Of a stretch of 32,968 nt of DNA, positions 1 to 32,968 are shown piece after piece (position 1 is the stretch's first letter; the number at the start of each line of letters is the position of its first letter). The notes under the pieces were generated by a model. It was not told the origin of the DNA. It was given only the letters and a program-made list of their open reading frames with translations, and searched no databases. Source of the DNA: Candidatus Micrarchaeota archaeon (GTDB lineage Archaea > Micrarchaeota > Micrarchaeia > Anstonellales > Anstonellaceae). The stretch is from contig DUFS01000027.1 of the NCBI GenBank assembly GCA_013331805.1, positions 26,555 through 59,522 on the forward strand, read 5' to 3'. A program made the position numbers and the translations under genes.

Positions 1-240
1 GTCAGGCAGTCAATGAAGGAAAGGGAGGGGCATGAAGAACCTCCTTTTGAGCCTGCGCAGGAAGAAAGGGTGCCTGCACGAACAAAAGCAAAGAAGGAAG
101 AAGAGGGGGAAGAGCCTGAAGGGCAGGGAGAGGAAATGCCTGGAAAGGAGCCTAAAGCCAAAAGCAAGCCATCCAAGAAAGTCCTGCCCAAGCCTCCTGC
201 CAAAAAAAGCGCGCCGAAAGCAAAGAAAAAGAAGAAGTAG
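1..240 (+). CDS. 3' end of a CDS entering from the left edge (or a 75-aa ORF from ATG 13): Lys/Glu/Pro-rich low-complexity tail, function unknown
   Basis: Frame 1 is open from base 1 to TAG 238-240. Translation: ...EERVPARTKAKKEEEGEEPEGQGEEMPGKEPKAKSKPSKKVLPKPPAKKSAPKAKKKKK. No domain is recognisable and composition is biased, so coding status is only moderately supported. It converges on the next gene with a 1-nt gap. Confidence 0.35.
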   Translation, partial: VRQSMKEREGHEEPPFEPAQEERVPARTKAKKEEEGEEPEGQGEEMPGKEPKAKSKPSKKVLPKPPAKKSAPKAKKKKK

Positions 241-241
241 C

Positions 242-1849
242 CTATTTCTGCATCCCGACATTGTAGATATCTTTCTCAAGGTTCCTACGTTGCCCAAGCT
301 GTTTCAAAATCTTCCTGTGCACCAGCCCTTTTACTTGCAGGTACTTCTCCCTTCCCAACTCGGCGTTCCCAATAGCATAACGCAGGTTCTTCACATTGAA
401 GCAGAACATAGATTCGTGCACGTTCTCGCAGTTGTGGCAGAACATCGAGTCAGTGCAATCCCTGCAGGTGTCCATCTCAAAGCACCGCTTGAGTTTGACC
501 GAATGGTAGCAGTGGATGCAGAACTCTGAGTCAAACATTGCGTTGCAGCCGTAAACGTGCTCGCAGCTTCGAGGCCAGAACGAATAGGCGCAGTGCTTGG
601 AATAGACAACGGGTGAGGAACGATAACTGTTTGCAGACTGGGTCGGAGTAGGGCATTCGATAATGTTGGTGTTGGTGCCCTCTTCATATTCCGTGGAAAA
701 GAACGCAAGCTTGCCAATGGCTCTTCCGACTGCCTCCATTGTCAATCCTTCTGCCTCTTTATCAGAAATCCTTGCGGACTCCCCAAACGCAAGCGCCTCA
801 GCCTGGGTAAGCAGCCTGTTTTTGGGAAGAAGGAAGTAGTTGCAGTAGTCCCAGCGCCTCACTGTCTTTCCGCTTGCTGCTGATAGGTGCTGCTCGCTTT
901 TCCTGACACGTCTGCTGAGCCATTCCGAATAATCGTCAATCCTGCCTGGCAGCCTTTTCCCGAACAGGATTTCGCAGGTCTTGGCAAATTCCCCCTCAAT
1001 TGGCATCATGTTTCCTTCCTTCTTCGTTTCCTTTGGCATGTTAGGCAGCAATGGCTTAGCCAAAGGCACGCCTCCAACAATGTCAATCAGCGAGGGCGCC
1101 TCCTTTTTTTGCTCAAGCTCGCTTGCCAATTGGAACACGAGCGAATCCTTAATCCTCCTGTACTTCTCAGGCTCAAGCTCCAGGTTGCCAATTGAATTCC
1201 TCCTGTTTTTCAGGCTGAAGCAGAACATGCAGTCGCTGCAGCTGGAAAGATTGTGCGAGTAGTAGCAGTCCGAGGAGTTCTGGCCCATCCAGAATTCAAA
1301 GCAGCGTTTTTCCTTGAATGTCTCATAGCTTTTTATGCAGAACTGGGACTCTCCTATGCCATTGCATCCAAAGCAGCTGTCGCACAGCCTCCCAAGCGTG
1401 GAGAATGCGAGGTATTTGCAGTCCCCGAACTTTCCGGTCTCGTGCATGAAGAAGCTGTCGGATATATTAGAGCTTTTTTCCACTTCCCCAGAATTCCCAA
1501 GAATGACGCTTCCTGCGTAGTAAATCCTCTCTCGCACGGCTTGCGCGATTGAATCAATGTCCTTTATCTCATTCAAATTAAGCGGCGGATAACTTTTCCC
1601 AAAATCAATTTCGTCAAAGCCTATCCATTTAGAGCCTTCCCCATAAGCCGAAATGGCATACGCCACATCCTTGCCAGTAACGCTTGACTTCCGGTGAATA
1701 ATGGGCTCGTTGTTATGCGTGAGCCATTTTGCATACTCTCCGATATCGCCAAGCTCGCGCTTGAAAAGGACCTTGCAGGCCGCGTCCCAGCGCCTTTGGA
1801 TGGTTTGCATGCAGGTTGTACCCATGTTCTTGCCGCCCATATTTGGCAT
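242..1849 (-). CDS. Cys-rich two-module repeat protein, paralog 1 of 3 (family not recognised)
   Basis: 535-codon ORF that aligns by eye over its full length to ORFs 2173-3747 and 3748-5316. Both halves end in the same cap motif (SDCMFCFSLKNRRNSIGNLELEPEKY and ESMFCFNVKNLRYAIGNAELGREKY). No signal peptide or TM segment. The true start is probably internal (ATG 1840, 1825 or 1810), because the paralogs have only 6-12 residues before the conserved W..C..LF head. A TATA-like TTATAATT lies at 1858-1865. Confidence 0.85.
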   Translation of the reverse strand: MPNMGGKNMGTTCMQTIQRRWDAACKVLFKRELGDIGEYAKWLTHNNEPIIHRKSSVTGKDVAYAISAYGEGSKWIGFDEIDFGKSYPPLNLNEIKDIDSIAQAVRERIYYAGSVILGNSGEVEKSSNISDSFFMHETGKFGDCKYLAFSTLGRLCDSCFGCNGIGESQFCIKSYETFKEKRCFEFWMGQNSSDCYYSHNLSSCSDCMFCFSLKNRRNSIGNLELEPEKYRRIKDSLVFQLASELEQKKEAPSLIDIVGGVPLAKPLLPNMPKETKKEGNMMPIEGEFAKTCEILFGKRLPGRIDDYSEWLSRRVRKSEQHLSAASGKTVRRWDYCNYFLLPKNRLLTQAEALAFGESARISDKEAEGLTMEAVGRAIGKLAFFSTEYEEGTNTNIIECPTPTQSANSYRSSPVVYSKHCAYSFWPRSCEHVYGCNAMFDSEFCIHCYHSVKLKRCFEMDTCRDCTDSMFCHNCENVHESMFCFNVKNLRYAIGNAELGREKYLQVKGLVHRKILKQLGQRRNLEKDIYNVGMQK

Positions 1850-1904
1850 GGCTTGGGTTATAATTCTAATTTGGACATATGCCCTATCCTTGAGTCGCCC
1901 CTGC

Positions 1905-2148
1905 TCAGAATCTCTTCTTCAGGTAGTCCTTGAGCACAAACGGAAGGAGCTTGGACTCGGCTCTCCGCAGCCTCTCCTGTATGCTTCTCCTGCTTACCTT
2001 GGCAGCCCTGGCAAGCTTTTCCAGCGTTGCTCCTCGCGGCCAGGAATAGTACCTGCTCAAGCGTCACCCCCGGGAACTTCTCGGACGAAAGGCTGGTCTG
2101 GCAGTCATGGTGGAAAACGCCAATGGTTGCGGACTTCACTTTTTTCAT
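1905..2148 (-). pseudogene. Internally deleted and frameshifted relic of an archaeal HTH_10 (Bat-type, COG3413-like) DNA-binding protein
   Basis: The frame from ATG 2148 gives MKKVKSATIGVFHHDCQTSLSSEKFPGVTLEQ, which resembles the N-terminus of this family (K..I.H.gCw.S..s..FP.v). The +1 frame from about 2060 to TGA 1905-1907 gives (L)SRYYSWPRGATLEKLARAAKVSRRSIQERLRRAESKLLPFVLKDYLKKRF, the classic GYYewPR...LA..lgvS..t..e.LRrAE.KLl helix-turn-helix. The ~130 residues that normally separate the two parts are absent and the parts are in different frames. The track ORF 1858-2148 reads through in the wrong frame. Confidence 0.45.
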
Positions 2149-2172
2149 ATGAATTTCACCACTTTGCCGAAT

Positions 2173-3747
2173 TTAAGCCTTCTTGCCCTTGTAGCATCCC
2201 AGATCGCATATGTCAAATCCGAACGTTCCTTGCTTTTCCAGCCGTTGGAGAAGTTCCTTGACAACAATTCCCCTGATTCTCATGTATTCTTCCCTTCCCA
2301 GCTCCACATTCCCAATGGCATAGCTTTTGTTTTTTGTATTGAAGCAGAACATAGAGTCAGAAAGCCCTTCGCAATTATGGCAGAACATGCTCCGATAACA
2401 GTTCTTGCAGCAGTCCATGTCCATGCATTGGCTGACCTTGACGCAGTCATGGCAGCGGAGGGAGTAAGAGGAATCCATCATCAGCACGCTGGAGCCGAAA
2501 ACCGAGTCGCAGTTCTGCACGTGAGTGGTGTAGCCGCATTTTTTTGAATAGGTTGCATCCCCCACCCTGAAGCAGTCGCTTGAGTAGTATTTCATCGGAG
2601 TTTCAGGTATGTTGCTGTTGCCTCCAGTGTCATAGTCCACATTGTAGAAAGCGATCTGGCCCAATTTTGATATAATCCCTTCGACGCTCGCATTTTCCAA
2701 GCCGCCAATGGCTATGTGGCGCCTGGCAGTCTCAAACGCCTCCTCCCGGGTCGCCATTCTTCCCCTGGGGACGTATTTGCACCAGAAATAATTGCAATAA
2801 TGCGATTCGCTTCCAAAAGCAGTCTTGATTTCCCTCACAGGCTCGCTTCGCTCGGACAGGAATTTTTCATACCTACCCATGGGCGATAGCTCCTTCCCGA
2901 AGATGAGCCTGGTGGCCGACCTGAACGCGCCCTCCGCGATGCCTTTTTCCCCATCTCCCTTATTGCCTTTAGGAACCGATATCCCGGCCAGTTCAGCCCC
3001 CTTCGGGATGCCAAAATCGAACAGCGAATGGAATTTCTTGTGCTTGACCAGGTATTCGCGGCTTTCCTCAAGCAGCTTTTCCTTTATGGCAAGGTATTTT
3101 TCCTTGGGCAATTCCAGGTTGCCAATGCAATATTTCCTGTTCTGGAGGTTGAAGGAAAACATAGCCTGAGCGCAGCCTGTGCAATCGAAGCAGAAGAACA
3201 TGTCCGAGCAATTCACATTCAATGAGCATTCAAAGCACCTTGCAATGTCCGCGCCCCCAGTGATCCTGATGAGATGGTTCCCACGAATCAAAGTATTGCT
3301 CCCAAACACATTCGAACTATCCATGCGGACAAAAGACGAATATGCAACGTATTTTGAAGAAACGACAGTGTGCGAGTTTTTGACATAAAAGCTGTCAGAG
3401 CAATTGTCTGCGTTTTCCACGAATTTCGAGTTCCCGAAAATCTTGTTCCCTGCATAAAGGAATCTGTCAGACAGGGCGGAGATTATGGAGTCGAGGTCCT
3501 TGACTTCGTTGATCCCCAGGGCGAGGTATTTTTTCCCATAGTCAACCTCGTCCTCTGAAACGAAACCAGCCCCATCGCAGTACCTGTCCGAGCCAACAAT
3601 GACGCCCTTTCCTGAAACTGCCGACCTTTTTTCCTTGTAGGGCATGTAGTGGCGCTCGTTAAGGTAGGCGGCATATCCGTCAAGCTCCCCGATTTCACCG
3701 CCAAAAATGACCCTACAGGTCTTTTTCCACGCATCGTTAAGGTCCAT
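2173..3747 (-). CDS. Cys-rich two-module repeat protein, paralog 2 of 3 (family not recognised)
   Basis: 524-codon ORF. ATG 3747 directly abuts the TAA (3748-3750) of the upstream paralog. Head MDLNDAWKKTCRVIFGGEIG, linker GINEVKDLDSI, caps AQAMFSFNLQNRKYCIGNLELPKEKY and SDSMFCFNTKNKSYAIGNVELGREEY. No TM segment or signal peptide. Confidence 0.88.
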   Translation of the reverse strand: MDLNDAWKKTCRVIFGGEIGELDGYAAYLNERHYMPYKEKRSAVSGKGVIVGSDRYCDGAGFVSEDEVDYGKKYLALGINEVKDLDSIISALSDRFLYAGNKIFGNSKFVENADNCSDSFYVKNSHTVVSSKYVAYSSFVRMDSSNVFGSNTLIRGNHLIRITGGADIARCFECSLNVNCSDMFFCFDCTGCAQAMFSFNLQNRKYCIGNLELPKEKYLAIKEKLLEESREYLVKHKKFHSLFDFGIPKGAELAGISVPKGNKGDGEKGIAEGAFRSATRLIFGKELSPMGRYEKFLSERSEPVREIKTAFGSESHYCNYFWCKYVPRGRMATREEAFETARRHIAIGGLENASVEGIISKLGQIAFYNVDYDTGGNSNIPETPMKYYSSDCFRVGDATYSKKCGYTTHVQNCDSVFGSSVLMMDSSYSLRCHDCVKVSQCMDMDCCKNCYRSMFCHNCEGLSDSMFCFNTKNKSYAIGNVELGREEYMRIRGIVVKELLQRLEKQGTFGFDICDLGCYKGKKA

Positions 3748-5316
3748 TTATTTCATCGCCCCGATGTTGTATATGTCCCATTTCAGGCTTTTGGTCTTGT
3801 CGATCTCGTCTGCTATCTGCCCCACAAGGATGCCCTTTGTCTTTGCGTAAGTTTCCTTGTCCAACGGCGTATTCCCAATGTGATGCCTTCTCCCCTTCAT
3901 GTTGAAGCAGAACATGCAGTCCTGCAAGGCCTCGGAATTGTGGCAGAAGTAGGAGTCCGAGCACTTAAGGCAGCCGTCCAGCTCAAAGCAGCGGTTCAGG
4001 TAAAGCGAGTTGTAGCTCTTGAGTGAGAATTGGGACTCAATCACGCGGTTGCAGCCATAAACGTATTTTGAATGGAGCGAAATCGAGGTCATGGCGGTGT
4101 TTTCCGAATAGGTCGCCTCAAATCCCTTGTATATGTTCACGCTGGAAAGAACGATAGGATTTTGCATTACATTGCGATTCTCCCCAGCCCAAAACTCTGA
4201 TGTAAAATAGGCTATTTTGTCCAATCCCTTTTGGATGGAGCTTACTGACCCAATTTCCCTTTCATCTAATGCCAATTTACCCAGCTCAAGTGCATCAAAA
4301 ACCCTGACTGTTCTTTTCCTTGGCATTTCAGATATCATTCCGAAGTTAAGGGGGATGCACGTAGTTGTTCCGAACGCAGTCTTCACTTCCTCCACTCTGA
4401 TGGTGTTTTCGCCAAGCCATCCCTCGAGCTCCGATATGCGTCTTGGCTGCTTTCGGAAAAGTATGGAATAGGTGGAGGCAAATCCCCTTTCAACCGGTTC
4501 CACATCGCTTCCAACTTCTGGGGTCTGCGGATTTATTTTCGGAAGTGTGCTGGAAAGCCCTTTCGGGCAAAGCTCATACAGCGATGGATAGCGCCCGTTT
4601 TTTTCAAGTTCCTCGGCGATTTCTGCCAGCAGCTTTGCCTTAAGATCTCTGAATTTTTCCTTTGGAAGCCGGAGGTTTCCTATCAGATGGCTCTGGTTTT
4701 TCTGCCCGAATGAGAAAAGCAAATCATGGCATCCTACGCAATTGAAGCTGAAGTATATGTCAGATGAATCTCCTAGAAAATGCGATTCAAAGCAGCGATG
4801 GAGGTTTATCCCTGCCACCACGCGCGCGAGATGTTCGCCGTTTGCAGTATAGCCGGACCCGAAGACATGCTTGCTTCCTCTCCTTATCATGAAAGAAGAG
4901 TGGATATGCGAAGACTGCTCTATATTAGTTGAATTATATACGAATTGGGAATCCAGGATTATGTCGGACTTTTCAACGTGGGCGGAGTTGCCTAGATAGC
5001 GGTTGCCGGAATATTCTAGTTTTTCCCTAAGAGCTGCGACGAGCGAGTCAATGTCCTTAATTTCATTAATATTCAGCCCGTATTCCCTGTTAGTCGTGAG
5101 CTCGTCCTCGGAAATGAACCTTGCCCCTTGCGGATAAGCGTCCCTTGCCACGATGACTTCCTTTCCGCTGGCATGGGACCTGCGCTTCGCCACTGGAAGA
5201 AGATACTCTGACAAATAATCCTCGTACTTGCCTAGTCCTCCAAGCTCGCGCCCGAACAGCGCCCTGCATGTGCCTGCCCAGCTTTTCTCCAATGCCCTTT
5301 CAAGCTCAGGATCCAT
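3748..5316 (-). CDS. Cys-rich two-module repeat protein, paralog 3 of 3 (family not recognised; N-module largely Cys-depleted)
   Basis: 522-codon ORF. ATG 5316 lies 2 nt after the TAA (5319-5321) of the PLD gene. Head WAGTCRALFGRELG, linker LNINEIKDIDSL, caps HDLLFSFGQKNQSHLIGNLRLPKEKF and QDCMFCFNMKGRRHHIGNTPLDKETY. Confidence 0.88.
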   Translation of the reverse strand: MDPELERALEKSWAGTCRALFGRELGGLGKYEDYLSEYLLPVAKRRSHASGKEVIVARDAYPQGARFISEDELTTNREYGLNINEIKDIDSLVAALREKLEYSGNRYLGNSAHVEKSDIILDSQFVYNSTNIEQSSHIHSSFMIRRGSKHVFGSGYTANGEHLARVVAGINLHRCFESHFLGDSSDIYFSFNCVGCHDLLFSFGQKNQSHLIGNLRLPKEKFRDLKAKLLAEIAEELEKNGRYPSLYELCPKGLSSTLPKINPQTPEVGSDVEPVERGFASTYSILFRKQPRRISELEGWLGENTIRVEEVKTAFGTTTCIPLNFGMISEMPRKRTVRVFDALELGKLALDEREIGSVSSIQKGLDKIAYFTSEFWAGENRNVMQNPIVLSSVNIYKGFEATYSENTAMTSISLHSKYVYGCNRVIESQFSLKSYNSLYLNRCFELDGCLKCSDSYFCHNSEALQDCMFCFNMKGRRHHIGNTPLDKETYAKTKGILVGQIADEIDKTKSLKWDIYNIGAMK

Positions 5317-5318
5317 GC

Positions 5319-5891
5319 TTACCCTTCCGTTCCCTTTTCCCAGTCCTCTTCGAATATGGCAACAAGCTCTTTTACCCCTTCTCCTTCCACCAAAACAGCA
5401 GCTTCCCTGTTCTTGTTCAGTGCGCTTTCAGAAAGGTTGATGCTTCCGATCAGCGCTTTTTTGCCGTCCACAATGATGAACTTGCTGTGCGTCAGCTTGT
5501 AGGAAAGCGAAGCCCATTTCATATCAACCCCGAGCTCGGAAAGCAGCGCATACACCCTGGTTTTGCGGCTGTCGTCCACGCGGGGCTCCATTATCACGCG
5601 CACCTCCACTCCCCTTGACTCCGCCTCCCCAAGCTCCCGGATCACTTCCTCTGAGCTGAAGGTATAAATTTCAATGTCAATGGTGCTATTGGCAGTCCGG
5701 ATGAAATCGATCACATCGCCCTCGGCATCCGGGGAAAAAATGAAGTCCACTTTTGCATTGCACCCTGCACAGGCAGGCTGGGGCAGGAATGCGATGAATA
5801 TTAACATGGCACCGACTGAAAGAAGGAGAAAAAGTATGATAACTGTTTTAGTATCCAACGCCGCTCCCATACTCATCAATCCGCTCCACAT
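5319..5891 (-). CDS. Membrane-anchored or secreted single-HKD phospholipase D superfamily protein, Nuc-like endonuclease
   Basis: 190-codon ORF with an N-terminal hydrophobic anchor (TVIILFLLLSVGAMLIFIAFL). One exact HKD signature, HSKFIIVDGKKALIGSIN (HxKx4Dx6GSxN), and a size typical of Nuc-type nucleases. All candidate ATGs (5891, 5876, 5870) overlap the 3' end of carB (stop 5848-5850). Confidence 0.8.
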   Translation of the reverse strand: MWSGLMSMGAALDTKTVIILFLLLSVGAMLIFIAFLPQPACAGCNAKVDFIFSPDAEGDVIDFIRTANSTIDIEIYTFSSEEVIRELGEAESRGVEVRVIMEPRVDDSRKTRVYALLSELGVDMKWASLSYKLTHSKFIIVDGKKALIGSINLSESALNKNREAAVLVEGEGVKELVAIFEEDWEKGTEG

Positions 5892-8800
5892 GCAGTTTTT
5901 TCCCGAAAGAATGCCTCATTGCCCCCACCAATGCCTCCGCTGCCTCGAAATTGGTCAGGCAGGGTATTCCATTCTCCAAGCAGGCCCGGCGGATCCGAAA
6001 GCCGTCTGTATTGGCGACCTTGCCTTTTTTGGGGGTATTGAAAACCAGATGAATGCTGCCTTTCTTGATTTCCGAAAGTATGTTCGGTTCTCCTTCTGAT
6101 ATTTTCTTGAGCAACTTTACCTTGCCTCCGATTTGGGCGGCAGTCGTGGGCGTTGCATACACGGAAAATCCCATTTCAAAAAGCGCCTCTGCAAGCGGCT
6201 TGGCGCGCTCCTTGTCGCCGTCCTTGAGGCTGATTGCCACCCCCCCAGACCGTGGAATCTTCAGGTTCGCCCCCAAAAGCGCCTTCATGAAAGCCAGCGG
6301 GAAATCGTAATCAGCCCCCATGCTCTCCCCGGTGCTTTTCATCTCCGGCCCAAGCACAGTGTCCGCGCCTGGCAGCTTAAGGAAAGGGAACACCACTCCC
6401 TTGACGGCATAATGGGACATGTGCGGCATTTCGGTTGCCCCAAGTTCCTCCAGTGTCTTTCCCATTATTACTTTGGTGGCAATTTTCACAAGAGGAACGC
6501 CGGTTGCCTTGGAAAGGAAAGGCATGGTCCTGCTTGCGCGCGGATTTGCCTCAAGCACGTATAGCACGTCATTTTGGACAACGTACTGGATGTTTATCGA
6601 ACCCTTGGTCTTGAGAGCAAGCGCTATCCTTTCGGAAACCTCCAGTATCTTTTCCTGAACCTCCTTTTTCAGGCGCACGCAGGGCACCACGTTGTTCGCA
6701 TCCCCGGAGTGCACTCCTGCGCGCTCCACATGCTCCATTATACCGCCGACAAAGAGCCTCTTTCCGTCAGCCACCCCGTCTATCTCGCACTCGATCGCTT
6801 TTTCGATGTACTTGTCAACGAGCACGGGCTTCCTTTCCGAAACCTCCACTGCCTCGCCAATGTATTTCCGCAGGCTCTCCTCATCATAGACGATCTGCAT
6901 TCCCCTGCCTGCAATCACGTAGCTCGGGCGCACAACAATAGGGTAACCGATCCTTGTGGCATGCTCCACCGCCTCCTGCTCGTTTGTCGCAGTCGCATTG
7001 TCCGGCTGGCGGATTCCAAGCTCGTGCAGCAGCGCCTTGAATTTCTCCCTGTCCTCGGCAATGTCAATGCCCTCCATCTGCGTGCCCAGTATTTTCACAC
7101 CGCTCATCTCCAGCCTTTGCGCAAGGTTGATCGAGGTCTGCCCGCCGAACTGGACAATCACCCCTTCGGGCTTTTCGTGCTCGATTACGTTCATCACGTC
7201 CTCAAAAGTAAGGGGCTCGAAGTAAAGCCTGTCTGATGTGTCAAAATCAGTGCTCACTGTCTCCGGGTTGTTGTTTATCATTATGGACTCGATTCCTATC
7301 TCCCTAAGTGCAAAGGCAGCGTGGCAGCAGCAGTAGTCGAATTCAATGCCCTGCCCGATCCTGATCGGCCCGCTTCCGATTATCACAACCTTGCGCCTTC
7401 GGGTTGGCTTGCTTTCATTCTCGTTTTCATAAGTGGAATAGTAATACGGGGTCAATGCCTCAAACTCGGCAGCGCAGGTATCCACCATCTTGTAAACCGG
7501 CACAATGCCGGCCTTTTTCCTCATATCGCGCACCATGGATGTCTCATGCCCGATTATGGAGGCAATCTGCTCGTCAGAATAGCCCACCCTTTTGGCCTCG
7601 TAAAGCAGCTTCCTTCCGAACACTTCCCTCTTGAGCCGGTTTTCCATGTTCGCATACGCATCCAGCCGGTCCAGGAACCACAAGTGGATTTCAGTGAGCT
7701 TGTTTATCTTTTCCTTTTCCCACCCCAGCCTCAGCGCTTCCAGAATTGCGTAAATCCGAAGGTCGGTTGGCGCCGCCAGATGGTGCTCGATATCCTTTGG
7801 CTGGATTTTCACCTTTTTCATTTCAACCGAGCGAAGCGCCTTGCCAAAAGCCTCCTCAAAAGTCCTTCCGATTGCCATTGTTTCCCCTGTTGACTTCATC
7901 TGCGTGCCGATCACCCGGTTGCTTTCAGGTATCTTGTCGAAGGGCCACCTGGGGATTTTCACCACGCAGTAGTCCAAAGAGGGCTCAAAAGCCGCAGGAG
8001 TGGTCTTGGTGACCGCGTTTTTTATCTCGTGCAAGCCCAGCCCGAGCGCGATTTTTGCAGCCACCCTTGCAATCGGATAGCCGGTTGCCTTGGAAGCCAG
8101 CGCCGAGGAGCGGGAAAGGCGGGGGTTCACTTCCACCACAACGTACTCGCCGGTTTTCTGGTTGAGCGCGAACTGTATGTTGCAGCCCCCTTCGATTTTC
8201 AAAGCGCGGATTATCTTTATTGCGGCGCTGCGAAGCATCTGGTGCTCGTCATCGCTCAGGGTTTGCGAAGGCGCAACCACCACGGATTCCCCGGTGTGAA
8301 CGCCCATTGGATCGATATTCTCCATGTTGCAGATGGTGATGCAGTTGTCATACGAGTCCCGCATCATCTCGTATTCGAATTCCCCCCATCCCAGCACAGA
8401 CTGCTCCACAAGCACCTGGTGGGTTGGCGAAAGCGCGAAGCCAAGCTCAAGAAGCTTGTCAAAATCTTCTTTGCCCCTGGCTATTCCTCCGCCTGTGCCT
8501 CCCAATGTGAACGCAGGGCGCAATATCAGGGGAAAGGGATGCGTCGCAGCAAACTCCCATGCCTCCCCGGCAGAATTGGCGGCTACGCTTTCAGGTATCG
8601 GCTCCCCTATTTTCTGCATGAGCGATTTGAACTTGCCCCTGTCCTCTGCCATTTCAATTGACTCGATTCCTGTGCCGAGCATTTTCAGATTGTATTTTTT
8701 CAGGATGCCTTTCTTGTGCAGCTCCACGGCGAGGTTCAGGCCCGTCTGGCCTCCCATTGTGGCGATAAGCCCCTGGGGCTTTTCCTTCTCGATTATCCTT

Positions 8801-9030
8801 TCCAGGAAGTCTGCGCGCAGGGGTTCGATGTATACAATGTCAGCAATCTCCTTGTCGGTCTGTATTGTGGCGGGGTTGGAATTGACCACCACAACTTTCA
8901 CGCCCTCTGCCCTAAGCGAGGCGCATGCCTGCGAGCCCGAGTAGTCAAACTCCGCAGACTGCCCGATTACTATGGGGCCGCTCCCTATTACCAGCACCTT
9001 TTCTATGTTTTTTCCCACCAGCTTCACCAA
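5848..9030 (-). CDS. carB: Carbamoyl-phosphate synthase large subunit
   Basis: 1060-codon ORF with two ATP-grasp halves opening with [20 protein letters not shown] and [20 protein letters not shown], and a C-terminal MGS-like region. The track start is TTG 9030. GTG 9018 ([14 protein letters not shown]) preceded by GGTGA looks like the better start. Confidence 0.95.
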   Translation of the reverse strand: [1060 protein letters not shown]

Positions 9031-9084
9031 ATTCCACCAGCCTATATCTTTCCCATCAGCTTGGAGCTTCGATCCAAGTCATGG

Positions 9085-9135
9085 AAAATTTCCGCGGAAA
9101 TTTTTCAGCATTGGAATCGCAATTCCAATATAAGG
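9085..9135 (-). promoter_or_regulatory. Perfect 20-bp palindrome, an 8-bp-stem hairpin and a TATA-like box in the argF-carB spacer
   Basis: AAAATTTCCGCGGAAATTTT at 9085-9104 is its own reverse complement. ATTGGAAT-cgca-ATTCCAAT lies at 9110-9129. On the minus strand CCTTATATT (9127-9135) sits about 26 nt upstream of the palindrome edge. Confidence 0.4.
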
Positions 9136-9145
9136 AAAAATTCTT

Positions 9146-10048
9146 TCAGATTTTTTCCATCAGTTTCAGCATGATCGCCTTCTGCATGTGCAGCCTGTTC
9201 TCCGCCTGGTCGAAAACCACAGACTGCTTGCCGTCAATAACTTCGTTCGTGATTTCCAGCCCCCTGTGCGCAGGCAGGCAGTGCATCACAATGCAGTCTT
9301 TTTTCGCATGCGACAACAATTCCTCGTTCACCTGGAATGGCATGAAAGCCTTTGTCCGCTCGGCCTTTTCATCCTCAAGACCCATTGAAATCCAGGTGTC
9401 CGTGTATACCACATCAGCTCCGCCAACGCCCTGCGCAGGGTCGCTGCAAACCTCCACTTTCCCGTATTTTTTCGCCTCATGCAGGTATTTCTGGTTTGGC
9501 TGGTATCCCTTGGGGCAAACCAATGTCACTTCCATACCTGCCTTTGCGCATGCAAGCATGAGCGAATTTGCCATGTTGAATCCGCAGTCTCCGACAAAGG
9601 CGAATCTGTTCCCTGCCTTGAGCTTGCCCTTTTCTGCCATGGTTTCCAGGTCGGATAGCGCCTGGCAGGGGTGCTCCTCGTCGGTCAGGGCGTTTATCAC
9701 AGGAACCCCGGCATGCTTGGCTATTTCCAGCAAGTCGGTGTGCTTGTATAATCGCGCCATTATGATGTTCACATACCTGCCCAGGGTTTTGGCAGTGTCA
9801 TGCATTGTCTCCCCTCGCGAAAGCTGGGAGGTGGTAAAGTCAAAGTAGATGGCATGCCCGCCCAGCTGAGTCATGCCTGCTTCAAAGGAGACGCGCGTCC
9901 GTGTGGAAGCCTTCTCAAACACCATTGCCAGCGTCTTTCCCTCAAGCGTATGCGCGTATTTCCCAGGATTTTTCTTCACTTCGGAAGCTAAGCCTACGTA
10001 ATCCCCGATCTTTATCTTGTCCAATTCCCATATTGACAGCAGGTTCAT
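9146..10048 (-). CDS. argF: Ornithine carbamoyltransferase
   Basis: Motifs STRTRVSFE, DTWISMG and HCLPAHRG (ornithine-type, not aspartate-type). Start trimmed to ATG 10048 (MNLLSIWELDK), which has GGGGTGA a few nt upstream. The longer ORF to 10111 would overlap carA by 46 nt. Confidence 0.9.
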   Translation of the reverse strand: MNLLSIWELDKIKIGDYVGLASEVKKNPGKYAHTLEGKTLAMVFEKASTRTRVSFEAGMTQLGGHAIYFDFTTSQLSRGETMHDTAKTLGRYVNIIMARLYKHTDLLEIAKHAGVPVINALTDEEHPCQALSDLETMAEKGKLKAGNRFAFVGDCGFNMANSLMLACAKAGMEVTLVCPKGYQPNQKYLHEAKKYGKVEVCSDPAQGVGGADVVYTDTWISMGLEDEKAERTKAFMPFQVNEELLSHAKKDCIVMHCLPAHRGLEITNEVIDGKQSVVFDQAENRLHMQKAIMLKLMEKI

Positions 10049-10065
10049 GTTCTCACCCCTTGTTT

Positions 10066-11142
10066 CTACAGCATTGATACAAACTTGTCGAAAAGGTATT
10101 TCGAGTCGCACGGCCCTGGATTTGCTTCAGGATGGTACTGCACGGCAAACACGGGCAGCTCCTTGTGCTGCATGCCCTCCACTGTTCCGTCTATCAGGTT
10201 CCTGTGAGTCACTTCGAACTCGCTGGGCAGCGTTTTCTCATCCACAGCAAACCCGTGGTTCTGCGTTGTGATTGTCACCTTGGCAGCCTTCACATCCAGC
10301 ACAGGATGGTTGCCGCCCCTGTGGCCGAACTTGAGCTTGTAAGTTTTGGCGCCTGCAGCCTGGCCAAGCAATTGGTTGCCAAGGCAAATCCCGAATATCG
10401 GCAGCTTTCCGAAAAGCTTCCGTAGCTCATTGCTCTCCTTTGTAAGCAGCGCCGGGTCGCCAGGCCCGTTCGAAGCGAGGATTCCGTCAGGTGAAAAGGC
10501 CAGCATTTCCTCGGCGCTCGTGCTGAATGGCACCACCACGACTTCCAAGCCGCGCTTGGCAAGCTCGCGCACAATGCCCATCTTTACCCCGTAATCAATG
10601 AGCACCACCTTCTTGCCCCCTTTTCCGTAGGATTTTGCCTCGCCAACTGAAACCTTTTCCACGAAATTGATTTTCGAATAGTCAAGCTCGCGGGCCATGG
10701 ACAGCAACTCCTGCTGGTCCTCCTGCTTTTCGCAAACCGAAAGGCAGGCGGGCATGACGCCGGAATTCCTGATGAGCCTGACCAGGAACCGCGTGTCGAT
10801 TCCCCAAATTCCGGGTATTCCGGCATCCTCCATCCTCTTGCCCAAGGTTGCCGTGCTATTGGCGTGCCTCGGGCCGGAGCAAAGCTCGCGGACCGCATAT
10901 CCTTCGACCTGCATCTGGCTGCTTTCGCACCAATCGGGCTGCATTCCATAATTGCCAATAAGGGGGTAGGTTGACACGAGGATCTGGCCGGCATAGGACG
11001 GGTCGGTAAGGGACTCCTCGTAGCCGGTCATATTGGTGGTGAAAACAATCTCCCCCACGCGCCTTTCTGTTGCGCCAAATCCCTTTCCGAAAAAAATGGA
11101 TCCGTCAGAAAGAACCAGAACAGCCTTCTTTTCAGCTAACAC
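10066..11142 (-). CDS. carA: Carbamoyl-phosphate synthase small (glutaminase) subunit
   Basis: 358 codons. N-terminal CPSase small-chain domain followed by a class-I amidotransferase: GICLGNQLL (nucleophile Cys), FGHRGGNHPV, VQYHPEA. GTG start. TATA-like AATTTAAA at 11176-11183. Confidence 0.93.
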   Translation of the reverse strand: MLAEKKAVLVLSDGSIFFGKGFGATERRVGEIVFTTNMTGYEESLTDPSYAGQILVSTYPLIGNYGMQPDWCESSQMQVEGYAVRELCSGPRHANSTATLGKRMEDAGIPGIWGIDTRFLVRLIRNSGVMPACLSVCEKQEDQQELLSMARELDYSKINFVEKVSVGEAKSYGKGGKKVVLIDYGVKMGIVRELAKRGLEVVVVPFSTSAEEMLAFSPDGILASNGPGDPALLTKESNELRKLFGKLPIFGICLGNQLLGQAAGAKTYKLKFGHRGGNHPVLDVKAAKVTITTQNHGFAVDEKTLPSEFEVTHRNLIDGTVEGMQHKELPVFAVQYHPEANPGPCDSKYLFDKFVSML

Positions 11143-11210
11143 ATGAACCCAAGAGTATTGAATGCATACAAAATGAATTTAAACGCGCCGGTCCGGCTGC
11201 AACTTAATTC

Positions 11211-11624
11211 CTATTCTCCTTTCCGTATCCTTTCAAAGTGGTTGGAGACCGAATCCAGATGGTACCTTCCATAGTCCTGTATTGTGTAAATCACGTAGAA
11301 GCCAACACCAATGCCAATAAGCATCAGGGGAATGGTGAAAAGCTTTCCGTAATAGCTTTGCGGCACCAAGTCGCCGTATCCGACGGTGGTTATCGTGGAA
11401 GTGGTGAAGTAAACCGAATCCTCCCAGGTCCAGCCTTCAACGAAATGGAAGACCAGTGTCGCGACCAGGTAAACCCCTGCAAGCAGGAGCCCTGCGTACA
11501 TGATTCTCTTTTTCATGCGCGCCTTTTCCCGGTCGATCTCCTGCTTGTAATGCGCTTCAAAGTCAACTGCCTGGTGGATTACCTCTGAGTTCTTTTTGTC
11601 GATTGAATAGCTTCTTTTGGCCAC
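11211..11624 (-). CDS. Minimal two-TM potassium channel (KcsA-like pore only)
   Basis: 137 codons. Two hydrophobic helices flank a pore helix and the selectivity filter TTVGYGD. No RCK or ligand-binding domain. The GTG start overlaps the stop of the upstream gene (TAGTG). Confidence 0.8.
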   Translation of the reverse strand: MAKRSYSIDKKNSEVIHQAVDFEAHYKQEIDREKARMKKRIMYAGLLLAGVYLVATLVFHFVEGWTWEDSVYFTTSTITTVGYGDLVPQSYYGKLFTIPLMLIGIGVGFYVIYTIQDYGRYHLDSVSNHFERIRKGE

Positions 11625-13462
11625 TACTTCACCTTGGAGTTGTTATCCAGTGCCATTTCATAGGCCTTGTAATAGTTTTCCACCAATTTGTCCCAGTTCA
11701 GGTGCGACATCATGCCATAGGCGCTTGCCTTTTCCTTTTCAAGCTCCTTGGCAGGCAGTTTGTAAACCCTCTCAAGCTCGCGCGAAAGCTCTTCTGATGC
11801 CTGCTGCGAGCTTTTGCCTGCCATGCGTATTACCTTCACGCCGCAGCCCTTTTTGTCCGCTTTTTTCATAATGAACCTTCCGAATCCGGTCATGTCCGAT
11901 GTAATTGCAATGTCCCTTTTCACCGCAGCCTCGACCGGGGTGTAGCCAAACGGCTCGTAGCGCGACGGGAACACTCCAACGTCCATTGCCGCGATCACAT
12001 CATAATAATTGAGGTTCATCAGGCCGTCGTTGGGTTTCATGTAAGTCGGGTAGAAAATAACCTTCACAGGATTGGATTTTTCGTTGTTCAGCCCGGCGGA
12101 TACGCAGGCGTTAATAATGGAATCGTTCTGGTAGGAGATGTCGTAGCAGTTGATGTGGGGCCGCTCGCCGTCCTTGATAAAGCCCTTTGCCATATTTCCA
12201 ACGTCCAGCTTAATCTCGCCTTGCAAGAGGGACATCGCGGCCTGGAGGTTCACATAAGGCTTGCCCTTGGTCTCAGGAATCTCCTTCAGTATTTCATTTA
12301 TCTTGTCCAGGAGAAGGTAGTTCTTTATGACCGAGATTTTCGGGCCCTTTACAGAGCTTGGCGCGAAGATGAAGGCAAAGACCTTCCTTTCATTGCCATC
12401 CTTGCTCTTTTTCAGCCGGCTGTTCAGTTTGGCAAGCGCATCAATGAATATGTCAAATCCCTTGTTGGTGAACTCATACCTTCCGGATATGTAAACGAAA
12501 AGCGCGTTGTCGTATCTCATCTCATAATAGCTGGTGAAGCACGCCTCCACGAACTGCTGGAGCTCTCCCCTGGCATAGGCTGAAAGGTCGTGTGTTTCCT
12601 CATCGCCCTTGCCGTTCCCAAATTCGATGCCATTGACCGTGATCACATCCGCCTTCCTTCCCAGGATGTATTCAACTTCCTGAGCAACCGTTTCGCTCAC
12701 TGTTGTGAATACTATGCATTCCTTTGCGGCTGCCACCTCGAGCTGGTGCTTGCCTTCGCACCTGTTGTTGTAAGCCACGTTGAGGGAAATCGGTACTTTA
12801 GCCTTCTCAGCCTCGTTATAAACGTCCACTCCGGCAGAAGCCAGCGTCCTTCCCAGCACGGTTGCATGGGTTGTGAACACGGTTGCCAGCCCCAGCCCCT
12901 TTATCTTGCAGTGGAGTATTGCCGCGCCAGCTATCCACTCGTGGAATTGCAGCACTGTGCTTTCCTTGGCAAAAAGCCCCTTGGAAAAAAGCCTTTCAAG
13001 AAGCATGCCCACCCCCAGGCACCAAACTATGTTTTCAGTGAAGTCCCAGGACTTTTCCATTATGGAATCGATCCCAAAGTGCTTCCAGAGCAGGAACTTG
13101 AAATAGTTCGACTGCTTGTCCTTTTGCATGCCCTGGCCATTTGCATATTCCACAATCCGCTCGCCGGCTGCCTTGGCGTCCACTGAAATGATCCTTGAGT
13201 TGTCGCCATACGTCCAGGTGCCGTACCTGCAGTGCACGCCCTCGCGCTCCAGCTCTTCGAAAATGTCCCGCAGCTTGCCCGTAGGCTCCTCGAATTTGAT
13301 GTCCTCCCCGCACTTGTCGTCCAGGAAGCCTATCAAAAGGTAGTTGTTGCCGAACTTCTTGTGCAGGTACTCTGCCTTGCTCCGAATCACGGTGTATATC
13401 CCGCCAATCTTCCTTCCTGCCTCTGAGGAGATTTCAATGAGCGCCTTGGGTTCGGCTGCCAT
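11624..13462 (-). CDS. Glycogen (alpha-glucan) synthase, glycosyltransferase family 3 (eukaryote/Bacteroides type)
   Basis: N-terminus EISSEAGRKIGGIYTVIRSKA matches the GT3 glycogen-synthase opening (..E..NKVGGIYTV..tKA). The length is about 610 aa. Start set at ATG 13462 (MAAEPKALIE) because TTTATAAA at 13484-13491 is centred 26 nt upstream, which fits a leaderless layout. The ORF stays open to ATG 13525. Confidence 0.8.
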   Translation of the reverse strand: MAAEPKALIEISSEAGRKIGGIYTVIRSKAEYLHKKFGNNYLLIGFLDDKCGEDIKFEEPTGKLRDIFEELEREGVHCRYGTWTYGDNSRIISVDAKAAGERIVEYANGQGMQKDKQSNYFKFLLWKHFGIDSIMEKSWDFTENIVWCLGVGMLLERLFSKGLFAKESTVLQFHEWIAGAAILHCKIKGLGLATVFTTHATVLGRTLASAGVDVYNEAEKAKVPISLNVAYNNRCEGKHQLEVAAAKECIVFTTVSETVAQEVEYILGRKADVITVNGIEFGNGKGDEETHDLSAYARGELQQFVEACFTSYYEMRYDNALFVYISGRYEFTNKGFDIFIDALAKLNSRLKKSKDGNERKVFAFIFAPSSVKGPKISVIKNYLLLDKINEILKEIPETKGKPYVNLQAAMSLLQGEIKLDVGNMAKGFIKDGERPHINCYDISYQNDSIINACVSAGLNNEKSNPVKVIFYPTYMKPNDGLMNLNYYDVIAAMDVGVFPSRYEPFGYTPVEAAVKRDIAITSDMTGFGRFIMKKADKKGCGVKVIRMAGKSSQQASEELSRELERVYKLPAKELEKEKASAYGMMSHLNWDKLVENYYKAYEMALDNNSKVK

Positions 13463-13558
13463 GGCTAGGGAACGGTTCTGAGGTTTATAAAACATCCGCT
13501 GATGTTTTATTGAGGTCGAATGCATTTCGACCGTTTATAAAATCTTGCCCAAAGTAGG

Positions 13559-14578
13559 CTAGGCTATCTTCGTATCAATTACAACCTGCACAGTGGTTTT
13601 CGAATAGGGGCGCACAATGCGCCTGAAAAGCAAATGCGCATGCCTGCCTCTGTCCAGCGCGGCGTCCATCACTTGCATTTCAGCCTCAGCAAATGGCTCA
13701 ACTGCGCTTCCGAATGCATAATAGTGGAGAACTCCGCCTTTTTTCAGGCAAGGGAGAACATTTTTCAGGAAATGTATGCCGTCCTTGGGCAGGGGCATTG
13801 CAATCCGGTCAAATTTCCCTTGCAGTTTTCCCGGCAGGAGCCTGGCAACATCCCCTTTTACTGCTGAAACATTCCTGCACCTGTTCCTCTTGATGTTCGA
13901 TTTGAAGTATTTTGCTGCTGCAGGGTTTAGTTCGATGCCAACTACGTTTGCTTTAGCTTGCATTTTTGCAATCCTAATGGCAAAGGGGCCCGCACCTGCG
14001 AAAGGGACAAGCACCTTCTCGCCAGGCTTCACAAGCGATGCAATCCTTGTCCTCTCGGTTCCCAGCCTTGGAGAAAAGTAAGTCTTGTTCAGGTCCAACT
14101 CGAATTCGCATCCAGCCTCCCTGTAAATAGTGCGTGTGCGCCTTGCGCCTGCAATCACCCTCACAGGCCTTATGCGGAATTCGCCCGAAGTCCCGCCAGT
14201 TTTTTTAGCCACTGTCCTGATATTGCGGTGGTTCTTCATTATTGCCGAAGCGATTAGCCGCTGCTTTTTGGCAAGGGGGGCTGGTATTTCCACTACAGCA
14301 ATGTCACCTATCATGTCGAATGACTTCACCAGTTCGCCAAGCTCGGATGCCGTGAGCTTTCCTGCAAGCTCCTCTTCCAGCGATTTTCCATATTCCTGCC
14401 GCTTTTTGAGCTTCTTTTGTGCAAAATCAAAGCCCGCAGCCCTCTTCTTGACAGCGAAGTAGACAAATTCCTCATCGCGGGCAGGCACATATGATCCGTC
14501 CAGCATGCCCTTATCAAGAAGCCTTCTCCTGACCGCCTCAGCCTTGTGCCGCTCAACTTGTGCGCAAAGGACCAACAA
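13559..14578 (-). CDS. trm5: tRNA (guanine37-N1)-methyltransferase Trm5 family (Met-10+ like class I SAM methyltransferase)
   Basis: 339 codons. SAM-binding loop VLVPFAGAGPFAIRIA, then GIELNPAA and DRIAMPLP. The N-terminal small domain (ERHKAEAVRRRLLDKGMLD) is typical of archaeal Trm5. TTG start (14578 or 14575) just after AGGTG, which overlaps the leuS stop. Confidence 0.75.
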   Translation of the reverse strand: MLVLCAQVERHKAEAVRRRLLDKGMLDGSYVPARDEEFVYFAVKKRAAGFDFAQKKLKKRQEYGKSLEEELAGKLTASELGELVKSFDMIGDIAVVEIPAPLAKKQRLIASAIMKNHRNIRTVAKKTGGTSGEFRIRPVRVIAGARRTRTIYREAGCEFELDLNKTYFSPRLGTERTRIASLVKPGEKVLVPFAGAGPFAIRIAKMQAKANVVGIELNPAAAKYFKSNIKRNRCRNVSAVKGDVARLLPGKLQGKFDRIAMPLPKDGIHFLKNVLPCLKKGGVLHYYAFGSAVEPFAEAEMQVMDAALDRGRHAHLLFRRIVRPYSKTTVQVVIDTKIA

Positions 14579-14584
14579 GACACC

Positions 14585-17341
14585 TTACGAAACCAGTATG
14601 CTCGGCTTTCCTGGCAGGGCATTTTTCGCCTTTGGAACGCCGGTTTCCTCTTCCATGCAGAATGCGATTGCAGCGCCAAATTCCCCCTCCAGCAGCTTGA
14701 TTGCGCTTTTGAGCGCTTCCAGCTCGAATACGGCTGGCTGGGTCTGCCCAAGAGAGCCGGCATTCTTCATGTAGCTTGCCAGCACCTTGGCAGCGGCTGC
14801 TGCATTCGGCTTGATTTCCGGGTCTGCCATTGCGGTTTTCATTGCTGCGTCGAATTTCCTTTCATCCGAGGCAATCTGCCTAAGCTTCCTTTTCCATTCC
14901 GAAGCGACAAAGAGCTCAATTTTTGATGGCTTTTCAATTTTCAGCAGCTTGAGTATGGATGAAACGTCCTCCCTTACCTTCACTATGTAGCTTTCCGCCT
15001 CTTCCAGCCCCTCGTCCACCTTGCCCTGGTCGCCAGTGGGCATCGGTGCAATGGAAACAAACGCAGCATCCTTCACATAATGCTTGGTTCCCAGCTGCTG
15101 CCACATCTCTTCTGCCGCATGCGGAATGAACGGGGCGATGAGAGGCACCCAAAGCTCGAAGCACTCGCGCAGCTTGGGCTTTGCAGCCCTCTTGAGGTAC
15201 CACTGCAGGTCGTTTACGGTGTTGTAGAAAAGCTCCAGGGAAAGGTCGCGAAGCTGGAAGTTTTGGTACATTTTTTCCGCTGCAAGCGCCCGCTTGTGCA
15301 TGCGGGAAAGAATCCACCTGTCCGCAAGGTCGTGCTTCCCTTCATCCTTCCCAGCCGCGTATTTCAGCATGGCCGCCTGCAGGAATTTCAGGCGCGATAG
15401 CACGCCTTCCACTGCCGGCCTGTTGAAATCCGTATCCTGGGCAAGGTCAGCGCCGGACACCACCACAAAGCGTATGGCGTCTGCCCCGAATTCCCTTATT
15501 GCCGCCCGGATGGGCATTATGTTGCCCATGCTCTTGCTCATCTTCTTGCCGTCCATGAGCACAAATCCGTTGGTGACTATCTGCCTGGGCCAAAGCTCGC
15601 GCGGGAAAATTGCGGCATGGTTGAATATGAAAAACGTCAGGTGGTTGTGCACCAGGTCGGTTGCCGAATGGCGCGAGTCGTGCGGATACCAGTAGGAAAA
15701 GCATTTGCGCATTTCCTTTGCCTCTTTGGGGAGCTTATGTGCGCTCCCCTTGCCAAGGAACACATAGTCAAAAAGCTCCTCGCTCAGCTGATCGGGCTTC
15801 ATCTTCTGCGCAATGTGGGCTATGGTGTAGTAAGCCATGTATATGGTGGAGTCTGAAAGCGCCTCGATCATCTTTGTTTCGTCAAACGGGAACCGTGTCC
15901 CTAGGCCAATTGACCGCGTGCAGGCCTTTTCCCGAAGCCAGCCTATGGTGTATTCGTATTCCTTTAGCGCCTTTTCCGGCAATATTCGCATTCCTGCCAG
16001 GCATTGCCGGGCAAGCGACTTCCATTTTCCGTCCCCGTAGTCGATGAACCACTGGTCCTTGACCAGCTTCACCCCGACCAGCCCCCCGTAGCGGCTGTAA
16101 ATCGGCCCGTTTTGAATATCATAGAGCTGCATTGCGGTTCCTTCAGCAATCATCTTTGCGCGGATCTTCTCCTTTGCTTCCACTCCCTTCATTCCGGAAA
16201 ATTCGCCCTTCACCATGATTCCTGTGTGGGCTTCCTTGCGGTAGATTTCGTCCGTTGCTTCCTCGGCTTTGGGGTCGTTCTGGTCCTTCACGCCCATCTG
16301 CTCCACAATGTCCTTGGCAGGGAATTGCGAAAAGCCCTCGAGCTTCAGCACCTGGATTAGCGGAACCTTTTTGAGCAAGCCTGAATCGCGAAGGGCAAGA
16401 TAGTCGTAAGGCGCATGCGCAGGAACCGACATCACCACTCCCGTGCCTGCCTTGGGATCAACAAACTCTGCCGGCAAAAGGGGCAATAGCTCGCCCGTGA
16501 GCGGATTTTTCGCAGCCTTCTCCATCAATTCGCCTGCTGTGAATTCCTTTTCCACTATAAGCGGCAGCTGCATGGAAAGGGGGCCGACCGCATCCTTTGC
16601 AACATAGTATTTCCGCTTGCCGTCGCTTGCGCGAACGTATCTAGCGTTGGGATTCAGCCAGATGTTGGTGACGCCGTAAATAGTTTCAGGCCTGTAGGTC
16701 TCGCAGGCAAGGAACCCTTCCTCAAACTGGAAGAGAACTGCGGTAACCTCCTCAATCTGCGGGTCAACGTCCCCTTTCGTGTCATGTGCGCCTACTGCTG
16801 CCTGGGAAATCGGGCACCAGGGAACAGGGTGCTCGCCCTTTTTTATGAATCCTCTTTCCTTGAGCTTGGCAAACTGCCAATGGATGAACCTGTTGAACTG
16901 GGGGTCAAAGGAAAAGAATTTCCTTCGCCAGTCAATGGAGTAGCCCATTTCCCGCATTCCCTCCTCTATTTCTCGGGAAAAGTAGGCAACCAGTTCCTTT
17001 GGGTCTGTGAGCGTATCGGTCACGGCAGGGGAAATGCCGTAAACCTTTTCGAAAATTCCGAATATTTCCTTGTCTCGCTCGGCAATGCGCCTTGCCATTG
17101 CAAGAATCGGCGTTCCGGTCACATGAAAAGCCATTGGGAAAAGCACGTTCCTGCCCTTCATCCTCATGTAACGGGCATAAATGTCTGTTGTTGTGTAGGT
17201 CCTGCCGTGCCCGATGTGCTGCGGCGAGTTCGGGTAGGGGAAGGCAGGGGTCAGGAAGAATTTGCCATCACAGCCCTCCAATGGCTGGAAAAGGCGCTTG
17301 TCCTCCCAGGCCTTCTGCCATTTTGCGTCGGAATTCTGCAT
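14585..17341 (-). CDS. leuS: Leucyl-tRNA synthetase, archaeal type
   Basis: From ATG 17341 (MQNSDAKWQKAWEDKRLF) the product is 918 aa, with HIGH motif PQHIGHGRTY and KMSKS motif KKMSKSMGN. The track ORF continues 353 codons further upstream (to 18400), but only as a stop-free antisense run through the histidine-kinase gene. Confidence 0.93.
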   Translation of the reverse strand: MQNSDAKWQKAWEDKRLFQPLEGCDGKFFLTPAFPYPNSPQHIGHGRTYTTTDIYARYMRMKGRNVLFPMAFHVTGTPILAMARRIAERDKEIFGIFEKVYGISPAVTDTLTDPKELVAYFSREIEEGMREMGYSIDWRRKFFSFDPQFNRFIHWQFAKLKERGFIKKGEHPVPWCPISQAAVGAHDTKGDVDPQIEEVTAVLFQFEEGFLACETYRPETIYGVTNIWLNPNARYVRASDGKRKYYVAKDAVGPLSMQLPLIVEKEFTAGELMEKAAKNPLTGELLPLLPAEFVDPKAGTGVVMSVPAHAPYDYLALRDSGLLKKVPLIQVLKLEGFSQFPAKDIVEQMGVKDQNDPKAEEATDEIYRKEAHTGIMVKGEFSGMKGVEAKEKIRAKMIAEGTAMQLYDIQNGPIYSRYGGLVGVKLVKDQWFIDYGDGKWKSLARQCLAGMRILPEKALKEYEYTIGWLREKACTRSIGLGTRFPFDETKMIEALSDSTIYMAYYTIAHIAQKMKPDQLSEELFDYVFLGKGSAHKLPKEAKEMRKCFSYWYPHDSRHSATDLVHNHLTFFIFNHAAIFPRELWPRQIVTNGFVLMDGKKMSKSMGNIMPIRAAIREFGADAIRFVVVSGADLAQDTDFNRPAVEGVLSRLKFLQAAMLKYAAGKDEGKHDLADRWILSRMHKRALAAEKMYQNFQLRDLSLELFYNTVNDLQWYLKRAAKPKLRECFELWVPLIAPFIPHAAEEMWQQLGTKHYVKDAAFVSIAPMPTGDQGKVDEGLEEAESYIVKVREDVSSILKLLKIEKPSKIELFVASEWKRKLRQIASDERKFDAAMKTAMADPEIKPNAAAAAKVLASYMKNAGSLGQTQPAVFELEALKSAIKLLEGEFGAAIAFCMEEETGVPKAKNALPGKPSILVS

Positions 17342-17357
17342 GAGTTTTTGGTTCTGG

Positions 17358-17370
17358 AAAAGAATAAAAG
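17358..17370. promoter_or_regulatory. Single A/T box shared by the divergent leuS and histidine-kinase genes
   Basis: AAAAGAATAAAAG is the only A/T-rich element in the 51-bp spacer. Its core lies about 25 nt from the leuS ATG (17341) and about 27 nt from the kinase ATG (17393). Confidence 0.45.
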
Positions 17371-17392
17371 GCACGCTGACGTATGGTGATGG

Positions 17393-18553
17393 ATGCCGAG
17401 GAAACCAGCAATCCAAAGGAAGGAATCTGCCAAAGAGGCAAATCCGCCATCTTCTCCTGCAAGCGACATACTCAAGGAAGCTGACAAGCTGAAAACCCAG
17501 CTCTCGGTCATCCTCGAACAGAGCCCGATGATAATAATAATCGCCGACACCGAGGGCAGGATAGAGTACGTCAACAGGAAGTTCAACGATGTCACGGGCT
17601 ACTCGCTTGCGGAAGTTGCCGGGAAAACCCCTCGTGTGCTCAAATCCGGAGAAACCCCTTTGGAAGTCTACAAGAGCCTGTGGGAAACAATAACTTCGGG
17701 CAACGTGTGGACTGGGGAATTCCACAACAAGAAAAAAAGCGGCGGGTATTACTGGGGCCACGCCTCCATTGCACCGATTAAAAACTCGGAGGGCGAAATT
17801 ATCAACTTCATCGGAATGGAGGAGGACTTCACCGCCCGCAAGAACGCCGAGGACGCGCTTATTCAGGCTCACAAAAGGGTGGAGGAGCTTTCCCAGGCTA
17901 AGGACATATTCATCCAGAACATCACCCACGAGCTCAAAACGCCACTTTCGGTGATATTGGGGAACATCTCGCTTCTCCGGGACATAGCCCCAAAGGAAAG
18001 CGCGAAGGAATGGACGCGCCTGCTTGACATGGAGGAGCGCAACGCCATCAGGCTTCGCCGCTCGATAGAGCAGATACTTCAGCTTGGGAAGCTGGATTCC
18101 GCGGAGCTCAAGAAAGAGCCAGTGCAGCTGGACAAGCTGCTGCAGGATGTCTATCTTGAGCATCTGCCCATCGCCAACATGAAGGGAGTGGACCTGGACC
18201 TCTCGCTTGACAAATTCGAGCTTCAGGCCGACAGGGAGCTTCTTCGCCTGGCAATATCGAATTTCGTATCCAATTCCGTAAAATTCACTGACAAAGGAAG
18301 CGTTGAGCTTTCCATGAAAGTGCTGGGCGACAGCGTATTGGTAAGGGTCTCGGACACCGGCATAGGGATTTCGAAGGAAAACCAGTCCAAGCTTTTCCAA
18401 AAGTTTTTCAAGGCCGATCCGAATGCGCCAGGAAGCGGCATCGGGCTTGCGCTCTCATACACGATAATAAACAAGCACGGCGGCAAAATCAGCGTGAAAT
18501 CCGAACTGGAAAAGGGAAGCGCTTTCGAGATAGTGCTGCCGAGGGGGGGATGA
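17393..18553 (+). CDS. Cytoplasmic PAS-domain sensor histidine kinase
   Basis: 386 codons with no TM segment. PAS region (IIIADTEGRIEYVNRKFNDVTGYS...GEFHNKKKSGGYYW), H-box ITHELKTPLSVI, N-box SNSVKFT, G1 DTGIGI, G2 GSGIGLAL. Confidence 0.9.
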   Translation: MPRKPAIQRKESAKEANPPSSPASDILKEADKLKTQLSVILEQSPMIIIIADTEGRIEYVNRKFNDVTGYSLAEVAGKTPRVLKSGETPLEVYKSLWETITSGNVWTGEFHNKKKSGGYYWGHASIAPIKNSEGEIINFIGMEEDFTARKNAEDALIQAHKRVEELSQAKDIFIQNITHELKTPLSVILGNISLLRDIAPKESAKEWTRLLDMEERNAIRLRRSIEQILQLGKLDSAELKKEPVQLDKLLQDVYLEHLPIANMKGVDLDLSLDKFELQADRELLRLAISNFVSNSVKFTDKGSVELSMKVLGDSVLVRVSDTGIGISKENQSKLFQKFFKADPNAPGSGIGLALSYTIINKHGGKISVKSELEKGSAFEIVLPRGG

Positions 18554-18554
18554 A

Positions 18555-18914
18555 ATGAAAAAAATCCTGATTGTGGAAGACGAGCCCGACGTTGCGGAAA
18601 CCATGAAGATGCTGATTGAGCGCGACGGCTACCAGTGCGACTATTGCCTGAACCCGGTTGAAGGCCTGGAAAAAATGAAAGGCTACGACCTGCTGCTGCT
18701 TGACATCATGATGCCCCGCATGTCCGGGAGGCAGGTTCTGGAAGAGATGAAAAAGCGGGGAATAGCCATTCCGGTTATAGTTGTGAGTGCGGTCGGCCTT
18801 CCTCTAGAAGTGGCATCAGAGCTTGGCAAAGTGTATCCTGGAGTTGACTTTGTCCCAAAAACAGAAATGCACACCGACCTGATCCGCGCTATTGTGGAAA
18901 AGATCGGAAAGTGA
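18555..18914 (+). CDS. Stand-alone CheY-like receiver (response regulator without an output domain)
   Basis: 119 codons starting 1 nt after the kinase stop. Acidic pocket VEDEPD, phospho-acceptor context LLLLDIMMP, conserved VSA and PK. Confidence 0.88.
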   Translation: MKKILIVEDEPDVAETMKMLIERDGYQCDYCLNPVEGLEKMKGYDLLLLDIMMPRMSGRQVLEEMKKRGIAIPVIVVSAVGLPLEVASELGKVYPGVDFVPKTEMHTDLIRAIVEKIGK

Positions 18915-18938
18915 TCGGGCTGGCGCGCAGAATTCGCC

Positions 18939-20447
18939 TCACAATCTCTTTTTCTTCATCACTTTGGTCAGCTTCATTTCCCCCTCGCGCAGAAGGTCGC
19001 CGGTTGTCCCAAGTCCGCTTTTCAGCATCCGCCTAGTGTGAAGGGTTCCCCTTTCCACGATTTTCTTGGTGAAATCCCAGCCGTTCACCACATTATGGAC
19101 AGCTCCCTGCGTCGGGTAGACTGCCACCAGGTTGAAAATCATCGCCCTCTGCCCTGAAGTGTTCTCGATTTCCCTGGTGATTGCGAGCTTGGGCGCAAAA
19201 ATTATCGCGCTTCCCAGCCGAAGGGCGCCGGAGATGAGGAACACCAAAAGAATTCCGCTGAAGCCAAAGAGGCTCACTGTTCCGAAATAAGCGAGGAATA
19301 TGCCTCCTGAAACCGCGCCCGCAGCATAGAAGAACCCGTTGAACTGATTGTACTTTGATATGAATGACGGGCGTAGCTCGCGGCCCACCATGGCAAGCGC
19401 GTAATTGAAGGATGCCAGGTCGAATCCTGACCAGACAAAGCCGGAAAACACCTGGAAAAGCGCAAGGAAAAGGAGATCCTTCGAAAACAGCCACATGACC
19501 GGGGCCACGGACGCGGCAAAAGCTGTCGCCACAAGAACCGTGCGGTTGCCGAACCTGTCGATAGCGCTGCCCCAGTAGGGGAAGCAGACGATTTTGGTGA
19601 CCACTGAAATTGCCGTAAGAAAGCCCAGTATGCCCACGTCGAATCCCAGCTCATTTAACATGTATGGGGTGAAAAAAGGCGCTGCAAACTGCACCGTGAA
19701 ATTCATGAGCGCCATGAAAATCAGGAACCAAAGCTCATTCCGATAAGCCGGAAGCTGGAAAAGGTGCTTGAGCCAGATTTCGCGGATAAGCTGAACTTCA
19801 TATCCCACATCATCGGTCCTGAGATGCATTACGCCCGTGAGCAGCCTTGCCAGGAAAGCCACGGCAAAAATGGCTGCAAATGCAACGGCTGCGGCAAACT
19901 GCAGCTGCAGCTGCCTGATCAGCAGCCCTGCAGCAAAAGTCGTTATGAAGAGGGTGAGCTGCATCATCCGGTTCCTGTTGGCAAAAAATCCCGGGCGCTC
20001 GTTTTCCGGGACTATGTCCGAAATCCAGCTGCTCCAGCCAGGATTGGCCATCATGGTCAGGGCAGAGCCAATAGAGAAAAAAAGTATCAGGAACTCAACG
20101 GAAAGTTCGCCAGGCCACAGCATCACGCCTATTATTAGAAGATAGCTCACTGCCTGAAGCAGGGAAGCTGCAACGGACAGCATTTTCCTGCTTTTTACGG
20201 TCCTGATTGCGGTAAGCGATACAGACTGAAGCATTGCGCCGAATAGCTGCGGAAGGGCTGAAAGCAGGCCTATCAGGAAATTGCTCGCCCCGAGGGCGAC
20301 AGCCGCGGCAGGAATGTACGCGTCGCCGACGCCGGTCATCACGGAATACAGCATGCCCTCTATGGTGGAGTAGCGCATCGAGCGCTTCCTCTGCTCGCGC
20401 GTCAATTTTTCCCTTTCTGAGAAGTCTTGTGCCATACCAGGTCGCAA
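18939..20447 (-). CDS. Major facilitator superfamily transporter (about 12 TM)
   Basis: 502-codon hydrophobic ORF with two six-helix halves. Start is TTG 20447 or ATG 20435 (MAQDFSEREK). An A/T box AATATAAAT lies at 20468-20476. Confidence 0.75.
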   Translation of the reverse strand: MRPGMAQDFSEREKLTREQRKRSMRYSTIEGMLYSVMTGVGDAYIPAAAVALGASNFLIGLLSALPQLFGAMLQSVSLTAIRTVKSRKMLSVAASLLQAVSYLLIIGVMLWPGELSVEFLILFFSIGSALTMMANPGWSSWISDIVPENERPGFFANRNRMMQLTLFITTFAAGLLIRQLQLQFAAAVAFAAIFAVAFLARLLTGVMHLRTDDVGYEVQLIREIWLKHLFQLPAYRNELWFLIFMALMNFTVQFAAPFFTPYMLNELGFDVGILGFLTAISVVTKIVCFPYWGSAIDRFGNRTVLVATAFAASVAPVMWLFSKDLLFLALFQVFSGFVWSGFDLASFNYALAMVGRELRPSFISKYNQFNGFFYAAGAVSGGIFLAYFGTVSLFGFSGILLVFLISGALRLGSAIIFAPKLAITREIENTSGQRAMIFNLVAVYPTQGAVHNVVNGWDFTKKIVERGTLHTRRMLKSGLGTTGDLLREGEMKLTKVMKKKRL

Positions 20448-20540
20448 GGAGTTTTGTTTCCGCCAGGAATATAAATGCAGTGTCAGGCAGGCCGGACGGG
20501 AAATGGATTAATAATCTTGACCGTGAAAGCCATTCAAGGG

Positions 20541-20978
20541 ATGGGCATGGAGCTAAGGTTCAAATACGCGCTTTTCGGAGTGGGCGCATTCCTATTCATT
20601 TTCGGCGCGGTCTTCGGCGCCTTCAACGCAGGCTCCAGCATGCAGGGGGGCGACATACTCGATGCCTTCTCCAATGGGTTCACCTCGGTATTCATCGCGC
20701 TTTTCTCCGGTGTTCTCATGGGCGTCGGAGCCACGCTGATATTGACGGGGCTCATACTCGGGCTCAAGGGAAACGTAACGCACATCGTGGCTTCCTTCCT
20801 CTTTTCAATCCTCTCCACACTGATGGCAATAGCTGCAATCGCCCAGGTATCCATGTCTACATTCCCGACCATGGTGCTTTTCTTTGCCGGCATGGCTGCA
20901 TCTGGGGCGTTCCTGCTTGCCACGGTCATTTTCTTCCTGTCCGATGCAATGAAGGCCTACCTCGCCTCGCACAAGTAG
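20541..20978 (+). CDS. Small four-TM membrane protein, function unknown
   Basis: Hydrophobic ORF. The track start ATG 20475 lies inside the A/T box, so ATG 20541/20547 (MGMELRFKYALFGVGAFLFIF) is more plausible. Confidence 0.6.
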   Translation: MGMELRFKYALFGVGAFLFIFGAVFGAFNAGSSMQGGDILDAFSNGFTSVFIALFSGVLMGVGATLILTGLILGLKGNVTHIVASFLFSILSTLMAIAAIAQVSMSTFPTMVLFFAGMAASGAFLLATVIFFLSDAMKAYLASHK

Positions 20979-20980
20979 GG

Positions 20981-21102
20981 CAATGAAAAAGTCTGCGGAC
21001 AGATTTTTTCAGCAGTGGAATCAAAATTCCACTACAAGGACAAATTTTGCAGAAAAATTTGTCCGCAGTGTAATTTATCAAAATTACACTACAATGAAAA
21101 AG
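20981..21102. repeat. Cluster of three hairpins plus direct and inverted repeats in the convergent spacer (probable bidirectional terminator region or small repeat element)
   Basis: Hairpin A: AGTGGAAT-caaa-ATTCCACT at 21013-21032. Hairpin B: AGTGTAATTT-atca-AAATTACACT at 21067-21090. Central hairpin: GGACAAATTTT-gcaga-AAAATTTGTCC at 21038-21064. CTGCGGACAGATTTTT (20993-21008) is an inverted copy of AAAAATTTGTCCGCAG (21053-21068). The 11-nt direct repeat CAATGAAAAAG occurs at 20981-20991 and 21092-21102. Oligo-T runs are present on both strands. Confidence 0.6.
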
Positions 21103-21109
21103 AGGGAAA

Positions 21110-23149
21110 TCAGGAATTCCTGCCTTTTTTTACCTTCAGCATGGCGGTCATCTTTGAGATCAGCCGCCTCTTCTTTGCCGAATCAACCAGGGCGATCCGC
21201 AGAACTTCCACGAAATTTTCCACGGGTATTATGCTTATCCTGTTGCGAAGGGATCCTGTCAGGTATATGTCGTCCGCATTGCTTTTCGGCACCATTATGC
21301 TTTTCATGCCGGCATCGATTGCAGCCTCGGCCTTTCCTGTCACCCCGCCCACAGGCAGCACTTCCCCGCGGACCGAAAGCGATCCGGTCATTGCCAGGTC
21401 CTGCCTCACGGGTATTCCTTCCATTGCGGAAATTATCGCAACCGCAATCGATATTGATGCCGAGTCGCCTTCCACTCCCTCGTAGGTCTGCAGGAACTGC
21501 ACGTGCATGTCGTATTGCGAAACATCCTTCCCGATGTGCTTCTTGATTATTGCTGAAACGTTCTCTACCGCTTCTTTTGCGATTGTGCCGAGCTTTCCTG
21601 TTGCGATCAGCTTGCCCTCGGATTTTGACGAGGCCGGCGTGACCTCTGCCACAATGGGCATCACCAGCCCTGAGGAGGCATCGCCGAGCACGGCCAGCCC
21701 GTTCACCTTGCCCACCCTGCTTCCCTCTATTCCGAAAACCTGGTAGTCCTTCCTGCTTTCCACGAACCGCCTGCTCATCTGCTGCTCTATCGTTTGCGCA
21801 ATGCCCCTGGCCCGGACAATGTGCTTCTCGTCCACAAAGGGCGCCTTTTCCTCATTGGCAATGTCTCCCGCAGCCCTGACCAGGCCGCCAAGCTCGCGGA
21901 AATTCAGGGAAAGCCTCCTTTTCCTTCCGGCCTTCCTCCTTGCCTCATCGATTATTTCCCCCACAGCGCCATAAGTGAAGTGGGGGATTTTCCTGTCCTT
22001 CCTTATCTCCTGCGCCACGAATTGCACATACTTGTCCTCGTTCTCAGCCGTGTCAGGCACGGTGTCCTGCACATAGACCTCGTAGCCGTTGCCGCGTATC
22101 CTGGAGCGCATGGCAGGGTGCATCATCCGCATGTCCACTGCGTTTCCAGCCGCGACAAGGACAAAGTCGCACGGCACGGGTTCAGTTTTCACTATCGCGC
22201 CCGATGAGTTCTCGCTTTGGCCTGTTATTGAATATTTTTTTTCCTGCATGGCAGTGAGGAGCTCCTGCTGGCTGCGCGGCTTGAGGGATGCCACCTCGTC
22301 AATGAAGAGCACCCCTCCGTTTGCCCTGTGTATGGCTCCTGCCTCCACCCGCAGGTGCGCAGGCGTGCCCATCCCCCCCGACTGCAGCGGGTCATGCTTC
22401 ACGTCGCCCAGGAGCGCGCCGGCCTTGGAGCCGGTCGCATCCACGAAGGCGGCGTTTTTCTTTCCCGAGTTGTCCACTATGAGCTTAGGGTCGTTCGAAT
22501 CGAAAATCCCCAGCCTTTTGCCAAACGTGCTGGTGAACCTGAAAAGCAGGAAGATTATTCCGAAGCCGATTATCGTAGCAAGCACGAACCATTTGTTGTC
22601 ATTGTTAAGGGAACCCGTCATGTACAGGAAAATAATCACGGCGATTATTCCAAAAAGGAACATCACACCTGAGGAGGGGCCGCGGCTCTGCATTGCATCG
22701 CGGTTCCTCATTGCCTGCTGCAGCATCCTGCCCTGGCCCATCTCAACCTCTTCAACCGTCTTTGCCTTTTGCTTTTTCATGGCTCCTCTTTTCGTGATCG
22801 AGGCGATCATTGCCTGCATCTGCCTGAACGCTGCGTACATCTGCGCAAGCTCGGGATCCTTTTTTATCTCCTCCTCGCTCGGGTAGGTTTTGACCGTCTT
22901 CACCAGCGGGCGGTTCTCGTCATTCGGATTCGGACAGATTAGAACATCTTCGAGATCTGCAGCGGGCATCATTTCCGCCATTGCCTGCGCCAGCATGGAT
23001 TTGCCGGTCCCTGGCGTGCCTATCATCAGCACGTTCCTGCGCTGGACTGCTGCCTTCCTCACTATCTTCACTGCCTCATCCTGCCCAAGCACCTGGTCAA
23101 TCAGCCTGGTGGGAATGGCAATTTCCTCTGTGGTCTTGAATTTCTTCAT
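21110..23149 (-). CDS. lonB: Archaeal membrane-bound Lon protease (LonB)
   Basis: 679 codons. Walker A GTPGTGKS. Two TM helices inserted in the AAA+ module ([33 protein letters not shown]). Protease Ser in [10 protein letters not shown] and Lys in [16 protein letters not shown] lies upstream of the ATG. Confidence 0.93.
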
Positions 23150-23179
23150 CTTCTTTCCCCTCTTGCGATACCTTGAATC

Positions 23180-23725
23180 CTATTTCACTATCAGCGCAAT
23201 CTGGAATACGAGCTCAGTTTTCCTTTGCTCTATCGTGCCTGTAAAATTCGCCTTTGCATTTTCGCACTCAACTATCCCCCCGCATCCCCGCACTGCTTTC
23301 CAGCTCGCATAAAGCGGCGGGTCTGAAAGCGACTGCACCTGCGTTTCAATCCTGTTCAGCCGAAGGTTGTTCGGTATTTTCCCCTCGCCGTAGGCGTCAT
23401 TGTAGTAGGAAAGCGCCAGGTCGAACTGCCGCATCCTGTCAGACTCGGCGCGCGCCTGCTTTAGTATGTTGGAATCGTTTTTCAGGACTGAAATCTGGGA
23501 GTTCATTGCCGAGATTTCAGCGTCAAGCGACTGTTTCTGGACGTTGCACCTGGCAACGTCCGAGGTCAGCTCGCCTATTCGCGCCTCTTTTAATTCAAGC
23601 TGGGCGGAAAGCTTGCCCTTCTCCTCATTGCAGGTCTCTTTCAGCGCATCGTATTCCCCCTGGGAAACGCCTGTGCACCCCAACAGGAGGAATAGGGGGA
23701 TTGCAAACAGCGGCAGTCTTTTCAT
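23180..23725 (-). CDS. Lipoprotein with coiled-coil region, function unknown
   Basis: From ATG 23725 the product begins MKRLPLFAIPLFLLLGC (signal peptide plus lipobox-like LLGC). GGATAAAAAG (23747-23756, minus strand) is centred about 26 nt upstream, so the TTG 23743 start in the ORF track is unlikely. Confidence 0.65.
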   Translation of the reverse strand: MKRLPLFAIPLFLLLGCTGVSQGEYDALKETCNEEKGKLSAQLELKEARIGELTSDVARCNVQKQSLDAEISAMNSQISVLKNDSNILKQARAESDRMRQFDLALSYYNDAYGEGKIPNNLRLNRIETQVQSLSDPPLYASWKAVRGCGGIVECENAKANFTGTIEQRKTELVFQIALIVK

Positions 23726-23802
23726 GCTACACTCCACGCGCAACTGCTTTTTATCCTTTTGTTTCGTTTTTTCCAGCAGTGTGTTAATTTCTTATCAACA
23801 GT

Positions 23803-23851
23803 GTTAATATCATATTAACGTTTATAAATATTTGTCAATACAATGTTGACA
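23803..23851 (+). promoter_or_regulatory. Promoter of the wHTH-grpE-orf-dnaK operon: TATA box bracketed by two palindromes
   Basis: GTTAATAT-c-ATATTAAC at 23803-23819, TTTATAAATA at 23821-23830, and TGTCAA-N7-TTGACA at 23833-23851. The ATG is at 23859. GTGTTAAT also occurs at 23781-23788, 20 nt upstream of its copy at 23801-23808. Confidence 0.55.
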
Positions 23852-23858
23852 GATCAAT

Positions 23859-24299
23859 ATGGCAGAGGCAAAACAGAAAAGCGAGCTCGTCGCAAGGCGC
23901 CCTCAATCGGTCGACGACGAGCTCATCGAGCTTTGCAAGATGATGCGGATCATGTCCGAGCGCGACGTTGACGCCACACTGTCCCAGGTGCTAAAGACCA
24001 TGATGGTGCATACTCGCAGCGAGCCACTTGGGGGAAGTGAGCTTTCCAAAATATCCGGGATAAACCGCATAACAATCATACACCATCTCAAGAGGCTGGA
24101 AGAGGCGGGCTTTGTGGCGAGAAAGGAGGGCAAGTACTGCATGCGCGTGCAGACTGCGGAAGGCATGCTGATGGAATTCCGCAAGGAGATGGATAGGGCG
24201 TTCACCGAAATGGACGAGCTTGCCCGCGAAATAGACACGGAATTCGAACAGATGGAAAGGCAGATGCTGGAGCGCGGCAAAAGGCGCAGGCTGCCCTAA
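23859..24299 (+). CDS. Winged-helix (ArsR/MarR-like) transcriptional regulator with coiled-coil tail; candidate regulator of the chaperone operon
   Basis: 146 codons. HTH region GGSELSKISGINRITIIHHLKRLEEAGFVARKEGKY. First gene of the grpE-dnaK cluster, 5 nt before grpE. Confidence 0.7.
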   Translation: MAEAKQKSELVARRPQSVDDELIELCKMMRIMSERDVDATLSQVLKTMMVHTRSEPLGGSELSKISGINRITIIHHLKRLEEAGFVARKEGKYCMRVQTAEGMLMEFRKEMDRAFTEMDELAREIDTEFEQMERQMLERGKRRRLP

Positions 24300-24304
24300 A
24301 AGGT

Positions 24305-24847
24305 ATGTTTTTCATGGTTGACGGAAATGCCCCCACCGAGGCTCCAGTTCCCGAGGAAGATTCAGGGAAAGAGGACAGCCTTTCCGCAAAGCTTGCCGTG
24401 CTTTCGGACCAGCTGTTGCGGCTGCAGGCCGAGTTTGACAATTACAAGAAGAGGACGGCAAAGGAGAAGGAGGCAGTTTCGCTTGCTGCTGAGGCGAAAA
24501 TGATGCAGCGCATGCTGCCGATATACGAGGAAATCTCGATTGCGGAAAAGGAGGCTCAGAAAATCCCGGACCAGGCGGTCCGCAAGGGCATTGCCCTGGT
24601 GCTTTCCAAGCTGCGCTCGTCATTCGAAAAGGACGGCCTGCAGGAAATGAAGCTTGTGGGTGAGAAATTCGACCCCTTCAGGCACGAGGCGGCAATGCAC
24701 GAGCTTTCCGATCAGCCTGAAGGGACAATAATGAACGTGATAAAGAAAGGATATCTCTTCAGGGGGGAAGTGCTGCGCCACGCAATTGTTTCAATTTCAA
24801 GCGGTAAAAAGGCTGAAGAAAATGCCAAAAAGGAGGGAGAAAAATGA
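24305..24847 (+). CDS. grpE: Nucleotide exchange factor GrpE
   Basis: 180 codons. Signature LRLQAEFDNYKKRTAKE, then C-terminal KFDPFRHEA...GYLFRGEVLRHAIV. Confidence 0.92.
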   Translation: MFFMVDGNAPTEAPVPEEDSGKEDSLSAKLAVLSDQLLRLQAEFDNYKKRTAKEKEAVSLAAEAKMMQRMLPIYEEISIAEKEAQKIPDQAVRKGIALVLSKLRSSFEKDGLQEMKLVGEKFDPFRHEAAMHELSDQPEGTIMNVIKKGYLFRGEVLRHAIVSISSGKKAEENAKKEGEK

Positions 24848-25176
24848 ACAGCGCTGTCATAATCAAGTTCGAGGCGGACGCAATCGCCGCACAGGATGAC
24901 ATCTTGCCGCAATTCAACGCCTACATGCAGCAAAGTGCGCACTCCCCCTCCTTTGTGCATGATAAGGAGGGCTACTTCCGCCTTTCATATGATGAAAAAG
25001 CCGGCATTTCGTCCGCAGGTGTGATGGAGCTTGGCAAGTTTTTGCAGACATCCGGCTTCACAGTGACTGCGATAAGGAGCGCATCAGCAGGCGAAAGCGT
25101 GCTTGCAACAGAAGTGAAATACGAAAAAAGCGGCAAGGAGGGAAGCGTAGTGCTTTCCACTGTCAGGATTTATTGA
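24844..25176 (+). CDS. Hypothetical 110-aa protein inserted between grpE and dnaK
   Basis: Its ATG overlaps the grpE stop (ATGA at 24844-24847) and it ends 23 nt before the dnaK ATG. It is the only long ORF filling the gap. No motif recognised. Confidence 0.55.
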
Positions 25177-25199
25177 TACTATTAATAGGGGTGGTCAAC

Positions 25200-27071
25200 A
25201 TGGCAAAAATAATCGGAATCGACCTGGGCACATCGAACTCGGCGGCAGCCGTGCTTGAGGGCGGCAGGCCGGTGATAGTTCCATCAGCAGAAGGCGCCAC
25301 GCAGTACGGCAAGGCATTTCCTTCGTATGTGGCATTCACAAAAGAAGGCACCCGCCTTACCGGAGAGCCTGCGCGAAGGCAGGCTGTTGCCAATTCGGAA
25401 GCCACATTCACGGCATTCAAGCGCAAGATGGGCACTGACTTCAAGTACAAGGCGCAGGGCAAGGAATACCGGCCTCAGGAGCTCTCGGCTTTCCTGCTCC
25501 AGAAAATAAAGCAGGACGCGGAAATGTACCTTGGCGACAAGGTGGAAAAGGCAGTGATAACCGTTCCGGCCTACTTTGACGACAACCAGCGCCAGGCCAC
25601 AAAGGACGCCGGGGCGATTGCCGGCCTGGAAGTGGTCCGCATAATCAACGAGCCCACTGCAGCGGCATTGGCTTACGGGCTGGACAAGGCCGGAAAGGAC
25701 CAGAAAATCGTGGTCTTTGACCTTGGAGGCGGCACCCTGGACGTGACAATAATGGATTTCGGCAAGGGCGTTTTCGAGGTGAAATCGACCTCGGGAGACA
25801 CTCAGCTTGGCGGAACCGACATGGACAACGCCATAGTGGACTACCTTGTCGGCGTTTTCCTGCGCGAGACAGGGATCAATGTTCAGGAGGACAGGCAGGC
25901 AATGCAGCGGTTGCGCGAGGCGGGCGAAAAGGCGAAGATAGAGCTTTCAACGGTTATTGAGTCGGAGATCAACCTGCCCTTCCTGTCAGCAGACAAGTCG
26001 GGTCCCAAGCATTTTGTCCACAAGCTCACCCGGGCAAAGCTCGAGGAAATCGTCGAGCCCATTGTGAGCAGGTGCAAAAGGCCGCTGCAGCAGGCGCTTT
26101 CAGACGCCAAGCTCACCCCAACGCAGATCGACAAGGTGATACTTGTGGGCGGGCCCACCCGCATGCCAATAGTCCAGCGCTTTACAGAAAGCGCATTCGG
26201 GAAAAAGGCAGAGGGCGGCGTGGACCCCATGGAATGCGTGGCAATGGGCGCTGCAGTGCAGGCAGGCGTGATTTCGGGCGATGTGAAGGACATACTGCTG
26301 CTCGACGTGACCCCCCTTGCGCTCGGCATTGAAACTCTTGGCGGAGTATTCACCAAACTGATCGAGCGCAACACCACAATTCCGACAAAAAAGTCGCAAA
26401 CATTCTCAACTGCGGCAGACTCCCAGACTTCTGTCGAGGTGCACGTGCTGCAGGGCGAAAGGGCAATGGCGCGCGACAACGTGGAGCTTGGAAAATTCGC
26501 CCTTGTTGGCTTGCCGCCAGCTCCCCGCGGCGTTCCCCAGATAGAGGTATCTTTCGATATAGACGCCAACGGAATCATACACGTATCCGCAAAGGACATG
26601 GGAACCGGCAAGGAGCAGAAGATCCAGATAGTCGCGCCCCACAAGATGGACAAGTCCGAAATAGAAAAGAAAATGCGCGAGGCGGAGCAGTTTTCAGAAA
26701 CTGACAAGAAGCTGCGGGAAGAGGTGGAGCTCAAGAACGAAGCCGAATCGCTTGTTTACACCTCGGAAAAGACGGTTGCTGAGTTCGGGGACAAATTCCC
26801 TGCAGACCTCAAGGCTGCGGTGCAGGATGCCGCCAAGGAGCTGAAAGACGCACTTGCGAAAAATGACAGCGCTGTAATAAAGCCTGCTGTTGACAAGCTG
26901 AAAAAAGCGCTTCAGGACGCGGGCGCCTCGCTATACAAGGGCGGTCAGCAGGGAGGGGGTCCGGGAACAGGCGGTCCCGGAGATGCTCCAGACTTCGGGG
27001 CAGGCGACTCGGGCGGCACGAGCGGCCCTGGCAACGAAAACGTCTACGATGCCGATTACAAAAAGGTTTAA
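25200..27071 (+). CDS. dnaK: Hsp70 chaperone DnaK
   Basis: From ATG 25200 ([14 protein letters not shown]), preceded by GGGGTGG. Motifs DLGGGTLDV and [11 protein letters not shown], with a Gly-rich C-terminal tail. The track ORF start (25173) adds 9 implausible residues. Confidence 0.96.
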
Positions 27072-27565
27072 CGCAGCACAACAAGGTTTGCCATTCCCCT
27101 TCTCTTCCTTTCAACAATTCCCTTTTGCTCCAGCCTGTCAAGCATTCGCGAAACTTTCACCTTGGAATAGTCAAGCTCCTTAATGACATCAGACTGGAAG
27201 GCAGAGCCGCCCTTTTCCTGCAGGACTCCGATTATCCTTTTCTCATCGGCGTCAAGAGTTGAAACGTCAATTTTCTTGGTTTGCTTCCGCTCGACCGCAA
27301 TTCTTTCTTCCCTTTCAGGCTCAGGCTTTTTGCGCAACTGGAAGAAAATCCAGCCGACAATAAGGGCTATCACCAATATCAGCACGGCGATCACAATATT
27401 CTGGGTTTCCACCACTTTCTCGTGCGGGCAGTTTATGCTGGAATCTGTGCAGCTTTCTGCCGCAAGGTCGTTGAGCGTGCGATTATAGAAAAAAATAGCC
27501 AAAGCGAAAAGTATCAGGAGTATTGCGATTACCCCTGGCAAGGTTTTGTTTTCAGCCAAATTCAT
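27068..27565 (-). CDS. Membrane-tethered winged-helix regulator (2 TM, extracytoplasmic Cys-x6-Cys-Pro-His loop, cytoplasmic wHTH)
   Basis: 165 codons. TM1 is [19 protein letters not shown], the loop is [29 protein letters not shown], and TM2 is [21 protein letters not shown] followed by RKK. The C-terminal wHTH is [50 protein letters not shown]. The gene is divergent from the cop genes. Confidence 0.75.
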
Positions 27566-27586
27566 GGAACTACCCGAAACTTCTCC

Positions 27587-27645
27587 CCTGTGAAACTAGT
27601 TTCACAGGTACCTATTTAAACTGTTCAGTTTCCGCTCTGTTCAGT
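27587..27645. promoter_or_regulatory. Divergent promoter/operator region: perfect 22-bp palindrome, TATA box, 9-nt direct repeats
   Basis: CCTGTGAAACTAGTTTCACAGG at 27587-27608 is a perfect palindrome. TATTTAAA lies at 27613-27620. CTGTTCAGT occurs at 27621-27629 and 27637-27645. GGGTGAT (27658-27664) precedes the copZ ATG at 27670. Confidence 0.6.
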
Positions 27646-27669
27646 CTGGCAGCAGCCAGGGTGATTGGA

Positions 27670-27864
27670 ATGAAAAAAACATTCAAGGTAAGCGGCATGC
27701 ACTGCCCAAGCTGCGAGAAGGTACTGCAGATGGACATTGGCGAAATAGCCGGAGTCAAGTCCGTCAAGGCGAATTACAAAGCCGGAACTGTAGATGTGAA
27801 TGGCGAAGGCTTTGACGAGTCGGCAGTGAAGAAGGCTATAGTGCAAAACGGATACAAGGTCTGA
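27670..27864 (+). CDS. copZ: Copper chaperone, single heavy-metal-associated (HMA) domain
   Basis: 64 codons from ATG 27670: MKKTFKVSGMHCPSCEKV... (GMxCxxC). The upstream part of track ORF 27523-27864 covers the promoter region and is not coding. Confidence 0.88.
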   Translation: MKKTFKVSGMHCPSCEKVLQMDIGEIAGVKSVKANYKAGTVDVNGEGFDESAVKKAIVQNGYKV

Positions 27865-27868
27865 TAAA

Positions 27869-28801
27869 ATGGAAACCAACAAGTCAATAAACATAGCCGG
27901 GATGACCTGCAGCTCCTGCGAGCGGCTGATAACCAAAGCAGTGGAATCAGAAGGCGGCAAGGTCCATAGCATAAGCGCCACCTCTGGCAAGGCAGTGGTG
28001 GACTATCAAGAAGGAACACTCGAGAGGATAAAAACAGCTATCGCTGCATCTGGCTACAGCGTGCTTGACGGCGCTGGCAAGACCGTGGTAGTCGAGCCAT
28101 TTGAGGCCGAGATAAAGATTTTCCTAAAAAAGCTTGTTGACGGGGAAAAAGAGCTCAAAACAGAGCGCAAGATAGTAAAAATGTCCATGCTTTCCATTCT
28201 AGCCCTTGCGGCAATAGGGTTTTTCTTCTACATGACATTCTGGCGCGGCTTGCCAGGCATCGGCGCAAGAATCCCGTTTTTATTCTACTCAGGAGTTTCG
28301 GCAGTTGCCATCACTGCCGCAGTGGCACACTACAACTCACACCGTTTTCAATTCACCTGCATGGAGGGCATGATGACCGGCATGACAATCGGCATGATAG
28401 CTGGCTTCCTCTTTGGTGCAGTTGTTGGGGCGACAAACGGCATGTTCATAGGCAGCGTTTTCGGAATGGCGGTCGGCATGATTGCAGGCGCTTACTGCGG
28501 AAAATGCTGTGGCATTATGGGCGTAATGGAGGGCATGATGGCCGGCTTGATGGGCGGGACAATGGGTGCCATGCTCACGGTGATGATGATTGCCGACAAC
28601 CTGCTGCTGTTCATGCCACTTTTTGTCATATCATGCGTGGCGATATTGGCTGGCCTGACTTACATGATATATCATACGGCGGGCAAGCGCTCCGAAGGGC
28701 AGCTGATGCTATTTTCAGATTTCTTTTTGATCTGCCTTCTTCTTTCAGTAGTTACAACAGTAATAGTAATATTCGGGCCAAAAAGCCCAGTAGCAATATA
28801 G
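27869..28801 (+). CDS. HMA domain fused to a polytopic Met/Gly/Cys-rich membrane domain (uncharacterised)
   Basis: 310 codons. N-terminal INIAGMTCSSCERLI HMA fold, then about 6-7 hydrophobic segments containing CMEGMMTGMTIGMIAG, GMAVGMIAGAYCGKCCGIMGVMEGMMAGLMGGTMGAM. Confidence 0.8.
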   Translation: METNKSINIAGMTCSSCERLITKAVESEGGKVHSISATSGKAVVDYQEGTLERIKTAIAASGYSVLDGAGKTVVVEPFEAEIKIFLKKLVDGEKELKTERKIVKMSMLSILALAAIGFFFYMTFWRGLPGIGARIPFLFYSGVSAVAITAAVAHYNSHRFQFTCMEGMMTGMTIGMIAGFLFGAVVGATNGMFIGSVFGMAVGMIAGAYCGKCCGIMGVMEGMMAGLMGGTMGAMLTVMMIADNLLLFMPLFVISCVAILAGLTYMIYHTAGKRSEGQLMLFSDFFLICLLLSVVTTVIVIFGPKSPVAI

Positions 28802-28813
28802 GGGGTGTTATTG

Positions 28814-29473
28814 ATGGATGAGATTGAACAAAAATTGCCAGACGGTTTGGAGCAAAAAAAACTGGCAGATGGCTTGGAGCAAACTGAATTGGAAGCAGCG
28901 CCTAGCCCTGGGCTCAACGCTGAGAAAATTTTCTGGGGCCTGACAGTGTTCGCAGTGGCCGGGCTCTTCATGTTCTTTGCCTTTGCAGGCTTGGTGGCTC
29001 CGGTCAGCGCCGCGGTGCAGCAGGCCGTTCCACAGCCTTTATTGCCCAAAGCGGCTCAGCCTTCCGGCTCTGTTTCAGGGGGGCAGCTTGCGCCAGTGGC
29101 AAACGGCATTCAGGAAATCACGCTGTCAGTGCAGGGCGCGAATTACATGCCCAATCCCATTCGCGTGAAAAAGGGGATTCCTGTGAGAATCACCGCTGAC
29201 CTCAGCTCGGTTCGCGGCTGCGCAAGCAGCATAGTAATACCTGATTTTGGTGTGCGAAAGACCTTCAGGCAGGGAGACAACTTTGTGGAATTCACTCCGG
29301 ACAAGTCAGGCACCTTTGATTTCGGCTGCTCTATGTGGATGTACACCGGCAAGATAGTGGTTGAGGAAGCCGACGGTTCAGTGGCCCAGTATTCCGGCGC
29401 GCCAACAGCGCAGCAGGCTGGCGGCACACCCTCATGCGGCGCAGGCGGTGGCGGCTGCGGATGTGGAGGCTGA
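28814..29473 (+). CDS. Membrane-anchored cupredoxin-like protein with a Cys/Gly-rich C-terminal tail
   Basis: ATG 28814 is preceded by GGGGGTG (the track starts at GTG 28805). TM anchor IFWGLTVFAVAGLFMFFAFAGLV. Cupredoxin-like beta domain ITLSVQGANYMPNPIRVKKGIPVRI...RGCASSIVIP...GTFDFGCSMWMYTGKIVV. Tail SCGAGGGGCGCGG. Confidence 0.75.
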   Translation: MDEIEQKLPDGLEQKKLADGLEQTELEAAPSPGLNAEKIFWGLTVFAVAGLFMFFAFAGLVAPVSAAVQQAVPQPLLPKAAQPSGSVSGGQLAPVANGIQEITLSVQGANYMPNPIRVKKGIPVRITADLSSVRGCASSIVIPDFGVRKTFRQGDNFVEFTPDKSGTFDFGCSMWMYTGKIVVEEADGSVAQYSGAPTAQQAGGTPSCGAGGGGCGCGG

Positions 29474-29518
29474 ATTATAAGGCTGAGGACGCAAACAAGA
29501 TTTCCAGGAGGTATTAAT

Positions 29519-31681
29519 ATGAAAAAGGAAGACTTCACCATAAACGGCATGCACTGCGCCAGCTGTGCCTCGCTGATAACCAAGGGGATTTCCAAGCTGC
29601 CTGGCGTCCAAAAGGCAAATGTGAACTATGCCGCAGCGCGCGCGCAAGTGGAATATGACGAATCGCTTGTCAGCCAGCAGCAGTTGCTGGAAAAAGTTGC
29701 TTCTCTGGGCTACAGCGCAGTGCCTGGCTTTGATTCCGAACGCGAGAAAAAGGAGCGGGCGCATGAAATCTCCGAACTCAAGCTGAAGCTTCTCTTTGGC
29801 GCAGTGCTCTCAATTCCCGCAATTGCACTCGGCATGTTTCTTATGGACTTTCCAAACCGGCTATGGCTGCTGTTCTTCCTTTCAACACCTGTCCAGTTCA
29901 TCGTTGGCGCAGGCTTTTACCAGGGCGCAATATCGGCAGCACGCAACAAGACGGCATCAATGGACACGCTCATCGCCGTTGGCACAACTGCAGCCTACCT
30001 TTTCTCCTTTGCAGCGCTTTTCGGCTTTGTGGAAGAGCAATATTTTGAGGTGAGCGCAAGCTTGATTACGCTTGTAATATTGGGCAAATACCTTGAAGCT
30101 GTGGCAAAAGGCAGGACCAGCGACGCAATAAGGAAGCTCATGGACCTTTCCCCAAAGATGGCGCACGTGATCAGGGGCGGCAAGGAAATCGAGATTCCTT
30201 CCTCAGAGGTGATTGCAGGGGACCACGTGCTGGTCAAGCCGGGCGAGCGGATTCCGGTTGACGGCATTGTTCTTGAAGGCGACTCGTCCGTGGACGAAAG
30301 CCTGGTTACCGGCGAGTCCATCCCGGTTGAAAAAGCAAAAGGCAGCAAAGTGATTGCAGGCTCAATAAACAAGCACGGCACGCTCACATTCAAGGCAACT
30401 GCGGTTGGCAAGGGCACTGTTCTCGCCCAGATAGTCAGGCTGGTTGAGGAGGCGCAGGGCAGCCGCGCTCCCATCCAGAGGTTTGCCGATACAATAAGCG
30501 CATATTTTGTCCCAGTGGTCATCGTGCTTGCAATCCTCACGTTTTCCTACTGGTATTTCGTGGCATCAGCCGGATTCTCGTTCGCGCTGATTCTTGCGGT
30601 TTCAGTGCTTGTGATAGCCTGCCCCTGCGCGCTCGGCCTTGCCACGCCGACCGCGATAATGGTGGGCACAGGCTTGGGTGCGCAAAAGGGCATACTGATA
30701 AAGAACGCAGAGGCCCTCGAGACCATGCACAAGATAAAAGCGGTGATATTCGACAAGACCGGCACCATAACCGAAGGCAAGCCAAAAGTGACTGACATCG
30801 TGCCAATCACAAAAATTTCGCAGGCAGAGCTTCTTTCCATTGCAGCATCGCTTGAGAAGCCATCCGAGCATCCGCTTGCAGAAGCCATAGTGAACGGGGC
30901 AAAAGAACGCAATGCGGCAATCTCAAAGGTAAGCGACTTCAAAAGCCACCCTGGAAAGGGCGTGAGCGGTAAAATCGGGAATGCAGCTTACCAGGTGGGC
31001 AGCTTCCGCCTCTTTGAATCCATAAAAGGCAAGGTCCTGTCGCATTCGCAGAAGCTGGAAAATGAGGGCAAGACCGCCATGTTTGTCGGCAAGGGCAAGG
31101 AGATAATCGGGATAGTCGCCGTAGCCGACAATGTAAAGCAGACTTCGCAGCAGGCGGTTTCAGAGCTTCGCAAGCTCGGAATCGAAAGCTACCTTCTCAC
31201 TGGCGACAACGAGCGTACCGCTAAAGCCATATCTGCAAAGGCCGGGATAAGAAAATTCTTTGCCAAGGTAATGCCTGACAAGAAGGCAGACTATGTCAAG
31301 AAGATGCAGTCCAAGGGCAAAGTGGTGGCAATGGTGGGCGACGGGGTTAACGATGCGCCTGCGCTTGCGGCTGCCGACATAGGGATAGCAATGGGCTCGG
31401 GAACAGACGTGGCGATGGAATCCGGCAGCGTGGTGCTGATGCGCTCCGACCCCATGGACGTGCCGCGTTCCATCAGGCTTGGCAGGGCGACAATGGACAA
31501 GATAAAGCAGAACATGTTCTGGGCGCTCATCTACAATATCATTGGCATACCGATTGCTGCCGGCGTCCTCTATTCATCCACAGGCTGGCTCCTTTCGCCA
31601 ATACTAGCTGGCGGGGCTATGGCGCTTTCATCAGTGTCGGTTGTCACGAACGCGCTAACGCTGAAATGGATAAGACTGTAA
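29519..31681 (+). CDS. copA: Copper-translocating P1B-type ATPase
   Basis: 720 codons. N-terminal HMA GMHCASC, then TGES, CPC (ACPCALGLATP), DKTGTIT, SEHPLA and GDGVNDAPAL. Strong GGAGGT (29507-29512) lies 6 nt before the ATG. Confidence 0.96.
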   Translation: MKKEDFTINGMHCASCASLITKGISKLPGVQKANVNYAAARAQVEYDESLVSQQQLLEKVASLGYSAVPGFDSEREKKERAHEISELKLKLLFGAVLSIPAIALGMFLMDFPNRLWLLFFLSTPVQFIVGAGFYQGAISAARNKTASMDTLIAVGTTAAYLFSFAALFGFVEEQYFEVSASLITLVILGKYLEAVAKGRTSDAIRKLMDLSPKMAHVIRGGKEIEIPSSEVIAGDHVLVKPGERIPVDGIVLEGDSSVDESLVTGESIPVEKAKGSKVIAGSINKHGTLTFKATAVGKGTVLAQIVRLVEEAQGSRAPIQRFADTISAYFVPVVIVLAILTFSYWYFVASAGFSFALILAVSVLVIACPCALGLATPTAIMVGTGLGAQKGILIKNAEALETMHKIKAVIFDKTGTITEGKPKVTDIVPITKISQAELLSIAASLEKPSEHPLAEAIVNGAKERNAAISKVSDFKSHPGKGVSGKIGNAAYQVGSFRLFESIKGKVLSHSQKLENEGKTAMFVGKGKEIIGIVAVADNVKQTSQQAVSELRKLGIESYLLTGDNERTAKAISAKAGIRKFFAKVMPDKKADYVKKMQSKGKVVAMVGDGVNDAPALAAADIGIAMGSGTDVAMESGSVVLMRSDPMDVPRSIRLGRATMDKIKQNMFWALIYNIIGIPIAAGVLYSSTGWLLSPILAGGAMALSSVSVVTNALTLKWIRL

Positions 31682-31719
31682 TTTATTCTGGGCAGTAACT
31701 CGTGTAACTGGGTGGTAAA

Positions 31720-32283
31720 ATGGGAAAAATTTACGGGATGCTTGTATTGCTTGCGCTATTCGGCGCTTTTTTTGCATCAAGCGCAGAAGAAATCGCAACC
31801 GGAAAGGCACTCGTGGATGCAAAGGCCGACTGCGGCAAACTGAGCCAAGACCAACTGGAATCAATAGGTGAATACATCATGGAACTTCGGCACTCAGGGC
31901 AAGCGCATGAATACATGGACAACATGATGGGCGGCGAGGGTTCAGCCAGCCTCAAGAATGCACACATCCAGATGGCGCAGGTCATGTACTGCGGAAGGAC
32001 CGATGTGCCCCTGACGTACGGCGGCATGATGGGCATGGAAATGATAGGCGGCTACGGGGCAGGGGCGGCTGGTAGCTACGGAATGATGGGCGCAGGAGCG
32101 CGCTCTGGGATGATGGGCTTTGCTTCCGGCTCGCCAGGCTACGGCATGATGGGCTACGGCTATCCTTCCTACGGCTGGGGCATCACCGACATTCTCGTCG
32201 TGATATTGTTCATCGGCCTGATACTGCTGGTCTATGCCCACGCACTGGGCAAGCTGAGGGAGGGCAAGGAAAAAAGGAAGTGA
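31720..32283 (+). CDS. Exported, C-terminally anchored protein with a Met/Gly/Tyr-rich low-complexity region (putative Cu(I)-binding)
   Basis: 187 codons. Signal peptide MGKIYGMLVLLALFGAFFASSA, a helical region with HEYMDNMMGGEGS, then YGGMMGMEMIGGYGAGAAGSYGMMGAGARSGMMGFASGSPGYGMMGYGYPSYGWG. C-terminal TM ITDILVVILFIGLILLVYAHAL followed by KLREGKEKRK. Confidence 0.7.
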   Translation: MGKIYGMLVLLALFGAFFASSAEEIATGKALVDAKADCGKLSQDQLESIGEYIMELRHSGQAHEYMDNMMGGEGSASLKNAHIQMAQVMYCGRTDVPLTYGGMMGMEMIGGYGAGAAGSYGMMGAGARSGMMGFASGSPGYGMMGYGYPSYGWGITDILVVILFIGLILLVYAHALGKLREGKEKRK

Positions 32284-32289
32284 GCACTG

Positions 32290-32820
32290 GTGATTGCAGT
32301 GAAATTGAACAATGTAGACATGGACAAAGCTGGCGCATTTGCACAAGAGGCAAAGGCAGACAGAAGCAAGGCGATTAAGGCAAAGAAGGTTGAGGGCAGC
32401 TGGAATTTCTCGGAACGCGGGCCGCAGTTCTCAGCCGTGCTTGCGCATGCCTCAGGAACCACCACAATTGAGGCAGACGCGCCGCCGTTTCTGGGCGGGG
32501 GAGGGCAGAAACCGGACCCAGTGCAGTACTGCCTCTTCGGGCTGGCAGCCTGCTTTGCGCAGACATTCGCGTCAGTGGCAGCGGAAAAAGGCGTGAAGCT
32601 CTCGAAACTCTCAGTATCGGCGCAAAACACCGTCAACCTTTCAGCTGCGCTTGGCATTGGGAAAGAGCCGCCCACCGAACTGGTAAAAATAACGGTAACC
32701 GCCTCAGGAGCCGAAAGCTCCAAGCTCCCTGAAATAGAGGCGCTTGCAAAAGAGAGGTGCCCAGGCGTCCACTGCCTGACCAACCCGATAAGGCTACAGA
32801 CCGAGCTGAAAGTTGAATGA
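32290..32820 (+). CDS. OsmC/Ohr-family peroxiredoxin-like protein
   Basis: 176 codons, GTG start. PDPVQYCLFGLAACFAQTF and KERCPGVHCLTNPI provide the two conserved Cys contexts of the OsmC fold. Confidence 0.8.
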   Translation: MIAVKLNNVDMDKAGAFAQEAKADRSKAIKAKKVEGSWNFSERGPQFSAVLAHASGTTTIEADAPPFLGGGGQKPDPVQYCLFGLAACFAQTFASVAAEKGVKLSKLSVSAQNTVNLSAALGIGKEPPTELVKITVTASGAESSKLPEIEALAKERCPGVHCLTNPIRLQTELKVE

Positions 32821-32968
32821 TGTTTTGCATGGCATCCCAGAAACTTTTCAAATGCGGCGACTGCGGCCTTTCCTACAGCGAAAAAACATGGGCTGAAAAA
32901 TGCGAGAAATGGTGCAAAAAGCACCATACCTGCAATCTTGTTATAACGAGGCACGCGATAAAGGGCTT
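32817..32968 (+). CDS. Small Cys-rich (CxxC-x12-CxxxC) putative metal-binding protein, cut by the window edge
   Basis: ATGATG at 32817-32822 overlaps the OsmC stop (ATGA). Open to the window end: MMFCMASQKLFKCGDCGLSYSEKTWAEKCEKWCKKHHTCNLVITRHAIKG... It is absent from the ORF track because no stop is reached. Confidence 0.45.
   Translation, partial: MMFCMASQKLFKCGDCGLSYSEKTWAEKCEKWCKKHHTCNLVITRHAIKG

Follow-up and report, generated by a model that had tools for sequence, protein, structure and literature searches.

What do three tandem paralogs of a cysteine-rich protein do in a micrarchaeal genome, and with which neighbour do they work? The question arises from a stretch of 32,968 nucleotides from Candidatus Micrarchaeota archaeon (hereafter the window), in which the genes P1, P2 and P3 follow carB and a gene for a PLD protein on the minus strand (Table 1). 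A preliminary description had linked the paralogs to this PLD. The ORF list returned the minus-strand frames of P1, P2, P3, PLD and carB as given there, and reading of the sequence bore out the tight junctions: the PLD stop TAA is followed by GC and the P3 ATG, leaving a 2-nt spacer, the P2 ATG directly abuts the P3 TAA, and the 3′ end of carB is overlapped by the PLD start. Translation of P1 may in fact begin at an internal Met, some 8 codons further on. The locus is surrounded by housekeeping genes, with no defence island, and is syntenic with the loci L068 and L133 and with the P0003 contig; on an identical public contig of 4.5 kb, L082, PLD is called with a 185-aa start. The window contains a reduced, three-gene version of a Micrarchaeota array locus whose ATPase gene probably lies just off the left edge, and P1 forms the end of the array, convergent with that gene.

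Table 1. Features at the left end of the window (positions within the window).
Feature	Position	Strand	Basis and remarks
Probable ATPase C-terminal tail	1..240	+	Open frame, composition, position, synteny
P1	242..1849	−	ORF call, 535 aa; solenoid-family HMM covers positions 3–522
HTH_10 pseudogene	1914..2163	−	tblastn against intact L068 and L004 HTH_10 proteins
P2	2173..3747	−	ORF call, 524 aa; AlphaFold2 model
P3	3748..5316	−	ORF call, 522 aa; first gene of the array; Cys-poorer paralog
PLD	5319..5891	−	190 aa; alternative ATGs 5876, 5870; PF13091
carB	5848..9030	−	Housekeeping context gene; anchors PLD in the window's lineage

P1, P2 and P3 are paralogous from end to end, as had been claimed (34–37% identity, E 1e-105 to 1e-112). 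The N half of every one of them also aligns with its C half (24–28% identity, E 1e-17 to 1e-27), and each reads as an internal duplication of a module of about 260 aa, far above chance. Neither a TM segment nor a signal peptide was found in P1–P3, in line with the preliminary description, and the proteins were read as cytoplasmic; they contain 26, 26 and 13 cysteines, respectively. The family, which we refer to as the solenoid family, had been called unrecognised and is so: no match was obtained in Pfam, NCBIfam, PADLOC, the PDB (by sequence or fold) or BFVD. Profile scans assigned P1–P3 to no Pfam, NCBIfam or PADLOC family at E ≤ 1, no Pfam match was consistent among 63 members at E ≤ 5, and searches of PDB sequences with single-sequence and profile queries gave only sub-threshold matches to Cys knuckles. 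The single, weak match in PHROGs (phrog_15341, function unknown; 5.5e-6 over 58 residues) had no backing from tblastn against phages (E 0.3). A viral or mobile origin was rejected in view of the housekeeping context and the lack of relatives on IMG/VR contigs, plasmids or phages, and a DNA-mimic reading was rejected at a median pI of 7.2.

Similar repeats had been ascribed to unannotated proteins of uncultivated prokaryotes, and the family does stem from uncultivated archaea (Micrarchaeota, DPANN). At E ≤ 1e-3 its cluster representatives number 1,912, with 1,185 weak profile matches lying between E 1e-3 and 1e-10. All named matches among 572 are from Micrarchaeota, as are all 76 loci kept from 399 confirmed genome matches; among the matches listed, the named members of the family thus appear restricted to this phylum. 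The family appears undescribed: in the Micrarchaeota literature searched, including the Anstonella and Bilamarchaeum genome papers, neither it nor its neighbourhood is mentioned.

An AlphaFold2 model of full-length P2 (pLDDT 85.6, pTM 0.85) predicts that the module consists of a small α/β domain, a narrow β-solenoid of 12-residue coils and a long helix, and each protein of the family combines two such modules, diverged from each other, into a pseudo-dimer. The solenoid of the N-module reached a pLDDT of 57–72 when modelled alone vs. 76–93 in the full-length model. With Foldseek E ≤ 1e-3 or TM > 0.5 taken as the mark of a known fold, none was found in the PDB or BFVD: the full-length model gave a best E of 0.34 (TM ≤ 0.17) against the PDB and 0.8 against BFVD, and the N-module model 3.8 against the PDB. 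The only, faint, matches were left-handed β-helix proteins (E ≥ 0.3, TM 0.08–0.17). Members of this class, such as γ-carbonic anhydrases and acyltransferases, share the hexapeptide periodicity and a C-terminal helix after the solenoid, but their coils span 18 residues built on the [LIV]-G-x4 hexapeptide, whereas the hydrophobic super-period of the present family is 12 (autocorrelation of 0.48 at lag 12 vs. 0.13 at lag 18; Cys/Ser autocorrelation of 0.60 at lag 6). With this super-period and no Hexapep match at E ≤ 5 in any of the 63 members, a canonical left-handed β-helix was rejected. The antifreeze protein of Tenebrio molitor is a β-helix of 12-residue coils (TCTxSxxCxxAx). It resembles the family in the number of residues per coil and in the inward-facing small Cys, Ser or Ala at every third position, but sequence or Foldseek similarity to this type of β-helix was not detectable, and the family is cytoplasmic and archaeal, with the solenoid flanked by an α/β domain and a long helix. 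Disulfides are not required in the family because Cys and Ser interchange freely. If the model holds, structural biology would gain a new β-solenoid architecture.

The cysteines are arranged as period-3/6 Cys/Ser ladders in the solenoid coils. Interchange of Cys and Ser is frequent, cysteines covary at lags of 12, 24 and 36, and sets of them have been lost and gained jointly. Most of them are probably residues of the solenoid core rather than obvious metal ligands. A group in the C-module, namely C429, C432, C441, C450, C456, C459, C468 and H457, is 74–99% conserved and forms CxxC knuckles, and Ser often substitutes for Cys at neighbouring ladder positions. Invariant polar residues are D84, R170, E173, D182, N210, H457, E460, N470 and K472. 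We infer that the patch C456-H457-N458-C459-E460...C468-F-N470-x-K472 is the likeliest candidate for a functional or metal site. Chains with ZZ fingers matched the family at E 0.87–2.2 only, and Fer4 at E ≥ 0.45.

Homologs had been expected to occur in multiples, and they habitually do, in tightly coupled operons. Arrays contain up to 10 genes with junctions of 4-nt overlaps or 4–5-nt spacers, and family members also occur as adjacent pairs of split genes, an N-half and a C-half, always in that order. The notion of diverged, retained paralogs was likewise supported: the paralogs are ancient and have positional orthologs in other genomes. The best matches of P1 are the genes that end other arrays (L068_3, 57%; L009_10, 56%; L018_8, 46%; L133 positions 12563–14158, 67%), its orthogroup usually being the array member closest to the ATPase, while P3 is most similar to first genes (L009_1, 65%; L070_1, 60%; L063_1, 59%; L068_1, 54%); P2 has orthologs in P0002 (66%), P0003 (63%) and L009_7 (53%). 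The hetero-oligomer that had been suggested is, if fixed, hard to square with these arrays because close relatives have 0, 2, 3, 4 or 5 copies at the window's locus. The family evolves fast, with 54–57% identity between the window and L068 vs. 87.5% for carB (CPSase Pfam domains on the syntenic contig). Many members are solitary, distant from the ATPase and accompanied by their own Lrp/AsnC-type regulator (20 loci). Although the genomes of Micrarchaeota do not exceed about 1 Mb, this 1.6-kb gene is present in some of them in 10 to 15 or more copies, which together take up about 2% of the sequence. Such a large, position-conserved family with no relative found in the databases searched likely underlies a central feature of DPANN cell biology that defines the lineage.

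The PLD gene product belongs to PLDc_2 (PF13091, 93.7 bits vs. a cut-off of 27, 1e-26). It has one HKD motif, H135-S-K137-FIIV-D142 (H135-x-K137-x4-D142), and one N-terminal hydrophobic segment (residues 5–45), upholding the claims of a single-HKD nuclease type and of a membrane anchor; the protein is probably extracytoplasmic. It resembles the Nuc/NucT proteins in its one HKD motif, length of about 190 aa, N-terminal signal or anchor and PLDc_2 domain, but this putative nuclease, known here from sequence, scores below the NCBIfam equivalog cut-offs for NucT (49.2 vs. 211) and DrmC (57.8 vs. 133). With these scores, and with carB and the solenoid-family array as neighbours in place of the DISARM partners DrmA/B and MTase, identity with DISARM DrmC or NucT was rejected. 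P1–P3 and the anchored PLD had been proposed to form a functional unit in nucleic-acid degradation, scavenging or defence, and the 2-nt junction, the common strand, the similarity to DrmC and NucT and the recurrence of PLD beside arrays in L068, L133, L082 and the P0003 contig point in this direction. The distribution, however, largely refutes this reading. Adjacency to an HKD nuclease, the second feature expected of homologs, was found among the 76 family-anchored loci only in the window and L068, and among 64 ATPase-anchored loci PLD occurs in L133 and L137 only; it is missing from over 70 further family loci and some 60 ATPase loci. All PLD-bearing loci come from the lineage of the window, in which PLD additionally abuts carB. 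L137, a contig ending inside the ATPase gene, retains carB–PLD, but its interval from PLD to the ATPase contains no family gene. The likely extracytoplasmic location is also at odds with paralogs that carry neither signal peptide nor TM segment. We consider a common unit highly improbable. PLD is a neighbour particular to this lineage, where it lies between carB and the array but outside the core of the system, and most likely represents a secreted or anchored Nuc-like putative nuclease incidental to the array.

The conserved neighbour of the solenoid family is a soluble, Micrarchaeota-specific P-loop ATPase of the HerA/FtsK/VirD4 class, which was missed in the preliminary description because the window is cut at its left edge. 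Of the ATPase-anchored loci (64 overall), 26 are flanked by 1.5 kb or more on either side, and 25 of these have a family gene within 300 nt. In the opposite direction, 27–31 of the 76 family-anchored loci have the ATPase beside the family gene, at a median distance of 14 nt, and the adjacency occurs in two orientations, convergent and co-directional. All 329 matches of the ATPase are from Micrarchaeota (49–71% identity). Assignment to the HerA/FtsK superfamily is borne out by a DUF87 score above the cut-off and intact Walker motifs: the L004 protein matches PF01935 (DUF87) with 49.4 vs. a cut-off of 23.2 and PF10412 (TrwB_AAD_bind) with 42.8 vs. 20.5, and Walker A (G208-x-S-G-x-G-K214) and Walker B (D432-E433) are invariant in 22 sequences. 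An FtsK_SpoIIIE signature is present as well. About 190 aa of the ATPase form a unique N-domain, and its tail is acidic and Lys-rich; no hydrophobic or TM segment was found in five ATPases examined. Its nearest solved sequence relatives are anti-phage HerA proteins, the match being confined to the P-loop (E 1e-4), and it scores 18.4 against the HerA equivalog of NCBIfam vs. a cut-off of 970. In the window, the plus-strand frame is open from base 1, stops at 238–240, 1 nt from the P1 stop, and encodes a tail that is acidic and then Lys/Ala/Pro-rich; L068, L133 and the P0003 contig carry an 860–894-aa DUF87/TrwB ATPase with a similar tail at the identical syntenic position. Composition, position and synteny indicate that this frame is probably the C-terminal tail of the convergent ATPase. 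Sequence alignment to the ATPase C-terminus was discarded, as it scored no better than shuffled tails. Among the neighbours of the ATPase, only the solenoid family and HTH regulators recur; NurA and Mre11/Rad50, which would mark a HerA-NurA repair module, do not. L149, a distant out-group relative, lies in the context of a conjugative or integrative element that includes a recombinase as well as TraG- and VirB4-like genes.

Our best guess, tentative and drawn by analogy, is that P1–P3 are interchangeable pseudo-dimeric cytoplasmic partners of this ATPase. The ATPase would presumably be hexameric, and the family proteins would serve as exchangeable caps, adaptors or specificity subunits, as NurA, Sir2 or DUF4297 do on HerA. 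Ancient paralogs would supply differing specificities, their number could grow or shrink, the core partner would be the P1-type paralog beside the ATPase, and PLD would stand outside the system. This ATPase-partner reading is supported by the 25/26 adjacency in the reverse test and the confinement of the ATPase to Micrarchaeota, and by the positional orthology of first and last genes, synteny and the translationally coupled arrays. HerA-NurA, Sir2-HerA and DUF4297-HerA likewise consist of a soluble HerA/FtsK-class ATPase encoded beside a non-ATPase partner that is dimeric or pseudo-dimeric. Here, however, the partner is unlike NurA, Sir2 or DUF4297, can be present as anything from 1 to 10 or more paralogs and has no nuclease or NADase domain, and the ATPase is similar at the P-loop only and has its own N-domain and tail. 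The copy number of 0–5 in close relatives counts against a partner role, as do the fast evolution of the family, which also fits conflict or effector roles, and the conserved C-module Cys/His residues, which are compatible with a real metal centre. Solitary genes with their own regulators imply that some paralogs may act independently of the ATPase.

The same data were weighed against other roles. A HerA-based conflict or defence system, with the ATPase as motor and the variable paralogs as diversified sensors or effectors, is suggested by top PDB and NCBIfam matches of the ATPase that include the Sir2-HerA and DUF4297-HerA anti-phage proteins, by a divergence far faster than that of housekeeping neighbours, by the variable array size and by a HicA toxin gene close to one array. 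It appears unlikely, as P1–P3 have no PADLOC match, known HerA is matched at the P-loop only and far under cut-offs, the locus is embedded in housekeeping genes, no recognisable effector domain was found and family members are absent from the viral contigs and plasmids searched. Furthermore, first/last-gene orthology and phylum-wide conservation of the ATPase are unlike patchy mobile defence systems. Independent enzymes or metal/redox proteins (Zn, Fe-S), for which adjacency to the ATPase would be historical and not mechanistic, would fit the Lrp/AsnC regulators at the 20 solitary-copy loci, the HTH_10 and TrmB neighbours (small-molecule-sensing regulators having been proposed as controllers), the numerous invariant polar residues, the conserved CxxC knuckles with their faint likeness to ZZ zinc fingers and the joint gain and loss of Cys sets. 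We regard this as unlikely, too: adjacency in two orientations is hard to call historical, the interchange and covariation of cysteines at i+12, +24 and +36 fit core ladders over ligand sets, no enzyme-family signal was obtained at any threshold in Pfam and PDB profile searches, and ten co-transcribed isozymes would be odd for a genome of about 1 Mb.

Micrarchaeota frequently live as episymbionts, and by analogy the paralogs might be signal-less cargo or effectors translocated by an FtsK/VirD4-like ATPase, e.g. toward a host cell. The TrwB_AAD_bind and FtsK_SpoIIIE signatures, the setting of L149 and substrates that are paired or fused, numerous, fast-evolving and devoid of signal peptides would agree with this. 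EccC of type VII secretion (T7SS) is likewise an FtsK-family ATPase encoded by arrays of signal-less paralogs in adjacent pairs, Esx or PE/PPE there and N-half plus C-half (or fused) genes, which presumably pair, here. However, the ATPase has no TM anchor, conserved membrane components are absent and no membrane-channel gene family recurs near arrays, where the recurrent neighbours are the ATPase and HTH regulators. T7SS substrates are helical hairpins of about 100 aa with no homology to the 520-aa solenoids, whose unfolding and export, rich in buried Cys as they are, would be unlikely. For the Anstonellaceae-like lineage of the window, a broad anabolic capacity and perhaps a reduced host dependence have also been reported (PMC8561730, PMC12892359). 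We therefore judge export very unlikely.

It is a distinctly unlikely but far-reaching idea that the paralogs and the ATPase form an ATP-driven machine or structure inside the cell that occurs in Micrarchaeota alone and defines the phylum. Cryo-ET of ARMAN cells reportedly revealed an unexplained tubular 'organelle', and the paralogs might be building blocks of such a large cytoplasmic assembly or, alternatively, of a new DNA- or protein-handling apparatus for an episymbiotic lifestyle; either way, the protein fold would have no solved relative. For the partner role preferred here, the ATPase and a P1-type paralog offer a concrete testable target in a phylum with few cultivated co-cultures. 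The lead is thereby corrected: the ATPase is the conserved neighbour, and pursuing the putative PLD nuclease would have been a dead end.

HTH_10, tandem Lrp/AsnC or TrmB regulators often occur near solenoid-family loci, the Lrp/AsnC tandems beside the solitary copies being divergently oriented. The HTH relic noted between P1 and P2 is indeed a frameshifted, internally deleted HTH_10 pseudogene. Its N-terminal fragment (positions 2026–2163) matches residues 47–93 (63% identity) of the HTH_10 protein of L068, which is intact at 277 aa, and its C-terminal HTH fragment (positions 1914–2051) matches residues 231–276 (74%) in another frame; the relic is a pseudogene because the frames differ and the approximately 137 intervening residues are missing. 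A 96-aa ORF (1858–2148) gave no Pfam match but is a remnant of this gene (phmmer 2e-09), whose intact L068 orthologue matches PF04967 at 6.9e-13. L068, L133 and L004 all retain an intact HTH_10 gene at the equivalent position of the array.

Gene calls bore out the proposed series of three tandem Cys-rich paralogs behind carB and the PLD gene, together with its tight junctions. Read from the sequence, the ATG of P3 follows the PLD stop codon TAA after the two nucleotides GC, the ATG of P2 stands immediately after the P3 TAA, and the PLD start overlaps the 3′ end of carB. P1, P2 and P3 are paralogous end to end (34–37% identity, E about 1e-105 to 1e-112), as had been described, and contain no hydrophobic segments. 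Each is moreover internally duplicated, its N half matching its C half at 24–28% identity (E 1e-17 to 1e-27), and we refer to these ~260-aa halves as the N- and C-modules. The "HTH relic" noted between P2 and P1 was genuine as well: two HTH_10 fragments were matched at window 1914–2163. Window 2026–2163 corresponds to residues 47–93 (63% identity) and window 1914–2051 to residues 231–276 (74% identity) of an intact 277-aa HTH_10 regulator in the related locus L068; the fragments lie in different frames and the middle of the gene is deleted.

Features of the carB–PLD–P3–P2–P1 region (window coordinates)
Feature	Position	Strand	Type
carB	5848-9030	-	ORF
PLD, 190 aa	5319-5891	-	ORF; PLDc_2
P3, 522 aa	3748-5316	-	ORF
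P2, 524 aa	2173-3747	-	ORF
Short ORF between P2 and P1	1858-2148	-	ORF
P1, 535 aa	242-1849	-	ORF

The family had been called unrecognised, and indeed P1–P3 had no match in Pfam, NCBIfam or PADLOC, while a Pfam scan of all 63 alignment members at E ≤ 5 revealed no recurring family. PDB searches with the single sequence or a profile gave only sub-threshold hits, in which a CxxC-x5-CxxC-x5-CxxC stretch was matched with ZZ zinc fingers. Among 5.8 billion proteins we found 572 relatives, nearly all of ~520 aa and all labelled "hypothetical"; the named ones were all Candidatus Micrarchaeota, Micrarchaeia, Anstonellaceae or Bilamarchaeaceae. An exhaustive profile search yielded 1,912 representatives of 50%-identity clusters (347 at E ≤ 1e-30), and 399 matches were confirmed among the GTDB species genomes. 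From the latter, 76 loci were retained, representing ~44 genomes, all Micrarchaeota-type, several of which carried 3–5 separate loci. No members were found on IMG/VR viral contigs, plasmids or phages. The named relatives and the 76 loci kept thus show the family to be restricted to the phylum Micrarchaeota.

An AlphaFold2 model of P2 (63-sequence alignment; pLDDT 85.6, pTM 0.85) predicted for each module a small alpha/beta domain, a series of very short strands at six-residue intervals and then a long helix. Foldseek retrieved no match for this model in the PDB (best E 0.34, TM ≤ 0.17; the faint hits were left-handed beta-helix and gamma-carbonic-anhydrase structures) or in BFVD, nor for the N-module model alone. 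Since the solenoid of the N-module dropped to a pLDDT of 57–72 when modelled alone, compared with 76–93 in the full-length model, the predictions suggest that the two modules stabilise each other. In an alignment of 136 sequences, Cys columns recurred at strict every-third-residue spacing with many Cys and Ser interchangeable, Cys/Ser frequency showed an autocorrelation of 0.60 at lag 6, hydrophobicity one of 0.48 at lag 12 versus 0.13 at lag 18, and Cys presence covaried at spacings of 12, 24 and 36 residues. These periodicities point to a narrow beta-solenoid in which each coil spans 12 residues and a Cys/Ser ladder forms the core. A canonical 18-residue hexapeptide helix was rejected because the hydrophobicity period lies at lag 12, not lag 18. 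The predicted solenoid resembles the beta-helix of insect TmAFP, but homology between the two was not detectable. In the C-module, a patch of residues (C429, C432, C441, C450, C456, H457, C459, E460, C468, N470, K472) is 74–100% conserved and might have a metal-binding or other functional role. Neither the family nor its neighbourhood is described in any paper retrieved. The P1–P3 family has no sequence relative, no PDB or BFVD fold relative and no assignable function, although the pairing of a HerA-like ATPase with an accessory protein is familiar in general terms.

The multi-copy arrangement recurred in related genomes, whose arrays comprise as many as ten family genes joined by 4-nt overlaps or 4–5-nt spacers (L001). 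Mixed loci contain full-length genes together with adjacent genes for an N-half (~255 aa) and a C-half (~257 aa), always in that order. The best matches of P3 were first genes of other arrays (65, 60, 59 and 54% identity), those of P1 were last genes (57, 56 and 46%), and that of P2 was an internal gene (53%); members within one array share about 35–45% identity. The array paralogs are ancient and position-holding. Beyond the assembly that contains the window, the nearest orthologue of P2 is P0002 (66% identical; contigs L083/L084). It stands alone, flanked by a Methyltransf_28 gene and by an MGMT-like DNA_binding_1 gene, so the same orthogroup can occupy quite different contexts.

Clustering of neighbouring ORFs across all 76 loci revealed only three recurrent close neighbours: a DUF87/TrwB_AAD_bind/FtsK-like ATPase of 560–900 aa (27–31 loci, median distance 14 nt), a 333-aa tandem Lrp/AsnC regulator (20 loci) and HTH_10 regulators (12–16 loci). 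The ATPase is predicted to be soluble, with invariant Walker A and B motifs, and its relatives (329 hits, 49–71% identity) are confined to Micrarchaeota. In the reverse test, the ATPase fetched 64 metagenome loci, 26 of them flanked by 1.5 kb or more on each side; in 25 of these 26 a family gene lay within 300 nt, convergent or co-directional, which shows a near-obligate adjacency. On the 1.37-Mb contig Ga0209514_10000001 (L125 and L135), two ATPase copies ~80 kb apart each adjoin a family gene. Total ATPase length ranges from 560 to 990 aa across lineages; the disordered tails in L068, L069, L070 and L133 (100–350 aa, widely different by lineage) consist of long stretches of acidic residues and, at the end, a Lys/Ala/Pro-rich part that resembles histone H1.

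Overall, these data show a family of two-module, predicted beta-solenoid proteins encoded in translationally coupled arrays and split pairs, often next to transcription factors. We tentatively favour the reading, though at somewhat less than an even chance, that its members are interchangeable pseudo-dimeric partners of the ATPase (caps, adaptors or specificity subunits) with a P1-type paralog as core. As a rival, ATPase and family might form a HerA-based conflict system; the ATPase resembles known HerA, CedD and VirD4 at the P-loop only, far under family cut-offs. The family might also be the cargo of a translocase, and two distant ATPase relatives (24% identity) occur in a conjugative or integrative-element context. 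The region around them, L149 5474–19607, encodes a serine recombinase, a MazF toxin, TraG/VirD4-like and VirB4-like ATPases and a 1,430-aa RHS-repeat protein, a gene content suggestive of an integrative or conjugative element. A further rival sees independent, regulated enzymes or metal proteins. The tandem Lrp/AsnC regulators (two HTH plus ligand-binding units; L021, L022, L039, L043, L044, L045, L072 and others, e.g., L015 17927–18928) are found ~100 nt away from solitary family genes, in most cases in divergent orientation, suggesting that small molecules (amino acids?) may control single paralogs.

Copy number bears on both the ATPase-partner reading and the earlier proposals. On the contig of the P2 ortholog P0003, carA, OTC, carB and PLD are followed by a series of five family genes, interrupted by a 161-aa ORF, and by a convergent 894-aa ATPase; L068, which has two family genes, and L133, which has four, are arranged alike and have an intact HTH_10. 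Judged by this gene order, the window is a three-gene version of the locus, ending just before the ATPase. Window 1–240 (+) is an open frame of acidic and Lys-rich composition with its stop 1 nt from that of P1. As its alignment to ATPase tails was no better than that of shuffled sequence, synteny and composition are the basis for assigning it as the probable ATPase C-terminal tail. Comparison of the window with L068 gave 81–88% identity for carB, OTC and carA and 54–61% for P1, P3 and PLD, indicating that the family evolves fast. Where carB is 83–88% identical, the carB–PLD locus holds 0, 2, 3, 4 or 5 family copies, pointing to rapid array gain and loss. This range among close relatives, together with the many solitary copies that come with regulators of their own, argues against the fixed hetero-oligomer suggested in the preliminary description. 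The PLD-coupled system proposed there was not supported either. The gene is a clear PLDc_2 member (93.7 bits, cut-off 27) with a single HKD motif (residues 135–142), and the described membrane anchor was recovered as one N-terminal hydrophobic segment. It adjoins the family only in the window's lineage (window, L068, L082, L133, P0003 contig), and no other locus anchored on the family or on the ATPase contained it. L137 1–4447 comprises carB (84% identical to the window's), PLD and a convergent ATPase (80% identical to that of L068) with no family gene between, so loss of the array leaves PLD beside carB. Most simply, PLD is a predicted Nuc-like nuclease, which its N-terminal anchor or signal would place outside the cytoplasm.

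The remaining window genes (carA, OTC, glycogen synthase, Trm5, LeuRS, MFS, LonB, DnaK, HMA protein, Cu-ATPase) represent ordinary chromosome; no tRNA genes were found across the window. The LeuRS ORF (14585–18400, −; 1,271 aa) has its class-I synthetase domain from about residue 360, reflecting either an over-called start or an N-terminal extension of ~350 aa. Beside the arginine/pyrimidine genes, a eukaryote/archaeal-type glycogen synthase (11624–13525, −; PF05693, 1.4e-94) is a sign of storage-polysaccharide metabolism in a DPANN archaeon with a small genome. The genes for a 310-aa protein with an HMA domain and, after it, a 720-aa P1B ATPase of the copper type lie at 27869–31681 (+) and look like a metal-efflux pair.

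Follow-up and report, generated by a model that had tools for sequence, protein, structure and literature searches.

The archaeal copper regulators found in our literature search are soluble Lrp-HTH/TRASH proteins, and a review of bacterial copper sensors describes one-component types that are all cytoplasmic. CopR and CopT resemble the locus studied here in being encoded divergently from copA- or copZ-type genes, with a bidirectional promoter common to both and repression of the regulator's own gene. CopR itself, a soluble octamer, detects copper in the cytoplasm with its C-terminal TRASH domain and wraps DNA at a weakly conserved, semi-palindromic site. To our knowledge, all one-component copper sensors (CueR, CsoR, CopY, ArsR-type, ComR and archaeal CopR) are cytoplasmic, and the sensing of external copper otherwise falls to two-component systems. 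The locus analysed here, from a Candidatus Micrarchaeota archaeon, encodes a membrane-anchored winged helix-turn-helix (wHTH) protein next to a copper-export operon. The initial annotation considered a membrane metal sensor unusual, which holds insofar as known archaeal copper regulators are soluble, but not for membrane anchorage as such, given that transmembrane transcription regulators are common in archaea generally.

The window, i.e., the whole 32,968-nt stretch of DNA that was analysed, contains the regulator gene on the minus strand (27068..27565), an open reading frame for a 165-aa protein with two transmembrane (TM) helices and a DUF7343 winged helix. Direct reading of the sequence returned the same positions for this gene, the palindrome and the repeats, and the same length for the intergenic spacer, as the initial annotation had given. 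The architecture proposed there, a two-TM hairpin whose loop carries Cys and His, followed by a MarR/ArsR-like winged helix at the C-terminus, agreed among Pfam, the AF2 model and Foldseek. After a short N-terminal stretch that is predicted to lie in the cytoplasm, TM helix 1 (residues ~9–27; 27485..27541, minus) is hydrophobic, lies within AF2 helix 8–38 and follows the positive-inside pattern of the family. It leads into the hairpin tip (residues 28–56; 27398..27484, minus), which in the AF2 model is built of helical extensions of both TM helices with a tight turn between them (helix 8–38, turn 39–46, helix 47–79). TM helix 2 (residues 57–77; 27335..27397, minus) falls within AF2 helix 47–79 and is followed by R78-K79-K80. 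The linker (residues 78–105; 27251..27334, minus) is charged and, by the AF2 model and the alignment, disordered and poorly conserved, with pLDDT below 50 for residues 83–96 and with variable length and sequence among homologs.

The cytoplasmic wHTH domain (residues 106–165; 27071..27250, minus) was modeled with pLDDT above 90 in the order helix, strand, helix, helix, strand, strand. Pfam DUF7343 (PF24034) covers residues 106–164 with 59.6 bits (cut-off, 27.6), and precomputed annotation assigns the domain to nearly all homologs. MarR_2 (PF12802) scored 35.3 bits against a cut-off of 27, and MarR (PF01047) scored 23.1 against 24.6. Multiple-sequence alignment revealed twelve invariant residues in the domain: G120, Q124, K135, V136, K137, R140, D143, E146, R156, G157, M158 and N160. 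Foldseek aligned it with the wHTH cores of MarR, MecI/BlaI and ArsR/CzrA proteins (rmsd 1.0–1.6 Å over 60–67 residues), with oxidised MarR among the top matches. The generic wHTH core was all that Foldseek matched, with no analogue for the full-length protein, and a sequence search of the PDB gave no match.

The arginine and two lysines after TM helix 2, from which the initial annotation had placed the loop outside the cell, are part of a pattern found throughout the family. Over 188 homologs, the loop carries on average 0.6 Lys/Arg residues vs 3.1 in the 15 residues that follow TM helix 2. Based on the positive-inside rule across these homologs, and because the DNA-binding domain must be cytoplasmic, we infer that the loop faces outside and that both protein ends lie inside the cell.

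The tip carries the candidate metal site C39-x6-C46-P47-H48 (27422..27451, minus), with codons read directly at 27449–27451 (C39), 27428–27430 (C46), 27425–27427 (P47) and 27422–27424 (H48). According to the translation, Cys and His are absent from the cytoplasmic part (residues 78–165), and the loop is therefore the only candidate metal site of the regulator. Exactly two loop cysteines occur in 180 of the 188 homologs, and in a diverse set of 140 representatives, all but four N-terminally truncated ones have the pair. The spacing between the cysteines ranges from 3 to 14 residues. Among the 136 representatives with the pair, a motif His is found in 100 and a motif Met in 61; the residue after Cys-Pro alternates between His and Met, and the other His changes its place among clades. 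The clade variants of the tip include C-T-D-x4-C-P-H, C-[TS]-H-G-x2-C-P-M and C-x8-12-C-P-[AV]-H, and a minority of the family has neither His nor Met in the motif (e.g., CPY, CPF and CPI variants). Thus, with regard to the earlier proposal of a plausible metal site, the Cys pair is universal, while the His is common but shifts in position between clades. The conserved Cys2(His/Met) motif, together with the copper genes described below, points indirectly to a copper sensor, and the loop probably binds copper. The Cys pair could equally form a structural or redox-active disulfide.

Downstream of the divergent spacer, on the plus strand, lies an operon whose first gene, copZ (27670..27864), encodes a 64-aa HMA copper chaperone (Pfam HMA, 4e-13; NCBIfam CopZ models matched at E-values of ~1e-10, with scores under their curated cut-offs). 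It is followed by a gene for a 310-aa protein in which an HMA domain, matched at residues 7–63 only, is fused to a Met/Gly-rich multi-TM part (27869..28801); full-length relatives of this protein occur in the cop clusters of 15 of 80 related loci. The third gene encodes a 222-aa cupredoxin-like protein with a Cys/Gly-rich C-terminal tail (28805..29473; Pfam Cupredoxin_1, 6.5e-10), and a cupredoxin is present at 38 of the 80 loci. The operon continues with copA (29519..31681), whose 720-aa product is a P1B-type Cu(I)/Ag(I) ATPase recognised by the Pfam models E1-E2_ATPase, Hydrolase and HMA. The HMA domain is at its N-terminus, and its translation contains CPC, YN and MALSS motifs, so that we take it to be of the P1B-1 type from the established motif classification.

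A homolog search found 114 homologs of the regulator, and at E ≤ 1e-10 the family amounts to 986 cluster representatives (roughly 1,000 clusters when grouped at 50% identity). The co-occurrence with copper genes that the initial annotation suggested surveying was found in the majority of cases: genes for HMA proteins, CopA or cupredoxins lie within 6 kb of the regulator at 59 of 80 DPANN loci, in at least six DPANN lineages. About one quarter of the loci have no recognisable copper gene inside the available flank, which counts against the explanation favoured below. About nine of these 21 loci are truncated; others have genes for DUF411 (CopG-like) proteins, for an ArsP_1 permease or, immediately behind the operator, for small membrane proteins that contain a CC motif, so that several carry other candidate metal-handling genes. 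Most host organisms of the family were sampled from groundwater and sediment. The convergent dnaK gene was ruled out as a target, since the operator is not close to dnaK and the dnaK linkage is confined to Micrarchaeota.

The putative operator is the perfect 22-bp palindrome CCTGTGAAACT/AGTTTCACAGG (27587–27608) recovered by an inverted-repeat search, where about 0.008 such palindromes would be expected by chance per 33 kb. Its 14-bp core, TGAAACTAGTTTCA (27591–27604), has a single copy in the whole window. Comparison of seven related Micrarchaeota loci revealed GAAACTAGTTTC as the sole invariant block of the spacer, and the core GAAACNNGTTTC is present in 66 of the 80 related loci (811 kb), for which 1.6 copies would be expected in total. 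The palindrome reported in the initial annotation is thus conserved beyond chance. It lies in the divergent spacer in Micrarchaeota, and elsewhere just after the stop codon of the regulator gene and before the cop genes. The distance from palindrome to ATG has its mode at 39 nt, consistent with leaderless transcripts.

We considered two other readings of the palindrome. An RNA hairpin or terminator is ruled out by its conservation at the level of sequence, with no compensatory changes; furthermore, variants of the central dinucleotide (CA, TG) break the symmetry, and the palindrome lies upstream of the TATA box in most clades. An Rfam search of 26900–28000 found no RNA family. A general DPANN promoter motif is likewise excluded, as the sequence usually occurs once per ~10-kb locus and once in the 33-kb window.

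The spacer between the ATG of the regulator gene and that of copZ (27670) spans 104 bp. Its only A/T box is the TATA-like TATTTAAA (TTTAAATA on the opposite strand) at 27613–27620, apparently common to both divergent promoters, and in relatives a TATA-like box lies equally far from the palindrome. The TATA boxes of the regulated promoters are close to the consensus. From the spacing between TATA box and start, the operator is predicted to span −56 to −35 of the copZ promoter, abutting the BRE, and −18 to +4 of the regulator's own promoter, from which the transcript would start at ~27590. The family layout is fixed: palindrome, 9 nt, TATA box, 2 nt, GTTTC. This third half-site, GTTTC, is found 15–26 nt downstream of 55 of 75 palindromes, exactly at +19 in 45 of them (chance, 2.4%); Micrarchaeota relatives have GTT[GT]C at +19. 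In the window, the corresponding zone just 3′ of the TATA box (27623..27632, plus) contains GTTCA at +19 (27623–27627) and a perfect GTTTC at +24 (27628–27632), and the degeneracy of the site at +19 counts against the explanation that we favour below. A possible auxiliary GAAAC half-site, weak and recognised by direct reading, lies in the 5′ UTR of the regulator gene (27576..27580, plus), and in four related loci (L004, L008, L009 and L012) GTTTC is about as far from the palindrome.

The initial annotation had also drawn attention to two CTGTTCAGT direct repeats on the copZ side. A repeat search located them at 27621–27629 and 27637–27645 (plus); the first copy contains the degenerate third half-site and the second is predicted, from the TATA spacing, to overlap the copZ transcription start at ~27643. 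They are absent from all relatives and were therefore rejected as a conserved element. A scan for sigma-70 promoters and terminators gave no useful information, as is to be expected in an archaeon, and the locus was not found in metatranscriptomes from the same studies.

To link operator and regulator in the reverse direction, we used the DNA layout alone as the query against 185,579 species genomes. The scan returned at least 120 matches, where ~17 would be expected by chance for the whole collection, and at 98 of the 120 matches listed, nearly all in DPANN archaea, the regulator was encoded in the same 8-kb stretch. The association of regulator, operator and cop genes, which the initial annotation had put forward, is well supported at the sequence level by gene neighbourhood, by an operator that is conserved at cop promoters and by this reciprocal scan. 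Because 59 of 80 loci have cop neighbours, 66 of 80 have the operator, the geometry is fixed and 98 of the 120 matches listed include the regulator, the protein can be assigned a role as regulator of the cop operon. The regulator and its invariant 14-bp site thus appear to be paired at copper-export promoters in this archaeon as well as in hundreds of DPANN genomes.

Based on these data, it is reasonably likely that the protein is a transmembrane one-component factor that binds TGAAACTAGTTTCA and acts as a copper-relieved repressor of the adjacent copper-export operon, consisting of copZ, the HMA-membrane protein gene, the cupredoxin gene and copA. The hairpin tip with its Cys pair and Pro-His would point outward, and the winged helix would be held inside on the flexible charged linker. 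As a dimer or higher oligomer, the regulator would bind the palindrome abutting the BRE/TATA of the cop promoter and, through the extra half-site just 3′ of the TATA box, would bracket that box. When copper is absent, the bound regulator would block access of TFB and RNA polymerase to the cop promoter; in the Micrarchaeota clade, where the palindrome is predicted to cover −18 to +4 of the divergent promoter, it would also repress its own gene. External Cu(I) or Ag(I) bound at the Cys2(His/Met) tip would alter the packing or oligomerisation of the hairpins, lowering DNA affinity so that the operon would be derepressed.

The sign of regulation is the part of this model for which the evidence points both ways. 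Because a rigid change of conformation cannot pass through a disordered linker, the signal must act via oligomerisation, and such a signal fits copper-induced binding, i.e., activation, as well as copper-induced release. With the same protein, operator and regulon, copper at the external tip might drive dimerisation and the palindrome-bound winged helix might then recruit TFB/TBP and activate cop, while repression of the regulator's own divergent promoter in Micrarchaeota would provide negative feedback. We consider this rather unlikely, even though a palindrome immediately 5′ of the BRE/TATA at rigid spacing is at the classic position of an archaeal activator, which counts against a repressor. 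Signalling by proximity or avidity would also suit a flexible linker, the membrane-bound regulators that have been characterised, ToxR, CadC and ArnR, are activators, and Pyrococcus CopR remains bound to DNA and activates copA upon copper shock. The conserved half-site at −20 to −16, on the other hand, falls in the interval between TATA box and start, a typical repressor position that is ill-suited to polymerase recruitment, and with near-consensus TATA boxes an activator should be unnecessary.

The nature of the signal allows for two further readings, both less probable than activation. The Cys pair might be a disulfide switch that reports the extracytoplasmic thiol redox state rather than a metal-binding site, with an intra- or inter-hairpin disulfide altering DNA binding; copper-catalysed thiol oxidation, reportedly described for E. 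coli MarR, would be a possible trigger. Only the two cysteines are universal, 3 to 14 residues apart, and in the AF2 model they sit on either side of the tight turn that joins two helices, a geometry apt for a disulfide staple. Oxidised MarR is among the top structural matches, and CadC reportedly uses a periplasmic disulfide. We nevertheless regard this switch as improbable, because the exchange of His for Met after Cys-Pro and the movement of the other His between clades are what one expects of Cu(I) ligands and would not be needed by a disulfide, the regulon is copper-specific rather than composed of redox-repair genes, and external thiols would stay reduced if the groundwater and sediment habitats are, as we suppose, anoxic. 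That the hairpin is a mere anchor, with the signal passing through contact with a cop-encoded membrane protein or through proteolytic release of the winged helix, seems highly improbable. The linker is long and disordered, as in protease-processed regulators, and the HMA-fused membrane protein is co-conserved in many such operons; however, the strongly conserved Cys-Pro-(His/Met) tip and an ETQN-like segment would be superfluous in a pure anchor, and the tip motif is constant while the partner genes differ among loci.

If copper-relieved repression from the membrane is correct, extracellular Cu(I)/Ag(I) would be read by a minimal tip site and transcription controlled straight from the membrane, with the TATA box clamped between an invariant palindrome on one side and a third half-site on the other. 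It would define the first regulon for DPANN archaea, under a single operator sequence across the sampled lineages, and the 165-residue protein would be simpler than any transmembrane metal-signalling device described to date, as well as a tractable model for signal passage from a tiny external site to DNA. Our searches of the literature on DUF7343, COG2512 and DPANN copper regulators found no description of the family, nor did they find a characterised DPANN transcription factor. The locus may thus represent the first predicted regulator-operator-regulon triplet for these uncultured archaea with small genomes. A transmembrane one-component regulator that also founds a new metalloregulator class is possible; for the whole combination, i.e., a membrane copper sensor with a Cys2(His/Met) tip, a TATA clamp, a new class and the first DPANN regulon, we see the chances as about even. 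Since the layout of the operator is exact and shared across phyla, the prediction is testable in vitro. The operator may also serve as a probe for more DPANN copper-handling genes, including several for uncharacterised membrane proteins encoded 3′ of it.

Comparison with described families placed the protein within the broad definition of transmembrane transcription regulators (Demey et al. 2023) by its wHTH and two hydrophobic helices. Pfam and NCBIfam gave no match to the TRASH, YHS or Lrp domains. With CopY (BlaI/MecI-like), ArsR/SmtB and MarR repressors, which are small dimeric proteins that bind palindromes at metal-resistance promoters, it has the winged-helix core in common. The window protein differs from those repressors, which are soluble, bind metal at Cys/His sites in the cytoplasm and dimerise through dedicated helices; nothing beyond the 60-residue core aligns. 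The MarR dimerisation helices of a soluble ~140-aa protein are replaced by the TM hairpin and linker; for ArsR/SmtB, HTH_5 scored 16.9 against a cut-off of 22 and NF033788 20.2 against 55; for CopY/BlaI-MecI, Penicillinase_R scored 18.6 against 22.6 and the C-terminal cysteines (CxCx4CxC) are absent.

In overall design, the regulator resembles bacterial ToxR, CadC and TcpP, in which one polypeptide combines an external sensor, an anchor and a wHTH on a disordered linker and acts from the membrane; CadC has functional extracytoplasmic cysteines too. Unlike these proteins, which have an N-terminal OmpR-type wHTH, one TM helix and a folded C-terminal periplasmic domain, the window protein has two TM helices with a ~28-residue hairpin tip and a C-terminal MarR/DUF7343-like wHTH that would act on archaeal TBP/TFB promoters, with copper presumably as the signal; the reversed domain order, the second TM helix and the lack of a Trans_reg_C match set it apart from the ToxR family in the narrow sense. 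ArnR/ArnR1 of Sulfolobus acidocaldarius are likewise archaeal, membrane-bound HTH proteins that act directly on promoters, but ArnR has an N-terminal HTH followed by C-terminal TM helices, regulates archaellum and pilus genes, is controlled by phosphorylation, and has no metal link and no detectable sequence relation to the window protein. The CusS, CopS and PcoS kinases also place an outward sensor between two TM helices, report extracytoplasmic Cu(I)/Ag(I) and induce export genes; in contrast, their sensor is a folded periplasmic domain of ~130 residues and the signal passes through a histidine kinase to a separate response regulator, whereas the window protein is kinase-free, with its output domain fused directly. 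By analogy, the regulator may be the functional one-polypeptide counterpart of the periplasm-sensing CusS/CopS two-component systems.

The regulator gene (27068-27565, minus strand) encodes a protein of 165 aa, and the C39-x6-C46-P-H48 motif described in the initial annotation was read from the sequence, with the codons of C39, C46, P47 and H48 at 27449-27451, 27428-27430, 27425-27427 and 27422-27424, respectively. Residues 106-164 match the Pfam family DUF7343 (59.6 bits, cut-off 27.6) and also MarR_2; the ArsR, TrmB, BlaI-like and other HTH models of Pfam were all sub-threshold, and no NCBIfam family scored above its cut-off. The AlphaFold2 model, built from an input alignment of 47 sequences (mean pLDDT 78), predicts a two-helix hairpin in which a helix of residues 8-38 comprises TM1 and an extension, a tight turn of residues 39-46 has one cysteine at each boundary, and a helix of residues 47-79 begins at Pro-His and runs on into TM2. 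This is followed by a disordered linker (pLDDT <50 at residues 83-96) and a confident winged helix-turn-helix domain (wHTH; pLDDT >90). Foldseek searches with the model returned wHTH cores only (MarR, MecI/BlaI, ArsR/CzrA/SmtB; rmsd 1.0-1.6 Å over 60-67 residues) and no full-length structural analogue, and the PDB sequence search gave no match. The MarR/ArsR-like assignment of the C-terminus was thus supported by Pfam, AlphaFold2 and Foldseek alike. Since the wHTH must be cytoplasmic and, across 188 homologs, K/R residues average 0.6 in the loop versus 3.1 in the 15 residues past TM2, the loop is predicted to face the outside of the cell, in agreement with the initial annotation. The cytoplasmic part (residues 78-165) contains neither Cys nor His, and therefore the hairpin tip is the only plausible metal site.

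Exactly two loop cysteines are present in 180 of the 188 homologs; among 140 mutually diverse representatives the pair occurs in 136, the remaining four being N-terminally truncated. The cysteines of the diverse representatives are 3 to 14 residues apart, with Pro usually directly past the second one. The tip reads S-C-T-D-x4-C-P-H in Micrarchaeota, S-C-[TS]-H-G-x2-C-P-M-[WY] in most Woese- and Nanoarchaeota, and C-x8-12-C-P-[AV]-H in a third clade; thus His and Met exchange after Cys-Pro, with a second His elsewhere upon exchange. Such clade differences are typical of Cu(I) sites. His is found in 100 and Met in 61 of the 136 motifs, and minority tips (CPY, CPF, CPI) have neither beside Cys-Pro, leaving the Cys pair as the only strictly defining feature of the putative sensor motif.

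A word-indexed search retrieved 114 relatives from Micrarchaeota/Anstonellaceae, whose annotations go no further than "uncharacterized membrane protein" or "MarR family". The exhaustive profile search yielded 986 cluster representatives (50% identity) at E<=1e-10, the best 150 of which are nearly all 150-180 aa long and matched over their full length. Scanning one genome per species gave more than 567 regulator loci, numbered here from L001. The best 80 all come from DPANN metagenome-assembled genomes (Micrarchaeota, Woese-, Nano-, Pace-, Aenigmat- and Iainarchaeota, plus a few doubtfully labelled bins); the window itself stems from groundwater metagenomes. Some genomes encode two paralogous regulators a few kb apart, each with its own operator copy (L029, at 1141-1647 and 5998-6498; L038; L042), which may serve different metals or targets.

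Searches with the cop proteins of the window (tblastn) revealed that all close relatives (L001-L010) keep the order of divergent copZ, HMA-membrane protein, cupredoxin and CopA, and that in most of the distant relatives the regulator is followed by HMA, cupredoxin and CopA genes on the same strand. Co-occurrence with copA was surveyed across the best 80 loci: CopA was found in 41, HMA in 48 and cupredoxin in 38, with any cop-type gene within 6 kb of the regulator in 59. About nine of the other 21 loci are cut off on the relevant side; in the rest, the operator is directly followed by other candidates for metal handling, namely DUF411 (CopG-like), an ArsP_1 permease whose N-terminus carries a Cys motif, or small membrane proteins starting with a CC motif. 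Nine loci without CopA/HMA genes (L024, L028, L030, L033, L041, L047, L050, L056, L057) have the operator ahead of other conserved genes, including the small CC-motif membrane proteins, DUF411 in L030 and L047, the ArsP_1 permease in L024, and CPLC-motif membrane proteins; the putative regulon is therefore broader than the classic cop genes.

The window CopA contains, in translation, the motifs CPC, YN and MALSS, a set established as characteristic of Cu(I)/Ag(I) P1B-1 pumps. In the 310-aa protein at 27869-28801 (plus strand), an N-terminal HMA domain is fused to a multi-TM region that is rich in Met and Gly and matched no Pfam family. Relatives of full length occur in the cop clusters of 15 of the 80 loci, and the protein may be a copper permease or a membrane chaperone of an uncharacterised type. 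The cupredoxin_1 protein (28805-29473, plus strand), which is anchored by an N-terminal TM segment and ends in a GGGGCGCGG tail, is a regular component of operator-controlled clusters (38/80). A 187-aa Gly/Met-rich protein (31720-32283, plus strand) begins with a signal-like segment, has a TM helix at its C-terminus and matches no real Pfam family; it may bind Cu(I) through its Met residues, and its relatives adjoin regulator or cop genes in L029, L038, L042, L077, L086, L125, L143, L183 and L195.

On its other side, the cop locus adjoins a cluster (23859-27071) of a 146-aa ArsR/TrmB-like HTH gene, grpE, a 110-aa ORF and dnaK, whose stop codon (27069-27071) overlaps that of the regulator (27068-27070) on the opposite strand. 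The same arrangement was observed in L001, L003, L004, L006 and L011, and the 146-aa protein may be the heat-shock regulator of the lineage. Elsewhere in the window, three consecutive ORFs of 535, 524 and 522 aa (242-5316, minus strand) matched no Pfam family at E<=1e-4. The ORF of a class I aminoacyl-tRNA synthetase with a Leu-type editing domain (14585-18400, minus strand) is listed as 1271 aa, with synthetase domains starting only at residue ~360; it has either an unexplained N-terminal extension or a TTG start called too far upstream.

The inverted repeat noticed earlier is a perfect 22-bp palindrome at 27587-27608, within the 104-bp spacer up to the copZ ATG (27670); about 0.008 perfect 11+11 palindromes are expected by chance in 33 kb, and its 14-bp core occurs once in the window. 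Among seven Micrarchaeota spacers, GAAACTAGTTTC is the sole invariant block. GAAACNNGTTTC was found in 66 of the 80 loci (811 kb), usually as a single copy and nearly always as TGAAACTAGTTTCA, where ~1.6 copies are expected in total. In Micrarchaeota the operator precedes the regulator ATG by 24-34 nt; in other clades it comes just past the regulator stop codon, ahead of the cop genes. The layout is rigid: palindrome, ~9 nt, TATA box (consensus TTTATAAG), 2 nt, and a third half-site, GTTTC(A). GTTTC follows 55 of 75 palindromes at 15-26 nt, in 45 at exactly +19 (chance, 2.4%). With the modal palindrome-to-ATG distance of 39 nt and leaderless transcription, the TATA box would fall at -30 to -23, the palindrome at about -52 to -39, abutting the BRE, and the third half-site at -20 to -16.

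A reciprocal scan of 185,579 species genomes that used only the DNA pattern (TGAAACTAGTTTC and GTTTC separated by 19 unspecified bases) returned at least 120 stretches, with ~17 chance matches expected for the whole collection. Among the matches listed, 98 of 120 have a regulator homolog inside the 8-kb stretch, usually directly adjacent, and 63 of 120 have cop genes; nearly all are from DPANN, and the few bacterial ones lack the regulator and are probably chance. The suggested association of palindrome and regulator with cop genes was thus recovered from the protein and from the DNA pattern. The wHTH recognition region, with K135, V136, K137, R140 and D143 invariant in the family, matches the invariant operator. 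The assignment of the regulator as a membrane-anchored transcription factor with TGAAACTAGTTTCA as its operator and the cop cluster as its regulon is well supported by sequence comparison.

In the window spacer, the TATA-like TATTTAAA box (27613-27620) and two CTGTTCAGT copies toward copZ (27621-27629, 27637-27645) are present as initially annotated. The box is the only TATA-like one in the spacer and reads TTTAAATA on the other strand. Promoter positions were inferred from the spacing rules: copZ is predicted to start at ~27643, with the palindrome at -56 to -35, and a Shine-Dalgarno-like GGGTGAT lies 4-10 nt ahead of its ATG. At the +19 offset, where relatives have GTT[GT]C, the window has GTTCA (27623-27627) inside the first CTGTTCAGT copy, followed by a perfect GTTTC (27628-27632); the second copy overlaps the predicted copZ start. 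Relative to the regulator gene, the same palindrome would occupy about -18 to +4, close to the transcript start as previously estimated, and this is a classic repressor position. The third half-site zone is predicted to coincide with the BRE of the regulator promoter; protein bound at the two sites would thus enclose the TATA box, and transcription from either promoter would be blocked.

An additional GAAAC/GTTTC half-site occurs in the regulator 5' UTR, ~11 nt beyond the palindrome, in the window (27576-27580), L004, L008, L009 and L012, and abuts the regulator ATG as GTTTCATG in several relatives; it may serve as an auxiliary half-site of the operator or simply belong to the translation-start context. 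In the Micrarchaeota relatives L002, L003, L005 and L006 the regulator-copZ spacer is longer (~145-160 bp), with a second TTTAAA-like box ~48 nt upstream of copZ as well as a conserved CGCCTACGCGC-like element; a separate or further copZ promoter may lie here.

We favour, with somewhat better than even confidence, a repressor of the cop promoter that would be released by copper, because one half-site follows the TATA box but precedes the start site, the TATA boxes are near consensus, and the palindrome covers the start of the regulator transcript itself. Two features, the disordered linker and a palindrome upstream of the BRE, favour the main rival, a copper-activated activator that would dimerise upon metal binding by analogy to ToxR and CadC, which we consider possible but rather unlikely. 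That the cysteine pair instead forms a disulfide or redox switch is improbable, and that the TM hairpin serves purely as an anchor while the signal enters by another route is very improbable; both readings are at odds with the His/Met ligand pattern and with the copper-specific regulon.

For archaeal copper regulators, the literature search yielded soluble CopR proteins of the Lrp-HTH/TRASH type, in agreement with the initial annotation, and a review of bacterial copper signalling lists one-component sensors that are all cytoplasmic, along with two-component and ECF systems. Transmembrane transcription regulators are common in archaea according to a 2023 survey, in which "copper", "metal", "MarR" and "DPANN" do not occur; ArnR/ArnR1 are the characterised archaeal membrane-bound examples. 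Literature searches on DUF7343, COG2512 and DPANN copper regulation yielded no description of the regulator family. Because the type is known, yet the family is not described, we rate the regulator as a probable one-component regulator of the transmembrane type, in which the sensor module and the signal are new and the operator is precisely defined; that it stands for a new class of metalloregulators is about as likely as not.

Follow-up and report, generated by a model that had tools for sequence, protein, structure and literature searches.

What does a Met-rich membrane protein with an N-terminal HMA domain do in a micrarchaeal copper operon that also encodes a metallochaperone and a Cu(I)-exporting ATPase? 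The protein is encoded at positions 27869–28801 (+) of the window, the whole 32 968-nt stretch of DNA analyzed here, and translation of this open reading frame returns exactly the 310-residue sequence quoted in the original prediction: an N-terminal HMA domain followed by a seven-TM Met-ladder domain. We refer to it as the target and consider in turn its surroundings, its predicted fold, its relatives and its partner gene before weighing what it may do.

Genomic context of the target gene

The gene order copZ, target, cupredoxin gene, copA had been read from the sequence earlier, and open reading frames together with Pfam matches bear it out. Upstream, a CopZ-type HMA metallochaperone of 64 residues is encoded at 27670–27864 (+; Pfam HMA, E = 4e-13, with further matches to NCBIfam CopZ models), and only 4 nt separate its end from the start codon of the target. 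CopA, at 29519–31681 (+), is a P1B-1 Cu(I)-exporting ATPase with Pfam matches to E1-E2_ATPase, Hydrolase and HMA; its HMA domain is N-terminal, and the motifs CPC, N-x6-YN-x4-P and M-x2-SS-x5-N can be read from its translation. Beyond copA, a gene at 31720–32283 (+) encodes a secreted Met/Gly/Tyr-rich protein of 187 residues with a C-terminal TM anchor. This protein belongs to no Pfam or NCBIfam family, and it is a frequent accessory of the cluster, with homologues in seven of the 44 related loci that we compared.

A membrane-bound regulator is transcribed divergently (27068–27565, −) and combines a Pfam wHTH domain (DUF7343/MarR_2) with two TM helices, the loop joining them containing C-x7-C-P-H; homologues of this DUF7343 regulator occur in 15 of the 44 related loci. 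In the divergent promoter region lies a perfect 22-bp palindrome (27587–27608; halves CCTGTGAAACT and AGTTTCACAGG), which is followed by the TATA-like sequence TATTTAAA and is likely an operator. The palindrome core is also present in three related loci (L023, L031, and L037), and in L031 and L037 it is found at most about 130 nt from a regulator homologue.

Domain architecture and predicted fold

The N-terminal HMA domain with its GMTCSSC motif, proposed from the letters of the sequence, scores 27.6 bits against PF00403 (cut-off 24.8; E = 4e-6) over residues 7–63 (27887–28057, +), and the same region is matched by CopZ-type NCBIfam models. In an AF2 model of the target (pLDDT 92.7, pTM 0.82), this ferredoxin-like metal-binding domain is built as E-H-E-E-H-E, and in Foldseek comparisons of the predicted model it resembles CopZ and Atx1 (TMt about 0.8).

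Six or seven hydrophobic segments had been anticipated for the remainder of the protein. The model contains seven TM helices (residues 94–125, 131–161, 164–190, 192–214, 216–239, 245–269, and 282–302) within a membrane domain of residues 94–302 (28148–28774, +). The reported richness in Met and Gly is genuine, with 17 Met and 19 Gly among the 86 residues from 160 to 245 (20% and 22%), and the CGKCCG cluster occupies residues 210–215 (28496–28513).

The ligand-rich positions are concentrated in two helices and the turn leading into the second. TM3 (residues 164–190, 28358–28438, +, with limits taken from the model) starts at its cytoplasmic end with C164, continues with M165, M168, M169, M172, and M176, and further carries a Gly zipper and an outer ATNG turn. 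The vicinal Cys pair C213-C214, inside CGKCCG (28505–28510, +), sits in the cytoplasmic TM4–TM5 turn, which the model places at residue 215. TM5, counted here through residue 243 (residues 216–243, 28514–28597, +), bears a Met stripe across the bilayer, M217-E221-M224-M228-M232-M235-M239-D243, that leads from the cytoplasmic Cys cluster (C164, C213, and C214) to the outer face. Judging from their spacing of three to four residues, the residues of this stripe would share one face of the helix.

The 21-nt repeat

The original prediction took a repeated MEGMM.G element for an internal duplication that is still visible in the DNA. The 21-nt repeat is present exactly where it was reported, at 28361–28381 (+, encoding MEGMMTG) and 28526–28546 (+, encoding MEGMMAG), with no matches expected from shuffled sequences, and it can be lengthened to 51 nt at 73% identity. 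Its reading as a duplication, however, found no support, the repeat being indistinguishable from compositional periodicity. Sixteen of the 21 bases are dictated by the identical peptides MEGMM(T/A)G, and the agreement of the four free synonymous sites has a probability of about 0.03 given the GGC-biased codon usage of the open reading frame. Orthologues have just 11–18 of the 21 bases in common between the two copies, and the Glu of copy 1 is confined to the lineage of the target. When TM3–4 was aligned with TM5–6 using hhalign, the score was 14.1 (probability 3%), and reversed-column controls scored higher (18.3 and 20.9). We rejected internal duplication on the hhalign and codon results; the true signal behind the repeat is a periodic (G-M-x-x)n pattern.

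Comparison with known protein families

That the target is not a P-type ATPase, and that it fits no named family, had both been stated earlier, and both statements hold. P1B-type ATPases are marked by actuator and HAD phosphorylation domains (DKTGT) and by CPC in TM6. The target has no match to E1-E2_ATPase or Hydrolase, models against which the neighboring CopA scores 211 and 132 bits. For its membrane domain, neither the Pfam and NCBIfam models nor the sequences and folds in the PDB gave a match: a profile of the membrane family reached a best E-value of 0.59 against PDB sequences, and the sole PDB match of a single-sequence search, an ARID protein, was set aside as low-complexity. The suggested Foldseek search of the membrane part likewise returned no solved relative from the PDB, the best probability for regions outside the HMA domain being ≤ 0.21 at TMq ≤ 0.2, with a similar outcome for the model of a fusion protein.

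The protomer of CTR proteins has three TM helices, the second carrying MxxxM and the third GxxxG. The M-x3-M spacing of the target resembles CTR at the motif level only; neither the target nor 19 family members match the CTR family in Pfam (PF04145), the target has seven TM helices against three in the CTR protomer, and this assignment was rejected. CopD (PF05425), YebZ, and YcnJ gave no match at E ≤ 0.1 for the target and E ≤ 1 for the 19 members, and Pfam searches of the target and the members scanned gave none to CcdA or DsbD, thiol-disulfide relays whose conserved Cys lie on both faces of the membrane or midway along a helix.

Extent, conservation, and fusions of the family

With the full-length protein as query, 1171 homologues were found, and the family amounts to about 690 clusters at 50% identity (686). 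Its hosts are mostly DPANN archaea and methanogens, the latter represented by some lineages, together with a few CPR bacteria. On the evidence of these comparisons the family is undescribed and unnamed; a literature search found the membrane family described nowhere within its coverage, which excluded most subscription journals and thus does not prove absence.

Ten Met positions are 97–100% conserved across 246 diverse homologues, so the Met-rich composition is not a product of chance. In the same alignment, TM3 retains C164 in 87% of members, M168, M169, M172, and M176 in 98–100%, and N190 in 95%, while TM5 retains each Met in 97–99%, E221 in 91%, and D243 in 86%. Not all members keep the Cys pair (C213 65%, C214 84%), an observation that counts against a metal relay; methanogen members have SC at this place, and a few members have neither Cys.

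The phylogenetic survey of the fusion that had been suggested shows an N-terminal CxxC or HMA in about 136 of the 246 members, and some members without HMA bear short CDEC, CVSC, or CC motifs in its place. It also brought to light fusions to CupA-like and histidine-kinase domains. Three other members (P0224, from locus L043, P0149, and P0223) carry a CupA-like domain fused C-terminally to the 7TM domain, with no additional TM helix between the two. P0149 is a single chain in which the 7TM ladder is joined to both a cytoplasmic CxxC and the CupA-like domain, and P0223 has a SurA_N domain between its 7TM domain and cupredoxin. In P0236, the HMA domain and TM1–5 form the input module of a histidine kinase, with a CopZ-like gene to one side of its gene and a response regulator to the other. 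Such a kinase fusion requires Cu(I) binding alone, which speaks against transport.

A CupA-like partner gene

The gene that follows the target at 28805–29473 (+; gene callers put its start at 28814) had been noted as a cupredoxin gene. Its position was correct; what had gone unrecognized is that its product is a CupA homologue, predicted to be extracellular, and the conserved partner of the family. PDB comparison, a Pfam Cupredoxin_1 match, and synteny identify it as a CupA-like cupredoxin that is anchored in the membrane; its ligand motifs are RGC and CSMWM (CxMxM), and at the C-terminus it has a Cys/Gly tail that finishes with CGAGGGGCGCGG. It matches the CupA structures 2MRY and 4F2E (E = 1.3e-17 over 95 residues), aligning with them at the Cys and C-x-M-x-M ligands that characterize the CupA family, and also the CopA MBD of Streptococcus pneumoniae, 4F2F (E = 6.7e-9). 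The fused form of the domain has 4F2E as its top fold match when the fusion model is searched with Foldseek. The single N-terminal TM anchor typical of the family is present as well: a hydrophobic segment comes before the domain, both in the window protein and in every free homologue. Cytoplasmic orientation with delivery to a cupredoxin-type CopA MBD, a further mark of CupA, is not what is predicted here, and the MBD of this CopA is an HMA domain. A CupA-like gene lies immediately 3′ of the family gene in 33 of the 44 related loci and elsewhere in five more.

Predicted sidedness

Topology prediction and the logic of the fusions place the 7TM domain N-in/C-out, with the HMA domain predicted to be cytoplasmic. 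The HMA domain of the target has no signal peptide, and predicted cytoplasmic loops average about 7.8 Lys and Arg residues compared with about 1.7 outside. The histidine-kinase fusion comes after six TM helices, so a seventh helix would put the C-terminus outside. In free CupA-like proteins the n-region is rich in Lys/Arg, and a hydrophobic anchor comes after it; from these signal anchors, the C-terminal fusions, the SurA_N linker, and the charge bias, we predict an extracytoplasmic location for the CupA-like domain. This outward orientation departs from that of the sole characterized homologue, since CupA of S. pneumoniae is regarded as cytoplasmic (PMC7558416).

According to the model and to conservation, C164, C213, and C214 all lie at cytoplasmic helix ends. 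Because all conserved Cys are on this face, a thiol-disulfide relay keeping the extracellular, Cys-rich tail of the CupA-like protein reduced was rejected.

A proposed Cu(I) relay and its alternatives

We propose that the target is a seven-TM Cu(I)-handling relay that would connect cytoplasmic HMA/CopZ to an extracytoplasmic CupA-like chaperone and is paired with the CupA-like protein encoded downstream; built on comparative sequence data, this proposal has in our judgment about equal chances of being right or wrong. The target itself probably passes Cu(I) through the membrane. Cu(I) would start on CopZ or on the target's own cytoplasmic HMA domain and be handed, at the inner face, to a thiolate entry site made up of C164, C213, C214, and perhaps H154. 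It would then move by stepwise ligand exchange on thioether ladders, formed by TM3 and TM5 in the inner leaflet and by TM4 and TM5 in the outer leaflet, and exit at a polar outer cap (N190 and D243), where the extracytoplasmic, membrane-anchored CupA-like domain would accept it on its Cys/CxMxM site.

Support for the relay comes from P0149, in which a soluble copper donor motif, the ladder, and a CupA-like acceptor are united, and from the copper context, with CopZ upstream and a P1B-1 CopA encoded in at least 38 of the 44 related loci. The original prediction, of a protein that conducts or sequesters Cu(I), gains considerable weight from the near-invariant Met ladders, the almost obligatory CupA-like partner gene, the CupA-like and histidine-kinase fusions, and the CxxC and CC motifs that substitute for HMA; Cu(I) binding by the ladder, its translocation, and the direction of movement are what we infer from these comparative data. 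As to direction, we favor export or off-loading beside CopA. A passive Cu(I) exporter next to ATP-driven CopA would have no evident energy source or need, an observation that weighs against export. It is somewhat doubtful, if possible, that the target represents an unrecognized class of translocator, an ATP-free single-chain thioether “wire” from a cytoplasmic HMA/CxxC donor to an extracytoplasmic CupA-type acceptor.

The kinase fusion P0236, in which HMA and TM1–5 serve as kinase input beside a CopZ-like gene and a response regulator, would also suit a protein that does not transport at all, namely a membrane Cu(I) buffer, sensor, or docking platform that binds Cu(I) either within the bilayer or on its inner side, keeps its HMA domain tethered by the CopA entry, and anchors or organizes the CupA-like protein near the CopA exit. 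CopA is nearly always encoded and could do the pumping, and membrane tethering matters for pneumococcal CupA (PMC7558416). We nevertheless regard such a role as rather unlikely: tethering or docking would leave unexplained both the near-invariant outer-leaflet Met up to D243 and N190 and the soluble copper sites on both sides of the single P0149 chain, and kinases often borrow transporter-like domains as sensors, which makes the kinase fusion compatible with transport. High-affinity sites on both sides of the membrane permit movement in either direction. The pair could serve in import and be functionally analogous to CopC/CopD (YcnJ, YobA/YebZ), with the CupA-like domain capturing outside Cu(I) and the ladder passing it to the Cys site and HMA, which would deliver it to CopZ and to cytoplasmic sensors or CopA. 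The layout is that of CopC/CopD and of the YcnJ fusion, in which a beta-sandwich chaperone stands beside or is fused to a polytopic protein (PMC8689200, PMC11923076, PMC13344008), and CopCD genes are found in resistance operons too. Import is distinctly unlikely, however, as the target is unrelated to CopD in sequence, its gene is co-transcribed with those of the exporter CopA and of CopZ and not under separate regulation, and the DPANN and methanogen hosts are assumed to need little cytoplasmic copper.

Vicinal CC in a membrane helix, the HMA domain, and a MerTP_fusion match to the HMA part could point to another thiophilic metal, making the target a MerT/MerC/MerF-like transporter for a metal such as Hg(II), Cd(II), or Ag(I) only. 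This match (NCBIfam; 30.6 bits against a cut-off of 180) is confined to the MerP-like HMA domain (model positions 122–185), though, no Mer-family model matches the membrane part in the Pfam and NCBIfam scans, and neither merA nor merR was matched among the neighboring window genes scanned. The Mer families were rejected, and with a P1B-1 Cu(I) ATPase bearing copper-type motifs and a CupA as partners, and a Met-dominated ligation that favors Cu(I) or Ag(I), a transporter for one of these other metals is very improbable. A metal-independent role as a glycine-zipper membrane or stress protein, with a Met richness that is purely compositional, seems to us scarcely credible. Matches to Gly-zipper_YMGG (PF13441) stay below threshold (14.6–16 bits against 28.9) and, weak even so, occur in six of the 19 members, which led us to discard that family, whereas conservation is specific to Met by position and not to general hydrophobicity, and the HMA, CxxC, and CupA fusions and the strict cop-operon synteny argue against such a role as well.

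Relation to known copper systems and implications

The relay that we propose belongs to a familiar type of arrangement, in which a polytopic inner-membrane protein is paired or fused with an extracytoplasmic beta-sandwich copper chaperone, as in CopC/CopD, YcnJ, and YobA/YebZ (PMC8689200, PMC11923076, PMC13344008). The target differs from CopD in having no sequence or fold similarity to it and in possessing Met ladders, a Cys cluster, a cytoplasmic HMA domain, and seven TM helices, and in place of CopC it is partnered by a Cu(I) protein of the CupA type with Cys/CxMxM ligands. The family is new, within a type of system already known.

Stepwise passage of Cu(I)/Ag(I) between Met thioethers through a membrane protein is thought to occur in CTR1 (SLC31), where CTR proteins use MxxxM motifs in a 3-TM trimer, and in CusA, a 12-TM RND proton antiporter with Met pairs and triads. 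The target has no homology to either; on its single 7TM chain it combines ten or more invariant Met with a Cys entry site and with chaperone domains as fusion partners. MerT, MerC, MerF, and MerTP share with it a small polytopic architecture, vicinal Cys in TM helices, and sometimes a fusion to HMA (MerP); here only the HMA part matches, this domain is N-terminal and cytoplasmic, and the context is copper, not mercury.

According to a review, CupA is restricted to a small number of streptococci (PMC7558416). Like CupA of S. pneumoniae, the product of the neighboring gene keeps an N-terminal anchor, the Cys and CxMxM ligands, and a place in a cop operon with CopA (PMC7558416). Pneumococcal CupA is regarded as facing the cytoplasm and as supplying a cupredoxin-type MBD on CopA. 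In the present locus, by contrast, the MBD of CopA is of the HMA type, the prediction for the CupA-like domain is an extracytoplasmic location, and the protein with which this domain is conserved as a pair is the 7TM protein, of which the published pneumococcal system (copY, cupA, and copA) has no counterpart.

To our knowledge, what is understood of copper homeostasis in Archaea, especially in DPANN and methanogens, concerns little beyond CopA, CopZ, and a few regulators. The sequence signature of the family ranks among the clearest for a Met relay across the membrane, and the predicted model is of high confidence. If the relay is real, the copper field would gain a new transporter or relay family, and CupA would prove to be widespread in archaea, on the opposite side of the membrane. 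Cu(I) movement along thioether ligands in the bilayer could then be studied in a system that is compact and mutable, for which the natural fusions (CxxC-7TM-CupA and HMA-5 TM helices-kinase) are ready-made constructs, and the system could mark metal stress in groundwater and sediment metagenomes. Were the thioether “wire” to prove true, it would constitute a third prokaryotic copper export route beside P1B ATPases and RND systems, and CupA-type chaperones would have been extracellular originally.

Membrane domain, fold and family

The 310-aa ORF at 27869–28801 (+) is present as quoted in the original prediction. Its HMA domain (residues 7–63; Pfam PF00403, 27.6 bits against a cut-off of 24.8) carries the motif GMTCSSC and has CopZ-type NCBIfam matches. 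An AlphaFold2 model based on an alignment of 51 homologues is very confident (mean pLDDT 92.7, pTM 0.82) and runs from the HMA fold through an amphipathic linker helix into seven long helices (residues 94–125, 131–161, 164–190, 192–214, 216–239, 245–269, and 282–302), where about 6–7 hydrophobic segments had been proposed. Met/Gly richness (17 Met and 19 Gly in the 86 residues 160–245) and the CGKCCG cluster (residues 210–215) were likewise found.

As had been claimed, the membrane part has no named family: nothing exceeded threshold in Pfam or NCBIfam, the sole signal being a weak Gly-zipper_YMGG match (∼15 bits against 28.9), and 19 members naturally without HMA, scanned at E ≤ 1, gave nothing consistent. 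PDB sequence searches with the single protein and with a profile returned no meaningful match, and Foldseek against 350 542 PDB chains matched the HMA domain alone, the best membrane-domain matches having probability ≤ 0.21 and TM-score ≤ 0.2. Homologues, where named, are called “hypothetical”, “HMA domain-containing”, “cation transporter”, or “CopZ”, and no description of the membrane family was found in the full-text literature searched. Tested for membership in the CopD, CTR, Mer, DsbD/CcdA, and Gly-zipper families, the protein fell into none, and it is not a P1B member, in agreement with the view that it is no P-type ATPase. The kind of system, chaperone-coupled Cu(I) handling at the membrane, is known; within it the 7TM protein represents a new family, apparently with a new fold.

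Judged by sequence, the family is real and conserved. The full-length protein matches 1171 proteins at E ≤ 1e-5, and a membrane-only profile searched against 1.84 billion representatives recovered 686 clusters at 50% identity (E ≤ 1e-3), 162 of them at E ≤ 1e-30. A scan of species-representative genomes yielded 44 loci with relatives, hosted by Micrarchaeota (closest relative 69% identical), other DPANN-type archaea (Woese-, Nano-, Pace-, and Aenigmatarchaeota), methanogens (Methanosarcinales-labelled MAGs, Methanoculleus palmolei DSM 4273, Methanosphaerula subterraneus, and one Methanoregulaceae MAG), and one CPR bacterium. An identical protein is present on 10 contigs, and the only one whose record states a source comes from a groundwater metagenome.

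A conserved Met ladder

Across an alignment of 246 members, M168, M169, M172, M176, M217, M224, M228, M232, M235, and M239 are 97–100% conserved and the GxxxG glycines 91–99%, followed by N190 (95%), E221 (91%), C164 (87%), D243 (86%), C214 (84%), and C213 (65%). The TM5 series M217-E221-M224-M228-M232-M235-M239-D243 is spaced 4-3-4-4-3-4-4, which by simple helix arithmetic places it as one stripe on a single face across the bilayer. TM3 contributes Met in the cytoplasmic half (residues 165–176) and TM4 in the outer half (M192, M200, and M204); in the model, one-residue turns join TM3 to TM4 (ATNG, outside) and TM4 to TM5 (CCG, inside), and C164, C213, and C214 all lie at cytoplasmic helix ends. 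By a regex estimate, ∼136 of the 246 members have an N-terminal CxxC or HMA and 68 have neither. What stays constant in the family is the Met ladder; the thiolate donors differ between members. One HMA-less subfamily (P0233, P0258, P0234, P0227, P0239, and P0249) is distinct: its CC-rich N-termini lead into a conserved “L.I.LD....v.sv.vN” region, WCCGP replaces KCCG, and the C-tails are rich in Cys and Met and bear PFS..E and EM.CGAMM motifs.

The proposed internal duplication fared differently. The 21-nt copies lie exactly at 28361–28381 and 28526–28546, none being expected in shuffled sequence, and the similarity extends to 51 nt at 73% identity over a background 12-nt (G-M-x-x) periodicity; origin by duplication did not stand. 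The peptides MEGMM[T/A]G dictate 16 of the 21 bases, and agreement at the four free synonymous sites has P ∼0.03 under the codon usage of the ORF, in which GGC serves 24 of 37 Gly codons. Orthologues have only 11–18 of 21 bases in common between the copies, and the first-copy Glu is confined to this lineage. Profile–profile comparison of TM3–4 with TM5–6 scored 14.1 (probability 3%), below its reversed-column-order controls (18.3 and 20.9). The repeat similarity is therefore compositional periodicity, and common ancestry is not demonstrable.

Topology

The HMA domain has no signal peptide. Mean K+R counts are 2.36 before TM1, 1.73 in TM2–3, 0.89 in TM4–5, and 2.81 in TM6–7, against 0.52 in TM1–2, 0.00 in TM3–4, 0.20 in TM5–6, and 1.02 in the C-tail, a bias that predicts an N-in/C-out domain. 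Two natural fusions agree. In P0236, one TM helix stands in for TM6–7 and leads into HisKA_3 and HATPase_c; as these two domains must be cytoplasmic, its six helices end back in the cytoplasm; in P0223, TM7 is followed by a SurA_N domain, typically extracytoplasmic.

CupA-like partner and copper cluster

The protein encoded immediately downstream (28805–29473, +) matches Streptococcus pneumoniae CupA (2MRY/4F2E, E 1.3e-17) and the pneumococcal CopA MBD (4F2F, E 6.7e-9), and the CupA ligands align with its upstream Cys (RGC) and CxMxM motif (CSMWM). On this alignment the gene is a CupA homologue, a more specific assignment than generic cupredoxin. Pneumococcal CupA has a binuclear Cys/Met Cu(I) site and a membrane anchor (PMC7558416). 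In 33 of the 44 loci the stop codon of the 7TM gene and the start of a CupA-like gene are no more than ∼100 nt apart; one locus (L043) has the two fused, and five others have the CupA-like gene at another position in the locus. At least 38 of the 44 loci have CopA, and CopZ often directly precedes the 7TM gene. Where the CupA-like protein is a separate chain, its Lys/Arg-rich n-region comes with a hydrophobic anchor, the usual pattern of an N-in/C-out signal anchor. Three members carry the domain directly after TM7: P0224 (that of L043), P0223, and P0149, whose modelled fused domain has 4F2E as its best PDB match. With its N-terminal CVSC, P0149 would have a thiolate motif in the cytoplasm and a CupA-like domain facing outward, with the Met ladder in the same chain.

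The partner ends in a Cys/Gly tail (29405–29473, ...SCGAGGGGCGCGG), and many orthologues (L007, L009, L010, L011, L017, L018, L021, L039, L042, L045, and L049) share this GCGCGG-type ending, which short forms (∼130 aa) lack; it may provide further thiolates for metal binding or a site of lipid attachment.

CopA (29519–31681, +) shows, in translation, the P1B-1 Cu(I) motifs CPC, N-x6-YN-x4-P, and M-x2-SS-x5-N, and its MBD is HMA-type by Pfam, not cupredoxin-type. These features support copper as the metal and argue against the CupA-like protein serving the CopA N-terminus, unlike in pneumococcus.

Regulator and flanking genes

Between the regulator gene (27068–27565, −) and the divergent copZ lies a perfect 22-bp palindrome (CCTGTGAAACT/AGTTTCACAGG, 27587–27608), followed by a TATA-like TATTTAAA (27613–27620). 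Its 16-nt core, GTGAAACTAGTTTCAC, is also found in three distant loci, L023, L031, and L037; in the last two a homologue of the DUF7343 regulator lies no more than ∼130 nt away. The palindrome is a likely operator for the cop cluster. The regulator, with homologues in 15 of the 44 loci, is membrane-bound, with two TM helices, an inter-TM C-x7-C-P-H loop, and then a wHTH (DUF7343/MarR_2), an architecture that suggests a one-component protein sensing metal outside the cell.

A 187-aa protein (31720–32283, +) has a signal peptide and a C-terminal TM anchor; it also contains a small domain bearing a Cys pair and a long low-complexity stretch rich in Met, Gly, and Tyr, with MMGxxxGYG repeats. It matched no Pfam or NCBIfam family, has homologues in 7 related cop loci, and could act outside the cell as a Met-rich sponge for copper. 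An OsmC-family peroxiredoxin-like gene (32290–32820, +) follows the cluster and a TrmB-like HTH gene, grpE, and dnaK (25173–27071, +) precede it, so that stress-response genes flank the copper island.

Proposed relay and alternatives

The most economical reading, in which we infer Cu(I) binding, translocation, and direction, is that the 7TM protein would act as a Cu(I) relay. Cu(I) from CopZ or the tethered HMA would enter at a cytoplasmic Cys (perhaps also His) site, pass by exchange from one thioether to the next, first along TM3/TM5 and later along TM4/TM5, to an outer N190/D243 cap, and be taken by the extracytoplasmic CupA-like Cys/CxMxM site. The ladder is reminiscent of the Met relays known from CTR1 and CusA.

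The pair could instead form an inward CopCD-like copper route (PMC8689200, PMC11923076, PMC13344008): its functional likeness is to CopC/CopD (YcnJ), but the 7TM protein is unmatched to the CopD family. P0236 (L051, 301–1800), a histidine kinase fusion encoded between a CopZ-like gene and a response regulator, suggests a role without transport, as a buffer, sensor, or docking platform. Its input module is HMA plus TM1–5 of the family, and the locus points to a new type of two-component system for copper sensing. Further rival readings have the protein handle another thiophilic metal, against the copper-type features of CopA, or make it a metal-unrelated glycine-zipper protein, for which the Pfam signal was subthreshold.

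The family has an unusually clean signature and a confident model, and is sizeable and unnamed; its natural fusions make the relay hypothesis directly testable. The CupA family, in turn, gains a wide archaeal distribution, with predicted sidedness opposite to that of S. pneumoniae CupA.
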